Shown in pieces: positions 1 to 64,000 of a DNA stretch of 64,000 bases. The DNA is taken from assembly GCF_056712565.1 (NCBI RefSeq), contig NZ_CM160072.1. One strand, 5' to 3'. Below the pieces are notes generated by a model, which had not been told where the DNA came from, ran no database searches, and worked only from the letters and a program-made list of their open reading frames with translations. The position numbers were made by a program, and so were the translations under genes. How positions within the stretch are numbered: position 1 is the first letter of the stretch; every line of letters begins with the position of its first letter.

Positions 1-1127
1 TCAGTGAAGTAAGGCGCGAACTGGGTGGCGATCAGCAGGACGGTAATCATCACGATGACCCCGCTTATCAACGTCCTGACCAGGTCTCCGCGGTGGATAA
101 CCGTAGCCATACAGATAAAGAACGGTGCTACCGGCAGGTCTGCGAGGGGTAACACTTTGTTGCCCGGTAAAATGCTGGCCAGAATTAACATAATGGGTAT
201 CAGTAGCAGACCGACAGCAATGGTGGTTGGATGCCCCAGCGTCACAGCAGTATCCAGACCGATATACACTTCACGTCCTTTGAAATATTTCTGGAAGAAC
301 TTTCTTGCACCGTCGGAGATGGGCAGCAGGCCCTCAACAATCAGGCGGATCATGCGCGGGAACAACACCATGATTGCCGCAACGGTAATCATCAGACTGG
401 CGCAACCTTTAAAGCCTTCACCAGCCGCCAGGCCAAAAATCAGACCGAGCACTACGCCGATAATCACCGGATCGCCGACCATGCCGTAGCGTTTCTGGAT
501 CTCCTGAGCATCGATATTGCGTCCCTTCATGAAAGGGATTTTTTCATAGATAGCATCAAGTAGAACGAAAAGCGGTACTGAACTGGAACCGTAGCCTTGC
601 GGTATCGAAATACCTTCCAGCCCGACGATGTTCTGTACCCGTTTTGCCGTCCAGTCGGCCATTTTTAACGATAGCGCCGCATGGCAGATTGCCCCCAGCA
701 CACCATAAATCAGGCTACCGGTCATAAGCTGGACCACCGTACCCGTAATGGCGTAGTGCCAGTAATTGTAAATATCGACGTTCATCGTTTTGGTCAGACG
801 GGTGACCAGCATGGCGACATTGAGAAGAAAAATAACTGGGATAATCATGGCGCCAATGGCTGTCGCATAACCAACGCCGGAGGCAGGGCCTGCGCCAACG
901 TCAAAGACATGCAGGGCTAGGCCGAAACGCTCAATCATCACTTTGATAGGGGGACTGAGGCTGTCGATCGCCATGACGATCACCAGTCCCATACCGACAA
1001 AACCAATCCCAACCGTTACCCCTGCCTTAATCGCCTGCAGCCAGGGGATGCGGAAGATAAGGCCAATCACGATCATGATGATAGGGACGAAAACGGTACC
1101 GCCGAGAGACAGGATGTAATCAAACAT
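1..1127 (-). CDS. sgcC: PTS EIIC permease SgcC, partial (gene continues past window start)
   Basis: Minus-strand frame from ATG at 1127 translates MFDYILSLGGTVFVPIIMIVIGLIFRIPWLQAIKAGVTVGIGFVGMGLVIVMAID..., a hydrophobic multi-pass protein; no stop before position 1; directly downstream of sgcB/sgcX as in K-12. Plus-strand ORFs 25-920 are antisense artefacts. Confidence 0.8.
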   Translation of the reverse strand, partial: MFDYILSLGGTVFVPIIMIVIGLIFRIPWLQAIKAGVTVGIGFVGMGLVIVMAIDSLSPPIKVMIERFGLALHVFDVGAGPASGVGYATAIGAMIIPVIFLLNVAMLVTRLTKTMNVDIYNYWHYAITGTVVQLMTGSLIYGVLGAICHAALSLKMADWTAKRVQNIVGLEGISIPQGYGSSSVPLFVLLDAIYEKIPFMKGRNIDAQEIQKRYGMVGDPVIIGVVLGLIFGLAAGEGFKGCASLMITVAAIMVLFPRMIRLIVEGLLPISDGARKFFQKYFKGREVYIGLDTAVTLGHPTTIAVGLLLIPIMLILASILPGNKVLPLADLPVAPFFICMATVIHRGDLVRTLISGVIVMITVLLIATQFAPYFT

Positions 1128-1138
1128 AATGCCTCCTT

Positions 1139-1417
1139 TTATTGAGTTAACAGAGCCTTGATTTGTTGTTTTAACGCGTCGTCGTTGATCCCTGTGAGCA
1201 GGGCGGCGCCATTAAGCGTAGGGATGCCGTAATCACTGTTGGTTCGCATGGAGGTTACAATAAGGTCCATACCGTTACAGTTAAGAGGGATCTCATTCAG
1301 ACAGCATTGGGCGGTAGTGGCTGAAATGCCCTGTTCAGTCAGGAACTCTTGCAGCTTGTGTGCAATCATGGTTGAAGTCGACATGCCGGTACCGCATGCC
1401 ACAAGGATCTTTTTCAT
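1139..1417 (-). CDS. sgcB: PTS EIIB component SgcB (92 aa)
   Basis: ORF MKKILVACGTGMSTSTMIAHKL... has the EIIB phospho-cysteine loop (CGTGMSTS); 4-nt overlap with upstream sgcX stop. Confidence 0.85.
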   Translation of the reverse strand: MKKILVACGTGMSTSTMIAHKLQEFLTEQGISATTAQCCLNEIPLNCNGMDLIVTSMRTNSDYGIPTLNGAALLTGINDDALKQQIKALLTQ

Positions 1418-2535
1418 AATGGATGTGCCTCTTGTGTAGTGCCTGAATCAGGCTCAACGGGGAAATGTGCTGCTGACATACCTGCCAGAGCGGTCAATAG
1501 GCGGATGCAATCAGTCAAATCACGCAGGCTGGCAACCTCCGCCGGAGAATGGGTATAGCGACAAGGAATAGAGAGACTGGCGCAGGGAATACCATCCTGC
1601 TCAACCTGGATATAACCGGTTTCTGTTATCACGCCGGGAGCCACTTCTCGCTGCACCGGAATGTTGTGTTCAAGAGCCGTCTGTTCCAACATCCGTATCA
1701 GGCGAGGAGGCGTGATTAATCCGGCCAGCGTTCCCCGACCATGGTAGTTCAGGCAGGTGATCCCAACGCCCTGATTAATCCTGACCTCGGAATAATCGTG
1801 TAAATCAGGGGTGTCACACGATGGAGTGATATCAATACCAATCGCCAGGTCAGGTTTTACACGGCGTAATACGGGAACAATGCCGCGGATATTAAATTCT
1901 TCCTGTACCGAAGCCACCAGATAAACGGCGATATCAAGCCCCATAGTACTGATAGCATCCGCTACACCGAGCAGGGCAGTACAGCCTAGACGATCGTCTA
2001 GTGCTTTACTGCACACCAGATCGTTTGCCAGGAGTTGCGGCGGGTTATACAGAGTGACAGGCGTACCGACTTGAATGCCCATCCGTATAGCGTCGTCTTT
2101 GTCTTTGGCACCAATATCAATCCACAGTTTGTCGACAGAAGGTGACTGCGTGCGCTCGTCGCCTTTGGCAAAGTGGTAGGACTTAATGCCGATACACCCC
2201 ATGACTGGCCCTTTGTCCCCGGTGAGGGTGACGATGGAACCAGCCATAGTGACCTGCGCAGGACCGCCTACGCGTTCAAAGCGTAAAAATCCAGACGGCT
2301 CTATTTTGCGCACCATAAAACCGACTTCATCCATATGCGCAAAAATCATCAGTCGCAGCGCATCGGGTTTATCACTACCGTAGCGCGCGACGACATTCCC
2401 AAGCCTGTCTCGCCAGACCTCTTTTGCCTGACGCCTGAATTCGCACAGCATGACGTCAGCGACAGCGTTTTCGTGTCCTGAAATCGCATTGTGCTGCAAA
2501 AGCGAGAACAGGGTTTCCTGCACAGAAAATGACAT
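1414..2535 (-). CDS. sgcX: SgcX, M42-family aminopeptidase/endoglucanase-like protein
   Basis: ORF 1414-2565; start placed at internal MSFSVQETLF to give the 373 aa I recall for K-12 SgcX; operon position sgcX-sgcB-sgcC. Confidence 0.75.
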   Translation of the reverse strand: MSFSVQETLFSLLQHNAISGHENAVADVMLCEFRRQAKEVWRDRLGNVVARYGSDKPDALRLMIFAHMDEVGFMVRKIEPSGFLRFERVGGPAQVTMAGSIVTLTGDKGPVMGCIGIKSYHFAKGDERTQSPSVDKLWIDIGAKDKDDAIRMGIQVGTPVTLYNPPQLLANDLVCSKALDDRLGCTALLGVADAISTMGLDIAVYLVASVQEEFNIRGIVPVLRRVKPDLAIGIDITPSCDTPDLHDYSEVRINQGVGITCLNYHGRGTLAGLITPPRLIRMLEQTALEHNIPVQREVAPGVITETGYIQVEQDGIPCASLSIPCRYTHSPAEVASLRDLTDCIRLLTALAGMSAAHFPVEPDSGTTQEAHPL

Positions 2536-2769
2536 AGCTATCTCCGTAGACCGTAAAACAATCACTCGTTGAGCGTTTTATAGGCGCAGACTGGTCGAAT
2601 AATTGTGAGAACGTTCACGTGAAAACGCGCAAAGCTGAACAAATAAAAAATTATGTGAGCCGAGTGGAATAAAAGCGCTCAACGTTTGTGAAAGTTACGG
2701 GCTGGAGAGACCAGTGATTATGGTTGAAATAATGAGGATGAATAAAACGCGGTAACTGTTATAGCACCA

Positions 2770-2896
2770 CTTTGTTGCAGGACGCTCCCTCTTCATTACG
2801 TCCTGCACGTGGATACCCCAGCATCTCCATCAGCGGATCTTAGAATGTAATGGCGCGTGGCAGGTCGTTGGTTCCCAGCATAATGTAAGAAAACAT
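2770..2896 (-). pseudogene. Remnant of a VOC/glyoxalase-family gene (short N-terminal frame, then frameshifted continuation)
   Basis: AGGAG SD 6 nt upstream of ATG at 2896; frame reads MFSYIMLGTNDLPRAITF then stop; a shifted frame continues DPLMEMLGYPRAGRNEEGASCNKV. N-terminus resembles VOC proteins. Confidence 0.3.
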
Positions 2897-2933
2897 CGGA
2901 TCTCCTGAATAGATTCAGAGGGAGTATAGATAA

Positions 2934-3194
2934 TCAGCTCAAATCACTCTCCGCTTTATGAGCCCAGGCTGGCATTGCCGTCAGATAACGTTTTGCACGC
3001 TTATGTGCTTCCTCCGGGCCGACTTTTTGCCAGGAATCAAGGAAGCTGGCTAAACCTGATACCGCTTCTTCCCAGGGTTTGAGATTGCCGTTGCTGTCGC
3101 TGCATTACGCACAATATTGATCACTGGCACTGTGTGCATCTGGTGCCGACATCGGCATTCCGCAAGCCTGACAGAACTGTTCATGTTGTGACAT
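2934..3194 (-). pseudogene. Small zinc-ribbon protein gene interrupted by in-frame TAA (possibly the K-12 yjhY-type pseudogene)
   Basis: AAGGAG SD 7 nt upstream of ATG at 3194; frame reads MSQHEQFCQACGMPMSAPDAHSASDQYCA-stop-CSDSNGNLKPWEEAVSGLASFLDSWQKVGPEEAHKRAKRYLTAMPAWAHKAESDLS; the TAA (3105-3107) sits inside the second CxxC pair. Confidence 0.5.
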
Positions 3195-3320
3195 ATGATG
3201 CTCCTTATGGTGACATCTTGATTAATAAACATACTGAATATGTATTGTGCAGGTGATACATCAGATCAAAGCAAAGGTAAAGCCTCGATATTTCCAGCCA
3301 GAAATACCGGGAACCTGTTG

Positions 3321-4067
3321 TTACCGGGCGATGAGTGCGAACACGCCCCAGCCAAAGCATTCCCGCGCGTAGGTCACGTAGCGTTTCGGCGCGATGTTTA
3401 GTTCGGCCCTGACTTCGGCGGCGAAGTCATCGTCAGGATTCGCTTCCAGCCAGCGGCGCATGGTCAGCCATTTTGCGGCTTCATACCGGTCCCAGCCTTC
3501 CTGGTCTGCCAGTACCATTTCCACCACGTCATAGCCGAGATCGTCGAACGCTCCGACAAGTCCTGGCAGCGTCAGGAAATCGCTTGTCGAGCTGACGCCG
3601 CAGGCCTGGGCTATTTCTTCTGTTGCTGGTAGCTGACGCCAGTAGGGTTCGCCGATAAGCATGATCCCGCCCGGTTTCAGGCTTTGCGCTAGCAGCTCCT
3701 CCGCCCCGGCAAACCCACCGGCAATCCATGTCGCGCCGACGCAGGCCGCCACGTCACATTTTTCATTTGCGACGTAACCGGCCGCATCGTTATGAATAAA
3801 ATGTACGCGTTCGCTGACGCCGAGTTCTTCCGCGCGACGCTTTGCCTGCGCGGTGAAGAGCGAACTCATGTCGATGCCAGTCCCCGTAATGCCATGATCC
3901 CTGGCCCAGGTGCAGAGCATCTCGCCCGAGCCGCTGCCGAGGTCAAGAATGCGGGTGCCCGGCTTCATGCGCAGCACGCGACCCAGCGTGGCGTACTTCT
4001 CTTCGGTGAACGGGTTATGGATGCGGTGTTCACTTTCGCTGATGGTAAAAATACGTGGGATATCCAT
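3321..4067 (-). CDS. yjhP: SAM-dependent methyltransferase YjhP (248 aa)
   Basis: ORF with methyltransferase motif I (ILDLGSGSGEM); position matches K-12 yjhP. Confidence 0.8.
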   Translation of the reverse strand: MDIPRIFTISESEHRIHNPFTEEKYATLGRVLRMKPGTRILDLGSGSGEMLCTWARDHGITGTGIDMSSLFTAQAKRRAEELGVSERVHFIHNDAAGYVANEKCDVAACVGATWIAGGFAGAEELLAQSLKPGGIMLIGEPYWRQLPATEEIAQACGVSSTSDFLTLPGLVGAFDDLGYDVVEMVLADQEGWDRYEAAKWLTMRRWLEANPDDDFAAEVRAELNIAPKRYVTYARECFGWGVFALIAR

Positions 4068-4122
4068 TATTTAATTCCTGTTATTGGGTTAAGCCTTAAA
4101 AAGGACACAACAAGATTGTTAT

Positions 4123-4668
4123 TCACGTCAGTGCTCCGGTTTCATCAGGGTCTGCGCACCGGATGTGGCCGGTCAGGGTCATGGGCTGAGCGGTGAGTGA
4201 TTGCATCATCCAGCAGGCTTTGTGCTCCTCCGGGATGGGATAAGGTGCCGGATAGCCTTTGTCTCCGGCACAGGGTTCGAACCCATGTCGGGGGTAATAG
4301 GTGGCGTGGCCGAGAACAAAAACCGTCTGGCAGCCCATCAACCTCAGGTGCTCGATGCCAGTGCGTATCAACCGTCCTCCCACGCCCATCCCTTGGTATT
4401 CCGGTATGAAAGCCAGGGGAGCGAGGATGTGCATCAACGGTGAATCCATTTCTCCTTTGAAGGTTGCCCGGGTAAATAAAATATGCCCGACGGCTTTGCC
4501 TTCATACCGGGCTAGCAGCGATAACGCGGGGCGCGCGCTTTCATCCTCAAGTAAAGAGGCCACTAAATCGGCTTCTTTGCCGAAGCCAAATGCGCGGGTT
4601 TCGACTTCCCGGATATCACTGGCATCACTTTTATCTGTGATATGAAAAGTGAAGTGGTGTACTGTCAT
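4123..4668 (-). CDS. yjhQ: GNAT acetyltransferase YjhQ (putative TopAI antitoxin)
   Basis: 181-aa ORF with GNAT-like core (QGMGVGGRLIRTGIEHL); immediately downstream of topAI. Confidence 0.8.
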   Translation of the reverse strand: MTVHHFTFHITDKSDASDIREVETRAFGFGKEADLVASLLEDESARPALSLLARYEGKAVGHILFTRATFKGEMDSPLMHILAPLAFIPEYQGMGVGGRLIRTGIEHLRLMGCQTVFVLGHATYYPRHGFEPCAGDKGYPAPYPIPEEHKACWMMQSLTAQPMTLTGHIRCADPDETGALT

Positions 4669-4679
4669 AGAAACTCTCC

Positions 4680-4936
4680 TTAGCGATTATCGAGCTGAGC
4701 GCGAACTTTATTCAGCTCGGTGGTGTTGATTCGATAGGGCTGGCCATTGACGGACTTGATAAGTTTTTGGTTTTGAGTTTTTTGAAGACGGCGAGCGTGC
4801 AGTCGGTCAGCAACAGCCCTTCGCGGCTGTAGCATTCAACGGAAGTGACGCGGCCTGAAGAATCGCGGACGTGCGCAATACGTCTACCTTTAGCGAGAAC
4901 GTGTAAGGTATGTTGTTCCTGACGGGATAAATTCAT
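4680..4936 (-). pseudogene. topAI: topAI (yjhX) topoisomerase I inhibitor toxin gene, frameshifted in an A-run
   Basis: ORF 4712-4936 gives [57 protein letters not shown] then diverges; the -1 frame continues [27 protein letters not shown] to TAA at 4680-4682, reconstituting the 85-aa K-12 protein if one A is added to the A5 run near 4765-4769. Confidence 0.7.
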
Positions 4937-5426
4937 ACTGAAGAACCTATTTAATCATCATGTGCAAAACGTGCAAACACACCGCGGTGTCCGCATTCGA
5001 TTTCGGCGCATTGATAATCAGTCCGGCCTGAAAAGGTCGGGGAACTGATTATCGGATGATTACATTCTCCAGCATCAAAGCCTCGGGTTGAGTTGAAAGG
5101 TATTTACGGAGCGAATATTAACACGTAGTTATAGGAGGGATATGTTTCAGTAGAAAAAGTGTGATGTACTTTGGAAATTGAATGCCAACCCATTTACTGG
5201 AAAAGGCAGATGACACTGACGAATGCATGTTGAAGTACGCCTGAAATGGCCTCATCGGCTTTTCCCTTCGGGAGATTATTCTCCTTTTGTTAAATCCAGA
5301 ACATAAATATGCTCACCCATATTCGATGCTTGAAAAATTGAAGCCAATCCTGATAAGTAATTTTTTTGAAAGGGTATTTTCCGGATTCACACCGGCTTTG
5401 ATGAGTGAAAAACCGTTCTCTTTTAT

Positions 5427-5600
5427 TCAGTCAATCGTGGCGGTAATTGCTTCAATTGCATATCCCTGGCGAGCATAAGCGGGACTGATGGTATAGCCGA
5501 GCCAAAACACATCGCATTGCTGACGTAAATAGATATCACCAATCAAAACCTGCGTCATTTGTTGACAATGGCCAATTGAATATCGCGAGCAAGTGTAAGA
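5427..5600 (-). pseudogene. C-terminal fragment of a GNAT/RimJ-like acetyltransferase (possibly yjhZ-type pseudogene)
   Basis: Minus frame reads ...IGHCQQMTQVLIGDIYLRQQCDVFWLGYTISPAYARQGYAIEAITATID-stop (TGA at 5427-5429); GNAT-like C-terminal motif with no intact N-terminus. Confidence 0.3.
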
Positions 5601-5897
5601 ACTCCCAGCAAGACCCTGTAAATAATTCTGTGTAACTGCCCACGATTAAAGGTGGCCGCTCAGGCGGTCACCGTATTCGATAATAAATGGGTCTGGAAAA
5701 AGTGCAGCATCTGGCAGCGTAATGCAGGTAGCCCAGTTCAACTCTCACTACCAGTATGATCCCAAGTTCGAGCGCGGAATGTATCTGTATGAGCATCGTC
5801 GCTGTTTCAATAACATCATCGACTACTGTAACTCACTTTGCTATCACGGTAAGTTGCAGCCTAAAAGAGGGATGGAAAAAGGACGATTTTCCCCGCA

Positions 5898-6914
5898 ATG
5901 GGATATTTACATATTGATGGTAGAGGCATGAAGCCAAATGGAGGGAGCCGTCATAACCCTCTTGAAGCTGAAACAATAGCAGCATGGCTGGTGGCACATA
6001 AGGATGATATAGAGCGCCATTACGGGGAACCACTGTACAAAGTTGTTGGTGTTGTGACGCCATTTTCGGCGCAGGTTAATGCTATCAAAATGTCATTGCG
6101 TAAGCTGGAAATTAATGGCAAAGACGAGCAGGGTTTACTGACAGTGGGGACTGTGCACTCCTTGCAGGGGGCGGAAAGGGCGATTGTTCTCTTTTCTCCT
6201 GTCTACTCAAAACATGAAGATGGCAGGTTTCTTGATAGCAACAGCACTATCCTCAATGTTGCTGTCTCACGCGCTAAAGATAGTTTTCTGGTATTTGGCG
6301 ATATGGACCTTATCGAGATGCAGCCCGCATTTTCGCCGCGAGGGTTATTGGCAAAATATCTCTTTTCTTCAGATAATAATGCGTTGCAATTTGAGTTTCA
6401 GAAACGACAGGATTTAATTTCCGCACATACACAAATTTCAACGCTGCATGGTGTGGAGCAGCATGATGAATTTTTGAACAAGACTCTTGCCGGAGCTCAA
6501 AAGAAAATAACGATTATTTCCCCTTGGTTATCCTGGCAAAAAGTGGAGCAAACGGGATTTCTGGCATCAATGGCTTTGGCCCGTTCCCGGGGCATTGATA
6601 TTACCGTGGTGACGGATAAAAACTGCAATATAGCGCATGTCGATGATGATAAGCGTCAGGAGAAACAACATCTGCTGAATGATGCTGTTGAAAAGCTCAA
6701 TAAGATGGGTATCGCTACGAAATTGGTTAATCGTGTTCACAGCAAAATTGTGATTGAGGATGAAGAACTGCTGTGTGTCGGATCTTTTAACTGGTTCAGT
6801 GCTACACGGGAAGATAAGTATCAACGATACGATACGTCTTTGGTGTACCGTGGTGAAGGCGTAAAAAATGAAATAAAGGCAATATATGGTAGTCTGGATC
6901 AACGTCAGCTTTAA
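5898..6914 (+). CDS. yjhR: YjhR-like protein: C-terminal SF1 helicase motifs fused to a PLD-like domain; likely remnant of a larger gene
   Basis: 338-aa ORF with helicase C-terminal motifs ([22 protein letters not shown]) followed by a PLD-like region ([24 protein letters not shown]); upstream 5722-5931 frame has further helicase-like sequence in another frame. Confidence 0.6.
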
Positions 6915-7496
6915 ATGTGATGAGCCGTTCATGATACAGGAGTAGTAAAGGGCATATTTTACCAATGTTAAGGCGACTTTCCGTTTTATTGTGAGTCGCC
7001 TTTCCTGATTATAAATCTTATTGTTTACCTAATCATTTTCCTTTGCATAATGCGCCTGGGATTAATGGCGGGTGCTTTTAGGAATGAAAGAAAATGCAAG
7101 CAATAATATAATAATGGCCTAATTTCTTTGAACATCATTAAGCATATCATCATCGTCTATTTGCCAGAATCCGTCGACTTATAATCGCCAGAACGGCATA
7201 TCAGGACGGTGCTGCGAACGCTGTGGCCCAAAACGTTCCAGTAAACTGTGTAGATGTTCGTAGATTTCCGAGCCATAATCGAAAAGGCGCGGATGTCTAT
7301 TAAGGCATCCGGCTAATCTGTAAGCAATAACAACGGTTTATGCGGTGCGCGTTTTTCACCCTTGTGCCAGATTATTATATTGGCAATTGCCTGCTGTTCG
7401 AGCCCGCAAGTGAAGAGATATTACCTTGATCTCATTTGTTTTTTGTTGTCTACTCTGAGAACGAACAAGGACATCCCCCATGAATAAACTCCCCGC

Positions 7497-8477
7497 TCAC
7501 CTTTCGCGCCAAAACTGCAAAATTGCTTCTACAAATCTGTCAGAAATAATCCCCCGACGGGCTGCAGTGCTGAAATGACTGCTTCGCAGTGCCGTCGTCC
7601 AGTTCTCCGGTGACCGGTACGCTGAACCGTAATATCCCGTGCTTAAATCGTCCGGGTCTTCATCAGGCGCGTTCGTCAGTCCTCTTTCACCTTGTTGCTG
7701 GAAGTCGACGAAAATAATATTGGCTAAAACATTATTTTGATAATTGCCATAAATAGCTTCATACGAATGCGGGAAATTTTCTTTCCAGTACCAGGTGGTA
7801 TCGCCGCAAAACCACGGCGCGTCAGTAATATTATTAAGCTGAGAATGGTATTGTTTTAGATCCCTACGAAAGGCTTCAACCATATGATTAAAGTGTTGAG
7901 GGTGTGACGCGTAGTCACTGGTCATTAAGTCAAATTCGCCTTGCATCCAGCATGCGCCGAGGAATTTGTTCTGCGGATTTTTTGCCAGTGCGGCTCGCGT
8001 TCTGCTGACTAAATCCTGGTACAGCGGAGTATCCGTTCCCCAACGACAAGCATCATGGCTGGCTCCGTGCCGTTCTGAATATGTCCCTTCGCTGCCCGCG
8101 GTAAAAGCCGATCCGCCACGGCAACACGGAACGATAAGAATCCCTGCATTATCAGGAATGAAGGGCAGTAATTTCCGTGCAATATGCAGTGCCTGGCCAA
8201 CGGTGCCGTACTGTGTTTGATGATTCGTTGCCAGAGGATGGTGATAACCCTGCATATCCTGAACATCGTGTGGGCAGTGAGTCAGTGGAATAATGTCGTT
8301 AAAGTGACATGGCGGGCCTCCGGGATGCGTATGCGCAAATCTCGCTAATTGTTTAATTCTGGGATGAGGCGCATCTTCCCTGTCCGGTAATGGCAGTCCT
8401 TCGCCATACGCCATGGCATTAGACTGACCAGCAACGGTAAGAACATAGTAATAATCGGGCGATATTATTGCGTTCAT
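7497..8477 (-). CDS. nanS: N-acetyl-9-O-acetylneuraminate esterase NanS (YjhS)
   Basis: ORF 7497-8504; start set at MNAIISPDYYYVLTVAGQSNAMAYG to give 326 aa; downstream of nanM/nanC. Confidence 0.8.
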   Translation of the reverse strand: MNAIISPDYYYVLTVAGQSNAMAYGEGLPLPDREDAPHPRIKQLARFAHTHPGGPPCHFNDIIPLTHCPHDVQDMQGYHHPLATNHQTQYGTVGQALHIARKLLPFIPDNAGILIVPCCRGGSAFTAGSEGTYSERHGASHDACRWGTDTPLYQDLVSRTRAALAKNPQNKFLGACWMQGEFDLMTSDYASHPQHFNHMVEAFRRDLKQYHSQLNNITDAPWFCGDTTWYWKENFPHSYEAIYGNYQNNVLANIIFVDFQQQGERGLTNAPDEDPDDLSTGYYGSAYRSPENWTTALRSSHFSTAARRGIISDRFVEAILQFWRER

Positions 8478-8541
8478 ATAAATTTCGCGTAATTGAAATG
8501 ACAAATTGATAGCAGGGCCCCTTTACCGGGGCCCTGAAGCG

Positions 8542-9648
8542 TTAGTTTTGTACTGTGACTTTATTATCCTTCACAGTGATCAAAACTGAATCCGTCACCG
8601 CTTTGCCGCCTGCAGTTTCACCGCCAATAATCAATAGACTATTATTCCAGGGCAATGATACTCCGTAGGCCCGACCTTGCGATAATTCACCCGATTTATC
8701 CCATTTCCCGTTATGCCAAAGATGAATATCAGTGCTATATGATTTTTTCAGGCCTTCATGCGCATAGTTCTTACCGTTCTGGTAATTTTCTCGTGAACCT
8801 TTGAATCCGGCCCCTCCGGCAAATATAAGAGAATCATTGCTTATCCCCGCAAAACCGCCAGCTACGCCATCTGGTGATGAGACGGGAGCAAGCTTATTCC
8901 ATTTTAAATTATTACCGGTGAAATCAAGTTCAAATACGGCATCCGTTCGCAATCCTGGTTTGGCTTCGCCATTAATAAGCCAGGTTTTATCACCTTTATT
9001 CACAACCGCCGCACCAGCCGTTCCGTACCAGGGCGATTCGCCAGCGTAACTCCATTGCTGTGTTGAGGGATCAAAAGACAACAGAAACTTATTGAAGAAA
9101 TAATCTTCTGCTTTTTTGTCAAAATAGTGAGCATTGATTTTATCTATAGCGGTTGAATCTTTTCCAGCCTCGTTGAGATCTTCAAAATAGCCATTGAAGA
9201 TATTCTGGTTAACACCACCAGTAACATAAGCCTTGCCGTTGTGTACAAAAGTCACATGGCCCGCCATGCCCATCGGCGCGTGCGACATCAATTTAACCCA
9301 ACTATTGGTTTTGGGGTTGTATTTGTGTACGTCATTAAATACCTGAGTCAAGCCCTCGCTGTTTTTGCCAATGCCGCCAAACACATACAGATTGCCATCA
9401 ATAAATGCAGAGGTTGCTTGATCTCTTGGTCCGCCAGGGAATGCAGCTAACGCTGTCCATTTTTTATCTTTGGCCTGTGTATCCAGCTTGTACCATGCCG
9501 TACCTGCGCTACCTAAACCAATGTAGACAGTGTCGTTATCAATTGCTCCGGTACCACTTTTAAATGGCACAGGAGTTTCCGGTAATACAGATGCGTTTGC
9601 GGCAAATGAAGCCATCATGATAGCAAGCGCCGTTATTGTTTTATTCAT
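8542..9648 (-). CDS. nanM: N-acetylneuraminate mutarotase NanM (YjhT), Kelch-repeat periplasmic protein
   Basis: ORF 8542-9756; start set at MNKTITALAIMMASFAANA (signal peptide) for 368 aa; repeated Kelch-like GG/W motifs. Confidence 0.85.
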   Translation of the reverse strand: MNKTITALAIMMASFAANASVLPETPVPFKSGTGAIDNDTVYIGLGSAGTAWYKLDTQAKDKKWTALAAFPGGPRDQATSAFIDGNLYVFGGIGKNSEGLTQVFNDVHKYNPKTNSWVKLMSHAPMGMAGHVTFVHNGKAYVTGGVNQNIFNGYFEDLNEAGKDSTAIDKINAHYFDKKAEDYFFNKFLLSFDPSTQQWSYAGESPWYGTAGAAVVNKGDKTWLINGEAKPGLRTDAVFELDFTGNNLKWNKLAPVSSPDGVAGGFAGISNDSLIFAGGAGFKGSRENYQNGKNYAHEGLKKSYSTDIHLWHNGKWDKSGELSQGRAYGVSLPWNNSLLIIGGETAGGKAVTDSVLITVKDNKVTVQN

Positions 9649-9667
9649 TGTGACTGTCTCCTGTCTA

Positions 9668-30898: not shown

Positions 30899-31578
30899 GC
30901 TTGCGCTCCTTGCGTTGGGTTGCGACGTTCTTCGAAGTTAAGCCAGACGCGCAAAATGTTGGCTCCGACAAATTTAAACACCAGGATGACGGCTAAAGGT
31001 ACGATTACGGACGTGCCCAGAAAGGCAAACACCGCGACGCCGGAAGAGAAGTAGTTGGTGATGATGGCGCTACCGCTGGTTTGATATGCGGCGAAAATCA
31101 CTTTATCGCGTTCGGTAATTTCACCTTCCTGCGCCAGCTCTTTGGTCATACCGGCGGCGGCATCGGTGTTTTGCAGGTTAGCGATCAGCGCCAGCGAGCA
31201 GATCCCTGGAATGCCCAACAACGGTTTTAGCACAGGTGTCATTAACTGCTGCGCGGCGCGTAATCCACCAAGACCATCGGTAATTGAAATAATCCCCAGA
31301 GAGAGAATGACTGACGGTGCCAGCTCCAGCGCAAAGAGAAAGCCATCTTTAGCCCCCGCGCCACCCGCGCCGCGAAATGAGGTGGTGGCTCCGTTCGCAC
31401 CAGGCAGTTGCCCAAACGATCCGTTCAGAACGGAAAAATCAAAAACGCGCCACCAGCTGTCTGTTCCGGAAAAAACACCGGAAAAAAAGATTATGGTGAG
31501 AAAAAAGGCCAGATACCCTTTAATGCCCACTTTTTCTGTCGCCAGCTCCCCGGCTACAGCATCCCCTTGTTGTGTCAT
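30895..31578 (-). CDS. yjiH: Inner-membrane protein YjiH
   Basis: ORF 30895-31590; start set at MTQQGDAV (about 227 aa). Confidence 0.75.
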   Translation of the reverse strand: MTQQGDAVAGELATEKVGIKGYLAFFLTIIFFSGVFSGTDSWWRVFDFSVLNGSFGQLPGANGATTSFRGAGGAGAKDGFLFALELAPSVILSLGIISITDGLGGLRAAQQLMTPVLKPLLGIPGICSLALIANLQNTDAAAGMTKELAQEGEITERDKVIFAAYQTSGSAIITNYFSSGVAVFAFLGTSVIVPLAVILVFKFVGANILRVWLNFEERRNPTQGAQA

Positions 31579-31827
31579 AACAATCCCCATTGTTTTTTTG
31601 TGTTTGTGTGTTGCTTGAGCCAGGAAAATTCCTGGAACTGAAAAACCTTATCAGCCATGTGGGTATGGGGAAAATGCAAGTATGTTTCTGGCTATGCGTT
31701 TTTTGCATAGCGGAAAAATTACGCTGTGTGGAAAAGGCTCTGCGCAGGATTGAGTTGCAGAAAATTCATAAACCAAGTGACAATGACATCAGTAAATAAA
31801 AACAGAAAATCCAGGGACGAAAACGAG

Positions 31828-32382
31828 ATGGCAAAGTACAACGAAAAAGAGCTGGCGGATACGAGCAAGTTTTTAAGTTTTGTCCTCCGACACAAACCGG
31901 AGGCGATTGGTATCGTACTGGACCGTGAAGGATGGGCGGATATCGATAAGCTCATACTTTGTGCCCAAAAAGCGGGCAAGCGGTTAACCCGTGCATTGCT
32001 GGATACTGTGGTTGCCACCAGCGATAAAAAGCGTTTTAGTTATTCCAGTGATGGTAGGTGCATCCGCGCGGTTCAGGGGCATTCGACTTCGCAGGTCGCT
32101 ATTTCCTTTGCCGAAAAAACACCGCCACAGTTTCTCTACCACGGTACGGCAAGCCGTTTCCTTGACGAGATAAAAAAACAGGGGCTGATTGCAGGTGAGC
32201 GTCACTACGTACATCTCTCTGCTGATGAAGCAACGGCACGCAAAGTGGGAGCAAGACACGGATCGCCGGTTATTTTAACCGTCAAAGCACAGGAAATGGC
32301 GAAACGAGGCCTCCCTTTCTGGCAAGCGGAAAACGGGGTCTGGCTGACATCAACGGTTGCGGTTGAGTTTCTTGAGTGGTAA
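31828..32382 (+). CDS. kptA: RNA 2'-phosphotransferase KptA (Tpt1 family)
   Basis: ORF 31726-32382; start set at [25 protein letters not shown] (184 aa). Confidence 0.85.
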
Positions 32383-32394
32383 GGGAAACTTCCC

Positions 32395-33573
32395 TCATGA
32401 AGTGACCACTTGTAGCTTAAATAATTGCACTGTGCTGATAAGCGCAGCAATAAACAACGCCGCCGCGCCGCAGAGAGTGGCGCTGGCAAGCGCCGATGTT
32501 CCATTGCTGAGCATACTAGTCAGCGCCGGGCCGAGGATTTGCCCAATGCCGTAAATGAGCGTCACAAAGCCTAAAAGATTGAGATTTCCCGGTACGCTCA
32601 GTTGGCGGGCGATAGTCATCACCAGAGATGTCGTGCCCATAAAGGTACCGCCAAAACCAAGACTGCTGATGATAAGCAAGAGAGGCGAGTCGCTGGCGAG
32701 AGTAAGCAGCACACAGATAGCCTGCACCAGCAAATTCGCCGTCAGGCAGGGCAAAGCCCCCCAACGTTTTGCTGCCCATAGCCAGCCAAAGCAACCAGGC
32801 ACAATTGATAAGCCGACTAACGTCCAGAGATGGGCGGTTAACAATGGTGAGCCTGCATCTTTCGCCATGAGCGGCAGGTAAGTCGCGACGATGATATAAC
32901 CAAATCCCGCCAGGCCGTACAGAATAGCCAGTAACCACCAGCTCATTATCTGTTGCTCCGTTTTTGCCAATGGCATTGGTGTGATGGCGTGTTTTTTCGA
33001 GGGCATTAAAAGCGTAAGTGCAATCAGCATCATGCCAGAAAGCGCCCCGGCGCCTTGCCATAACGTTTGCGAGGAGAGGTCAAAATGCAGGCCTGCCAGA
33101 ACATATTCATTGCCCAGTGCGATGCCAATGCCAACGCCAGAAAACAAAGCTGCCAGCACAAAAGGATGGCGCGTGTGCTGCATAATCAGCGTCGAACCAA
33201 AAATCAGCATACCGGCGCTGGCGACACCCGCCAGGACGCGAATCAATAACACCAGAATAAATGGCGGCAACCATGCCATTGCGAGGATCAACAACCCGCT
33301 CGCCAGGGCAGAAGCCAACAGAAATGGGCGCAGGCGCGATGGCTGGTGAAATGCGCCAAAAGAAAATAGCAGACTGCCAGCCAGATACCCCGCATAGTTG
33401 CCGCTGGCAATCCACGAGAGCTGGCTAAATGAAAACGATCCTTCCGCCATCATGACGGGCAACATAGGCGTATAAAGGAAGCGGCCTAAACCCATACCTA
33501 AGGTCAGAACCAGCATCCCGAAAAGCGCGGTGCTGAAAGAAAAGCGTTCTACGGGATGCGTGGACGAAGGCAT
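32395..33573 (-). CDS. yjiJ: MFS transporter YjiJ
   Basis: 392-aa ORF with many predicted transmembrane segments. Confidence 0.8.
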
Positions 33574-33640
33574 GTTTAACCTTGTTTGTCATTTTTGTTG
33601 TTAACAAGTTAATAACAAAAAGGTGAAGCATGCCAGCCTG

Positions 33641-35593
<1,953 letters not shown>

Positions 35594-35596
35594 TCC

Positions 35597-36748
35597 TTAC
35601 AGCATCTCAATAAAGGCCGCGACACGGGTACTGAGCTGCCCGACATCCGAGGTGGAGTAGTCTGTTTCAATAGCGATATAAGGAATGTTGTGCTGCTGGC
35701 GCACATGACGTTTAATCGCCAGCGATTCCACCGCGTAGGTATGGCACGCCTGCAAAATCACATCAACTACGCCATCGACCTGATATTCCTCCACCATCTG
35801 GCTGAGCATTTTCAGGCGCTGATCGTTCGGCGAAACACAGGAGCAGCCAATCGCCAGATATTTATCCGCCAGCGCGTCGTAGACATCGCCCGTTTCTGCC
35901 ACGCATTGCTCGGTCGCTTTCGCCCCGGTGCAGTTTTCATAACCGACAACCCAGCCGCCATTCTCTTCAATCGCGCGCACCACTTTTTCTGCTGCGCCGC
36001 CAATCGGGCAGCCGGTGATTAAAATGCGCGGACGCGGGTCCAGTCGCTGGCCTTCTTCCCACTGCTGACGAACGCGGGCGGTCATTGCATCCAGTTCATT
36101 GATCAACGCCTCTTTATCGAACCGGAAGGTTGCGCCGTAAACCACTTTCAGAATGTCGCTGCCGCTAAGCGCCGGAGGATTTAACTGCCCAAGATGATAA
36201 AAGTTGGCCAGTGCGCGACGTTCGCGGTTTTTCAGCGCAATGGCATCGCGCAGAGCATCTTCGCTAATCTCGTGCCCAAAACGTTCTTCTACCGTTTTTT
36301 GCAAGCGCAGCATCTCGGCTTTCCATAATGCACGCGAGGCATCGTCCTTAACGCTGTTTGGCAACTGCATCACATGAACGGGCTTAAATTCTGCCATGTA
36401 TTCATACATTTTCTTTTTGCCGTCGCAGGTGGTTTCACCGACCACCAGATCAGAAAAGTAGAAGTAGGGGCATTTATCGGTTTTGCCGAAGCCGTAGCTG
36501 CTTTTAATCAGCGGGCAGAGGTTGCGCGGCAGATCTTTCTCGGCTTCTTCAATGGTTTCATCAGAGGTGGAACATAGCGAAACCACAACCGCACCGGCTG
36601 CCATCGGGATCTCTTGCGGCATAAAGGTGCAGTAGGTGCCAACCAGCGGAATGCCGCGCTCCTTGAGATCCATGACGGTGAGAAAGCCTTTCTGGCGAGC
36701 TTCAGAGAACTGATCGAAAATGGCGGGTAGATCGGTGACAAGTGACAT
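35597..36748 (-). CDS. yjiM: YjiM, 2-hydroxyacyl-CoA dehydratase HgdB-like component
   Basis: ORF 35597-36769; start set at MSLVTDLPAIFDQ (383 aa); immediately upstream of yjiL. Confidence 0.8.
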   Translation of the reverse strand: MSLVTDLPAIFDQFSEARQKGFLTVMDLKERGIPLVGTYCTFMPQEIPMAAGAVVVSLCSTSDETIEEAEKDLPRNLCPLIKSSYGFGKTDKCPYFYFSDLVVGETTCDGKKKMYEYMAEFKPVHVMQLPNSVKDDASRALWKAEMLRLQKTVEERFGHEISEDALRDAIALKNRERRALANFYHLGQLNPPALSGSDILKVVYGATFRFDKEALINELDAMTARVRQQWEEGQRLDPRPRILITGCPIGGAAEKVVRAIEENGGWVVGYENCTGAKATEQCVAETGDVYDALADKYLAIGCSCVSPNDQRLKMLSQMVEEYQVDGVVDVILQACHTYAVESLAIKRHVRQQHNIPYIAIETDYSTSDVGQLSTRVAAFIEML

Positions 36749-36863
36749 GATTTTCCTTCCCCGTACCACGGGAGATAATGAAAAGAGGCCACATTATTAC
36801 CATTCTTTTAGTGTGGTTTATTTGATCTCTCTCGCGGTTAGCCACTTAGTTTTTCATGGATTT

Positions 36864-38144
36864 CTATAAATTGCCGAGGGGGAACAAGGCCGGGAGCTGC
36901 GACAGCAAATACAAAATAAGTCCAATACAACCGCCAACCAGCGTACCGTTGACACGGATAAACTGGAGATCTTTGCCGATATTTAACTCGATTTGCCGCG
37001 ACATATCCCGTGCGTCCCAGCTTTTTACCGTGTCGCTGATATGGCGAGTCAGGAATGCGGAAAACTCAGGCGCAATGCGGTGTGCGGCTTGTTCCAGATG
37101 ACCATTTAACGACGCCCGCAAGGCATCATCGGCAATTAACGTTTCGCCAAACCATTGACCCGCCCGCGCGATACGTTCTTTCACACGAGAATCTTCACTG
37201 TTGATATCCGCATTCAGCCATTCCCGTAAATCCCCCCACAATTCACTGAGATAGCGGTTAAAAGCTTCATCTTCTTTCAGATAGCTTTTTACGGCATCGG
37301 CTCGCGCTGCCATTTCCGGATCGTTTTTCAGCTTGTCGATCAGGGCAAAAGTGGCGCGATCAAACGCATGGCGGATCTGATGCGCACGATCGCGGCTGAT
37401 ATCATCAAGCAAAGAATTCACCGCGTCAGAAACCAACTCCGCGCTATGTTCGCCCAGCCATTCAGTGGGCAAAATTTTGGCTTTCAGTGGATGCTCGCTC
37501 TCCAGCCAGCGAACAATTTGCTGGGCGATAAACTTGCGCGATTTATCGCGCTGGAGAAGGGCGATCAACTGTGCGATCAGCGTATCGAGCAGCACCTGAT
37601 GACGATCGTTTCTGGTCATGCTCTCCAGAATCAGTGCGCTGGTGCCGGAAAGATCGACCTTATCGATCGCCCGGTGGACCGCGCGCTTAAGCAGGCGCTG
37701 AATACGCGCATCATCGGTCAGTTCGAGAAAACCGCTCATGATCTGTAACAGATGCTGACCAACGCGGCGGGCGTTCTCCGGCTGACTAAACCAGTTGCCA
37801 ATCAACAACGCCGGTTCGTGACGTCGAATCAATGCCACCAGCGATTGGGTATCGAGAAATTTTTCCTGCACGAACTGGCCGAGATTTTCGCCAATCCGGT
37901 CTTTATTACGCGGGATAATCGCCGTATGACGAGAAATGATCGGAATCGGCACGCGGCGAAACAGCGCCACCACCGCAAACCAGTCCGCCAGCGCGCCGAC
38001 CATCGCCGCTTCAGCAATCGCCTTCACACCGCTCACCCAAAAATTGGGCGGCAAAAACAGCGTAACGACAAAGGTAGCAGCGGCGATAAGCAGTAAAGAG
38101 AGAGCCAACATTTTGGCGCGTCTGAGTTCAATGAGTTTATTCAT
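36864..38144 (-). CDS. yjiN: Inner-membrane protein YjiN (DUF445)
   Basis: ORF 36864-38180; start set at [16 protein letters not shown] (426 aa). Confidence 0.75.
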
Positions 38145-38328
38145 ATCGTAAGAATAGAGCCTGACGGTAAGAAAACGCAAAAAGCGAGATATCTTCCATA
38201 AAAATGTATCGTTTGCAGAAGAATAAAAATAGCCTGGAAACCGCCTCGGGGAATAGGAAATAGCCAGGTGTGAATGGCTTTGTTAGTCGCTAAAGTTGGG
38301 CCATCTTATCTACAGGTGACGGATCGCC

Positions 38329-39249
38329 ATGACAAACTTTACGACCAGCACGCCGCATGACGCATTATTTAAATCCTTTCTCACACACTCTGACACCGCG
38401 CGGGATTTTATGGAGATCCACTTACCCAAAGATTTACGTGAACTGTGCGATCTCGATAGCTTAAAACTGGAATCCGCCAGCTTTGTCGATGAAAAATTGC
38501 GGGCGCTACATTCCGATATTCTGTGGTCGGTAAAGACCCGTGAAGGCGATGGCTATATTTATGTAGTGATTGAACATCAGAGCCGTGAGGATATTCATAT
38601 GGCCTTTCGTCTGATGCGATATTCCATGGCGGTGATGCAGCGCCATATCGAACATGATAAACGCCGGCAGCTACCACTGGTCATCCCGATGCTGTTTTAT
38701 CACGGTAGCCGTAGCCCTTATCCTTGGTCTTTGTGCTGGCTGGACGAATTTGCCGACCCAACTACCGCACGGAAGCTTTATACCGCCGCGTTCCCGCTGG
38801 TGGATATCACTGTCGTGCCAGACGACGAGATTGTGCAGCATCGCAGAGTCGCCCTGTTGGAGTTGATCCAAAAGCATATTCGCCAGCGCGATCTGATGGG
38901 GCTTATTGACCAACTGGTAGTATTACTGGTTACAGAGTGTGCTAATGACAGCCAGATAACTGCGCTGTTAAATTACATTTTACTGACTGGTGATGAAGCG
39001 CGTTTTAATGAGTTTATCAGTGAAATTACCCGTCGACTGCCACAACAAAGGGAGCGAATAATGACGATTGCAGAGCGAATTCATAATGATGGATATATAA
39101 AAGGGGAACAGCGCATTCTTCGATTGTTTTTGCAGAATGGGGTAGATCCTGAATGGATACAAAAGATTACCGGACTTTCGGCAGAGCAAATACAGGCATT
39201 AGAGCAGCCCTTGCCTGAGCGTGAGCCTTATTCATGGCTCAAGAGCTAA
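38329..39249 (+). CDS. rpnD: Recombination-promoting nuclease RpnD (PD-(D/E)XK, Rpn/YhgA-like); intact here
   Basis: 306-aa uninterrupted ORF with Rpn-family N-terminus ([25 protein letters not shown]). Confidence 0.8.
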
Positions 39250-39267
39250 TCAGAGACGGATGACAAA

Positions 39268-39376
39268 CGCAAAGCTGCCTGATGCGCTACGCTTATCAGA
39301 CCTACATTATCTCTGCAATCTATTGAATTTGCGCGGTTTGTAGGCCGGATAAGGCGTTCACGCCGCATCCGGCATG
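39268..39376. repeat. BIME-like pair of REP elements
   Basis: GCCTGATGCGCTACGCTTATCAGACCTACA and TGTAGGCCGGATAAGGCGTTCACGCCGCATCCGGCA in opposite orientation. Confidence 0.65.
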
Positions 39377-39654
39377 AACGAAGCACACTTTACGTGGCGA
39401 TGATAGTGACCTTCCTGCACCAACCTTGCCGCCGCCATTTATGTGAACGGTACATTAACGCTGCTGGTGGCAGCAAATGCAGACCCGGTGCGTGTTACAG
39501 CAGGTGAGAGATGAACGGTTAAAGGATATTGGGTTATGCAGGGAGGATGTGGTGTAATGGAGAGAGTCCTTCACGAAACGATGGGATTTATATGTCACCT
39601 CGTCAGATAAGGGGTTATTATTGCGAAATCATCGCTTCACGGAAAGACGTCAGA

Positions 39655-41748
39655 ATGAAAGCTACAGAAGCCCGCCTACTCGATTTTTTAAAACGTTCGC
39701 AGCAGTTCGTTATTACCATTTATCAACGGACTTATTCATGGACAGAACAACAATGTCGGCAACTTTGGGACGACATCATTCGTGCCGGAAAGCGTGACGA
39801 TATATCAGCGCATTTTATCGGTTCGGTTGTTTATATTGAGCAGGGGTTGTATCAGGTTTCTGGTATTTCTCCGTTACTGGTCATTGATGGTCAACAAAGG
39901 CTGACGACCGCAATGTTGCTGATTGAGGCTTTATCGCGTCATCTTGGCGAAGACGAAGTTTTTGATGGCTTTTCAGCAATGAAATTGCGTAATTATTATT
40001 TACTCAATCCTTATGAGTCCGGCGAGAAAGGATTTAAATTACTGCTGACCGAGACTGATAAAGACAGTTTGCTGGCGTTAATAAAACAAAGACCAATGCC
40101 AGAAAACTATTCCCATCGAATAATGGAAAACTTTACTTTCTTTGATGAACAAATTACCAAACTCGGTGATGACTTGATCCCCTTATGTCGTGGGTTAGCA
40201 AAGTTATTAATTGTCGATGTGGCGCTTAATCGTGGTCAGGATAATCCGCAACTGATTTTTGAAAGTATGAACTCCACCGGTAAGGCATTAAGTCAGGCCG
40301 ATCTGGTGCGCAATTTTATTCTGATGGGCCTCGAACCAGAGCATCAAACCCGGTTGTATGAAGATCACTGGCGTCCAATGGAAGTCGCGTTTGGTCAGCA
40401 AGGTTACAGCGAATATTTTGACAGTTTTATGCGTCATTATCTGACGGTAAAAACGGGGGAGATCCCTCGGACAGATGAAGTCTATGAGGCATTTAAACTC
40501 CATGCCCGCAGCCAGAGTGTTGCTGAAAAAGGCGTAGATCGGCTGGTTGAAGATATTCACATCTACGCGGAGTATTACTGTGCAATGGCATTGGGAAAAG
40601 AAAGTGACAAATCGCTTGCTACGGCTTTTCAGGATTTGCGCGAGTTAAAGGTCGATGTGGCGTATCCTTTCTTACTGGCGCTTTATCATGACTATAAAAA
40701 TGGCGTTTTGTCTCACGAAGATTTCCTGAGCATAATTCGTTTAATTGAATCTTATGTTTTCCGCCGTGCAGTATGTGCGATTCCGACAAATTCTCTTAAC
40801 AAGACGTTTGCTACTTTTTATAAGGTCATTAATAAAGAAAAATATCTGGAAAGTATTCAGGTACATTTTCTGAATCTGCCTTCATATCGTCGTTTCCCCA
40901 ACGATGATGAATTTAAACGGGAATTAAAAGTTCGTGATCTCTATAATTTCCGTAGTCGCAGCTACTGGTTACGACGACTGGAAAACGATAAACGCAGAGA
41001 GCGCGTGGAAGAGTTTACGATTGAGCATATTATGCCGCAGAACGAAAATTTGTCGGCTAAATGGCGTGAAGAGCTGGGAAGTGACTGGCAACGCATTCAT
41101 AAAGAACTGTTGCATACGTTGGGGAATCTCACATTAACGCGCTATAACTCCCGCTACAGTGACAGACCTTTCGCGGAAAAACGCGATATTGAAGACGGCT
41201 TTAAACATAGCCCGCTCTATTTGAATATCGGTCTTGGACAGTGCGAAAAATGGGATGAAGCAGCCATTCGCGCCCGTGCAGATCGTCTGGCCGATCTCGC
41301 GGTTCAGGTCTGGCAAGCGCCTGCTCTTCCTGAAGAGGTTTTAGCTGTTTATCGGGCGCAGCCGGAGAACAAAACCAGTTACAGCCTGAGTGATTATCCT
41401 TTTCTTGCTGATGGTTCGCATAGCCGGGTGTTATTTGATCATCTTCGCGATGAAGTTATGCGCCTGGACGCAGGGATCACGCAGGAAGTTTTAAAGCTCT
41501 ATATTGCGTTTAAAGCTGAAACGAATTTTGTTGATGTTGTACCGCAAAAAAGCCGACTGCGGTTGTCGCTTAATATGCAGTTTCATGAACTGGTCGATCC
41601 GAAAGGTATTGCCAAAGATGTGACAAATGTTGGGCGATGGGGCAATGGTGATGTGGAAATTGGTTTCAGTGACCTCGCACAACTTCCTTACATTATGGGA
41701 TTAATTCGTCAGGCATTTGAAAAACAGATGGAGAGCGCGTTGGTATAA
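39655..41748 (+). CDS. DUF262/DUF1524 (GmrSD-like) protein, candidate type IV restriction / defence nuclease
   Basis: ORF 39529-41748; start set at MKATEARLLDF (697 aa). N-terminal DUF262 signature (YQRTYSW ... LVIDGQQRLTT) and C-terminal HNH-like DUF1524 signature (EHIMPQN ... LGNLTL..YN). Confidence 0.8.
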   Translation: MKATEARLLDFLKRSQQFVITIYQRTYSWTEQQCRQLWDDIIRAGKRDDISAHFIGSVVYIEQGLYQVSGISPLLVIDGQQRLTTAMLLIEALSRHLGEDEVFDGFSAMKLRNYYLLNPYESGEKGFKLLLTETDKDSLLALIKQRPMPENYSHRIMENFTFFDEQITKLGDDLIPLCRGLAKLLIVDVALNRGQDNPQLIFESMNSTGKALSQADLVRNFILMGLEPEHQTRLYEDHWRPMEVAFGQQGYSEYFDSFMRHYLTVKTGEIPRTDEVYEAFKLHARSQSVAEKGVDRLVEDIHIYAEYYCAMALGKESDKSLATAFQDLRELKVDVAYPFLLALYHDYKNGVLSHEDFLSIIRLIESYVFRRAVCAIPTNSLNKTFATFYKVINKEKYLESIQVHFLNLPSYRRFPNDDEFKRELKVRDLYNFRSRSYWLRRLENDKRRERVEEFTIEHIMPQNENLSAKWREELGSDWQRIHKELLHTLGNLTLTRYNSRYSDRPFAEKRDIEDGFKHSPLYLNIGLGQCEKWDEAAIRARADRLADLAVQVWQAPALPEEVLAVYRAQPENKTSYSLSDYPFLADGSHSRVLFDHLRDEVMRLDAGITQEVLKLYIAFKAETNFVDVVPQKSRLRLSLNMQFHELVDPKGIAKDVTNVGRWGNGDVEIGFSDLAQLPYIMGLIRQAFEKQMESALV

Positions 41749-41794
41749 CGTGGCGAATAATACCCGGTAGCACTGGCGCTACCGGGTCAATGTA

Positions 41795-42136
41795 TCAGGC
41801 GACTTTCTGTTTACCCGCAATCACCCCAATAAACTCCTGCACCTGCCTTTGTTTACGCGCCGACAGCTTGCACACCTGGCGAAGCGACTGCATCAGTTCG
41901 CTCTCTTCGGCGGCGGGGGGTTGGGCGGTGAGGACAATACAGCCTTCCATCACTTTGACATCTATCGCCGTGCCAGTGGCAAAACCGGCGGCTTCCAGCC
42001 ACTGACCTTTCAGGGTGATGGCGGGAATACGGCTGTAATCCGGGTAGCGACTCGCATAACTCACGGTTAATTGACGGTTATTTGCCGGGGAGACTTCTGC
42101 TTCGAACGGTTGTGCAATAGAATGCGTGTCAGTCAT
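41795..42136 (-). CDS. symE: SymE, SOS-induced toxin-like protein (113 aa)
   Basis: ORF 41795-42193; start set at [52 protein letters not shown], matching SymE. Confidence 0.85.
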
Positions 42137-42200
42137 GATTACTATTCTCCATAAATAGTGATTGTGATGAGCGGTGCGGGTGTGTTGGCGCACATCCGCA
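42120..42200 (+). ncRNA. symR: Putative SymR antisense sRNA overlapping the symE 5' end (approximate)
   Basis: SymR is known to be encoded antisense to the symE translation start; plus strand here includes GCGGGTGTGTTGGCGCACATCCGC hairpin. Ends not determinable. Confidence 0.35.
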
Positions 42201-42364
42201 TCGCGCTAAATACCTGGATATATCATCAGTAAATACAGGGAAAGTCCAGCTAAAAATAGAATAAAATGGGAAGTTTCTGGAACGATTTAAATATATTTGT
42301 GTGAGTTATGATTGGCGTAAAAATAATAAATAGCGCACCAGAAAGGTGCGCCAGAAAATAATGA

Positions 42365-43732
42365 TCAGGACTTTTTACGCGAGGCTTTTTTACCCCCGCT
42401 GGCTGCGCGTTCAGCTTTGATTTTCTCCAGCAACGCGGCGGCGCTGTTTTCACCGCTGATTAATTCCGGGTTTTCGGCCCGCCACTGGGCGGTGAGTTCA
42501 CCACGGAACGCTTTTGCCAGGATGGATTGCGTCAGATTGTTGACGCGGGCTAAGGCGTTGTTGACCTGTTTTTCTATTGTGTCGGCGTAGGCGAAGAGTT
42601 GCTCGACGCGGCGAACGATTTCAGCTTGTTCGGGAAGGGGGGGAACAGTTATTGGGTATGCAATTAATTTCTGTGCATTAATATTTGATTGACTGACCCC
42701 ATCAGATTTAACTGAATAGCAATATTGTCTCCCCAAAATGCTATTTAAATGGTAGTTAAGATAGTCAGGGTTTAAATCAGGTAAACATTGAACCCTAATC
42801 AAATAACCTGCATAAATAGCTGGTTGCTCTGATTTATATATGGCTGTTTTCCCGACAAGTTCAGGACTATTTGTACGATTGAATAATACATCATTGTACT
42901 CAAGTTTATACTTTTCAATTTCTATGGTATCTGACGTATAGACTAGATCCGTCCAGTCCAACTTTCCTCCCTGAAGATTGCCCATTCTTAATACAGGAAT
43001 GAGTCCTTCTTTATTAGACTTAGATGACGTTCCGTAACTTGGTTTTTTTATAAACTCCCCAAGTTTGCCTTCTCTCCACCCAGACAGGCTTGAATTATCT
43101 CTCCAGTCTTCAGTTAGTTTTCCTCTCACCGCTGCACCCAGAACCGCCTGACGAAAACGTTTCAGGATTTGTGGGATTTGCTCAAGACGTGCTTTGGTGC
43201 TGTCTACCTGTGCCAGCAGCGTATCGAGTTTTTCAGCGATGATTTTTTGTTCGGCAAACGGTACAAGAACAAATGGTAATGTTTTCGCAGAACTACCAGA
43301 AATTTCTTTAAAAGTTGTTCCTGTGCCCATTTCCTCTGCAATATGTCTGATGTTGCGGAGAAAGTAATATGCATAATCAGGAAAAATGTCTGAAGGAAAA
43401 GCAAAACTTTTGAAACCCTGGTTAGTCGCAATCTCATTTGCAGCAATAGCAACATATCCAATCGGTGCCCGGCTACTAAAAAGTATAGTGCCTTTGGGCA
43501 TTAGTTTTGCTGAACAAGAGGAATAGCCTAGTGTAGTTAAATCTCTGGCACCATGTGAGATATATTTCTCTTTATAACCGCTCAAATCGGCAGGCGTAAG
43601 CCAGGCGACTCCCTCACCCGAAGGTGCAAAATTTTCAGCGACTCCCGATTTTGGTGTCCCACCAGAGATGACATCAGCAATGTCGCCTATTTCAATCTGT
43701 TCCCACCCCTCCGGCAATTTCCCAGCACTCAT
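42365..43732 (-). CDS. hsdS: Type I restriction-modification specificity subunit HsdS (family IA), 455 aa
   Basis: N-terminus MSAGKLPEGW, central conserved region (EQKIIAEKLDTLLAQVDSTKAR...RFRQAVLG) and C-terminus (EQAEIVRRVEQLFAYADTIEKQVNNALARVNNL...) match EcoKI-type HsdS as I remember it; the two variable regions differ. Confidence 0.85.
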   Translation of the reverse strand: MSAGKLPEGWEQIEIGDIADVISGGTPKSGVAENFAPSGEGVAWLTPADLSGYKEKYISHGARDLTTLGYSSCSAKLMPKGTILFSSRAPIGYVAIAANEIATNQGFKSFAFPSDIFPDYAYYFLRNIRHIAEEMGTGTTFKEISGSSAKTLPFVLVPFAEQKIIAEKLDTLLAQVDSTKARLEQIPQILKRFRQAVLGAAVRGKLTEDWRDNSSLSGWREGKLGEFIKKPSYGTSSKSNKEGLIPVLRMGNLQGGKLDWTDLVYTSDTIEIEKYKLEYNDVLFNRTNSPELVGKTAIYKSEQPAIYAGYLIRVQCLPDLNPDYLNYHLNSILGRQYCYSVKSDGVSQSNINAQKLIAYPITVPPLPEQAEIVRRVEQLFAYADTIEKQVNNALARVNNLTQSILAKAFRGELTAQWRAENPELISGENSAAALLEKIKAERAASGGKKASRKKS

Positions 43733-45318
43733 TCCTTCACCCCACCAAATGCTTCTTCCAGCAACTGGCGCTGCGCATCCGCCTCATCGCTCGCCCCCAG
43801 TTCACGCATCAGCGCATCCAGTTCAGACAGCGCCTGTACCAGTTCACCCATCGCTTCTGCCGCTAATACATCCGGCTCCGGCAGGTTGTCGGCATCAATA
43901 CTGTCTTTATCTTTCAGCCAGGAGATATCCAGCGAATCGGATTTCGCGGTGCGGATCCACTCGCGGCTGAACTTGCGCCAGCGGCTGGTAGCAAGATGCT
44001 GGTCGGTGTTTTTGTTCTCTTCGCTGTCGGCAATTTCCGTCTCTTCGGCGTTAAAACTCCATTCACCTTCAGTGCGCGGGCTTAAGCCGTGCGGGTCTTC
44101 GCCAAACACGCGCTCAAACGGTTGCAAATGCTCGTCGGTAAACGGCGTGCGTTTACCAAAGCTCGGCATATTGGTCCGCAGGTCGTACACCCACACGTCA
44201 TCGGTGCAGTTCTTATCCTGATTCGGGTTCGCCACCGTCCCTTTGATAAAGAACAGCACGTTGGTCTTCACGCCCTGCGCGTAAAAAATACCGGTCGGCA
44301 GACGCAGAATAGTGTGCAGATGACACTTATCCATCAGGTCACGACGGATGTCCGTACCTTTGCCGCCTTCAAACAGCACGTTATCCGGCACCACCACCGC
44401 CGCACGACCGCCGGGGTGCAGCGTTTCGATAATATGCTGCATAAAGCACAACTGTTTGTTGCTGGTCGGGTGAACAAAGGTGCGGGTAATGTTGGTGCCT
44501 GCGGCGCTGCCAAACGGCGGGTTAGTGGCGACAATATGCGCCTTCGGCAGGTTTTCGCCGTCGCTGCCCAGGGTGTTGCCCAGACGGATTGCGCCGCCGT
44601 GGTCGAGGTTGCCTTCAATATCGTGCAGCAGGCAGTTCATCAGCGCCAGACGACGGGTGCCGGGCACCAGTTCGAGGCCGATAAACGCGCGGTGGATCTG
44701 GAAATCCTGCGTGTCGCCATCAAGGTCGTCCAGATCGTTAGTCTGCGACTTAACGTAGCGGTCGGCTTCAATCAAAAAGCCCGCCGTACCGGCTGCCGGA
44801 TCCTGTACCACTTCACGTGGCTGCGGTTTCAGCAGATGAATAATGGTTTTAATCAGCGGACGCGGGGTGAAGTACTGGCCCGCGCCAGACTTGGTTTCAT
44901 TGGCGTTCTTCTGCAGCAGCCCTTCGTACATATCGCCGAAGTCATCGCGCGACTTACCGTGCGCACCGTTGTACCAGTCCAGTGAATCCATATTGCTGAC
45001 CAGTGCGGTTATTTGTTTCGGCTCGGTGATGGTGGTACTAACATTATGAAAAACTGCCTGTACCAGCTTTTTGTCATCTTCGCCTAAATGCACGAGCATT
45101 TTTCGGTAGAACTGCAACTGCTCCTGGCCGATGCGGGATTTCAGGTCATCCCAGCGGTAACCTTCCGGCAGGTATTCCGCTTCCTGCCCGGTCTCTTTAC
45201 ACATTTTCAAAAACAGCAGCGAGGCGAGTTCATTGACGTAGTTTTGATAGGAAACGCCGCCATCGCGCAGGTTGTCGCACAGCTTCCACAGCTTCGCGAC
45301 CAGATCGTTATTGTTCAT
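43729..45318 (-). CDS. hsdM: Type I restriction-modification methyltransferase HsdM
   Basis: 529-aa ORF with N6-adenine methyltransferase motif (NPPFG); 4-nt overlap with hsdS. Confidence 0.9.
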   Translation of the reverse strand: MNNNDLVAKLWKLCDNLRDGGVSYQNYVNELASLLFLKMCKETGQEAEYLPEGYRWDDLKSRIGQEQLQFYRKMLVHLGEDDKKLVQAVFHNVSTTITEPKQITALVSNMDSLDWYNGAHGKSRDDFGDMYEGLLQKNANETKSGAGQYFTPRPLIKTIIHLLKPQPREVVQDPAAGTAGFLIEADRYVKSQTNDLDDLDGDTQDFQIHRAFIGLELVPGTRRLALMNCLLHDIEGNLDHGGAIRLGNTLGSDGENLPKAHIVATNPPFGSAAGTNITRTFVHPTSNKQLCFMQHIIETLHPGGRAAVVVPDNVLFEGGKGTDIRRDLMDKCHLHTILRLPTGIFYAQGVKTNVLFFIKGTVANPNQDKNCTDDVWVYDLRTNMPSFGKRTPFTDEHLQPFERVFGEDPHGLSPRTEGEWSFNAEETEIADSEENKNTDQHLATSRWRKFSREWIRTAKSDSLDISWLKDKDSIDADNLPEPDVLAAEAMGELVQALSELDALMRELGASDEADAQRQLLEEAFGGVKE

Positions 45319-45394
45319 TGTGAGTTCCGTAAATTAAACAACGGCCCGCATTGTTTGGGGCCGCAGAAGAAGAAATTGCCGAGGGTAATATACA

Positions 45395-45518
45395 CAAAAT
45401 CATTCAGGTTGCATCAAGGCGGCAAGTGAGTGAATCCCCGGGAGCGTACAGAAGTACGTGACCGGGGTGAACGAGCGCAGCCAACGCAGAGGCAGCCTGA
45501 AGGATGAAGTGTATACGT
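45395..45518. repeat. ERIC/IRU-like repeat in the hsdR-hsdM intergenic region
   Basis: GTGAATCCCCGGGAGCGTACAGAAGTACGTGACCGGGGTGAACGAGCGCAGCCAACGCA resembles the ERIC consensus including the ERIC1R/ERIC2 primer regions. Confidence 0.6.
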
Positions 45519-45519
45519 G

Positions 45520-48500
45520 TCAGGCCAGCTCGTCCCAGATATAATCGCTGAATTTATCAAGCAGGTTGTCGAGATTATCGTCAAAGGTTCTTTGTAGCAT
45601 CGCCTTACCGCCGCGGCGGTGGAAGTTGCCGGTTTTGAAGACATCGTCGTCGAGCACCACTTTCTCTTTCAGCGCCTGCGCTAAACGATCGAGCCAGCTT
45701 AATTGCTCGCTGCTCCAGTCGTTTTCACCCTTAATGCGCGTCAGCGCGTGATCGACACGTTCCTCAAACGGTTTCAGCGCATCGCCCACCGCAGCGCGGC
45801 GAATATGACCAATCAGCCGGGCGGCGATATCTTCATTGCGCGTCTCTTTCCATGCTTTGCGCAGGGAAGATTCCTCAAAATGCTGGCGGTCAAACCACTC
45901 CTGGAGCTCGACCAGCCCTTTACGGGTGAGATCGCGCGGGCGATTGATCACCGCCTGCAATGCCGGCTGCGCGTTCGGGGAACGTTGCACCAGCGAGTCA
46001 AAGGCTTCGAGGAAATCCTGCGGCGTGTCGTAATCACCGTACAGCGATTTTACACTCACCACTTCATCGTCGATATCGAGGAAGATCGGCGCATCATTCA
46101 GGTTGTTGATGTCCGTTTTCAGCTTTTCCAGACGGGCGATAAAGCCAGGCAGTTTGTTAAAGACTTCGGCGCTCCAGTGCGGCCCTTTTTCCCGCAGGCG
46201 CGAGGCGAAGCCGTTAAAGTTCACGCCCGCCGCGTCCTGGCATAGCTCATCCAGACGACGCACCTGTTTATCTATCGTTTCGCTGCGGTCACGGTTAAAC
46301 GTGGCCAGGCCGATGATGCGCTGGAGCTTCGCCACCAATTGTTCATGGCTGTGCTCGGCAAAGCTACGGCCATCCGCTTCGGTGATTTTATAGGTTTCTG
46401 AATCGGTAATTTCATTGACCAGCGTTTGCAGTTCCACCTTCGGACGCACCACCACCGGACGCATGGTGTCGACGCTCTCCAGCGTGCTGTAGATATCGAC
46501 ACAGTCGAAAATCTTAAAGCTGGTTTTATTCACGTCCGGGCATAAGCGCGTGGCGCGGCCTTTCATCTGCTCGTACAGAATACGGCTGCGTACTTTACGC
46601 AGGAACACGATATTACAGATCGACGGAATATCGACGCCGGTTGTCAGCAGGTCGACGGTTACCACGATATTGGGCAGCCGCTCTTTATTGAAGCGGGTGA
46701 TCATGGTCTGCACTTTGCGCGCGTCTTTATCGGCATCACCGGTGATCTTGATGATCGCGTCGTGCTCCAGTTGCGGATACTTTTTCTTGAACGCGGTACG
46801 CAACTCTTCCACCACCATATCGGCATGGGCATTGGTAACGCAGAAGACCAGCGTTTTTTGCGACCCGGTCGGGTCAAGGTAGTTGGTGAGCTCGTTACAG
46901 ACGGCGCGGTTAAACGCCGGGATCACCAGGCCACGGTTAAAGTCGGCGACCTCAAAATCCTGATCGTCTTCCAGGGTATCGTTGATCACTTCTCCCTGCG
47001 GGCTGATGCGCTCTACCTGTTCGCCCTTGGAGAGATAAACCCCCTCCTGGGCGTTGCGGGTGATGATCTGAATCGGCGGATCCTGGTCGATCAGAAAACC
47101 GTCGATAACCGCGGTACGGTAGGTATAACGGTAAACCGGCTCGCCGAAAATCTGCACCGTATGCAGCGCCGGGGTGGCGGTGAGGGCGATTTTTACCGCA
47201 TCGAAGTGATCGAGAATGCGACGGTAGGCAGAAACGTAATCCAGCTGGCTGCGGAACTGCAGCTCGCCTTCGGTCTGCTCTTTATCGAGAATATAGCCGC
47301 GATGCGCTTCATCGACGACGATACAGTCGTAACGGGCCACCGGCATCGGTTCATCTGATTGTAGGGTGCGTTTCACCAGCGACTGTACGGTGGCAACGTG
47401 AATTTTGGTGCTGTCTTCGGGGAATTTATCCGTCAGCCCTTTAATGTCGAAAATGCTGTTGAAGGTGTCGCCGTTAATACGCGTATCTTCAAACGCCCCC
47501 AGTGCCTGCTCGCCAAGAGAACGGCGATCGACAAGGAAGAGAATGCGTTTAAAACGCTGGGACTGGATCAGGCGGAACATCATGGCAATTGCGGTGCGGG
47601 TTTTACCGGTACCGGTCGCCATCGCCAGCAGGATCTCTTGTTGACCCTTGACGATTGCCTTTTCCACCGCGCGGACGGCATCTTCCTGGTAATAACGCAG
47701 GCCCAGCTCGCTCATGCCCGGGTTATCGGCAAACCACTGATTCTGTTTTTGCGGTTCGCTGCCGAGCATTTCCAGCAGCTCTTCCGGGCGATGCCACTCG
47801 GGTAAGGCTTTCGACATATTGCGGGTATCACGCACGTCGCGATACCAGATGCCACTTTTAGTCTTCATTGCTGCGCGATATTCGCGCCCGTTGGTGGAGT
47901 AGCAGAAGGGGATTTTAAACCGTTGTTGGCCGCTGGTGTCCTGCCAGCTAGTTTCATACTCCGGCACAGCTTCATGCACTTCATCCGGTGAGTAATGCTC
48001 AAGCAAGGTTTCCCGCAGGAAGCCATTATCGAAGCATTTGCTGTAGCGATACGACTCATTGAGCTTGCCGGGAACGTCGATATTTTTACGTTTCGCCTCT
48101 ACCACCGCGATGGGCTTGAGGCCGACAAACAGCACATAATCCGCAAAGCCCTGATTACCCGTTTCATCTTTCCCGGTCGGCCATTCGGCAATGGCTTTAT
48201 TGACGCCGGGTTCCGGGCGTGCGCCTTTGGAGAAGCGCAGGGTTTTGCTATCGGCCTGCCAGCCTGCTTTACGCAGTTGCGCGTCAATCAGGAAGCGACT
48301 CTCTTCTTCGCTAAGGTTGAGTGTGCGCTTGATGGCCTGATCGGTAATTTCTTTGTGGTAAGCCTTACGTTCCTGTTCGGTCTGTTTGGCCAGCTCCGCG
48401 TTCTTCTCGGCGAGCTGTGCTTCCAGCGCCGCAAGGCGAGCCTGGGTTTGCGCTTCTGTTTCCTGCTGTTTGCCTTCCAGAATGGCGATATAGCCGTTCA

Positions 48501-49032
48501 GGGCAACCAGCTTCTGCTGTTGCGCTTCGACTTCTGCCCGAGTCTGCGCTTTTTCTCGCGCCTGCTGTTCAAGCTGTTGTTTTAGCGTCAGCACTTCCTG
48601 GTGATAGAGGTTTTCGCCACGTTCCGGCAACACAAATACCGGCACCGGGAAGTCATAATCTTTGGTGACCAGACGGTAGTACCAGACAGCCAGGCGGAAC
48701 CCGAGTCGCAGGCACATCTGGGCATCGTCGAGATCGTTATGGTATTCGTGCACCGCCTGGTTACCAATGCGGCGTAATTTGTGGAATACAGAGAGAATGT
48801 TGTCATCAACGAAGGCGATTTTGCCGAGTTCGCGCAGGAGATCGTGTTGATTCTCACAAGGGGGGATGTTGAGTAACAGACCAAGATGTTTCGCTGTAGC
48901 TTCGCCAAACATACGCATTTTAATCAGCGTCGTGTTGGGATCATCCGGGTAGTTATTTTCCGCCGCACAGGCGATGGCATAAGTGAAGTCGTTGACGCCC
49001 TTCAGGAATTCGAAGTTGGATTTATTCATCAT
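45520..49032 (-). CDS. hsdR: Type I restriction endonuclease subunit HsdR
   Basis: 1170-aa ORF with helicase motif I (GTGKTRT) and DEAH-like VVDEAHRG; upstream of hsdM/hsdS. Confidence 0.9.
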   Translation of the reverse strand: MMNKSNFEFLKGVNDFTYAIACAAENNYPDDPNTTLIKMRMFGEATAKHLGLLLNIPPCENQHDLLRELGKIAFVDDNILSVFHKLRRIGNQAVHEYHNDLDDAQMCLRLGFRLAVWYYRLVTKDYDFPVPVFVLPERGENLYHQEVLTLKQQLEQQAREKAQTRAEVEAQQQKLVALNGYIAILEGKQQETEAQTQARLAALEAQLAEKNAELAKQTEQERKAYHKEITDQAIKRTLNLSEEESRFLIDAQLRKAGWQADSKTLRFSKGARPEPGVNKAIAEWPTGKDETGNQGFADYVLFVGLKPIAVVEAKRKNIDVPGKLNESYRYSKCFDNGFLRETLLEHYSPDEVHEAVPEYETSWQDTSGQQRFKIPFCYSTNGREYRAAMKTKSGIWYRDVRDTRNMSKALPEWHRPEELLEMLGSEPQKQNQWFADNPGMSELGLRYYQEDAVRAVEKAIVKGQQEILLAMATGTGKTRTAIAMMFRLIQSQRFKRILFLVDRRSLGEQALGAFEDTRINGDTFNSIFDIKGLTDKFPEDSTKIHVATVQSLVKRTLQSDEPMPVARYDCIVVDEAHRGYILDKEQTEGELQFRSQLDYVSAYRRILDHFDAVKIALTATPALHTVQIFGEPVYRYTYRTAVIDGFLIDQDPPIQIITRNAQEGVYLSKGEQVERISPQGEVINDTLEDDQDFEVADFNRGLVIPAFNRAVCNELTNYLDPTGSQKTLVFCVTNAHADMVVEELRTAFKKKYPQLEHDAIIKITGDADKDARKVQTMITRFNKERLPNIVVTVDLLTTGVDIPSICNIVFLRKVRSRILYEQMKGRATRLCPDVNKTSFKIFDCVDIYSTLESVDTMRPVVVRPKVELQTLVNEITDSETYKITEADGRSFAEHSHEQLVAKLQRIIGLATFNRDRSETIDKQVRRLDELCQDAAGVNFNGFASRLREKGPHWSAEVFNKLPGFIARLEKLKTDINNLNDAPIFLDIDDEVVSVKSLYGDYDTPQDFLEAFDSLVQRSPNAQPALQAVINRPRDLTRKGLVELQEWFDRQHFEESSLRKAWKETRNEDIAARLIGHIRRAAVGDALKPFEERVDHALTRIKGENDWSSEQLSWLDRLAQALKEKVVLDDDVFKTGNFHRRGGKAMLQRTFDDNLDNLLDKFSDYIWDELA

Positions 49033-49219
49033 TGTTATTAATCCATTGCTGTGTGGGCCTGTCCAAATATTTAAGGCCCATAACGCCCTATCTTAGCTTT
49101 CTGTACCTTTCCGGGCAATGACCGGAGTCACAGCAACTGACTCATTTCTAACGTGTTCGTCTATTTTGGTAGTGTTATAGTAGCCGAAAAACATCTACCT
49201 GATTCTGCAAGGATGTACT

Positions 49220-50134
49220 ATGACGGTTCCTACCTATGACAAATTTATTGAACCTGTTCTGCGTTATCTGGCAACAAAACCGGAAGGTGCAGCCGCGCGT
49301 GATGTTCATGAGGCTGCCGCGGATGCATTAGGACTGGATGACAGCCAGCGATCGAAAGTCATTACCAGCGGACAACTTGTTTATAAAAATCGTGCAGGCT
49401 GGGCACATGACCGTTTAAAACGTGCCGGGTTGTCGCAAAGTTTGTCGCGTGGCAAATGGTGCCTGACTCCTGCGGGTTTTGACTGGGTTGCGTCTCATCC
49501 CCAGCCAATGACGGAGCAGGAGATGAACCATCTGGCCTTCAATTTTGTGAATGTCAAACTTAAGTCACGGCCGGATGCCGTCGATTTAGATCCGAAAGCC
49601 GACTCTCCCGATCATGAAGAACTTGCAAAGAGCAGCCCGGACGATCGGTTAGATCAGGCGCTAAAAGAGCTTCGTGATGCGGTGGCTGATGAGGTTCTGG
49701 AAAACTTATTGCAGGTTTCTCCTTCGCGCTTTGAAGTCATTGTTCTGGATGTTTTGCATCGCCTGGGGTATGGCGGCCACCGTGATGATTTGCAGCGTGT
49801 TGGCGGTACTGGAGATGGTGGCATCGATGGTGTGATATCGCTTGATAAACTTGGCCTGGAGAAAGTTTATGTTCAGGCAAAACGTTGGCAGAATACTGTA
49901 GGCAGGCCAGAATTACAGGCATTTTACGGCGCACTGGCTGGGCAAAAAGCGAAACGTGGGGTGTTTATTACCACTTCTGGATTTACTTCTCAGGCGCGTG
50001 ACTTTGCCCAATCCGTCGAGGGTATGGTGTTGGTTGATGGGGAACGCCTGGTGCACTTAATGATCGAAAACGAAGTAGGGGTTTCTTCACGTTTGTTGAA
50101 GGTGCCGAAACTGGATATGGATTATTTTGAGTGA
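49220..50134 (+). CDS. mrr: Mrr type IV restriction endonuclease (modified-DNA dependent)
   Basis: 304-aa ORF divergent from hsdR, as in K-12. Confidence 0.85.
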   Translation: MTVPTYDKFIEPVLRYLATKPEGAAARDVHEAAADALGLDDSQRSKVITSGQLVYKNRAGWAHDRLKRAGLSQSLSRGKWCLTPAGFDWVASHPQPMTEQEMNHLAFNFVNVKLKSRPDAVDLDPKADSPDHEELAKSSPDDRLDQALKELRDAVADEVLENLLQVSPSRFEVIVLDVLHRLGYGGHRDDLQRVGGTGDGGIDGVISLDKLGLEKVYVQAKRWQNTVGRPELQAFYGALAGQKAKRGVFITTSGFTSQARDFAQSVEGMVLVDGERLVHLMIENEVGVSSRLLKVPKLDMDYFE

Positions 50135-50142
50135 AATATCAG

Positions 50143-50172
50143 GCCGGATGCGGCTGCGCCTTATCCGGCCCA
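50143..50172. repeat. REP-like palindrome
   Basis: GCCGGATGCGGCTGCGCCTTATCCGGCC. Confidence 0.55.
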
Positions 50173-50179
50173 TAACCCC

Positions 50180-51136
50180 TTACTTCCTCAACCCCGCAAA
50201 CGCCGCCCGAATCTCATCCTCCGGCAGCTGAATCCCGATAAACACCATCGTGCTATGCGGTTTTTCATCGCCCCACGGCCTGTCCCAGTCGGCGCTGTAG
50301 AGGCGCTGGACGCCCTGGAACAGCAGGCGGTTAGGTTCGCCGTCAATCCACAGCATCCCTTTGTAACGCAGCAGTTTATCTGCCGATTCCAGCAGCAGGT
50401 TTTCCATCACGCGGGAAACTTCGCTGATATCTACCGGGTAATCCAGTTCCACCACAATCGACGAAATATCGTTTTGTTTGTCCGCGATAAAGTGAAAACG
50501 TGGCTTGGTGCTGACGACGTTTTCTTCCAGCATAAAACCGTTGGTGTTGAACAACAGGCCCAGGTCGATGTCGCCGTGGGTGACGGTGTAGACCGGTGCA
50601 CGGGCGTTGATGCGCGCCAGGCGTTCACGCAGTTTTTCTGCTTCGCCTGCGACGTCGGTTTTAGTCAGCAGAATACGGTCGGCGTAGCCAACCTGGGACT
50701 GGGCGATGGTGAACTGGTTCATCTGCTCATCGGCATGTACCGCATCCACCAGCGCAATCACGCCATCCAGCAGGTAACGCTGGCATAAAATCTCATGGGA
50801 GAAAAAGGTCTGAATAATCGGGCCGGGATCGGCCATGCCGGTGCATTCAATGACCAGACGGTCGAACTGAATATTGCCCTTGTCGAGATTATCCAGCAGG
50901 TCGAGTAGGGCGTCTTCCAGCTCGTTGGAGCGCGAACAGCAGATGCAGCCGTTGGTCAGCGTTTTGATCTGCGTGGCGCGGTCGCCAATCAGTTGATCAT
51001 CAACGGAGACTTCGCCGAATTCGTTTTCAATCACGGCAATCTTGTAGCCGTGTTGTTCGTTAAGAATATGGCGCAGCAGGGTGGTTTTTCCTGCGCCTAA
51101 AAAACCGGTGAGTAGGGTAACTGCAATCGGGTTCAT
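50180..51136 (-). CDS. yjiA: COG0523 GTPase YjiA (G3E family)
   Basis: ORF 50180-51220; start set at MNPIAVTLLTGFLGAGKTTLLRHIL (P-loop), 318 aa. Confidence 0.85.
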   Translation of the reverse strand: MNPIAVTLLTGFLGAGKTTLLRHILNEQHGYKIAVIENEFGEVSVDDQLIGDRATQIKTLTNGCICCSRSNELEDALLDLLDNLDKGNIQFDRLVIECTGMADPGPIIQTFFSHEILCQRYLLDGVIALVDAVHADEQMNQFTIAQSQVGYADRILLTKTDVAGEAEKLRERLARINARAPVYTVTHGDIDLGLLFNTNGFMLEENVVSTKPRFHFIADKQNDISSIVVELDYPVDISEVSRVMENLLLESADKLLRYKGMLWIDGEPNRLLFQGVQRLYSADWDRPWGDEKPHSTMVFIGIQLPEDEIRAAFAGLRK

Positions 51137-51146
51137 GCTCTCTCCA

Positions 51147-51350
51147 TTAACAACAGCGCATACCGCCTTTACCATCGCCGCCGTAGCGCGCGTTCTGGCG
51201 TTCGCGGAAGAATTCTTCATAGCTCATGTACGGCTTGTCGGGATGGTTGGTCTTCATATGCTCGACGTAGTTGTCGTAGTCTGGAATGCCAATCAACATC
51301 TTCGCCGCCTGGCCGAGATATTTTTTTGCCTGTCCTAAGTTACCAAACAT
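51147..51350 (-). CDS. yjiX: Small protein YjiX (DUF466), 67 aa
   Basis: Short ORF immediately downstream of btsT and upstream of yjiA. Confidence 0.75.
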
Positions 51351-51392
51351 TTTGCCTTCCAGATATGCGTAAAGCCCGGAAGGTCCGGGCTG

Positions 51393-51430
<38 letters not shown>

Positions 51431-51467
51431 TACGATAGCCATTTTGTAAGCCGGATAAGGCAACCGG

Positions 51468-53618
51468 TTAGTGGTGCGAAGAGATCTTCACGCCGCCTTC
51501 CGGGATTGGAACGTACGGTGTTTCTTTGTCAGTACGTTTGTCGCTGTTACGCACCTTCAGCCAGGTTTTGAAACCGTAGAAGATGATGCTGTACACCACA
51601 ATCAGGAACAGAATACTCAGGCCTGCGTTGGTGTAGTTGTTCACAACGATGTGGTTCATGTTGGCAATCTGCTGCGCCGTCAGGTCAGTACCGTTAGCAA
51701 TCTTCTCTTTGTACTGGCTCGCCATGTAGAAGAAGCCTTCCATCTGCGGGTTGGTGCTGAACAGTTTCAGGCCCAGCGCCCAGGTGGTGCAGATAAGCAG
51801 CCATACTGCCGGGATAACGGTAACCCAGATGTATTGGGTGCGCTTCATCTTAATCAGTACAACGGTGCCCAGTACCAGCGCCACGGCTGCCAGCATCTGG
51901 TTGGAGATACCGAACAGCGGCCACAGGCTCTTAACGCCGCCCAGCGGATCGACCACGCCCTGATACAGCAGGTAGCCCCACAGACCCACACAGCCCGCAG
52001 TACCGATGATACCGGCAACCAGAGAGTCGGTTTTTTTCAGGAACGGGATGAAGTTACCCAGCAGGTCTTGCAGCATAAAGCGGCCAGAACGGGTACCCGC
52101 ATCCAGCGCGGTCAGGATGAACAGGGCTTCGAACAGAATACCGAAGTGATACCAGAAGCCCATGTCAGCCATCGGCAGCACTTTGTGGAACACGTGAGCG
52201 ATACCTACCGCCAGCGTTGGCGCACCACCTGCACGGTTCAGGACAGAAGGCTCACCAATGTCTTTCGCGGTTTGCAGGATCTGCTCTGGCGAAATCACGA
52301 AGCCCCAGGAGCTGACGGTCGCTGCCGCGTGTGCGGTAACGTCTTTCAGCTGTGCCATGATGATCGGCGCGTTCTCGCCACCCATTTCATGCAGGTTAGG
52401 CATGGTGATGCCGAGGCCAGCAGGCGGGGTGTTCATCGCGAAGTAAAGACCCGGTTCGATGATGGACGCAGCAACCAGCGCCATAATCGCCACGAAGGAC
52501 TCCATCAGCATTGCGCCGTAGCCGATGAAACGCGCGTCGGTTTCATTAGCCAGCAGTTTCGGCGTCGTGCCGGAAGAGATCAGCGCGTGGAAGCCAGATA
52601 CCGCACCACAGGCGATGGTGATGAACAGGAACGGGAACAGAGCGCCTTTCCACAGCGGGCCAGTACCGTCAATGTACTGGGTCATGGCAGGCATTTTCAG
52701 TTCCGGGTTCAGCACCACGATACCCAGCGCCAGGCCGACGATAACGCCGATTTTCAGGAAGGTTGCCAGATAGTCGCGCGGTGCGAGGATCAGCCACACT
52801 GGCAGCAGTGCGGAAACAAACGCATAGCCAATCAGCGCGAAAGTAATGGTGGTATCTTTAAAGGTCAGTGCCGGACCCCAGTACGGATCGTGAGCAATCA
52901 CGCCACCGAAGTAGATAGAGGCAACCAGCAGCACGATACCAATGACAGAGACTTCACCCACACGCCCCGGACGAATAAAGCGCATGTAGATACCCATAAA
53001 CAGCGCAATCGGTACGGTTGAGCAAACGGTGAAGACCCCCCACGGACTTTCGGCCAGGGCTTTAACCACAATCAGTGCCAGAACGGCGAGGATGATGATC
53101 ATGATTAAGAAACAGCCAAACAGCGCGATAGTCCCCGGTACTGGTCCCATCTCTTCTTTGATCATCTCACCAAGAGATGCGCCGTTACGGCGAGAGGAGA
53201 TAAACAGCACCATAAAGTCCTGAACCGCACCGGCCAGCACGACCCCCGCCAGCAGCCACAGCGTGCCAGGCAGGTAGCCCATCTGCGCGGCGAGAACCGG
53301 ACCCACCAGCGGACCAGCACCGGCGATAGCGGCGAAGTGGTGACCAAACAACACGTAACGGTTGGTCGGAACGTAGTTCAGACCGTCGTTGTTAATAACC
53401 GCAGGCGTCGCGCGCGTGGGGTCGAGTTTCATCACCTTCTGGGCGATGTACAGACTGTAGTAGCGATACGCCACCAGATACACCGACACAGAGGCGACCA
53501 CGATCCACAGGGCGCTGACGTGCTCCCCCCGACGTAATGCAACTACCGCGAGGCAGAATGCACCGATGATTCCGAGAATCACCCAAGGTATGTGCTTGAA
53601 TATCTTTTTAGTATCCAT
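51468..53618 (-). CDS. btsT: Pyruvate/H+ symporter BtsT (YjiY), CstA family
   Basis: ORF 51468-53633; start set at MDTKKIFKHIPWVIL (716 aa); large polytopic membrane protein. Confidence 0.85.
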   Translation of the reverse strand: MDTKKIFKHIPWVILGIIGAFCLAVVALRRGEHVSALWIVVASVSVYLVAYRYYSLYIAQKVMKLDPTRATPAVINNDGLNYVPTNRYVLFGHHFAAIAGAGPLVGPVLAAQMGYLPGTLWLLAGVVLAGAVQDFMVLFISSRRNGASLGEMIKEEMGPVPGTIALFGCFLIMIIILAVLALIVVKALAESPWGVFTVCSTVPIALFMGIYMRFIRPGRVGEVSVIGIVLLVASIYFGGVIAHDPYWGPALTFKDTTITFALIGYAFVSALLPVWLILAPRDYLATFLKIGVIVGLALGIVVLNPELKMPAMTQYIDGTGPLWKGALFPFLFITIACGAVSGFHALISSGTTPKLLANETDARFIGYGAMLMESFVAIMALVAASIIEPGLYFAMNTPPAGLGITMPNLHEMGGENAPIIMAQLKDVTAHAAATVSSWGFVISPEQILQTAKDIGEPSVLNRAGGAPTLAVGIAHVFHKVLPMADMGFWYHFGILFEALFILTALDAGTRSGRFMLQDLLGNFIPFLKKTDSLVAGIIGTAGCVGLWGYLLYQGVVDPLGGVKSLWPLFGISNQMLAAVALVLGTVVLIKMKRTQYIWVTVIPAVWLLICTTWALGLKLFSTNPQMEGFFYMASQYKEKIANGTDLTAQQIANMNHIVVNNYTNAGLSILFLIVVYSIIFYGFKTWLKVRNSDKRTDKETPYVPIPEGGVKISSHH

Positions 53619-53830
53619 AGTAAAACCTGGCATGTATTGATTAATAGTTGGCCGAAGCCGTTCTAGGTTTGCGTTGCGTTTGAGGAGGTAAATTGACCGC
53701 TATCCTGCAGTGATGTTGCCAGAGTTACGCGCGCGTAAAGTAAGGTAAATAACTGAGTGGTTATTTTAGGGACGTAAGCGGTCAGGAATGGCGGTGAGCG
53801 GCAAAGGCGTCGTTTAAGTGACCATAAATA

Positions 53831-53846
53831 TGTGATTTATATCACA
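53831..53846. promoter_or_regulatory. Candidate CRP binding site upstream of btsT
   Basis: TGTGATTTATATCACA is a perfect TGTGA-N6-TCACA palindrome, about 215 bp upstream of the btsT start. Confidence 0.6.
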
Positions 53847-53937
53847 TATTTATATTGCGAATAATTTATGTAAATAATGGCTTTTTAAATTCAGGGGGTG
53901 AATAAAATTACTCGGCGTCATCTCCGCGGGATTTTCA

Positions 53938-53964
53938 TAAAGTTTTTCCTTTCCAGGCCGAAAA
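53938..53964 (+). promoter_or_regulatory. Sigma28 (FliA) promoter of tsr
   Basis: TAAAGTTT, 11-bp spacer, GCCGAAAA matches the FliA consensus TAAAGTTT-N11-GCCGATAA; about 30 bp upstream of the tsr ATG. Confidence 0.75.
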
Positions 53965-53994
53965 TCTTGCATCGGTCCACAGGAAAGAGAAACC

Positions 53995-55650
53995 ATGTTA
54001 AAACGTATCAAAATTGTGACCAGCCTACTGCTGGTTTTGGCCGTTTTTGGCCTTTTACAACTGACTTCAGGCGGTCTGTTCTTTAATGCCTTAAAGAACG
54101 ACAAAGAAAATTTCACTGTTTTACAAACCATTCGCCAGCAGCAATCCACGCTGAATGGCAGCTGGGTCGCTTTGTTGCAGACGCGTAACACCCTCAACCG
54201 CGCGGGTATCCGCTACATGATGGATCAGAACAATATTGGTAGCGGTTCAACCGTTGCTGAGCTGATGCAGAGTGCCAGTATTTCGCTGAAACAGGCGGAA
54301 AAAAACTGGGCGGATTACGAAGCGTTGCCGCGTGACCCGCGTCAGAGCACCGCCGCAGCGGCAGAGATCAAACGTAATTACGATATTTATCACAATGCGC
54401 TGGCGGAGCTGATACAACTGTTAGGTGCAGGCAAAATCAACGAGTTCTTTGATCAGCCGACCCAGGGATATCAGGACGGTTTCGAGAAGCAGTATGTGGC
54501 TTACATGGAGCAAAACGATCGGCTCTATGATATCGCCGTCAGCGATAACAATGCCTCCTACAGCCAGGCGATGTGGATTCTGGTAGGCGTGATGATCGTC
54601 GTACTGGCGGTCATCCTCGCCGTCTGGTTCGGTATTAAAGCCTCGCTGGTAGCGCCAATGAATCGCCTGATTGACAGCATTCGTCATATTGCAGGCGGCG
54701 ATCTGGTGAAACCGATTGAGGTGGATGGCTCTAATGAGATGGGGCAACTGGCAGAGAGTTTGCGCCATATGCAGGGAGAGCTGATGCGTACCGTCGGTGA
54801 TGTGCGCAACGGGGCCAATGCCATCTATAGCGGTGCCAGCGAAATCGCCACCGGCAATAACGATCTCTCTTCGCGCACCGAGCAACAGGCCGCTTCGCTG
54901 GAAGAGACGGCAGCCAGCATGGAGCAACTGACCGCAACGGTGAAACAGAATGCCGAAAATGCGCGCCAGGCCAGCCATCTGGCGTTAAGTGCTTCCGAAA
55001 CGGCGCAACGCGGCGGCAAAGTGGTGGATAACGTGGTGCAGACCATGCGCGATATCTCCACCAGTTCGCAGAAAATCGCCGATATTATCAGCGTAATTGA
55101 CGGCATTGCCTTCCAGACCAATATTCTGGCTTTGAACGCGGCGGTTGAGGCTGCGCGTGCGGGTGAGCAAGGACGCGGTTTTGCGGTGGTCGCGGGAGAA
55201 GTGCGTAATCTGGCCCAGCGTAGCGCTCAGGCTGCTCGTGAAATTAAAAGCCTGATTGAAGACTCGGTGGGGAAAGTGGATGTTGGCTCTACGCTGGTCG
55301 AAAGCGCCGGGGAAACAATGGCGGAGATTGTCAGTGCCGTGACCCGCGTGACGGACATTATGGGCGAAATTGCTTCTGCTTCTGATGAGCAGAGCCGTGG
55401 TATCGATCAGGTTGGCTTAGCGGTTGCTGAGATGGACCGGGTAACTCAACAGAACGCCGCGCTGGTGGAAGAATCTGCCGCCGCCGCCGCCGCGCTGGAA
55501 GAACAGGCCAGTCGCCTGACCGAAGCAGTGGCAGTGTTCCGGATTCAGCAACAGCAGCGTGAAGCATCGGCTGTGGTAAAAACCGTGACGCCAGCTACGC
55601 CGCGCAAAATGGCCGTGGCAGATAGCGAGGAGAACTGGGAAACGTTTTAA
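53995..55650 (+). CDS. tsr: Methyl-accepting chemotaxis protein I (serine chemoreceptor) Tsr
   Basis: 551-aa ORF with TM1, periplasmic domain, HAMP and conserved signalling domain ([41 protein letters not shown]) and C-terminal NWETF. Confidence 0.95.
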
Positions 55651-55659
55651 CGTAATGAT

Positions 55660-55690
55660 GCCGGATGAGTATTTCATCCGGCGTTTTTAT
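55660..55690 (+). terminator. Rho-independent terminator after tsr
   Basis: Stem GCCGGATGA/TCATCCGGC with 5-nt loop followed by GTTTTTATT; immediately after the tsr stop. Confidence 0.7.
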
Positions 55691-55692
55691 TA

Positions 55693-56964
55693 TTAAACCA
55701 GGAACAGTGAAATCGCCGGGATATATGTCACCAGCATTAGCATTAACAGTAGAGCCGCCAGTAGGGGCAGGGATTGTTTAAAGAAATTTCCCACCGAAAC
55801 TTGCGTGATATTACATACCAGCAGCATCACGGTACCTACCGGTGGCGTGAATGCGCCAATCGACAGGTTGAAGATCATGATGATGCCAAAATGCACCGGA
55901 TCGATGCCAAAGTGTTCGACCACCGGTTTTAATAGTGGTACCAGGATCAGCAAAATGGCGTTTCCTTCCAGAAACATCCCCAGCGTCAGCAGCAATATGT
56001 TGATAATCAACAGGAACATGTATTTGTTTTCGGTCAGCGAAGTCACAAAATTCGCCACTGCGACACCAGCATGTTCCATTGAGAAAATCCATCCCAATGC
56101 GGCGCTGGCCATGATTACCAGCATCACCGATGCGGTTGCGCGTGCCGTTTCGCCCAATGCTTTGACGACATGAGAAATCCGCATTTCACGATAGATAAAA
56201 AAGCCAATCGCCAGCACGATTAGCACCGCTACTGCACCTGCTTCTGTTGGGGTGAAAATGTTAGCGCGAATACCACCCACCACAGCAAAAATGAGGAACA
56301 GCGCAGGCCAGGCCTGTCCCAGCGAGAACACCACCTCTTTGCCCGTAGGCCAGCTTTCACGCGAGGGTTTAGCGTTAGTTTTGCGGGCGACAAGGTAGAC
56401 GGTAAACATCAGTACGACTGCGCATAGCAAACCAGGTACCAGTCCGGCGATAAACATTTTTCCGATAGAGACATCGGCAACCAGACCGTAAATAATCAGG
56501 GCTATTCCAGGCGGTATGATCGGGGTGACTAACGAGCCACCAGCGGTAATGGCGGCGGCAAACGCGCGATTGTAGCCTTTACGTTCCATCTCCGGCACCA
56601 TCATGCGCGACAGCATCGCCGCGTCAGCAAGGTTAGAGGCGCTGACGCCGCCCATCATGGTGCTGACGAGAATGTTTGCCACGCCCAGTCCGCCGCGCAT
56701 TTTCCCCACCAGAACGTTGGCAATGTGCAGGATGCGTTCGGCAATGCCGGTGTAGCTCATTAGTGTGCCGAGCAAGATAAAAAACGGAATTGCCAGCAAT
56801 GATGGGCTTTGCGTTGGCGCGATTAGTCTTTGCACGGCAATTTCAATCGGTACGCTGGAGAAGAATAAAAAGTAAGCGATGATGCCAATAAACATCGCCA
56901 GATAGACCCGAATGTTGAGAAACAAACAGACGATCATTAGCGGAATAATCAATAACCAACTCAT
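55693..56964 (-). CDS. TRAP transporter large permease (DctM family)
   Basis: 423-aa polytopic ORF; 4-nt overlap with the upstream DctQ-like gene. Confidence 0.8.
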   Translation of the reverse strand: MSWLLIIPLMIVCLFLNIRVYLAMFIGIIAYFLFFSSVPIEIAVQRLIAPTQSPSLLAIPFFILLGTLMSYTGIAERILHIANVLVGKMRGGLGVANILVSTMMGGVSASNLADAAMLSRMMVPEMERKGYNRAFAAAITAGGSLVTPIIPPGIALIIYGLVADVSIGKMFIAGLVPGLLCAVVLMFTVYLVARKTNAKPSRESWPTGKEVVFSLGQAWPALFLIFAVVGGIRANIFTPTEAGAVAVLIVLAIGFFIYREMRISHVVKALGETARATASVMLVIMASAALGWIFSMEHAGVAVANFVTSLTENKYMFLLIINILLLTLGMFLEGNAILLILVPLLKPVVEHFGIDPVHFGIIMIFNLSIGAFTPPVGTVMLLVCNITQVSVGNFFKQSLPLLAALLLMLMLVTYIPAISLFLV

Positions 56965-57434
56965 TGCATTTTGTCTCCGCTATCGGATTGTTTTGTATCG
57001 TTTATTAACCAGTAGAGGGTATAAATAGCCGTTGCCAGTGCGCCGACAGGGACCGCCAGATCGATCCAGAACCAGGAAACTTTCAGAATTTGTGTCACTT
57101 TAAACTGCGCCATTTCGGCTAGTCGGTAGCCCAGCCAGGCCATATAAAGCAGCAGTGCGATGGAGAGAAGGGCGACCAGTACTGCAATAACACGCCTGAG
57201 TTTGCCTGGAAGCATCTCCATCAGGAAGGGAATGGTCAGGTGCGCCCTGTCACGTTCCGCCACCACTCCACCTAACATCACCACCCAAATCATCAGCATT
57301 CCCGACATTTCTTCTGTCCATTGAAGCGGTTGGCCGATGAAATAACGCATAAATACCGCTCCAATTGTCACCACAACCAGAACGAATAGCGCAAAGGCAG
57401 CACTAAATTCTGCCACTTTGCCAAAAAGACGCAT
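56961..57434 (-). CDS. TRAP transporter small permease (DctQ family)
   Basis: 157-aa ORF with four predicted TM helices between the DctP-like and DctM-like genes. Confidence 0.75.
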   Translation of the reverse strand: MRLFGKVAEFSAAFALFVLVVVTIGAVFMRYFIGQPLQWTEEMSGMLMIWVVMLGGVVAERDRAHLTIPFLMEMLPGKLRRVIAVLVALLSIALLLYMAWLGYRLAEMAQFKVTQILKVSWFWIDLAVPVGALATAIYTLYWLINDTKQSDSGDKMQ

Positions 57435-57497
57435 GAAACCTCCTGTTAGTGCGTGTCCTGCCTAAGAGAGATGAGGCAGGACGCTGAGCATTAATGC

Positions 57498-58469
57498 TTA
57501 TTGCAGTTGCTGTTGAATGGTTTCGTACAGACCTGGTGTCCATTCCGGGAATTGAGAGTAAACTTCGCGTGCTTTCTTCTGGAATGGTCCAGTATCGGGA
57601 TAGATCACTTCGACGCCGGCTGCCTGCATGGTTTTCAACATTTCGGCATCACGCTCAAGAGTGAGTTTCTGGCTATAGACACCCGCTTCATAGCCGGTCT
57701 GGTGGATCATCTCCAGTTGTTCTGGTGAAAGGGTGCTAAAGAAGGCTTCACCACCTATCCACACTGAGGTATTTGTCAGGTAGTTAACCATTGTCAGATA
57801 TCTTGCCTGCTCATACAGTTTTTGCCCTTGCAGCACTGAAATTGGGTTTTCTACGCCGTCAATAACGCCCTGGGTTAATGCGGGATAAACTTCGCCTAAT
57901 GGCATGGGAGTTGGTGTTGCCCCCATCGCCTGAATGGCTTTTATTTGCATGACGTTATTAGGAACGCGAATTTTTAAACCTGCGAGATCGTCAACGGTGC
58001 GAATGGGTTTTTTCGAAATAATCTGTCGAGTGCCATAGAGATAATTATTCATTACCACATGAATTCCCTTTTTCTTCAGACTTTCATTTTTTTGTTTAAA
58101 CCAGTCGCTTTCATATATTTTGAACAGTTTTTGCGGATCGTCAGTCAGATACGGTCCAAACAAAATCCCCAAATCGGGTTCATAATCGGCAAGAAAAGCC
58201 ACATCACTCAAGGTTATGACATTCATGCCCATCATGGCTTGCTCGGTGACATCCTGTTTTGATCCCAATTGGGAGCTGGGATAGAGCGCAAGTGTTATTT
58301 CGCCATTACTTTTTTTATTTAATAGGTCTGCCCAGTAACGCATGACCACATCCAGGGGTTCTCCAGGGTTATTTTCATAGGCAACTTTTATTGAAATAGG
58401 TTTTGCCTGGATTATTGACGGTAAAAAAAGGGTACTGACAGTAATTAGCATCGCTATTATTTTGCTCAT
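57498..58469 (-). CDS. TRAP transporter periplasmic solute-binding protein (DctP family)
   Basis: 323-aa ORF with signal peptide MSKIIAMLITVSTLFLPSIIQA; first gene of a dctPQM-type operon; AT-rich codon usage. Confidence 0.8.
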   Translation of the reverse strand: MSKIIAMLITVSTLFLPSIIQAKPISIKVAYENNPGEPLDVVMRYWADLLNKKSNGEITLALYPSSQLGSKQDVTEQAMMGMNVITLSDVAFLADYEPDLGILFGPYLTDDPQKLFKIYESDWFKQKNESLKKKGIHVVMNNYLYGTRQIISKKPIRTVDDLAGLKIRVPNNVMQIKAIQAMGATPTPMPLGEVYPALTQGVIDGVENPISVLQGQKLYEQARYLTMVNYLTNTSVWIGGEAFFSTLSPEQLEMIHQTGYEAGVYSQKLTLERDAEMLKTMQAAGVEVIYPDTGPFQKKAREVYSQFPEWTPGLYETIQQQLQ

Positions 58470-59159
58470 CTTTACTTACTCCATGCTAAGGAAATAAAAC
58501 TCCAACATTGTTGTCGGGAGTGAAACCTTATGAAAAAGCAGTCATTACTGAAAAGTAGTCAGCGAATAGCAGAATGGCTGCAGATGTATCATAAATTCGT
58601 GCACCGGGTAATACTTTGCTGCTTTTAATCGGTTTTTAATGCATTTTTTGATTGTATATCTTAAAGTTATGTAATGCATGACGTTACAAGGAACACCCTC
58701 TGATGAGTTTAGTTACCGCTGATAAGATCTCTTATTCTGTTGATGATTTATTAAAAATAAAATCATTAATTTGGCTGCGGCCATTTTAAATTGTCAATAC
58801 AGATAAAAACTAAGTGTTGACGCAGAATGGTGGTATCCATTAAATTTATTTAGTGCTGATTTAATACATTTGCTGAACGTATAATTCATGCTGATATTAA
58901 AAGAAAACCGTCATTCACTAAATAACTTGTTCGGCAAGGAAATCAGAGAGTAACGGATGATTCGTTACAACGGGGAAAGGCAGTAAATATTCACGTGGTG
59001 AATTTGTTATCAACTTGAAAACTCATTTTACTGGGTTCCTTCTGATCATGTGAGTGAACGCAGTGATTAATGATTAACGTTAAGTGCTAACCAGAGCGCT
59101 TTTTATGAAGTTAAATTAATAATATCCATTATTTATGAATGAGGAAGCCTGTTTATTAT

Positions 59160-60812
59160 ATGGAAATACTTTTAACAATTTTAATTCTTACGTTGGTAGT
59201 ATCATTAACCAGCGTGCTTACACGTCTGTCTCCTGTCCAGATACCACTTCCTTTAATCCAGATTGCCGCTGGCGCAGTACTGGCCCAGCCTATATTTGGT
59301 CTGCATGTGGAATTCAATCCTGAACTTTTTCTCTTATTGTTTATACCACCCCTGTTGTTTGCTGAAAGTTCAAAAATACAACCTAAAGAATTGATCAAGC
59401 ACAGCCGGGAAATTATCAGCCTGGCACTTGTGTTGGTACTAATCACTATTTTTTGTGTCGGCTATGTGATTCATTTACTCTTACCGAATGTGCCGCTCAT
59501 CGCTGCTTTCGCATTAGCCGCCGTGTTGTCGCCTACCGATGCCGTGGCGTTGCTGGGGATTGTCGGGAAAGGGCGTATCAGCAAAAACATCCAGGAAGTG
59601 CTCGAAGGCGAAGCGTTGATGAATGATGCTTCCGGCCTGGTGGCGTTGAAATTTGCTGTTGCAGTGACGATGGGAACGATGGAATTCAGCGTTCATGGCG
59701 CAACCATTGCGTTTTTTGTCGTTGCGTTGGGCGGTATTGCCGTGGGGATCGCTGTTACCTGGTTATATGGTAAAGGGCTGCTGTTGATCAGCCGATATGC
59801 TCACGATGAACCTTCCATTCAGATTGTATTGATGCTTCTGTTGCCGTTTATTGTTTATCTGGTTGCGGAACATTTTGGCTTATCTGGCATTCTTGCCGCT
59901 GTCGCCGCGGGGTTAACAACCAGTCGCATTGGTGTAGTCCACCACGCGCCTATTCGCCTGAGAATTAAAGCTAAAAGTAGCTGGTCGATGCTTGAATATG
60001 TCTTTAACGGCATGGTGTTTCTGATTTTAGGCTTACAACTGCCGGGCATTATTTCGGAATCACTGATCCGTGCAGAAAACGATCCACTGGTGGACACCGG
60101 ATCGCTGCTCCTTGATGTCATTTGGATCTACCTGGCGTTAATGGTTGTGCGCCTGGGCTGGCTTTGGCTGATGCGTCTGTATAGCCGTAAACGACCCGGC
60201 AAACATCCGATGCTGTTTGCTGGATATAAAACGCGTCATATGCTGCTGGCGACCTTTGCGGGGGTGCGCGGAGCTATCACGCTTGCGGGGGTGCTTTCTA
60301 TCCCGTTATTGCTGCCGGATGGCACACCTTTTCCCGGGCGTTACTTGCTGGTATTTCTCGCCACAGGTGTGATCCTCTTTTCGCTGGTTTGCGGCATTAT
60401 TATTCTGCCGTTATTACTGGGGAAAAATGTGGGGATTTTCAGCGATAACCGACAAAAAGAAGAGGAAGCTGCCGATCTGTTTATGGCTAAAATGGCCATA
60501 CTGAGTGTGCAAAAGACCGAGCAACGTTTGCTGCGCGCCAGAACAGAAAACCTCGATAACGAGTTGATTATGGAAACGGGGGCCAGAGTTATCGGTTATA
60601 TGCGACATAGTGAAGAGGATATGTCGCCTAATGATAATTCCCTGCATATGCAGCGTGCGAAGCTGGAAAGAACATTTAATCTGGCGGCGTTAAATGCCAA
60701 ACGCGCGGCTATTTACCAGATGCGCGCAAGGCAAGAAGTCAGTGATGAAACACTGGCAAAAATAGTCAGTGAATTAGATGTGCTGGAAACGTTAATCATG
60801 GATAGCCGATAA
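59160..60812 (+). CDS. CPA1-family Na+/H+ (cation/proton) antiporter
   Basis: ORF 59139-60812; start likely MEILLTIL; N-terminal transport domain with NhaP-like motifs (SPTDAVALLG, EGEALMNDASGLV) and a long cytoplasmic tail. Confidence 0.75.
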   Translation: MEILLTILILTLVVSLTSVLTRLSPVQIPLPLIQIAAGAVLAQPIFGLHVEFNPELFLLLFIPPLLFAESSKIQPKELIKHSREIISLALVLVLITIFCVGYVIHLLLPNVPLIAAFALAAVLSPTDAVALLGIVGKGRISKNIQEVLEGEALMNDASGLVALKFAVAVTMGTMEFSVHGATIAFFVVALGGIAVGIAVTWLYGKGLLLISRYAHDEPSIQIVLMLLLPFIVYLVAEHFGLSGILAAVAAGLTTSRIGVVHHAPIRLRIKAKSSWSMLEYVFNGMVFLILGLQLPGIISESLIRAENDPLVDTGSLLLDVIWIYLALMVVRLGWLWLMRLYSRKRPGKHPMLFAGYKTRHMLLATFAGVRGAITLAGVLSIPLLLPDGTPFPGRYLLVFLATGVILFSLVCGIIILPLLLGKNVGIFSDNRQKEEEAADLFMAKMAILSVQKTEQRLLRARTENLDNELIMETGARVIGYMRHSEEDMSPNDNSLHMQRAKLERTFNLAALNAKRAAIYQMRARQEVSDETLAKIVSELDVLETLIMDSR

Positions 60813-60982
60813 TTTTATCGCTGCCAGTAATAGGGAATTAAATGATGGCTGAGAGTAATACTTCCAGCATCGTTTATTCCCTATGTATTTCCTTATGGGC
60901 AGAACAATCGCCTGGATTAATACTGCATTAATACAACATAGTGATATAAACCAAGAATCAATGTTTTTAATCTGTACTTAAT

Positions 60983-61888
60983 TTATCGGTGATGTTGCCT
61001 GATGGAACGAATCATTGATTGTTTGGCGGTATCCAGATGGTTTCGCAACGCCGTTATTGCATCTAAATCGCTACGGCAAATCAGGGCGCTGAGAATGGTC
61101 ATATGTTCATCAACAGCAATGATATTGCGCTGTTTGAGATCGCTTTCATCCCATTGATAGTGAAAATGAAAGATCACCGATATAATTTCAAGTGATTGAT
61201 TAAAAAAGATGTTGTCAGCAGCGGATAACAGCATGGCATGAAAATCACGGTCTAATTGAGAAAACATTCGAAAGTTGCTGCCAATGCTGTCGCGCAATGT
61301 CCTGTGACGTTCGAGCATGGTTTTCGCCTGCAACCAGCGAGGGTCATCATCGGGAAGGTTGAGAAAGTGTTGCAGGGAATGTGTTTCGAGCATTTCGCGT
61401 AGCTCAAACAGCTGCTCGGCGTAGGATTGATCGAACTGCTTCATGCTCCATTGGCCGCGCTTTTCGCTTTGAATAAGATTATAACGACCGAATTTCAAAA
61501 GATATTCTCGTACCACTACCGGACTGACGCTTGCCGCTCGCGCCAGCTGAAGTTCGGAAAAGCTTTCTCCGGCGCGTAACTGGCGCAGGTTAATCATGGT
61601 GAAAAATGCCTGCTCGAAAAGACGGTTTTGCTCTTTCAGCGAGGCCGTGATGCAATCAAATCCATCGTTCTGTTCGGGTTTGCGGGCGATAACATAATTT
61701 TTCCCCACCAGGGTGAGCACGCCACATGCGCTTAAATGCTGGAGTATGTGGCGTACCGTAGTGCGACTGATGTTATACATTTCTGCCAGTCCGCTTTGTG
61801 AAGGCAGCGGAGAAGGAATATTGCCCCTCGCCATATCTTCAATCACCTGATTTATGACGCTATGACGTAAATTCTGCGAACGACTCAT
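60983..61888 (-). CDS. lgoR: GntR-family regulator LgoR (YjjM)
   Basis: 301-aa ORF with N-terminal HTH; divergent from lgoD as in K-12. Confidence 0.75.
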   Translation of the reverse strand: MSRSQNLRHSVINQVIEDMARGNIPSPLPSQSGLAEMYNISRTTVRHILQHLSACGVLTLVGKNYVIARKPEQNDGFDCITASLKEQNRLFEQAFFTMINLRQLRAGESFSELQLARAASVSPVVVREYLLKFGRYNLIQSEKRGQWSMKQFDQSYAEQLFELREMLETHSLQHFLNLPDDDPRWLQAKTMLERHRTLRDSIGSNFRMFSQLDRDFHAMLLSAADNIFFNQSLEIISVIFHFHYQWDESDLKQRNIIAVDEHMTILSALICRSDLDAITALRNHLDTAKQSMIRSIRQHHR

Positions 61889-62026
61889 TCTTCCCTCCAG
61901 TCCGGCATTAAAAGCCGATTTAAAACATTTTTATGCGCGATCATCCGCATATTTTATGGGTAAATTCAGGCGCTCTTATAAATTCGACGATATCTGAAAG
62001 TCATAAAATAAAAGGAGCGGTGAATC

Positions 62027-63049
62027 ATGTCCACAATGAAAGTATTAATTTGTCAGGAAATAAAGAATTTAGTATGGGAAGTCCGGGAAAGACCGGTGCC
62101 AGGCGATAATGAAGCATTAATTAAAATTAAAACTGTCGGGATTTGCGGTACAGATATTCATGCCTGGGCGGGCAATCAGCCATTTTTTAGTTATCCACGC
62201 GTTTTAGGCCATGAAATATGTGGGGAGATTATTGAATCAGGAAAAAACATTCACAATTTTAATATCGGACAGCAAGTTGCGGTAATTCCGTATATTTCTT
62301 GTCAGCAATGCCCGGCGTGTAAAAGCGGTCGTACCAATTGCTGTGAAAAAATTTCAGTCATGGGCGTGCATCAGGATGGCGGTTTTAGTGAGTATTTGAG
62401 CGTGCCGGTGGCGAACATTTTGCCCGCAGACGGTATTGACCCGCAGGCGGCAGCATTGATTGAACCTTTCGCTATTAGCGCTCATGCGGTGCGTCGTGCA
62501 GCCATTGCACCCAGCGAGCAGGTGCTGGTGGTCGGGGCGGGGCCAATCGGTCTGGGCGCGGCGGCAATCGCTAAAGCCGATGGCGCGCAGGTGGTGGTGG
62601 CGGATACCAGTCCGGCGCGTCGTGAACATGTGGCAACGCGTCTGGAATTACCTGTTCTGGACCCGTCAGCCGAAGATTTTGACGCGCAGCTGCGGGCGCA
62701 GTTTGGTGGTTCGCTGGCGCAGAAAGTGATTGACGCGACAGGTAATCAACATGCGATGAATAACACCGTAAATCTGATTCGTCACGGCGGCACGGTGGTA
62801 TTTGTCGGCCTGTTTAAAGGTGAGTTGCAGTTCTCCGATCCGGAATTCCATAAAAAAGAAACGACGATGATGGGCAGCCGCAACGCCACGCCGGAAGATT
62901 TCGCTAAAGTCGGTCGATTGATGGCGGAAGGGAAAATCACTGCCGACATGATGTTAACCCATCGCTATCCGTTCGCCACGCTGGCAGAAACCTACGAGCG
63001 CGATGTGATTAACAATCGTGAGTTGATTAAGGGCGTAATTACTTTCTGA
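62027..63049 (+). CDS. lgoD: L-galactonate 5-dehydrogenase LgoD (YjjN), Zn-dependent MDR family
   Basis: 340-aa ORF with catalytic-Zn motif (GHEICGEI), structural-Zn Cys cluster and Rossmann motif VVGAGPIGLGAA. Confidence 0.85.
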   Translation: MSTMKVLICQEIKNLVWEVRERPVPGDNEALIKIKTVGICGTDIHAWAGNQPFFSYPRVLGHEICGEIIESGKNIHNFNIGQQVAVIPYISCQQCPACKSGRTNCCEKISVMGVHQDGGFSEYLSVPVANILPADGIDPQAAALIEPFAISAHAVRRAAIAPSEQVLVVGAGPIGLGAAAIAKADGAQVVVADTSPARREHVATRLELPVLDPSAEDFDAQLRAQFGGSLAQKVIDATGNQHAMNNTVNLIRHGGTVVFVGLFKGELQFSDPEFHKKETTMMGSRNATPEDFAKVGRLMAEGKITADMMLTHRYPFATLAETYERDVINNRELIKGVITF

Positions 63050-63148
63050 TAAGGCGAGATTATTCAAGTTGCCATGCAGCGTCCGGGGAAGTGTTGGGCG
63101 CTGTTTTTTTTCTGTTTCTCAATAATGTTTTGTAGGCCGGAGAAGGTG

Positions 63149-63175
63149 TGTAGGTCGCACTTTATGCGACCTACA
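63149..63175. repeat. Palindromic hairpin between convergent lgoD and the final gene
   Basis: TGTAGGTCGCACTTTATGCGACCTACA. Confidence 0.45.
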
Positions 63176-63188
63176 CATCAGTCAGGAA

Positions 63189-64000
63189 TTACCCTTCACG
63201 TTCTACCACTTTAATTTCCACCATGCCGATCCCGAGCTTACGCGGCGAGTGCCCGAGGATATTCCCTTCGTTGGTTGAGACAGGTTCCGGTGGCACAATT
63301 ACCAGTGTGTCGGCATCGGTTGGGTTATCGAAATGCAGTGTGGTGGTGGTCACTTCATTGCCCAGCACAAGGGTTTGTTCTTCATTGCCTACGCGTACCG
63401 GAATAGGACGGCTGGCGTTATTGCCGTATGCTTTGGCGGTAATCACCAGGTCAAATTTCTTCGGCAGCGGATGCTTGTACTCGATTTTTACTTCATCGCC
63501 CAGCTGTGCGTTGGACCAGCGGCCCCACGACTCTGGACGAGAAATCCCGCTAAACTGTTTCACCTCTTCTGGCGCACCAGCGACGTTAAAGATGAAACTG
63601 TCGGCTTTGTAGCGAATATCGTTATCAACAATCTTTAGCGTATCGACATTGCCTTTGTAACGCGCCATGTCGATGACCGTATCTTTAAATGCCGTTTTTC
63701 CCTTCCATATTGCTTTGTCAACATGCTGAACAATTTGCTGACCGCCAAGCTGCCCTTGCGAGACACACCAGTCGGTGGAGAGTGCCAGTTCCGGAGCCCA
63801 GAGTTGTGCCATCTTGTAGCAACGGTCAACCCAGACGAAATTGTCGCGTGGAGCGAAATCTGCCAGCTGGAAACGCAGCGGTGCTGAGTATTCGCTTTCC
63901 GGCAGCGGTTCCACGCGTTTGTCTGAAACCCGCAACAGCAGCGGCAAACGGAAATGGCTACCTGAGAAGGCAATCATGTTTTTCTGCTGGTCGATGGTGA
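63189..64000 (-). CDS. opgB: 3' end of a large gene, probably phosphoglycerol transferase OpgB (MdoB) by synteny; continues past window end
   Basis: Minus-strand ORF with stop at 63189 and no start before 64000; position after lgoD matches K-12 order; identity from synteny only. Confidence 0.5.

Follow-up and report, generated by a model that had tools for sequence, protein, structure and literature searches.

A full-length ERIC element in the hsdR-hsdM spacer of a type IA restriction-modification locus and its place in the likely promoter of hsdM

What lies between the restriction and the modification genes of a type IA locus, and could it bear on their expression? The question is raised by the hsd locus on contig NZ_CM160072.1 (assembly GCF_056712565.1), of which a stretch of 64,000 nucleotides, here called the window, was analysed. 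A preliminary description of this DNA had reported an ERIC/IRU-like element immediately after the hsdR stop codon and upstream of hsdM, with a secondary structure that might influence hsdMS expression or the 3′ processing of the hsdR transcript. The place was given correctly: on the minus strand, the order is hsdR, 4 nt, the ERIC, 70 nt, hsdM, and hsdS (Table 1). The locus belongs to the type IA restriction-modification systems (EcoKI family), and its gene order hsdR-hsdM-hsdS, arrangement, and gene lengths are as in the EcoKI locus of K-12. In comparison with K-12, the 3′ end of hsdR is identical in 294 of 303 positions and the 5′ end of hsdM in 299 of 300; the hsdS allele of K-12 is unlike that of the window (464 and 455 amino acids, respectively). 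Many ExPEC/APEC chromosomes (IHE3034, APEC O1, NU14, and others) have the 201-nt spacer without a single difference. In these genomes, RefSeq annotates the flanks as type I hsdR, hsdM, and hsdS, and the spacer carries no annotated feature, nor does that of K-12. A promoter-like site on the plus strand (GTGTCA-17-TATAAT, 45517–45545), which is a consensus match only (10 of 12 positions), spans the stop codon and the last codons of hsdR and would be directed antisense into hsdR.

Table 1. Features of the hsd locus in the window, ordered along the minus strand (positions refer to the window)
Feature	Position	Strand	Remarks	Basis
mrr	49220–50134	+		
hsdR	45520–49032	−	1170 aa, type IA restriction subunit; stop TGA 45522–45520	ORF list; RefSeq annotation of the identical IHE3034 locus; K-12 b4350
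CTGGGA, remnant of the ancestral Pmod −35-like hexamer	45533–45538	−	in Trp-Asp codons at the hsdR end	
hsdR-hsdM spacer	45319–45519		201 nt	
Full-length ERIC/IRU	45389–45515	−	127 bp; consensus orientation in the same sense as hsdR and hsdM	
ERIC terminal inverted repeats	TATACAC 45515–45509; GTGTATA 45395–45389	−	TA at both ends	
ERIC central inverted repeat	45430–45469	−	ERIC1R/ERIC2 primer region	
TTGATG, candidate new hsdM −35	45412–45417	−	in the ERIC right arm; 4/6 consensus	inferred
TATATT, candidate hsdM −10	45387–45392	−	ERIC terminal TA, duplicated TA, and flanking TT; 5/6 consensus	inferred
Predicted hsdM start site	~45380	−		from candidate TATATT
CT-rich tract CAATTTCTTCTTCT	45365–45378	−	conserved; common to ERIC-free loci	
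Conserved GC hairpin (GCGGCCC, variable loop, GGGCCGY) and T-rich tail	45331–45364	−	hairpin 45341–45364, tail 45331–45340; terminator-like	
hsdM	43729–45318	−	529 aa	ORF list; K-12 and IHE3034 annotation
hsdS	42365–43732	−	455 aa; overlaps the hsdM end	ORF list; IHE3034 annotation

ERICs (enterobacterial repetitive intergenic consensus sequences) are also called IRU or RU-1 (Sharples & Lloyd, 1990; Hulton et al., 1991; Wilson & Sharp, 2006). The element in the spacer is an ERIC of full length, and consensus, primers, and profile all agree on this. The E. coli ERIC consensus of Wilson & Sharp, as quoted in Table 1a of PMC2759123, was aligned with the minus strand of the window, a check that the preliminary description had proposed; 108 of 127 positions (85%) were identical from end to end and without gaps. 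Paralogue alignments reach from 45389 to 45515, which defines the limits of the element. The interval 45395–45518 given before had located it properly, with ends that were a few bases off. Primer ERIC1R matches in 19 of 22 positions at 45430–45451 on the minus strand and ERIC2 likewise in 19 of 22 at 45452–45473 on the plus strand, the two sites lying back to back and facing outward (chance expectation 0 in 100 shuffles). Eight other ERIC sequences, without the present copy, were made into an nhmmer profile, which gave exactly one match in the 64-kb window (45387–45517, E = 7.5e−38).

When used as a blastn query, the element was found in 5425 of 5426 E. coli genomes at a median of 13 places per genome, with 16 copies in K-12 and up to 20 in others. 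Six paralogues were fetched (puuR-puuC, queA-acpH, yeiL-psuT, aspS-nudB, downstream of ybhI, and yehK-yehL). All of them are located between genes, three touch a gene end by 1–19 nt, and they form two sequence subgroups; the subgroup of the hsd copy, which has the arms ...ACTTCATCC / ...GATGCAAC..GAATGATTTTGTG, also includes the copies at puuR-puuC, queA-acpH, and aspS-nudB. The sense-strand RNA of the element folds with −46.9 kcal/mol (z = −5.6) and the antisense strand with −61 kcal/mol (z = −9.1). Compensatory double changes were present in 11 of 34 consensus stem pairs across nine ERIC sequences. ERICs have been reviewed as miniature transposable elements (MITEs) with TA target duplication (PMC2229807, PMC10969869, PMC3184786), and the hsd copy is a canonical, immobile representative.

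The only Rfam match in the region 44000–47000 was RF02818 V_AS5, a Vibrio antisense RNA (AS5), which was covered at full length (1–129) by window positions 45388–45511 with E = 8e−8. Such a match, together with the better fold of the opposite strand, might point to an independent small or antisense RNA. The hsd ERIC and V_AS5 are indeed alike in their end-to-end alignment and in the same long hairpin. However, the score of 44.9 bits is far below the gathering threshold of 96 and amounts to less than half of it, and host and context differ. Moreover, the scan of 45000–45900 revealed neither a promoter nor a terminator framing the element on the plus strand, and about 13 paralogous copies per genome occur in unrelated contexts. 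The match is read as V_AS5 being ERIC-like rather than as membership in the family, and the model itself appears to describe an ERIC copy. A V_AS5-type sRNA gene was rejected because the score is below the threshold and the match is explained in this way; an independent small RNA of any kind is extremely improbable.

The element is no peculiarity of the strain represented by the window, because it is present in K-12 and in about 96% of the E. coli type IA loci. In K-12 MG1655, whose hsdR-hsdM spacer the preliminary description had singled out for comparison, the same element is found at the orthologous position and is identical in 127 of 127 bases (NC_000913.3, 4583118–4583244, spacer b4350-b4349). 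The K-12 spacer of 200 nt differs from that of the window only in and beside the loop of the hairpin near hsdM. BL21 (EcoBI) and other filled alleles carry the ERIC with 0–3 changes. The hsd ERIC is thus already known as a sequence: it is an ordinary K-12 copy, which whole-genome surveys of ERICs in K-12 must include. A literature search for ERIC together with hsdR or hsdM retrieved no relevant paper.

Filled and empty sites coexist in E. coli. A type IA hsdR/hsdM junction was present in 934 of 5426 complete E. coli genomes; the spacer is filled by the ERIC in approximately 895–902 of them, and 35 have an empty site with a spacer of 76 nt. The empty junction reads TGA-CACGG-TA-TCATTCCCGG and the filled one TGA-CACG-TA[ERIC]TA-TTACCCTCGG; extended further, the sequence is TGA-CACGG-TA-TCATTCCCGGCAATTTC in the empty strains 504239, NCTC11023, and EC6563 and TGA-CACG-TA[ERIC]TA-TTACCCTCGGCAATTTC in filled alleles. 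The single TA at the site of the empty alleles is duplicated in the filled ones, which matches the TA duplication described for ERIC (PMC2229807, PMC3184786). A scan across species, which covered one genome per species and used a degenerate pattern of the hsdM start, returned 31 loci. A full-length ERIC upstream of hsdM was detected only in Escherichia whittamii and in two contigs resembling E. coli contamination. Eleven other Enterobacterales loci have an ERIC-free spacer of 70–77 nt (sources: Enterobacter, Citrobacter amalonaticus, Raoultella, Pantoea, Pseudenterobacter, Proteus, Serratia, and Acerihabitans). The preliminary description had considered that the same element might occur in all type IA loci; this nearly holds for E. 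coli, but not for the type IA loci of other genera. Because of the eleven ERIC-free Enterobacterales loci, and with E. whittamii as the only other filled case, the empty state is regarded as ancestral. The ERIC would have inserted in an Escherichia ancestor at the TA located 4–5 nt past the hsdR stop codon and duplicated this TA.

Several observations on the sampled loci are added here. Both contigs with an hsdR-ERIC-hsdM arrangement close to that of E. coli, one from a metagenome-assembled genome labelled Bacillota bacterium (L038) and one of 472 bp labelled Staphylococcus cornubiensis (L031), look like E. coli contamination of public assemblies; the hsdR C-terminus of L038 is 98.7% identical to that of E. 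coli. In the empty-site strain 504239 (locus L009, 7963–10615), an insertion of the IS3 family splits hsdS. In E. coli TG1 (NZ_CP196935.1), the junction query matched the hsdR half only and hsdM is missing past the junction, which fits the known hsdMS-mcrB deletion of this strain. Compared with the window or K-12, the ERIC differs in 0–3 of 127 positions and the adjacent hsdR sequence in 9–14 of 303. Purifying selection on the ERIC was considered and rejected, as this difference is too weak and confounded by recombination. Among the filled alleles compared with window positions 45319–45869, the 5′ end of hsdM differs by up to 33 of 300 positions, and the differences in hsdM, hsdR, and the ERIC taken together indicate that the region is a mosaic shaped by recombination, with a breakpoint close to the spacer.

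Different small mobile repeats have repeatedly settled in the type IA spacer, the equivalent of window positions 45319–45519, either at the conserved TAnnAT or the stop codon of hsdR or directly behind one of them. In Hafnia, it contains a mini-ERIC of approximately 60 nt made of ERIC ends, in Citrobacter portucalensis a REP/BIME-like pair, and in Colwellia three GTAGGTCGGGCTTTAGCCCGTCA repeats. In Thalassotalea (locus L039, 2672–3341), an ORF for a Y1_Tnp protein (IS200-like, RAYT-type; Pfam PF01797, E = 7e−12) is flanked by TAGGTCAGGCTTTAGCCTGACA hairpins. An ORF of 78 amino acids lies between hsdR and hsdM, downstream of the −10-like hexamer, in Vibrio jasicida (locus L023, 7189–7425) and Aliivibrio finisterrensis; no significant Pfam family was found for this Vibrionaceae ORF.

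The target of the insertion is the most specific property of the hsd copy. In 24 of 27 ERIC-free loci, the hexamer TAnnAT begins exactly 5 nt past the stop codon of hsdR; five of its six positions agree with TATAAT in 22 of the 24. In the Enterobacterales, the ERIC-free spacer is highly conserved. Five nucleotides separate the stop codon from TATCAT, for which only TATTAT and TAGAAT occur as variants; then follow CCCCGGCAATTTCTTCTTCT, a GC hairpin whose loop varies, a T-rich tail, and finally the ATG of hsdM. The spacers of the Vibrionaceae are otherwise unalignable, yet they have TACAAT, TATGAT, TAATAT, or TAGTAT at the identical offset. Eighteen nucleotides upstream of TAnnAT, the ERIC-free loci share xTGGGA, which falls in the Trp-Asp codons of hsdR, and a promoter scan of the empty allele of strain 504239 called TTGGGA-18-TATCAT. 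The hsdM-hsdS promoter Pmod and the promoter Pres are known from genetics (PMC2377437); type I reviews did not give the position of Pmod. Judged from this conservation, the TAnnAT hexamer is most likely the −10 box of Pmod. The target TA of the ERIC corresponds to the first two bases of the hexamer, and the element has probably inserted into the Pmod −10 box. The earlier wording "upstream of hsdM" was right but less specific than this: the ERIC lies within a conserved hexamer that is likely the −10 box of the hsdM promoter. The insertion would have parted the ancestral −10 box from its −35 box, the xTGGGA in the last hsdR codons. A point against this reading is that the ancestral −35 box is weak (3–4 of 6 positions) and located in coding sequence, where conservation is uninformative.

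A possible replacement was identified at the right end of the element. The best sigma-70-like site in the window and in K-12 is TTGATG-19 nt-TATATT with 11.4 bits, and the ancestral site of the empty allele reaches 11.1 bits; these scores come from a rough, hand-built weight matrix of sigma-70 frequencies, and approximately 190 nt were scanned on either side. None of the eight filled alleles sampled, among them that of E. whittamii, shows a change in TTGATG or TATATT. At the right junction, 3 of 10 bases past the duplicated TA have changed (TCATCCCCGG to TTACCCTCGG), and one of these changes completes TATATT; the rest of the spacer is almost unchanged. The new hexamer starts 74 nt before the hsdM ATG, compared with 66–72 nt for the hexamer of ERIC-free Enterobacterales, and relative to this ATG it lies within 3 nt of the place of the ancestral TATCAT in the empty alleles. 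Because the new −10 box is near the ancestral distance, a predicted leader of about 60 nt with the CT-rich tract and the hairpin is preserved. The spacing of 19 nt is outside the usual 16–18 nt, which is why the standard promoter scan does not report TTGATG-TATATT. The right arm of the ERIC would supply the −35 box TTGATG and the junction the −10 box TATATT, with a predicted strength similar to that of the ancestral site. A hybrid promoter at the right end of the ERIC is put forward as a candidate only, with a probability that we place a little short of even.

Two other promoter arrangements were rejected. At the left junction, the old −35 box now faces TATACA; this leftover site, CTGGGA-17-TATACA, has lost the T at −7 and reaches less than 5.9 bits compared with 11.4 bits for the hybrid. 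A general outward promoter in ERICs of the same subgroup was also dismissed, as the queA-acpH copy faces queA with poor hexamers (TCGATG / TATAGA). The supplements of PMC4681348, PMC10301672, PMC4161252, PMC7815308, PMC3415461, and PMC4782308 contained no start-site, 3′-end, or RNase E data for hsdM or hsdR of K-12.

The element might also be a neutral passenger, a fixed fossil next to which hsdMS is expressed from weak remaining promoters and by read-through from Pres, with the R:M ratio set after translation. In E. coli, filled as well as empty alleles persist next to intact hsdR and hsdM genes, which accords with this explanation, as does the tolerance of the spacer for other inserts in other genera (REP-like, mini-ERIC, Y1 transposase). 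In addition, EcoKI is reported to be controlled for the most part after translation, Pres and Pmod being active at the same time after transfer (PMC2377437), so that any transcriptional or RNA effect at hsd may be small or irrelevant. On the other hand, the spacer has a single strongly conserved non-coding hexamer, and it is there that the ERIC inserted; the three changes among the ten bases after the TA, one of which creates TATATT in an otherwise nearly unchanged spacer, suggest repair and not indifference. We consider a purely neutral role somewhat unlikely. It is possible, if rather doubtful, that the EcoKI/EcoBI modification promoter now includes the ERIC as a functional part; the old Pmod arrangement, which extends from Vibrio to Enterobacter, would have been destroyed, and the new promoter would have drawn its −35 box from the right arm and its −10 box from mutation of the flank.

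At the RNA level, the ERIC is followed by the conserved GC hairpin, which every type IA locus of the Enterobacterales has in the stretch from the predicted start site of hsdM to its ATG. Its stem is kept across 16 loci with one compensatory and several wobble changes, and its loop is hypervariable. The hairpin was called as a terminator in the empty allele of strain 504239 (L009, 6332–6354), but not in the window. It may act as the hsdR terminator, as an attenuator, or as a leader structure. A terminator-like hairpin downstream of the predicted start site is awkward for the hybrid promoter and may mean a different transcript architecture. Vibrio loci have a hairpin at the corresponding place without a T-tail.

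Given its position between the hsdR stop codon and the terminator-like hairpin, the ERIC is probably transcribed with the flanking gene. Transcripts from Pres would cross the ERIC before they reach the GC hairpin, so the element would make up the beginning, at least, of the 3′ untranslated region of hsdR. It would be transcribed only as the start of this region and fold into a long hairpin. That the ERIC hairpin itself serves as the hsdR terminator, or as an insulator between transcription units, might be expected from a long, stable hairpin directly after hsdR. However, there is no U-tract, as TTACCCTCGG follows the element, the terminator scan of 45000–45900 was empty, and ERIC-free loci already have their own conserved GC hairpin with a T-rich tail further downstream. 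The ERIC was rejected as an intrinsic terminator for want of a U-tract, and a terminating or insulating role is very unlikely.

Another explanation treats the ERIC as an RNA element on read-through transcripts of hsdR-hsdM-hsdS driven by Pres. A ribosome terminating 4 nt upstream would block pairing of the left arm and expose an RNase E site in the right arm; cleavage there would destabilise hsdR, spare hsdMS, and lower R relative to M. The element starts 4 nt after the hsdR stop codon, its sense places GAUUUU (45401–45396) in the 3′ arm, and its hairpin is strong. A mechanism of this kind has been described for Yersinia ERICs next to stop codons: according to reviews (PMC2229807, PMC10969869, PMC3184786), these are co-transcribed with the upstream gene and lower its transcript via RNase E in an orientation-dependent manner, and it was proposed that ribosomes uncover an RNase E site located in the 3′ terminal repeat. 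The AU-rich right arm of the hsd copy could likewise be an RNase E entry site, and such entry would lower hsdR mRNA relative to hsdMS, if it had any effect. Against this stands that the argument is one of analogy, with a putative orientation class, and that the downstream terminator-like hairpin may already end most hsdR transcripts. As the main role of the element, RNase E-mediated destabilisation of hsdR is unlikely. An influence of the hairpin on hsdR 3′ processing or on the R:M ratio, as the preliminary description had envisaged, is plausible by the same analogy. Taken as a whole, the preferred chain, in which the ERIC inserted into the Pmod −10 box, a hybrid promoter was rebuilt at its right end, and the element forms a hairpin in the hsdR 3′ untranslated region, is given an even chance.

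As a copy of ERIC, the element is of no importance; the reference strain K-12 has an identical one, and it is present in B. The small addition made here is that type IA hsd loci share a promoter-like hexamer 5 nt past the hsdR stop codon and that an ERIC landed there in Escherichia. If the ERIC did work as part of the modification promoter, every classical study of Pmod in K-12 and B would have measured a MITE-hybrid promoter, ERICs would resemble Correia elements in their ability to form promoters that read outward, and the 35 E. coli genomes with an empty site would serve as natural controls. These natural filled and empty alleles allow a cheap test of a MITE-rebuilt methylase promoter in the best-studied type I restriction system. 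The result would be relevant to MITE-derived promoters or the R:M balance; it is unlikely to change the view of EcoKI control after translation.

In comparison with the known ERIC/IRU/RU-1 family, the hsd copy agrees in its length of 127 bp, the central and terminal inverted repeats, the TA ends and TA duplication, the intergenic location in a presumably transcribed region, the abundance of about 13 copies per genome, and the presence/absence polymorphism among strains. Nothing structural is unlike; only the −10-like hexamer that it targeted, in the likely hsdM promoter, sets the copy apart. With the Yersinia ERICs (De Gregorio et al., 2005, as reviewed in PMC2229807 and PMC10969869), it shares the location a few nucleotides past a stop codon, the co-transcription with the upstream gene, which is predicted for the hsd copy, the hairpin, and the AU-rich 3′ arm. 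An effect on expression was reported for these; the orientation class of the hsd copy is putative. In a review that tabulates the properties of repeat elements, neither a DNA motif nor promoter creation is given for ERIC (PMC2229807). Correia elements of Neisseria give rise to promoters at their termini (Black, 1995; Siddique, 2011; both cited in PMC10969869). They resemble the hsd ERIC as MITEs that insert at TA, with a −10 box formed by the element end and its flank and a −35 box inside the element; their promoter activity has been demonstrated, whereas that of the hsd ERIC is predicted.

Follow-up and report, generated by a model that had tools for sequence, protein, structure and literature searches.

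The stretch of DNA analysed here (64,000 nt, referred to throughout as the window) belongs to a non-K-12 E. coli lineage and contains btsT (pyruvate transporter) and tsr (serine chemoreceptor) in a divergent arrangement, with the spacer between them harbouring regulatory elements for both genes. Over an 801-bp query (53400-54200) it is 100% identical to a chicken E. coli genome, in which btsT and tsr are annotated as they are in the window, and 97.3% identical to a K-12-like genome. From the btsT side to the tsr side, the locus comprises the following features.

51468..53618, - strand: btsT, with its ATG at 53618
53619..53706, - strand: predicted btsT leader of ~88 nt, with conserved blocks and a Shine-Dalgarno AGG
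53659->53650, - strand: leader hairpin GGC-UUCG-GCC (tetraloop), kept across Enterobacteriaceae
53690->53680, - strand: leader block UACCUCCUCAA, kept across Enterobacteriaceae
53713..53721, - strand: putative btsT extended -10, reading TGgCAACAT on the btsT strand, placed by conservation only
53754..53761, - strand: BtsR repeat R3, ACCACTCA, 13 bp after R2
53775..53782, - strand: BtsR repeat R2, ACCGCTTA, the most conserved of the three, first base 56.5 bp from the CRP centre
53795..53802, - strand: BtsR (YehT) repeat R1, GCCGCTCA in btsT sense, first base 36.5 bp from the CRP centre
53802..53932, no strand: allele-specific spacer segment with the CRP site inside, replaced elsewhere by the hpa island or a 180-aa ORF
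53824..53853, no strand: extended palindrome around the CRP core, with 13-nt arms ATAAATATGTGAT and ATCACATATTTAT and 4 nt between them
53831..53846, no strand: CRP site core TGTGATTTATATCACA, centre 53838.5
53938..53945, + strand: sigma-28 (FliA) -35 of the tsr promoter, TAAAGTTT, part of the FliA ChIP-seq motif (PMC4183435)
53957..53964, + strand: sigma-28 -10 of the tsr promoter, GCCGAAAA, consensus GCCGATAA (PMC4183435)
53970..53994, + strand: tsr 5' leader of ~25 nt, from a start at ~53970 transferred from the published K-12 CRP distance (PMC2859248)
53995..55650, + strand: tsr

The CRP core consists of the inverted half-sites TGTGA and TCACA set 6 bp apart, with all 10 core positions matched, and a motif scan finds it to be the sole perfect TGTGA-N6-TCACA in the 64 kb window; in shuffled versions of the window such a core occurs 0.04 times on average, with at least one match in 4 of 100 shuffles. 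Against the full 22-bp consensus, by our own reading of the sequence, 18 positions agree. The site lies upstream of the three BtsR repeats, and its centre is 220 bp from the btsT ATG. Its K-12 orthologue, TGTGATTCATATCACA, has the same half-sites and differs at one base of the spacer, which reads TTCATA in K-12 and TTTATA in the window. This K-12 site at yjiY (btsT)-tsr is credited by Hollands et al. (2010) to a prediction by Robison (1998), and in the former study, where eight well-characterised K-12 sigma-28 regulatory regions were assayed by EMSA, CRP bound the tsr regulatory fragment carrying it, with an affinity described as 'much tighter' than that for the aer fragment (PMC2859248). Around the core, the 13-nt arms form a perfect inverted repeat in the allele common to the window and K-12. 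Amongst the three alleles compared they are confined to this one, those of BL21 (hpa-type) and O157 having the core palindrome alone. The extended palindrome may underlie the unusually tight binding reported for the K-12 fragment.

On the other side of the spacer, TAAAGTTTTTCCTTTCCAGGCCGAAAA (53938-53964, + strand) departs at a single position from TAAAGTTT-N11-GCCGATAA, matching 15 of 16 consensus positions across an 11-bp spacer, a level (one mismatch or fewer) reached in none of 100 shuffles; neither this motif nor the CRP site is a chance match. It is oriented towards tsr, with its -10 ending 30 nt before the ATG, and in both sequence and orientation it has the character of a sigma-28 class 3 promoter. 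In other genomes, TAAAGTTT-N11-GCCGA[A/C]AA is present at each of 19 tsr-adjacent loci, with the -10 ending 29-31 nt ahead of the start codon. The K-12 FliA ChIP-seq peak was reported with the motif TAAAGTTTTTCCTTTCCAGGCCGAAAAT (Fitzgerald et al. 2014, PMC4183435), a 28-mer that is identical at every base to positions 53938-53965, and in the same study tsr RNA fell from 630 in the wild type to 9 when fliA was deleted. SELEX with the RpoF holoenzyme likewise gave a peak in the yjiY/tsr spacer (Shimada et al. 2017, PMC5493296). At tsr, the sigma-28 holoenzyme recognises 53938-53964 and initiates at ~53970, making tsr a class 3 flagellar gene. As regards mapped start sites, a conflict with which the original prediction had named as its refutation, the published K-12 position of CRP, 132.5 bp upstream of the tsr start, is consistent with this for tsr. 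A second sigma-28-like match in the 64 kb window, at 60786-60812, has three mismatches and is at chance level.

The original prediction, of a perfect CRP palindrome upstream of btsT and a near-consensus FliA promoter for tsr, is therefore borne out on both counts, as is its remark that both were to be expected, since prior work on E. coli K-12 has established the two elements as well as the dependence of each gene on its regulator. The K-12 region, as described by Robison 1998 (as cited by Hollands 2010), Hollands 2010, Kraxenberger 2012 and Fitzgerald 2014, shares with the window the same genes and order of elements, the sigma-28 28-mer, the CRP half-sites, and the three BtsR repeats with their spacing. 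Apart from the CRP spacer, it differs in the R1-R2 linker, and the interval from CRP to the sigma-28 promoter is a base shorter in the window, so that CRP lies at -131.5 from the tsr start rather than at -132.5 as in K-12. The annotation is thereby confirmed, with little significance beyond that. What is added is comparative and modest, in that a polymorphic junction cleanly parts two control units and assigns the CRP site to btsT. The three spacer alleles, the fixed CRP-BtsR geometry and the putative extended -10 set out below appear not to have been highlighted in the literature examined, and are incremental.

With regard to btsT, YehT-mediated transcription of the gene (as yjiY) is known to depend on cAMP-CRP as well (PMC5431176; PMC5936718), and btsT-lux reporter activity disappears when crp is mutated (Gasperotti et al. 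2020, PMC7730263), a loss that could in principle be partly indirect, for example via btsSR expression or pyruvate metabolism. The oligonucleotide published as the 'yjiY YehT binding site' spans three direct repeats (Behr et al. 2016, PMC4847170), and R1-R3 fall within it in identical or nearly identical form. They constitute an array of ACCGCTYA-type direct repeats of the BtsR/YehT (LytTR) kind, 12-13 bp apart and conserved in 61 species. LytTR-regulated promoters carry direct repeats of 8-11 nt, 11-13 nt apart, upstream of the promoter (PMC4847170); btsT shares this layout, but has three repeats rather than two, together with an obligatory CRP site fixed 36.5 bp further upstream. A mechanical ORF call extends btsT to an in-frame ATG at 53633, five codons upstream (721 aa); this codon is not conserved in other genera and comes without a Shine-Dalgarno sequence, the annotated 716-aa start at 53618 being the conserved one.

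A sigma-70 scan of the spacer detected no consensus promoter on the btsT strand, which fits a strictly activator-dependent promoter. On the + strand the scan gave two weak sigma-70-like matches overlapping the CRP site, where 1.3 would be expected, which is at chance level. The supplements of Kim 2012 list neither yjiY nor any coordinate in this region from which a mapped btsT start could be taken, and neither yjiY nor tsr has an entry in the Crp ChIP-exo supplements. The btsT start was instead approached by phylogenetic footprinting in an alignment of 61 species. Downstream of the repeats, this alignment contains the block TCTGGCAAGAT (TCTGGCAACAT in E. coli, 53723->53713), in which the TG, and the A2 and T6 of the hexamer, are ~90% conserved, the pattern that would be expected of an extended -10. 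Proteus, Morganella and Xenorhabdus have a near-consensus TATCAT or TATGAT in the same alignment block as the E. coli -10, offset from the repeats to within ~3 nt of E. coli, and exactly so for Proteus mirabilis. On this footprint transcription would begin near 53706, with CRP at ~-132.5 and the repeat centres at ~-51.5, -72.5 and -92.5.

Two other promoter assignments for btsT were considered. A -35 of TTTACC with a -10 ~17 bp downstream would place CRP at ~-123; its -10 is poorly conserved, and it was ranked below the extended -10. A sigma-54 promoter, TGGCAA-N6-CTGCA (53721->53706, - strand), was also entertained; however, the GG-N10-GC signature of such promoters is not conserved, the -12 GC being absent in K-12 (CTACA) and Salmonella (CTCCA), and BtsR is a LytTR regulator rather than a sigma-54 activator. 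As the -12 GC is not conserved, the sigma-54 reading was dropped and the TGGCAA block reread as an extended -10.

The spacing of the CRP site was followed by scanning one genome per species with a degenerate btsT N-terminus pattern, which yielded 70 loci from Citrobacter, Salmonella, Klebsiella, Raoultella, Kluyvera, Kosakonia, Cedecea, Enterobacter, Pseudocitrobacter, Escherichia, Proteus, Morganella and Xenorhabdus; the 67 of these with enough upstream sequence, together with four E. coli alleles, make up the 71 btsT loci compared. All but one of them (70/71) carry a CRP-like site at 55.5-57.5 bp from R2 on the upstream side (29 sites perfect, 36 with one mismatch and 5 with two), and in 61 of the 71 the distance is exactly 56.5 bp. 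In the sole exception, a one-mismatch site is still 36.5 bp from its own R1. The upstream neighbour of btsT varies, being tsr, hpaC or unrelated genes, and the CRP-R2 spacing is kept regardless. The commonest site across these loci is TGTGATCTCAATCACA, the same as in the E. coli hpa-type allele. A comparative paper on the BtsR motif (PMC5552118) does not contain the term 'CRP', and hence no cross-genus rule for CRP spacing.

Within E. coli, at least three spacer alleles exist, counted here amongst 5,426 complete genomes.

2,740/5,426 genomes: direct btsT-tsr spacer, as in the window and K-12
2,066/5,426 genomes: hpa-island allele, with an ~11 kb 4-hydroxyphenylacetate cluster between btsT and tsr, as in BL21
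363/5,426 genomes: allele with a 180-aa ORF, family not assigned, as in O157:H7

In at least 45% of complete E. coli genomes, therefore, other DNA separates the CRP site from tsr. Homology between the alleles stops at the outer edge of R1 (53801/53802) and restarts at ~53933, just before the sigma-28 -35 (junctions at 53802-53932 in the window, 6526-6612 in the BL21 locus, L001, and 1903-2720 in the O157:H7 locus, L002). All three nonetheless have R1, a 29-bp linker and then a perfect TGTGA-N6-TCACA centred 36.5 bp from the first base of R1, though they share neither the sequence of the linker nor that of the N6 spacer or the outer flank. In BL21 the CRP site comes directly after the terminator of hpaC, with 11 kb between it and tsr, and the 118-bp hpaR-tsr spacer retains TAAAGTTT-N11-GCCGAAAA with no CRP site. 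In the O157-type allele the sigma-28 promoter is directly upstream of tsr, 0.8 kb from the CRP site. The linker on the hpaC side resembles those of Raoultella and Pseudocitrobacter, and this resemblance suggests that the btsT-hpa linkage is old. The 180-aa ORF of O157:H7 (L002 2012-2554, - strand; also L033 and L038) has no Pfam match; orthologues ~80% identical to it occupy the same position in some Citrobacter species.

Since the CRP site stays with btsT and the sigma-28 promoter with tsr in the split alleles, each element travels with its own gene. btsT owns the CRP site and tsr the sigma-28 promoter, as separate control units, and the assignment of CRP to btsT, already made in the original prediction, now draws on EMSA with the K-12 fragment, on the crp-dependence of btsT-lux and on a spacing held in 70 of 71 loci. 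We consider the locus to comprise two independent, back-to-back promoters, with BtsR and a far-upstream CRP site serving btsT and sigma-28 serving tsr (probability about 0.88). The earlier notion of a divergent control region survives to the extent that both elements do lie in the btsT-tsr spacer, but overstates their linkage, given the proportion of split genomes and the reported lack of a CRP effect on tsr. Similarly, the clarity of the sites was taken to support the strand assignments, which holds for the oriented sigma-28 promoter but not for the CRP site, as a palindrome cannot give strand.

The foremost alternative is that CRP also, or instead, regulates tsr, as a remote activator or modulator of the sigma-28 promoter within a shared divergent control region. 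Such an arrangement has precedent in that CRP directly activates two other sigma-28 chemoreceptor promoters, aer and trg, from sites centred at -49.5 (Hollands 2010, PMC2859248). Like aer and trg, tsr encodes a chemoreceptor and has both a sigma-28 promoter and a CRP site in its upstream region; the tsr site, however, is not at -49.5 but at -131.5 in the window, and no effect of CRP on expression from the tsr region was detected, a result cited by those authors as unpublished data. Where the two genes are adjacent, the CRP centre lies -102.5 to -136.5 from the tsr start (-780 to -1,260 otherwise), with recurring distances of -102.5/-103.5, -122.5 and -131.5/-132.5 that form a roughly 10-bp series, and so roughly one helical face, which hints at a possible phase constraint. 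By our own estimate this periodicity is not significant (Rayleigh p ~0.13, five lineage classes), and it is not taken as action on tsr because the phase is broken in two lineages of the adjacent type (-114.5 and -136.5), and because a 1-bp indel alters the spacing within E. coli itself, between the window and K-12. Moreover, many genera, like the split E. coli genomes, have 0.8-11 kb between the two elements with the sigma-28 promoter intact. Control of tsr by CRP is thus very improbable, and the tsr promoter would neither need nor use the site.

Under two independent promoters, then, cAMP-CRP would bind the palindrome centred at 53838.5, to be followed by BtsR on its three repeats at 20-21 bp intervals, and by a weak promoter of the extended -10 type downstream of these. 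CRP is proposed to act only jointly with pyruvate-activated BtsR, and, both being needed, btsT would be expressed in the presence of pyruvate once better carbon sources are exhausted. From the CRP centre downstream, it is 77 bp to the first base of R3 and 85 bp to its promoter-proximal end, which puts CRP beyond -85 from any start downstream of the repeats. The site is at none of the positions of class I (-61.5, -72.5, -82.5, -92.5) or class II (-41.5) activation. With the start placed as above, it would serve the BtsR-dependent promoter of btsT as a co-activator site far upstream, at ~-132, an assignment that draws on sequence comparison. As CRP keeps a bp-exact distance from the repeats whilst the sequence of the 29-bp linker is variable, it most likely acts stereospecifically, jointly with the BtsR array and/or the alpha C-terminal domain of polymerase and aided by the bend that it induces. 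At ~-132, CRP may bend the DNA and/or contact the alpha C-terminal domain of RNA polymerase or the BtsR array.

A second alternative would make CRP solely an anti-silencer or architectural protein, which opens AT-rich DNA under H-NS or LeuO silencing and needs no particular geometry towards BtsR or RNA polymerase. In the K-12-type allele the segment that surrounds the CRP site is indeed very AT-rich, LeuO has been reported as a btsT repressor (PMC5936718), and ~-132 is far for direct contact with polymerase. Such a role, however, needs no bp-exact spacing to the BtsR repeats, yet that spacing is exact in 61 of 71 loci; and the flanks in the hpa-type allele and in Klebsiella/Raoultella are not AT-rich, yet both site and spacing are kept there. 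We regard this explanation as still less probable than control of tsr. That one or both motifs might be functionless chance matches, in that a 10-position core can arise somewhere in a genome and did so in four of the shuffled windows, is already refuted by conservation at a fixed position across ~70 species, by the absence of any comparable sigma-28 motif from the shuffles, and by the published binding and expression data (PMC7730263, PMC2859248, PMC4183435).

Co-dependent (class III type) promoters offer the nearest comparison for CRP acting on btsT together with BtsR. At acsP2, CRP binds at -69.5 and -122.5, and at araBAD, CRP binds upstream of AraC. By analogy, the btsT arrangement resembles class III rather than class I or class II, with CRP upstream of the site(s) of another activator, both seemingly needed jointly, and a distal position beyond -100. 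It differs from acsP2 and araBAD in that the partner is a LytTR-type response regulator on three direct repeats, with no proximal CRP site. If the predicted start is right, the btsT site would be amongst the most distal obligatory CRP activator sites (~-132), operating via a LytTR array rather than a second CRP. The geometry comprises the CRP centre, an interval of 36.5 bp, three LytTR repeats at 20-21 bp and the putative extended -10; whether it constitutes a composite activator module of fixed geometry, kept across Enterobacterales and having survived at least three flank replacements in E. coli, is a proposal to which we would give even odds. The bp-exact CRP-BtsR spacing across ~70 species in any case provides a concrete, testable geometry for cooperation between a global regulator and a LytTR response regulator.

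The 3' side of tsr is a variable junction too. Downstream of tsr (55693-57434, - strand) the window contains TRAP transporter genes, encoding a large and a small permease and a substrate-binding protein, in place of which K-12 and BL21 have lgoT (yjiZ). The weak published FliA site of the K-12 'tsr/yjiZ convergent' region would not be expected in the window strain.

The predicted btsT leader also displays several distinct structures. The block UACCUCCUCAA is anti-Shine-Dalgarno-like, and on the + strand it reads GAGGAGGT, followed by TTG and a 6-codon ORF. An Rfam scan of the spacer returned zero matches. Post-transcriptional control of btsT by CsrA has been reported (PMC5431176), to which the conserved leader blocks may be related. 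The BL21 leader is interrupted by a ~123-bp insert (L001 6236-6360), which follows the conserved hairpin and precedes the Shine-Dalgarno sequence; as it agrees with the sequences of the ERIC1R and ERIC2 primers, we take it to be an ERIC/IRU repeat. In several other species (L006, L037, L045, L049) the CRP site is ~120-135 bp farther from the btsT ATG, which suggests similar leader insertions. Two Kluyvera loci harbour a second CRP site farther upstream, ~437-440 bp from btsT, with no mismatch at L009 and a single one at L071; it presumably serves the neighbouring gene.

Follow-up and report, generated by a model that had tools for sequence, protein, structure and literature searches.

The window, meaning the whole 64-kb stretch of DNA analysed here, contains an lgo locus in which the interval between tsr and lgoR holds dctM, dctQ and dctP of a TRAP transporter on the minus strand and a divergent gene for a CPA1-family antiporter. 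In K-12, this interval is filled by lgoT. The locus comprises the following features.

53995-55650, plus strand: tsr, the neighbouring gene, in the same order as in K-12.
55651-55692, no strand: left haplotype border; homology with K-12 extends up to the tsr stop codon (55650) and no further.
55693-56964, minus strand: dctM-type TRAP large permease, 423 aa (TIGR00786: score 400 bits, cut-off 268).
56961-57434, minus strand: dctQ-type TRAP small permease, 157 aa; the end of the gene, with its stop, shares 4 bp with the dctM start.
57498-58469, minus strand: dctP-type periplasmic solute-binding protein, 323 aa (TIGR00787: score 179.5 bits, cut-off 175).
58622-58640, minus strand: box copy ATTAAAAACCGATTAAAAG, within a conserved block (58590-58645) upstream of dctP.
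58643-60963, plus strand: apparent secondary insertion of about 2.3 kb between lgoR' and dctP, with the antiporter gene and AT-rich flanks (33-34% GC).
59160-60812, plus strand: CPA1-family Na+/H+ antiporter, a YjcE paralogue (TIGR00831: score 526 bits, cut-off 280).
60964-60982, minus strand: degenerate box ATTAAGTACAGATTAAAAA directly after the lgoR' stop codon (motif scan and alignment).
60983-61888, minus strand: lgoR', a diverged form of lgoR, encoding a GntR/FCD regulator of 301 aa.
61907-61925, plus strand: candidate LgoR box ATTAAAAGCCGATTTAAAA in the lgoR'-lgoD divergent promoter region (motif scan).
62027-63049, plus strand: lgoD, L-galactonate 5-dehydrogenase, followed by opgB as in K-12.

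The initial annotation had placed three minus-strand dctM/dctQ/dctP ORFs and a divergent 550-aa antiporter here, and all four hold at these positions, with family assignments above curated cut-offs. It had also reported that lgoT is missing from an interval where K-12 carries it, which is borne out: K-12 LgoT, searched by tblastn against the whole window, gave a best E value of 1.5. DctM aligns with PpSiaM (7QHA_B) at E = 2.5e-79 and retains the residues at the SiaM Na1 and Na2 positions as well as both twin-proline motifs; these sites are mostly backbone carbonyls, and their conservation is therefore weak evidence on the coupling ion. DctQ matches YiaM weakly, but its orthologues in synteny are 74-80% identical and belong to Pfam PF04290 (DctQ). 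DctP has a signal peptide ending in ...IIQA, followed by KP. Relative to Citrobacter, dN/dS is 0.029 for dctP, 0.074 for dctQ and 0.017 for dctM (94% amino-acid identity to the C. farmeri orthologue), and this range of 0.02-0.07 points to purifying selection on dctPQM and to functional genes.

The antiporter ORF spans 59139-60812 (557 aa), and the start at 59160, which fits the homologues and PGAP, gives 550 aa. The protein is 58% identical to K-12 YjcE, with TD at residues 126-127 and ND at 155-156, and its closest relatives outside Escherichia (76-77% identity) are found in Klebsiella sp. I138, Limnobaculum and Edaphovirga. The initial annotation made no mention of yjcE, the CPA1 paralogue that K-12 already possesses. 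The TRAP operon of Klebsiella sp. I138 and Limnobaculum belongs to an unrelated subfamily, its DctP being about 20% identical to that of the window.

The exchanged segment starts at the tsr stop codon (55651), crosses the divergent lgoR allele and ends at about 62370 within lgoD. The replaced part had been taken to be the tsr-lgoR interval; this was right as to content but too narrow, since the segment also takes in lgoR' and roughly the first 340 bp of lgoD. At the right border, lgoD is 82% identical to its K-12 counterpart over the first 345 nt and 97.5% over the remainder, and LgoD shows just two amino-acid differences outside its first 112 residues. lgoR' is 87% (amino acids) and 79.6% (nucleotides) identical to K-12 lgoR, with a dS of 1.66, and lies at a similar distance from C. 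farmeri lgoR (77.6% nt), giving a three-way split between window, K-12 and Citrobacter at 78-80% nt. Between the convergent tsr and dctM, a hairpin (GCCGGATGA...TCATCCGGC) with a T-run, part of inverted repeat I2 (55644-55698), is probably a bidirectional terminator.

Among 5426 complete E. coli genomes, the 5.3-kb TRAP-antiporter arrangement with all four genes annotated occurs in 859 (~16%, about one in six; counted as genomes covering at least 80% of the query), and lgoT stands in its place in 4520. The arrangement is thus common in E. coli and was previously annotated, the uropathogen CFT073 being one of its carriers. The lgoR-lgoD alleles fall into a window-like class of 883 and a K-12-like class of about 4507, sizes that match the cassette and lgoT counts. 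The genomes with lgoT (4520) and those with the TRAP operon (~864) sum to fewer than the 5392 that have lgoR-lgoD; the two distributions are near-complementary, and nothing indicates an lgoT elsewhere in the genome. The locus is a case of one transporter replacing another, with nothing added.

The TRAP haplotype is old. In Citrobacter farmeri the order is opgB-lgoD-lgoR-dctPQM-tsr, and lgoD-lgoR-dctPQM is likewise syntenic in C. amalonaticus; in Pectobacterium, the genes lie at another chromosomal site and in a different order, lgoR diverging from lgoD-dctPQM. The TRAP operon is 78% identical to that of Citrobacter at the nucleotide level, close to the values for the flanking core genes tsr (81%) and opgB (82.5%). 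The antiporter is absent from C. farmeri, in which dctP follows lgoR after just 172 bp, collinear with window positions 58470-58645. The extra 2.3 kb of the window is edged by two imperfect copies of a 19-bp box (58622-58640 and 60964-60982), and this comparison suggests that the antiporter arrived later. The initial annotation had read the AT-rich dctP region as a sign of acquisition. GC content is indeed low, but locally so: 43.6% in dctP, 33.6% in the dctP-antiporter spacer and 33.5% in the antiporter-lgoR' spacer, against 49.1% for the window, whereas dctM (50.6%) and dctQ (49.4%) are ordinary. With the TRAP operon syntenic in Citrobacter, only the antiporter module looks inserted.

The 19-bp box follows the pattern ATTAAAA-N-CCGATT-N-AAAA. 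Three matches were found in the 64 kb, against 0.28 expected, all at the lgo locus. The copy upstream of lgoD has zero mismatches at the specified positions and is found at an identical place in four genomes (window, K-12, C. farmeri, Pectobacterium); it pairs with 58620-58642 as inverted repeat I1. In all four genomes, a box with 0-3 mismatches also lies just after lgoR, the degenerate variant of the window recurring at the same position in K-12 (L002 9924-9942), and the block at 58590-58645 has its homologue immediately behind the lgoR stop codon in the other three genomes. The box, again with 0-3 mismatches, also precedes dctP in the window and, by 290 bp, dctP in Pectobacterium; it lies upstream of lgoT in K-12 as well. 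Its conservation upstream of lgoD and lgoT, and in Citrobacter and Pectobacterium, makes it a candidate operator to which LgoR may bind, although it is AT-rich and not palindromic.

As to the ligand, DctP is ~70% identical over 300 residues to PDB 4OVT (Oant_3902; E = 6e-147), followed by 4O8M from A. succinogenes (E = 9e-81), and its AF2 model (pLDDT 87.9) superposes on 4OVT with a TM score of 0.85-0.91 at 70% identity. Their ligands are probably L-fuconate for 4OVT and L-galactonate for 4O8M. Both entries appear among TRAP systems of known ligand compiled from published reviews and from Vetting et al. Together with K166-x-R168, invariant among 40 homologues, this homology predicts L-galactonate and/or L-fuconate as ligand. 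Genomic context agrees: across 66 related loci, the surroundings of dctP include an LgoD-like Zn-dehydrogenase 58 times, a UxaA-like dehydratase 42 times and a UxaB-like reductase 34 times, which is the enzyme set from L-galactonate to KDG. Against this reading stand the PGAP product name of DctP, 'C4-dicarboxylate TRAP transporter substrate-binding protein', and two enterobacterial orthologues, those of Affinibrenneria and Edaphovirga, for which neither lgoR nor lgoD is found within 8 kb. No transport, binding or regulation experiment on the dctPQM/antiporter haplotype was found in the literature searched.

We consider it probable that the locus is an alternative, ancient lgo haplotype in which a DctP-type TRAP transporter stands in place of the H+-coupled MFS permease LgoT. 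The transporter is most likely an LgoR-controlled importer of L-galactonate, possibly also of L-fuconate, offering an alternative, higher-affinity route for the same sugar acid as lgoT. In K-12, LgoT is the sole L-galactonate importer (Km ~37 uM), and its deletion abolishes growth on this substrate (bioRxiv 10.64898/2026.05.20.726482); strains that lack lgoT but keep lgoR-lgoD intact therefore need another route. With its conserved R168, DctP would catch L-galactonate and probably also L-fuconate, the 6-deoxy analogue, and hand the ligand to the elevator-type permease DctQM, with import driven by a cation gradient, probably of Na+. In the cytoplasm, LgoD would convert L-galactonate to D-tagaturonate, which would feed into the UxaB/UxaA/KdgK/Eda pathway, whose genes lie at other loci, and the co-inherited LgoR' probably controls expression through the box preceding lgoD and the transporter operon. 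The proposal of the initial annotation, that the TRAP system may take up the substrate of LgoD under LgoR control, thus gains computational support from DctP homology, linkage, the box and the complementarity with lgoT.

A possible but doubtful extension is that the TRAP system and the YjcE-like antiporter form one module, the former taking up the sugar acid together with Na+ while the latter expels this Na+ in exchange for H+, so that high-affinity Na+-coupled uptake would effectively be driven by the proton-motive force. In E. coli the antiporter always accompanies the TRAP operon (in the 859 genomes, at the same coverage threshold), its relatives in Klebsiella sp. I138 and Limnobaculum (77% identity) likewise form a divergent pair with a TRAP operon, and DctM keeps the residues forming the SiaM Na+ sites; SiaPQM-type transport is strictly Na+-dependent (PMC9971032; PMC10774421). 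However, there are just two independent pairings, compatible with chance, and the same TRAP operon stands without an adjoining antiporter in C. farmeri, C. amalonaticus and Pectobacterium. The Edaphovirga orthologue of the antiporter (76%) lies amid plasmid-like ParA/ParG/Rep3 genes, ~100 kb from the TRAP operon of that genome, and no box lies near the antiporter start in the window, the closest being ~520 bp upstream. Moreover, nearly every E. coli genome already has YjcE, and E. coli also has NhaA and NhaB.

It is rather unlikely that the TRAP system imports another organic acid, for instance a C4-dicarboxylate or a different aldonate or uronate, and neighbours lgoR-lgoD by chance, L-galactonate uptake having been lost. 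The PGAP name would fit, a few substitutions can shift the specificity of TRAP binding proteins, and the ligands of the closest structures, 4OVT and 4O8M, are tentative; in addition, the dehydrogenases beside the distant, alphaproteobacterial orthologues are merely 30-40% identical to LgoD, so that their substrate could differ. Yet the TRAP haplotype has kept lgoR' and lgoD intact, with purifying selection acting on both, lgoD shares its upstream box with the TRAP operon, the TRAP orthologue is tied to lgoR-lgoD in two gene orders in other genera, and most orthologues adjoin UxaA-like and UxaB-like genes. Recent acquisition of the whole block as a genomic island from a distant donor is improbable: the low GC of dctP and the spacers, the presence in just ~16% of genomes, the alphaproteobacterial nearest DctP relatives beyond Enterobacterales and the truly inserted antiporter part would suit it, but the TRAP operon occupies the same chromosomal position in Citrobacter with an identity near that of tsr and opgB, the linked lgoR allele is about equidistant from K-12 and Citrobacter, GC is ordinary in dctM and dctQ, the interval has no integrase, IS element or further ORF of at least 150 aa, and no plasmid carrying the block was found.

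The favoured reading, a replacement of LgoT by a TRAP importer, can be set against several known systems. LgoT (YjjL) of K-12 is encoded at the same chromosomal site, immediately downstream of lgoR, with the same conserved block and box ahead of it. It is a single-subunit MFS (MFS/ACS) H+ symporter, whereas the TRAP system is a tripartite, binding-protein-dependent and probably Na+-coupled elevator; fold and mechanism are unrelated, and no sequence similarity is detectable between the proteins. The closest solved structure to DctP, Oant_3902 of Ochrobactrum (Brucella) anthropi (4OVT; EFI target 510153, Vetting et al. 2015), shares with it the K-x-R carboxylate-binding motif of the family. The orthologous Brucella operon follows an LgoD-like Zn-dehydrogenase gene and lies beside UxaA-like, UxaB-like and GntR/FCD genes, whereas the E. 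coli operon sits with lgoR' and lgoD alone, uxaA and uxaB lying outside the locus, and has the antiporter inserted upstream. SiaPQM of H. influenzae and P. profundum, the model for the Na+-driven 'elevator with an operator' mechanism, has the same DctP-type architecture, and in the DctM-PpSiaM alignment S106/S108, T369, G325, G366 and E329 are conserved along with both twin-proline motifs; by contrast, the substrate differs, the binding protein is ~27% identical, and Q and M are separate here but fused in HiSiaQM. The best equivalog-level matches among NCBIfam models are to YiaMNO, the 2,3-diketo-L-gulonate TRAP transporter of K-12, but they fall far under the equivalog cut-offs (240 against 800 bits for DctM-YiaN, 36 against 260 for DctQ-YiaM), which therefore denotes a different subfamily; the locus also differs. 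A further system is a second TRAP cluster of E. coli and E. albertii (GntR, RraA-like, Zn-ADH, SDR, SAF/UxaA-like, dctPQM), with DctP 72-73% and DctM 76-77% identical to those of the window and likewise coupled to an LgoD-like dehydrogenase. This catabolic cluster is self-contained and lies at a different locus, beside Fapy-DNA-glycosylase-family and AbrB-family genes; ~106 complete E. coli genomes have it, and its presence does not preclude that of lgoT. Finally, the window antiporter shares family, length and TD/ND motifs with YjcE, an uncharacterised E. coli CPA1 cation/proton antiporter, but the two are distinct paralogues: in E. coli, Salmonella, Brenneria and Budvicia, yjcE comes after ghxP (yjcD), whereas members of the window antiporter's subgroup lie next to TRAP operons or plasmid-like genes.

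The interval between tsr and lgoR' holds four transporter genes, and the positions that the initial annotation had assigned to the three dct ORFs and to the divergent antiporter are borne out by the ORF listing, with DctP, DctM and the antiporter passing curated NCBIfam cut-offs.

Transporter genes between tsr and lgoR' (window positions)
55693-56964, minus strand: dctM, from the ORF listing; TIGR00786 at 400 bits (cut-off 268)
56961-57434, minus strand: dctQ, a 157-aa ORF with a 4-bp overlap with dctM; weak match to YiaM
57498-58469, minus strand: dctP, from the ORF listing; TIGR00787 at 179.5 bits (cut-off 175) and NF037995 at 177.7 bits (cut-off 50)
59139-60812, divergent: ORF of the CPA1 antiporter, the start that fits homologues and PGAP being 59160 (550 aa); TIGR00831 at 526 bits (cut-off 280)

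Orthologues of DctQ and DctM carry PF04290 and PF06808. The neighbours flanking the interval in the window are btsT, tsr, lgoR, lgoD, and opgB. In K-12, lgoT (b4356) sits between tsr and lgoR. The absence of an MFS transporter from the interval, also claimed initially, was confirmed, since a tblastn search of the 64-kb window with K-12 LgoT as query gave a best E of 1.5; the CFT073 locus gave no match either. Apart from the four transporter genes, 55651-60982 contains no ORF of 150 aa or more, and no integrase, transposase, or IS gene was found at the borders. An Rfam scan of 55600-62100 returned zero matches at E <= 1, so the long AT-rich spacer carries no known riboswitch or sRNA, and a promoter and terminator scan gave counts no higher than the shuffled expectation.

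Homology to K-12 stands at 98% through the tsr stop codon (55650) and is gone beyond it. It restarts at 60962, with about 80% identity in lgoR, 61-68% in the lgoR-lgoD spacer, and about 80% in the first 340 bp of lgoD, and is back at 97-100% from about 62370. The haplotype bounded in this way therefore extends from 55651 to about 62370, some 6.7 kb, with the right recombination junction within lgoD. At the protein level, LgoR' is 87% identical to K-12 LgoR, and LgoD is 93% identical to its K-12 counterpart, all but two of the differences falling within the first 112 residues.

A comparison of the tsr-lgoR interval across E. coli, as envisaged in the initial annotation, found a full-length 5.3-kb interval in 859 of 5426 complete genomes (identity at least 99% in 600 genomes, 95-99% in 264), and lgoT in 4520. 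The interval occurs in CFT073 and in avian ExPEC strains, among others, and PGAP annotates all four genes there. The lgoT and TRAP counts together remain below the 5392 genomes that have lgoR-lgoD, and the lgoR-lgoD allele classes follow the transporter type (883 window-like, about 4507 K-12-like); the two arrangements are thus alternative states of one locus. No true plasmid copy of the TRAP genes or of the antiporter was found, the sole close match being a mislabelled 4.9-Mb chromosome. Comparison of window positions 48001-51350 with L001 1-520 (the CFT073 locus) showed K-12-like sequence 5' of yjiA in the window (hsdR, mrr, 97.9% identity), and a DUF262 gene at that place in CFT073, also of the TRAP haplotype. 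The haplotype is therefore not tied to one version of the restriction ('immigration control') region. The yjiX-btsT spacer (51351-51464) exceeds that of K-12 by about 68 bp and includes REP-type palindromic repeats (GCCGGATGCGGCGTAAACGCCTTATCCGGCCTAC), an ordinary REP-element polymorphism.

Citrobacter farmeri and C. amalonaticus have the TRAP operon at the syntenic position, in the order opgB-lgoD-lgoR(301 aa)-dctPQM-(acetyltransferase)-tsr-...-btsT, with just 172 bp between lgoR and dctP and with the antiporter absent.

Divergence at and around the locus
yjiA-btsT block (50182-53846), window vs C. farmeri: 87% nucleotide identity
tsr, window vs C. farmeri: 81% nucleotide identity; dS 1.14
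TRAP operon, window vs C. farmeri: 78% nucleotide identity
opgB, window vs C. farmeri: 82.5% nucleotide identity
lgoR, window vs K-12: 79.6% nucleotide identity; dS 1.66
lgoR, window vs C. farmeri: 77.6% nucleotide identity
lgoR, K-12 vs C. farmeri: 78.3% nucleotide identity

Each of the three lgoR alleles is roughly as far from one of the others as from the remaining one; the TRAP haplotype is thus of genus-level age and did not arrive recently from a distant donor. Strong purifying selection acts on the TRAP genes (dN/dS 0.02-0.07). The AT-rich dctP had been taken to suggest acquisition. The compositional half of this claim is real, being confined to dctP (43.6% GC) and two spacers (about 33.5%), with dctM and dctQ ordinary at 49-51% and the antiporter gene at 47.8%, but a recent horizontal gain of the TRAP operon was rejected in view of the Citrobacter synteny and the divergence values. 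Two further genes of C. farmeri, one for a GNAT acetyltransferase that separates dctM from tsr (L003, its contig, 11879-12394) and one of the Ldh_2 family that separates tsr from btsT, are absent in E. coli, which indicates that the neighbourhood is readily changed between genera.

The N-terminus of DctP reads as a signal peptide (MSKIIAMLITVSTLFLPSIIQA, followed by KP), and its predicted fold matches that of TRAP binding proteins. The AlphaFold model reached a pLDDT of 34 from the single sequence and of 87.9 with a 40-sequence alignment, the latter being used for superposition. K166 and R168, of the strand 6 K-x-R motif whose arginine contacts the carboxylate of the substrate in this family, are invariant in the 40-sequence alignment of DctP homologues, and the role of the equivalent SiaP residues, K143 and R145, has been described (PMC9971032). 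Two solute-binding proteins (SBPs) of the PDB were matched: 4OVT, Oant_3902 from Ochrobactrum anthropi (E = 6e-147, 70% identity, TM 0.85-0.91), and 4O8M from Actinobacillus succinogenes (E = 9e-81, 42% identity). Their ligands are presumably L-fuconate for 4OVT and L-galactonate for 4O8M. Oant_3902 and the A. succinogenes SBP are named among known-ligand TRAP systems drawn from published reviews and Vetting et al., and secondary sources list L-galactonate and L-fuconate among the TRAP SBP ligands of the Vetting et al. 2015 screen.

The genomic context, which is independent of these structural matches, likewise points to a sugar-acid ligand. In Pectobacterium, the same genes occur in another order, lgoR<->lgoD-dctPQM, at an unrelated chromosomal site. 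An LgoD-like Zn-dehydrogenase is encoded near dctP in 58 of 66 loci for DctP relatives, and a UxaA-like dehydratase is present in 42 of the 66 and a UxaB-like reductase in 34; together, these constitute the enzyme set leading from L-galactonate to 2-keto-3-deoxygluconate. K-12 without lgoT does not grow on L-galactonate (bioRxiv 10.64898/2026.05.20.726482), so that strains lacking lgoT with an intact lgoR'-lgoD need another importer. The initial proposal that the TRAP system is the uptake route for the LgoD substrate under LgoR control appears, on this comparative evidence, to be largely correct. Published work on this TRAP locus was not found in the literature searched; a 2026 paper on BEN2908 concerns a different TRAP cluster.

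Regulation may be shared through a 19-bp box, ATTAAAANCCGATTNAAAA (ATTAAAA-N-CCGATT-N-AAAA), which has three matches in 64 kb against 0.28 expected, all of them at the lgo locus.

Copies of the 19-bp box
61907-61925: upstream of lgoD, 0 mismatches to the pattern
58622-58640: upstream of dctP, 1 mismatch
60964-60982: directly 3' of lgoR', 3 mismatches

The lgoD-proximal box has 0 mismatches also in K-12, C. farmeri, and Pectobacterium, and a copy lies 3' of lgoR in all four genomes (these three and the window). Pectobacterium has a further copy 290 bp upstream of dctP, and the orientation of the box is constant relative to each downstream operon. We propose the box as a candidate operator for LgoR. 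The K-12 lgo genes are induced on L-galactonate (bioRxiv 10.64898/2026.05.20.726482), and the TRAP operon is physically linked to lgoR and lgoD in the window, in the 859 E. coli genomes, in C. farmeri and C. amalonaticus, and in Pectobacterium. In the Pectobacterium contig (L005, 6370-6388), a box with 0 mismatches and, after it, the conserved block still lie behind the lgoR stop codon, with no transporter gene downstream because dctPQM follows lgoD. This box may be left over from an earlier lgoR-transporter order, or may have a role tied to lgoR.

The antiporter appears to be a later insertion. In the window, a stretch of about 175 bp just upstream of dctP aligns collinearly with the spacer between lgoR and dctP of C. 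farmeri, and its distal part (58590-58645) shows homology to what comes right after the lgoR stop codon in K-12, C. farmeri, and Pectobacterium. A shorter copy of this post-lgoR sequence still abuts the lgoR' stop codon (60964-60982), and the 2.3 kb between the copies (about 58643-60963) consist of the antiporter gene and AT-rich flanks. The repeats of about 19 bp that flank the module are the box copies, and no IS signature is present. The protein is 58% identical to K-12 YjcE, itself annotated merely as a putative transporter, and carries SPTDAV at 124-129 and MNDA at 154-157, corresponding to the CPA1 TD (TM4) and ND (TM5) motifs, which are the ion-binding motifs known from NhaP structures. 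Sequence-level family tests place it in CPA1 as a predicted Na+/H+ exchanger. Ordinary yjcE follows ghxP in E. coli, Salmonella, Brenneria, and Budvicia, and the window antiporter belongs to a distinct subgroup. Its nearest relatives outside Escherichia, at 76-77% identity, are from Klebsiella sp. I138, Limnobaculum, and Edaphovirga, that of Edaphovirga being among ParA/ParG/Rep3 genes; the spacer upstream of the window gene shows no homology to the spacers of these three.

In Klebsiella sp. I138 (L074 4177-9650) and a Limnobaculum MAG (L079 1912-7433), the 77% relatives are divergent beside another TRAP operon, with a DctP of 353 aa, a DctQ of 177 aa, a DctM of 493 aa, and a GntR/FCD regulator. 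The two DctP proteins are 95% identical to each other and about 20% identical to that of the window. Two contigs that looked like new antiporter contexts (L075 8001-9653 and L080 1133-2782) were rejected as yjcE/antiporter chimeras: L075 joins the 5' part of yjcE to the 3' part of the antiporter gene, L080 is the reverse with another crossover point, and the resulting junctions place ghxP beside lgoR', and dctP beside the LysR-family gene found after yjcE. Nucleotide identity between the parent genes is only about 62%. Both junctions are absent from all 5426 complete genomes, and both contigs are thus probably assembly chimeras.

Aligned to PpSiaM (7QHA_B), DctM keeps the Na1 serines shown to be essential (S106/S108, equivalent to S108/S110), as well as the Na2 threonine (T369, equivalent to T373), G325, G366, the acidic E329, and both twin-proline motifs. 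This conservation fits Na+ coupling without proving it, and makes a sodium-recycling role for the adjacent antiporter plausible. Extended to a local sodium circuit, the idea would be that a dedicated YjcE-like Na+/H+ antiporter was recruited at least twice, once in E. coli and once in Klebsiella sp. I138 and Limnobaculum, beside TRAP operons unrelated to each other, so that a Na+-coupled, binding-protein-dependent importer of an enteric bacterium runs on proton-motive force; the lgo locus would then oppose a H+ symporter, LgoT, to a TRAP system with its Na+ recycler in a dimorphism of genus-level age. We consider this extended version rather unlikely. What speaks against a sodium-recycling role is that the TRAP operon functions in Citrobacter and Pectobacterium with no antiporter beside it. 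The pairing offers a testable sodium-cycling idea and, if the extended version were true, the locus would be a natural within-species experiment on one substrate.

Coming back to the TRAP system as a predicted sugar-acid importer, the prediction, if it holds, would make the locus a clear example from nature of non-orthologous transporter displacement within one species. Most E. coli import L-galactonate through the proton symporter LgoT, with a Km of about 37 µM (bioRxiv 10.64898/2026.05.20.726482). About 16% of strains carry the binding-protein-dependent TRAP system instead. TRAP systems typically have sub-micromolar affinity, and L-galactonate and L-fuconate derive from pectin and fucose; the switch could alter which strains scavenge these compounds in the gut or urinary tract. 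For annotation, the evidence favours a specific name over 'C4-dicarboxylate TRAP transporter'; for regulation, it provides a candidate operator for LgoR, an uncharacterised regulator; and for evolution, two lgoR alleles as far apart as different genera co-occur in E. coli. This genus-level allele dimorphism in one species and the repeated pairing of a TRAP operon with a YjcE-like antiporter are the more unusual points.

About 106 complete E. coli genomes, together with the reference genomes of E. albertii and E. whittamii, contain a second TRAP operon (contigs L009, L010, L012, with dctP at 8001-8966, and L071), whose DctP and DctM are 72-73% and 76-77% identical to those of the window. Its cluster is self-contained (GntR, RraA-like aldolase, Zn-ADH, SDR, SAF/UxaA-like dehydratase, dctPQM), adjoins a Fapy-DNA-glycosylase-family gene and an AbrB-family gene, and can share a genome with lgoT (NZ_CM142667.1). 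As to known systems, every sequence-level membership test classifies the window system as a DctP-type TRAP transporter. It differs from YiaMNO, of which it is no equivalog since it scores far under the cut-off, and from LgoT, as it is not an MFS permease of that type. None of these findings overturns current understanding: the TRAP system is an uncharacterised transporter of a known type within an old two-state locus.

Follow-up and report, generated by a model that had tools for sequence, protein, structure and literature searches.

A conserved inverted repeat upstream of an accessory Na+/H+ antiporter gene in Escherichia coli: a putative regulator site in an inserted cassette

Here we describe a short inverted repeat in the divergent spacer between a TRAP transporter operon and the gene of a CPA1-family Na+/H+ antiporter, whose outer arms are kept in the diverged Escherichia-type lineages while its centre varies. 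Judging from this pattern, it most likely represents a conserved cis-element of the long upstream region of the antiporter gene, and we tentatively read it as a putative binding site for a dimeric regulator, a reading that we hold to be quite possible, if still short of probable. The features discussed are collected in Table 1, where the window is the whole stretch of DNA that was analyzed, 64,000 nucleotides in length.

Table 1. Features of the locus (positions in the window, unless a contig is named)
Feature	Position	Strand	Remarks
Inverted repeat ATTCAC-GTG-GTGAAT	58989-59003		
Promoter-like element TTGACG-17/18-TTAAAT/TAAATT	58817-58846	+	within island 58814-58846; candidate antiporter promoter P1
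Conservation island GTGATTAATGATTAAC	59061-59077		TTAAT-G-ATTAA dyad or GATTAAY tandem; up to 12/15 columns invariant
lgo motif copy ATTAAAAACCGATTAAAAGC	58621-58640	-	borders the ancestral dctP/lgoT upstream region, some 150 bp before dctP
lgo motif copy ATTAAGTACAGATTAAAAAC	60963-60982	-	abuts the lgoR stop codon; direct repeat with 58621-58640 around the cassette
lgo motif copy ATTAAAAGCCGATTTAAAAC	61907-61926	+	lgoR-lgoD divergent region
CPA1-family Na+/H+ antiporter, 550 aa	59160-60812	+	about 59% identical to YjcE-type proteins; gene after the palindrome
dctPQM TRAP operon	55693-58469	-	DctP 323 aa, DctQ 157 aa, DctM 423 aa
dctP, first gene of dctPQM	57498-58469	-	start codon at 58469
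lgoR-type GntR/FCD regulator, 301 aa	60983-61888	-	only regulator gene adjoining the cassette
Inserted cassette (inferred)	58641-60962		antiporter gene with about 520 bp of AT-rich DNA upstream of it (palindrome included) and about 150 bp on the other side
Citrobacter dctP-upstream dyads	L013 6932-6944; L021 and L022 2932-2944		

Sequence and conservation of the inverted repeat

Read directly from the sequence, the repeat consists of two perfect 6-bp arms separated by a 3-nt spacer (15 bases), as it had been described in the original prediction. Taking the antiporter start annotated by RefSeq/PGAP (59160), it ends 157 bp upstream of the gene, in agreement with the distance of about 160 bp proposed at that time. 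Its host is the spacer of 690 bp and 33.6% G+C (58470-59159) that separates dctP, on the minus strand, from the antiporter gene, on the plus strand.

As a bare palindrome, this element is not above chance. In Markov simulations of the same spacer, at least one perfect 6-N3-6 palindrome occurs with P = 0.28, and at least one palindrome with any spacer of 0-10 nt occurs with P = 0.94; under the latter definition, six palindromes are observed in the 690 bp and 3.6 are expected. Perfect 6-N3-6 palindromes are found 20 times in the whole window, and the exact pattern, with at most one mismatch, occurs twice in it, vs. 0.14 expected occurrences. A second ATTCA-N5-TGAAT copy lies at 53889-53903, upstream of tsr at a distance of about 85-100 bp; this strain and K-12 (L086 1051-1065) have the same arms there, and the centre reads GGGGG in the former and GAGTG in the latter.

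The comparison of orthologous spacers gives a different picture from these counts. Nine sequences were aligned, i.e., seven E. coli haplotypes, an Escherichia sp. E4742-like locus whose antiporter is 96% identical (L012), and a metagenome locus whose antiporter is 91% identical (L007). The parts of the spacer near dctP and near the ATG are well conserved in this alignment, and the stretch 58690-59100 is strongly diverged, with 22-58% invariant columns per 50 bp. Within this diverged stretch, only three islands reach at least 10 invariant columns out of 15, namely 58814-58846, the 15-mer starting at 58989, which is the palindrome itself (10/15), and 59061-59077. The palindrome is the best of the 187 15-mers in 58860-59060, for which the mean is 4.6/15, and the binomial probability of such conservation is about 0.005, with only about three independent lineages behind it; given that this 15-mer was chosen before any comparison, the value can be considered a fair though rough measure. 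The island at 59061-59077 is the best conserved of the diverged spacer.

The invariant core of the palindrome comprises ATTC (58989-58992), C (58994) and TGAAT (58999-59003), whereas positions 58993 and 58995-58998 are variable. Genomes and metagenomes together yielded 26 E. coli haplotypes of the form ATTCAC-[G/A]TG-[G/A]TGAAT, in which SNPs within the palindrome are confined to 58995 (G/A) and 58998 (G/A), and the GTG centre present in the window is a minority form among them. L012 reads ATTCGC-GCA-ATGAAT, and both L007 and the contig L129 read ATTCAC-ACT-ATGAAT. Pairing of the arms is lost at the sixth position in L017, L012 and L007, and in L012 also at the fifth, the dyad symmetry being a perfect 6+6 in the window and a 5+5 or 4+4 core across all lineages. 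Perfect 6-bp arms are lineage-specific and restricted to a part of E. coli, and the conserved core is better written as ATTCA-N5-TGAAT or ATTC-N7-GAAT.

Furthermore, the distance from the palindrome to the ATG is fixed at 156-158 bp in all lineages, and the arm positions match those of E. coli in 11/12 cases in L007 and in 10/12 in L012. Both diverged lineages thus keep the outer arms, although only about 30-45% of their flanks is conserved. Among the six perfect palindromes of the spacer, that at 58989-59003 has the most conserved arm positions and the dyad best kept in the other lineages: five of its six arm pairs persist in L007, and the remaining five palindromes retain at most 4/6 pairs and 1-10 of 12 arm positions. 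It had been set out beforehand that the motif should be conserved in orthologous regions, and within Escherichia this is what was found, with the outer arms kept and the centre varying. The metagenome scan contributed no new lineages, its yield being limited to E. coli haplotypes and a single L007-like contig. Two particular alleles deserve mention: one haplotype, on the metagenome contig L124, has lost the right arm through a deletion of 22 bp (58998-59019), and E. coli strain 74-2 (L019 1959-2939) carries an IS5 that separates the palindrome region from the start of the antiporter gene.

The combination of invariant arms and a free centre is best accounted for by a dimeric DNA-binding protein. 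Such a protein, encoded elsewhere in the genome, would bind the dyad, each monomer reading an outer ATTCA half-site, and the five central bases would be free to vary. It must be considered, nearly on a par with protein binding in its likelihood, that the palindrome appeared by chance and has no function, its conservation in two diverged lineages being a sampling accident within an AT-rich, horizontally acquired spacer. The simulated frequency of 6-N3-6 palindromes and the presence of six palindromes in the spacer are consistent with this, and so are the lineage-specificity of the perfect arms, the absence of the element from more distant antiporter loci, the existence of a natural deletion variant, the fact that no regulator or known motif fits, and the small number of lineages compared, effectively three independent ones. 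Chance would have to explain, however, that a 15-mer specified in advance turned out to be the top one in 200 bp, and an association of variable centre and invariant arms that neutral drift does not predict.

The antiporter cassette and the L-galactonate locus

Many E. coli chromosomes match the region at 100% identity, and a good number of these come from extraintestinal infections of humans, poultry and dogs; the region is present in 863 of 5426 complete E. coli genomes (about 16%). The order of the genes is btsT, tsr, dctMQP (-), the spacer, the antiporter gene (+), lgoR (-), lgoD (+) and opgB. In K-12, the MFS transporter gene lgoT comes immediately after lgoR, in the place occupied here by the TRAP genes and the antiporter; the TRAP operon itself replaces the K-12 lgoT at this chromosomal site. 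Other arrangements are found in Citrobacter, where lgoD is followed by lgoR-dctPQM with a lgoR-dctP spacer of 171 bp and without the antiporter, and in a Pectobacterium, where lgoR is followed by lgoD-dctPQM.

The Citrobacter lgoR-dctP spacer is collinear with the 170 bp of the E. coli spacer nearest to dctP, and its first 20 bp (ATTAAAAACACATTAAAAAC) also align beside the E. coli lgoR stop codon. Relative to Citrobacter, we infer that the antiporter gene and its AT-rich upstream DNA constitute a later insertion of about 2.3 kb, flanked by direct copies of a 20-bp motif, and it is this duplicated motif that defines the cassette boundaries given in Table 1. Since the palindrome lies inside the AT-rich 520 bp of the cassette, it belongs to the latter and not to the ancestral TRAP upstream region. 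In turn, the TRAP operon keeps that ancestral upstream region, common to Citrobacter and to the K-12 lgoT, together with the 20-bp motif.

This location has consequences for the function that can be assigned to the repeat. It had been proposed as a candidate operator of the acquired transporter genes; the operator-like part of that proposal agrees with the conservation observed within Escherichia, whereas joint control does not, because an element inside the inserted cassette, 520 bp away from a dctP gene that has kept its own ancestral upstream region, would be at most an element of the antiporter. Hence the palindrome probably concerns the antiporter only, and would not act on the TRAP operon.

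With regard to the substrate of the TRAP system, the E. coli DctP is closest to the proteins of PDB entries 4ovt and 4o8m, which we take to be L-fuconate and L-galactonate binders. A TRAP transporter with dual L-fuconate/L-galactonate specificity is placed in an lgoD locus in the passage of PMC5507952 that cites Vetting et al. (2015). On both grounds, the TRAP system most likely transports L-galactonate (L-galactonate/L-fuconate) in these strains, standing in for LgoT as a non-orthologous replacement.

Regarding the other contents of the spacer, an origin of the palindrome in a repeated or mobile element was discarded, the spacer being single-copy in E. coli genomes, and no small conserved ORF was found across the palindrome. 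A 44-aa ORF exists at 58545-58679 on the minus strand, upstream of dctP on the same strand, and shows 60% identity over 38 aa to an ORF of L007; it lies in the dctP-proximal block that is conserved at the DNA level and may therefore be non-coding.

Promoter, leader and regulator readings of the dyad

In the promoter scans, the element at 58817-58846 was the only sigma-70-like match found at a homologous position in all three lineages. About 310 bp separate it from the ATG of the antiporter gene and, if it is indeed the antiporter promoter, the palindrome would occupy about +136 to +150 of a leader of approximately 305 nt. The palindrome is thus placed about 140 bp downstream of the predicted P1, and the scans revealed no conserved -10 or -35 beside it. 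A protein bound to the dyad would act on the transcription of the antiporter gene, in one direction or the other, either as a roadblock or by looping, or else from an upstream site of a weak promoter that escaped recognition.

It could be argued instead that the left arm, TTCAC(A/G), is the -35 hexamer of a second antiporter promoter and that the dyad symmetry is incidental. In most E. coli haplotypes the hexamer reads TTCACA, with 5/6 matches to TTGACA, and the scan of L007 gives TTCACA-17-AAAAAT starting in the left arm. However, no acceptable -10 exists in E. coli at 16-18 nt (ACTTGA), none was returned by the scans of the window or of L012, and the equally invariant right arm, TGAAT, would be left without explanation, all of which makes this proposal improbable.

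A hairpin in the RNA, with an AUUCA/UGAAU stem in the approximately 305-nt leader transcribed from 58817-58846 and acting on stability or translation, seems to us slightly more improbable still. The RNAalifold consensus does keep the 5-bp stem in all five sequences, the A-to-G change of L012 giving a G-U pair, and it includes 19 consensus pairs with double changes, compared with 3-9 in slid controls. Nevertheless, the hairpin amounts to only -3.3 kcal/mol (z = -0.35 vs. shuffles), it is not used in the minimum-free-energy fold of its 111-nt context (58940-59050), and its stem is invariant rather than covarying, the variation being confined to the loop. Moreover, the single-sequence minimum-free-energy structures of E. 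coli and of L012 or L007 share 0 base pairs, so that the consensus is probably over-fitted. Rfam gave no match at E <= 1 on either strand of 58300-59300, cation riboswitches included, and the scan reported no intrinsic terminator at the palindrome, whose stem is AT-rich and is not followed by a T-run.

Coming back to the dimeric regulator, the comparison with known regulator sites that had been suggested as a check did not yield a fit, GntR/FadR, CRP, ARG-box and NhaR sites being among those tried. The ARG box of ArgR is TGAAT-N4-ATTCA and the MetR site is TGAA-N5-TTCA; the palindrome has the pentamers ATTCA and TGAAT in common with them, but in the opposite orientation (ATTCA-N5-TGAAT), and there is no second box at a 21-bp phase, so that both were rejected. 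Likewise, the tetramers TCAC and GTGA are found in the palindrome as in the CRP site, TGTGA-N6-TCACA, but the half-sites come in reversed order, 3 nt apart, and no TGTGA stands 6 nt from either half. The LysR-type pattern T-N11-A is formally satisfied (TTCACGTGGTGAA), though it is too loose to be diagnostic. FNR, Fur, lambda-CI-type operators, NtrC, matS, SlmA, the DnaA box and the marbox were compared by eye, and none fits. NhaR, the regulator of the Na+/H+ antiporter gene nhaA, was of interest given that here, too, a Na+/H+ antiporter gene lies downstream, but the palindrome is unlike its proposed consensus, TCgaAAAAatCtA (PMC6307784), and there is no LysR-type gene adjacent to the cassette or in it. 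No regulator gene travels with the cassette, and a literature search for the motif found it in none of the papers covered.

The sole adjacent regulator gene is lgoR, and the palindrome could in principle be an operator of its product, a GntR/FCD protein, which would then coordinate the antiporter with the L-galactonate genes. Operators of the FadR subfamily of GntR regulators (PdhR or LldR type) read ATTGGT-N3-ACCAAT, and the palindrome resembles them in being a 15-bp 6-N3-6 dyad with outer ATT and AAT next to a GntR/FCD gene. The inner triplets differ, being CAC and GTG instead of GGT and ACC, and the GT-N-AC core (TnGT-N3-ACnA) is lacking. Besides, the lgoR-lgoD spacers of E. coli, K-12, Citrobacter and Pectobacterium contain no ATTCA...TGAAT dyad; what they carry instead is the 20-bp motif ATTAAAAnCCGATTTAAAAC, also present upstream of dctP and lgoT. 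We consider control of the palindrome by LgoR very unlikely, the least credible of the readings presented in this section.

The 20-bp motif, dyads beyond Escherichia and the pairing of antiporter and TRAP genes

If the dyad is a real site, it would offer a handle on the control of an accessory Na+/H+ antiporter found in E. coli from extraintestinal infections; a short candidate operator without a named regulator is nonetheless a routine finding, of modest practical value. More is learned from the by-products of the analysis, namely how the cassette came to be inserted, the conserved 20-bp lgo motif and the repeated association of this antiporter clade with TRAP systems.

The 20-bp motif, ATTAAAAnCnGATTwAAAAC, is made up of two ATTAAAAnC units about 11 bp apart, and three copies of it are located in the surroundings of lgoR. 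K-12, Citrobacter and Pectobacterium have it as well, both between lgoR and lgoD and ahead of the transporter gene, whether lgoT or dctP; in Affinibrenneria and Edaphovirga, motif-like matches precede dctP by 270-330 bp. This distribution suggests that the motif is likely an operator or promoter element of the L-galactonate regulon, and as a candidate for the control of the TRAP and lgo genes it is far preferable to the palindrome. We know of no earlier description of it.

More distant orthologues of the antiporter, those of Limnobaculum, Edaphovirga and the locus L008, lack the palindrome in their upstream regions. Together with Klebsiella sp. I138, these form a clade of antiporters at 76-77% identity, whose upstream regions are unalignable with that of E. 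coli except at the start codon. A scan of genome contigs with the antiporter gave no confirmed relative. A dyad of similar arms, CATTCA-CCA-TGAATG, is present in the TRAP-antiporter spacer of Klebsiella sp. I138, 178 bp upstream, and is missing from its close relative Limnobaculum. In addition, three Citrobacter genomes (Table 1) contain ATTCAC-NN-TGAAT (ATTCA-N3-TGAAT) 69 bp upstream of dctP, with TA, GC or TC in the centre; at the homologous position in E. coli there is no dyad. In a C. amalonaticus genome (L068), the right arm of this dyad reads TGATT.

It is tempting to regard the Escherichia, Citrobacter dctP and Klebsiella sp. I138 dyads as sites of one unrecognised regulator, which would link the expression of a dedicated Na+/H+ antiporter with the uptake of sugar acids by Na+-dependent TRAP systems, in E. 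coli of the ExPEC type and in their relatives. The occurrence of such dyads in at least two of six unrelated spacers had P = 0.005 in a simulation, in a test that was picked after seeing the data. The half-sites are 3 nt apart in Citrobacter and Klebsiella and 5 nt apart in E. coli, which argues against a single binding geometry. On balance, a common regulator appears to be a long shot.

The pairing itself extends beyond Escherichia. In Klebsiella sp. I138 (L004 1169-7650) and Limnobaculum (L009 and L010), the antiporter of 77% identity is divergently paired with a TRAP operon; the spacer there measures about 700-750 bp, the DctP is only 26% identical to that of E. coli, and a GntR/FCD regulator is also present. 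The recurrence of the TRAP-antiporter pair in at least two unrelated arrangements suggests a functional coupling of Na+ extrusion with Na+-driven uptake.

Finally, two chimeric antiporters were encountered. P0072 (L003 6001-7653) joins a YjcE-like N-terminal part of 300 aa to a C-terminal part of 250 aa identical to that of the present antiporter, in a context that runs from soxRS-ghxP to lgoR-lgoD. P0083 (L011 1133-2782) is its converse, with a crossover near residue 150 and a context that runs from dctP to actP-acs. Large inversions between the two paralogues, with these genes at their junctions, would explain both, as would assembly artefacts.
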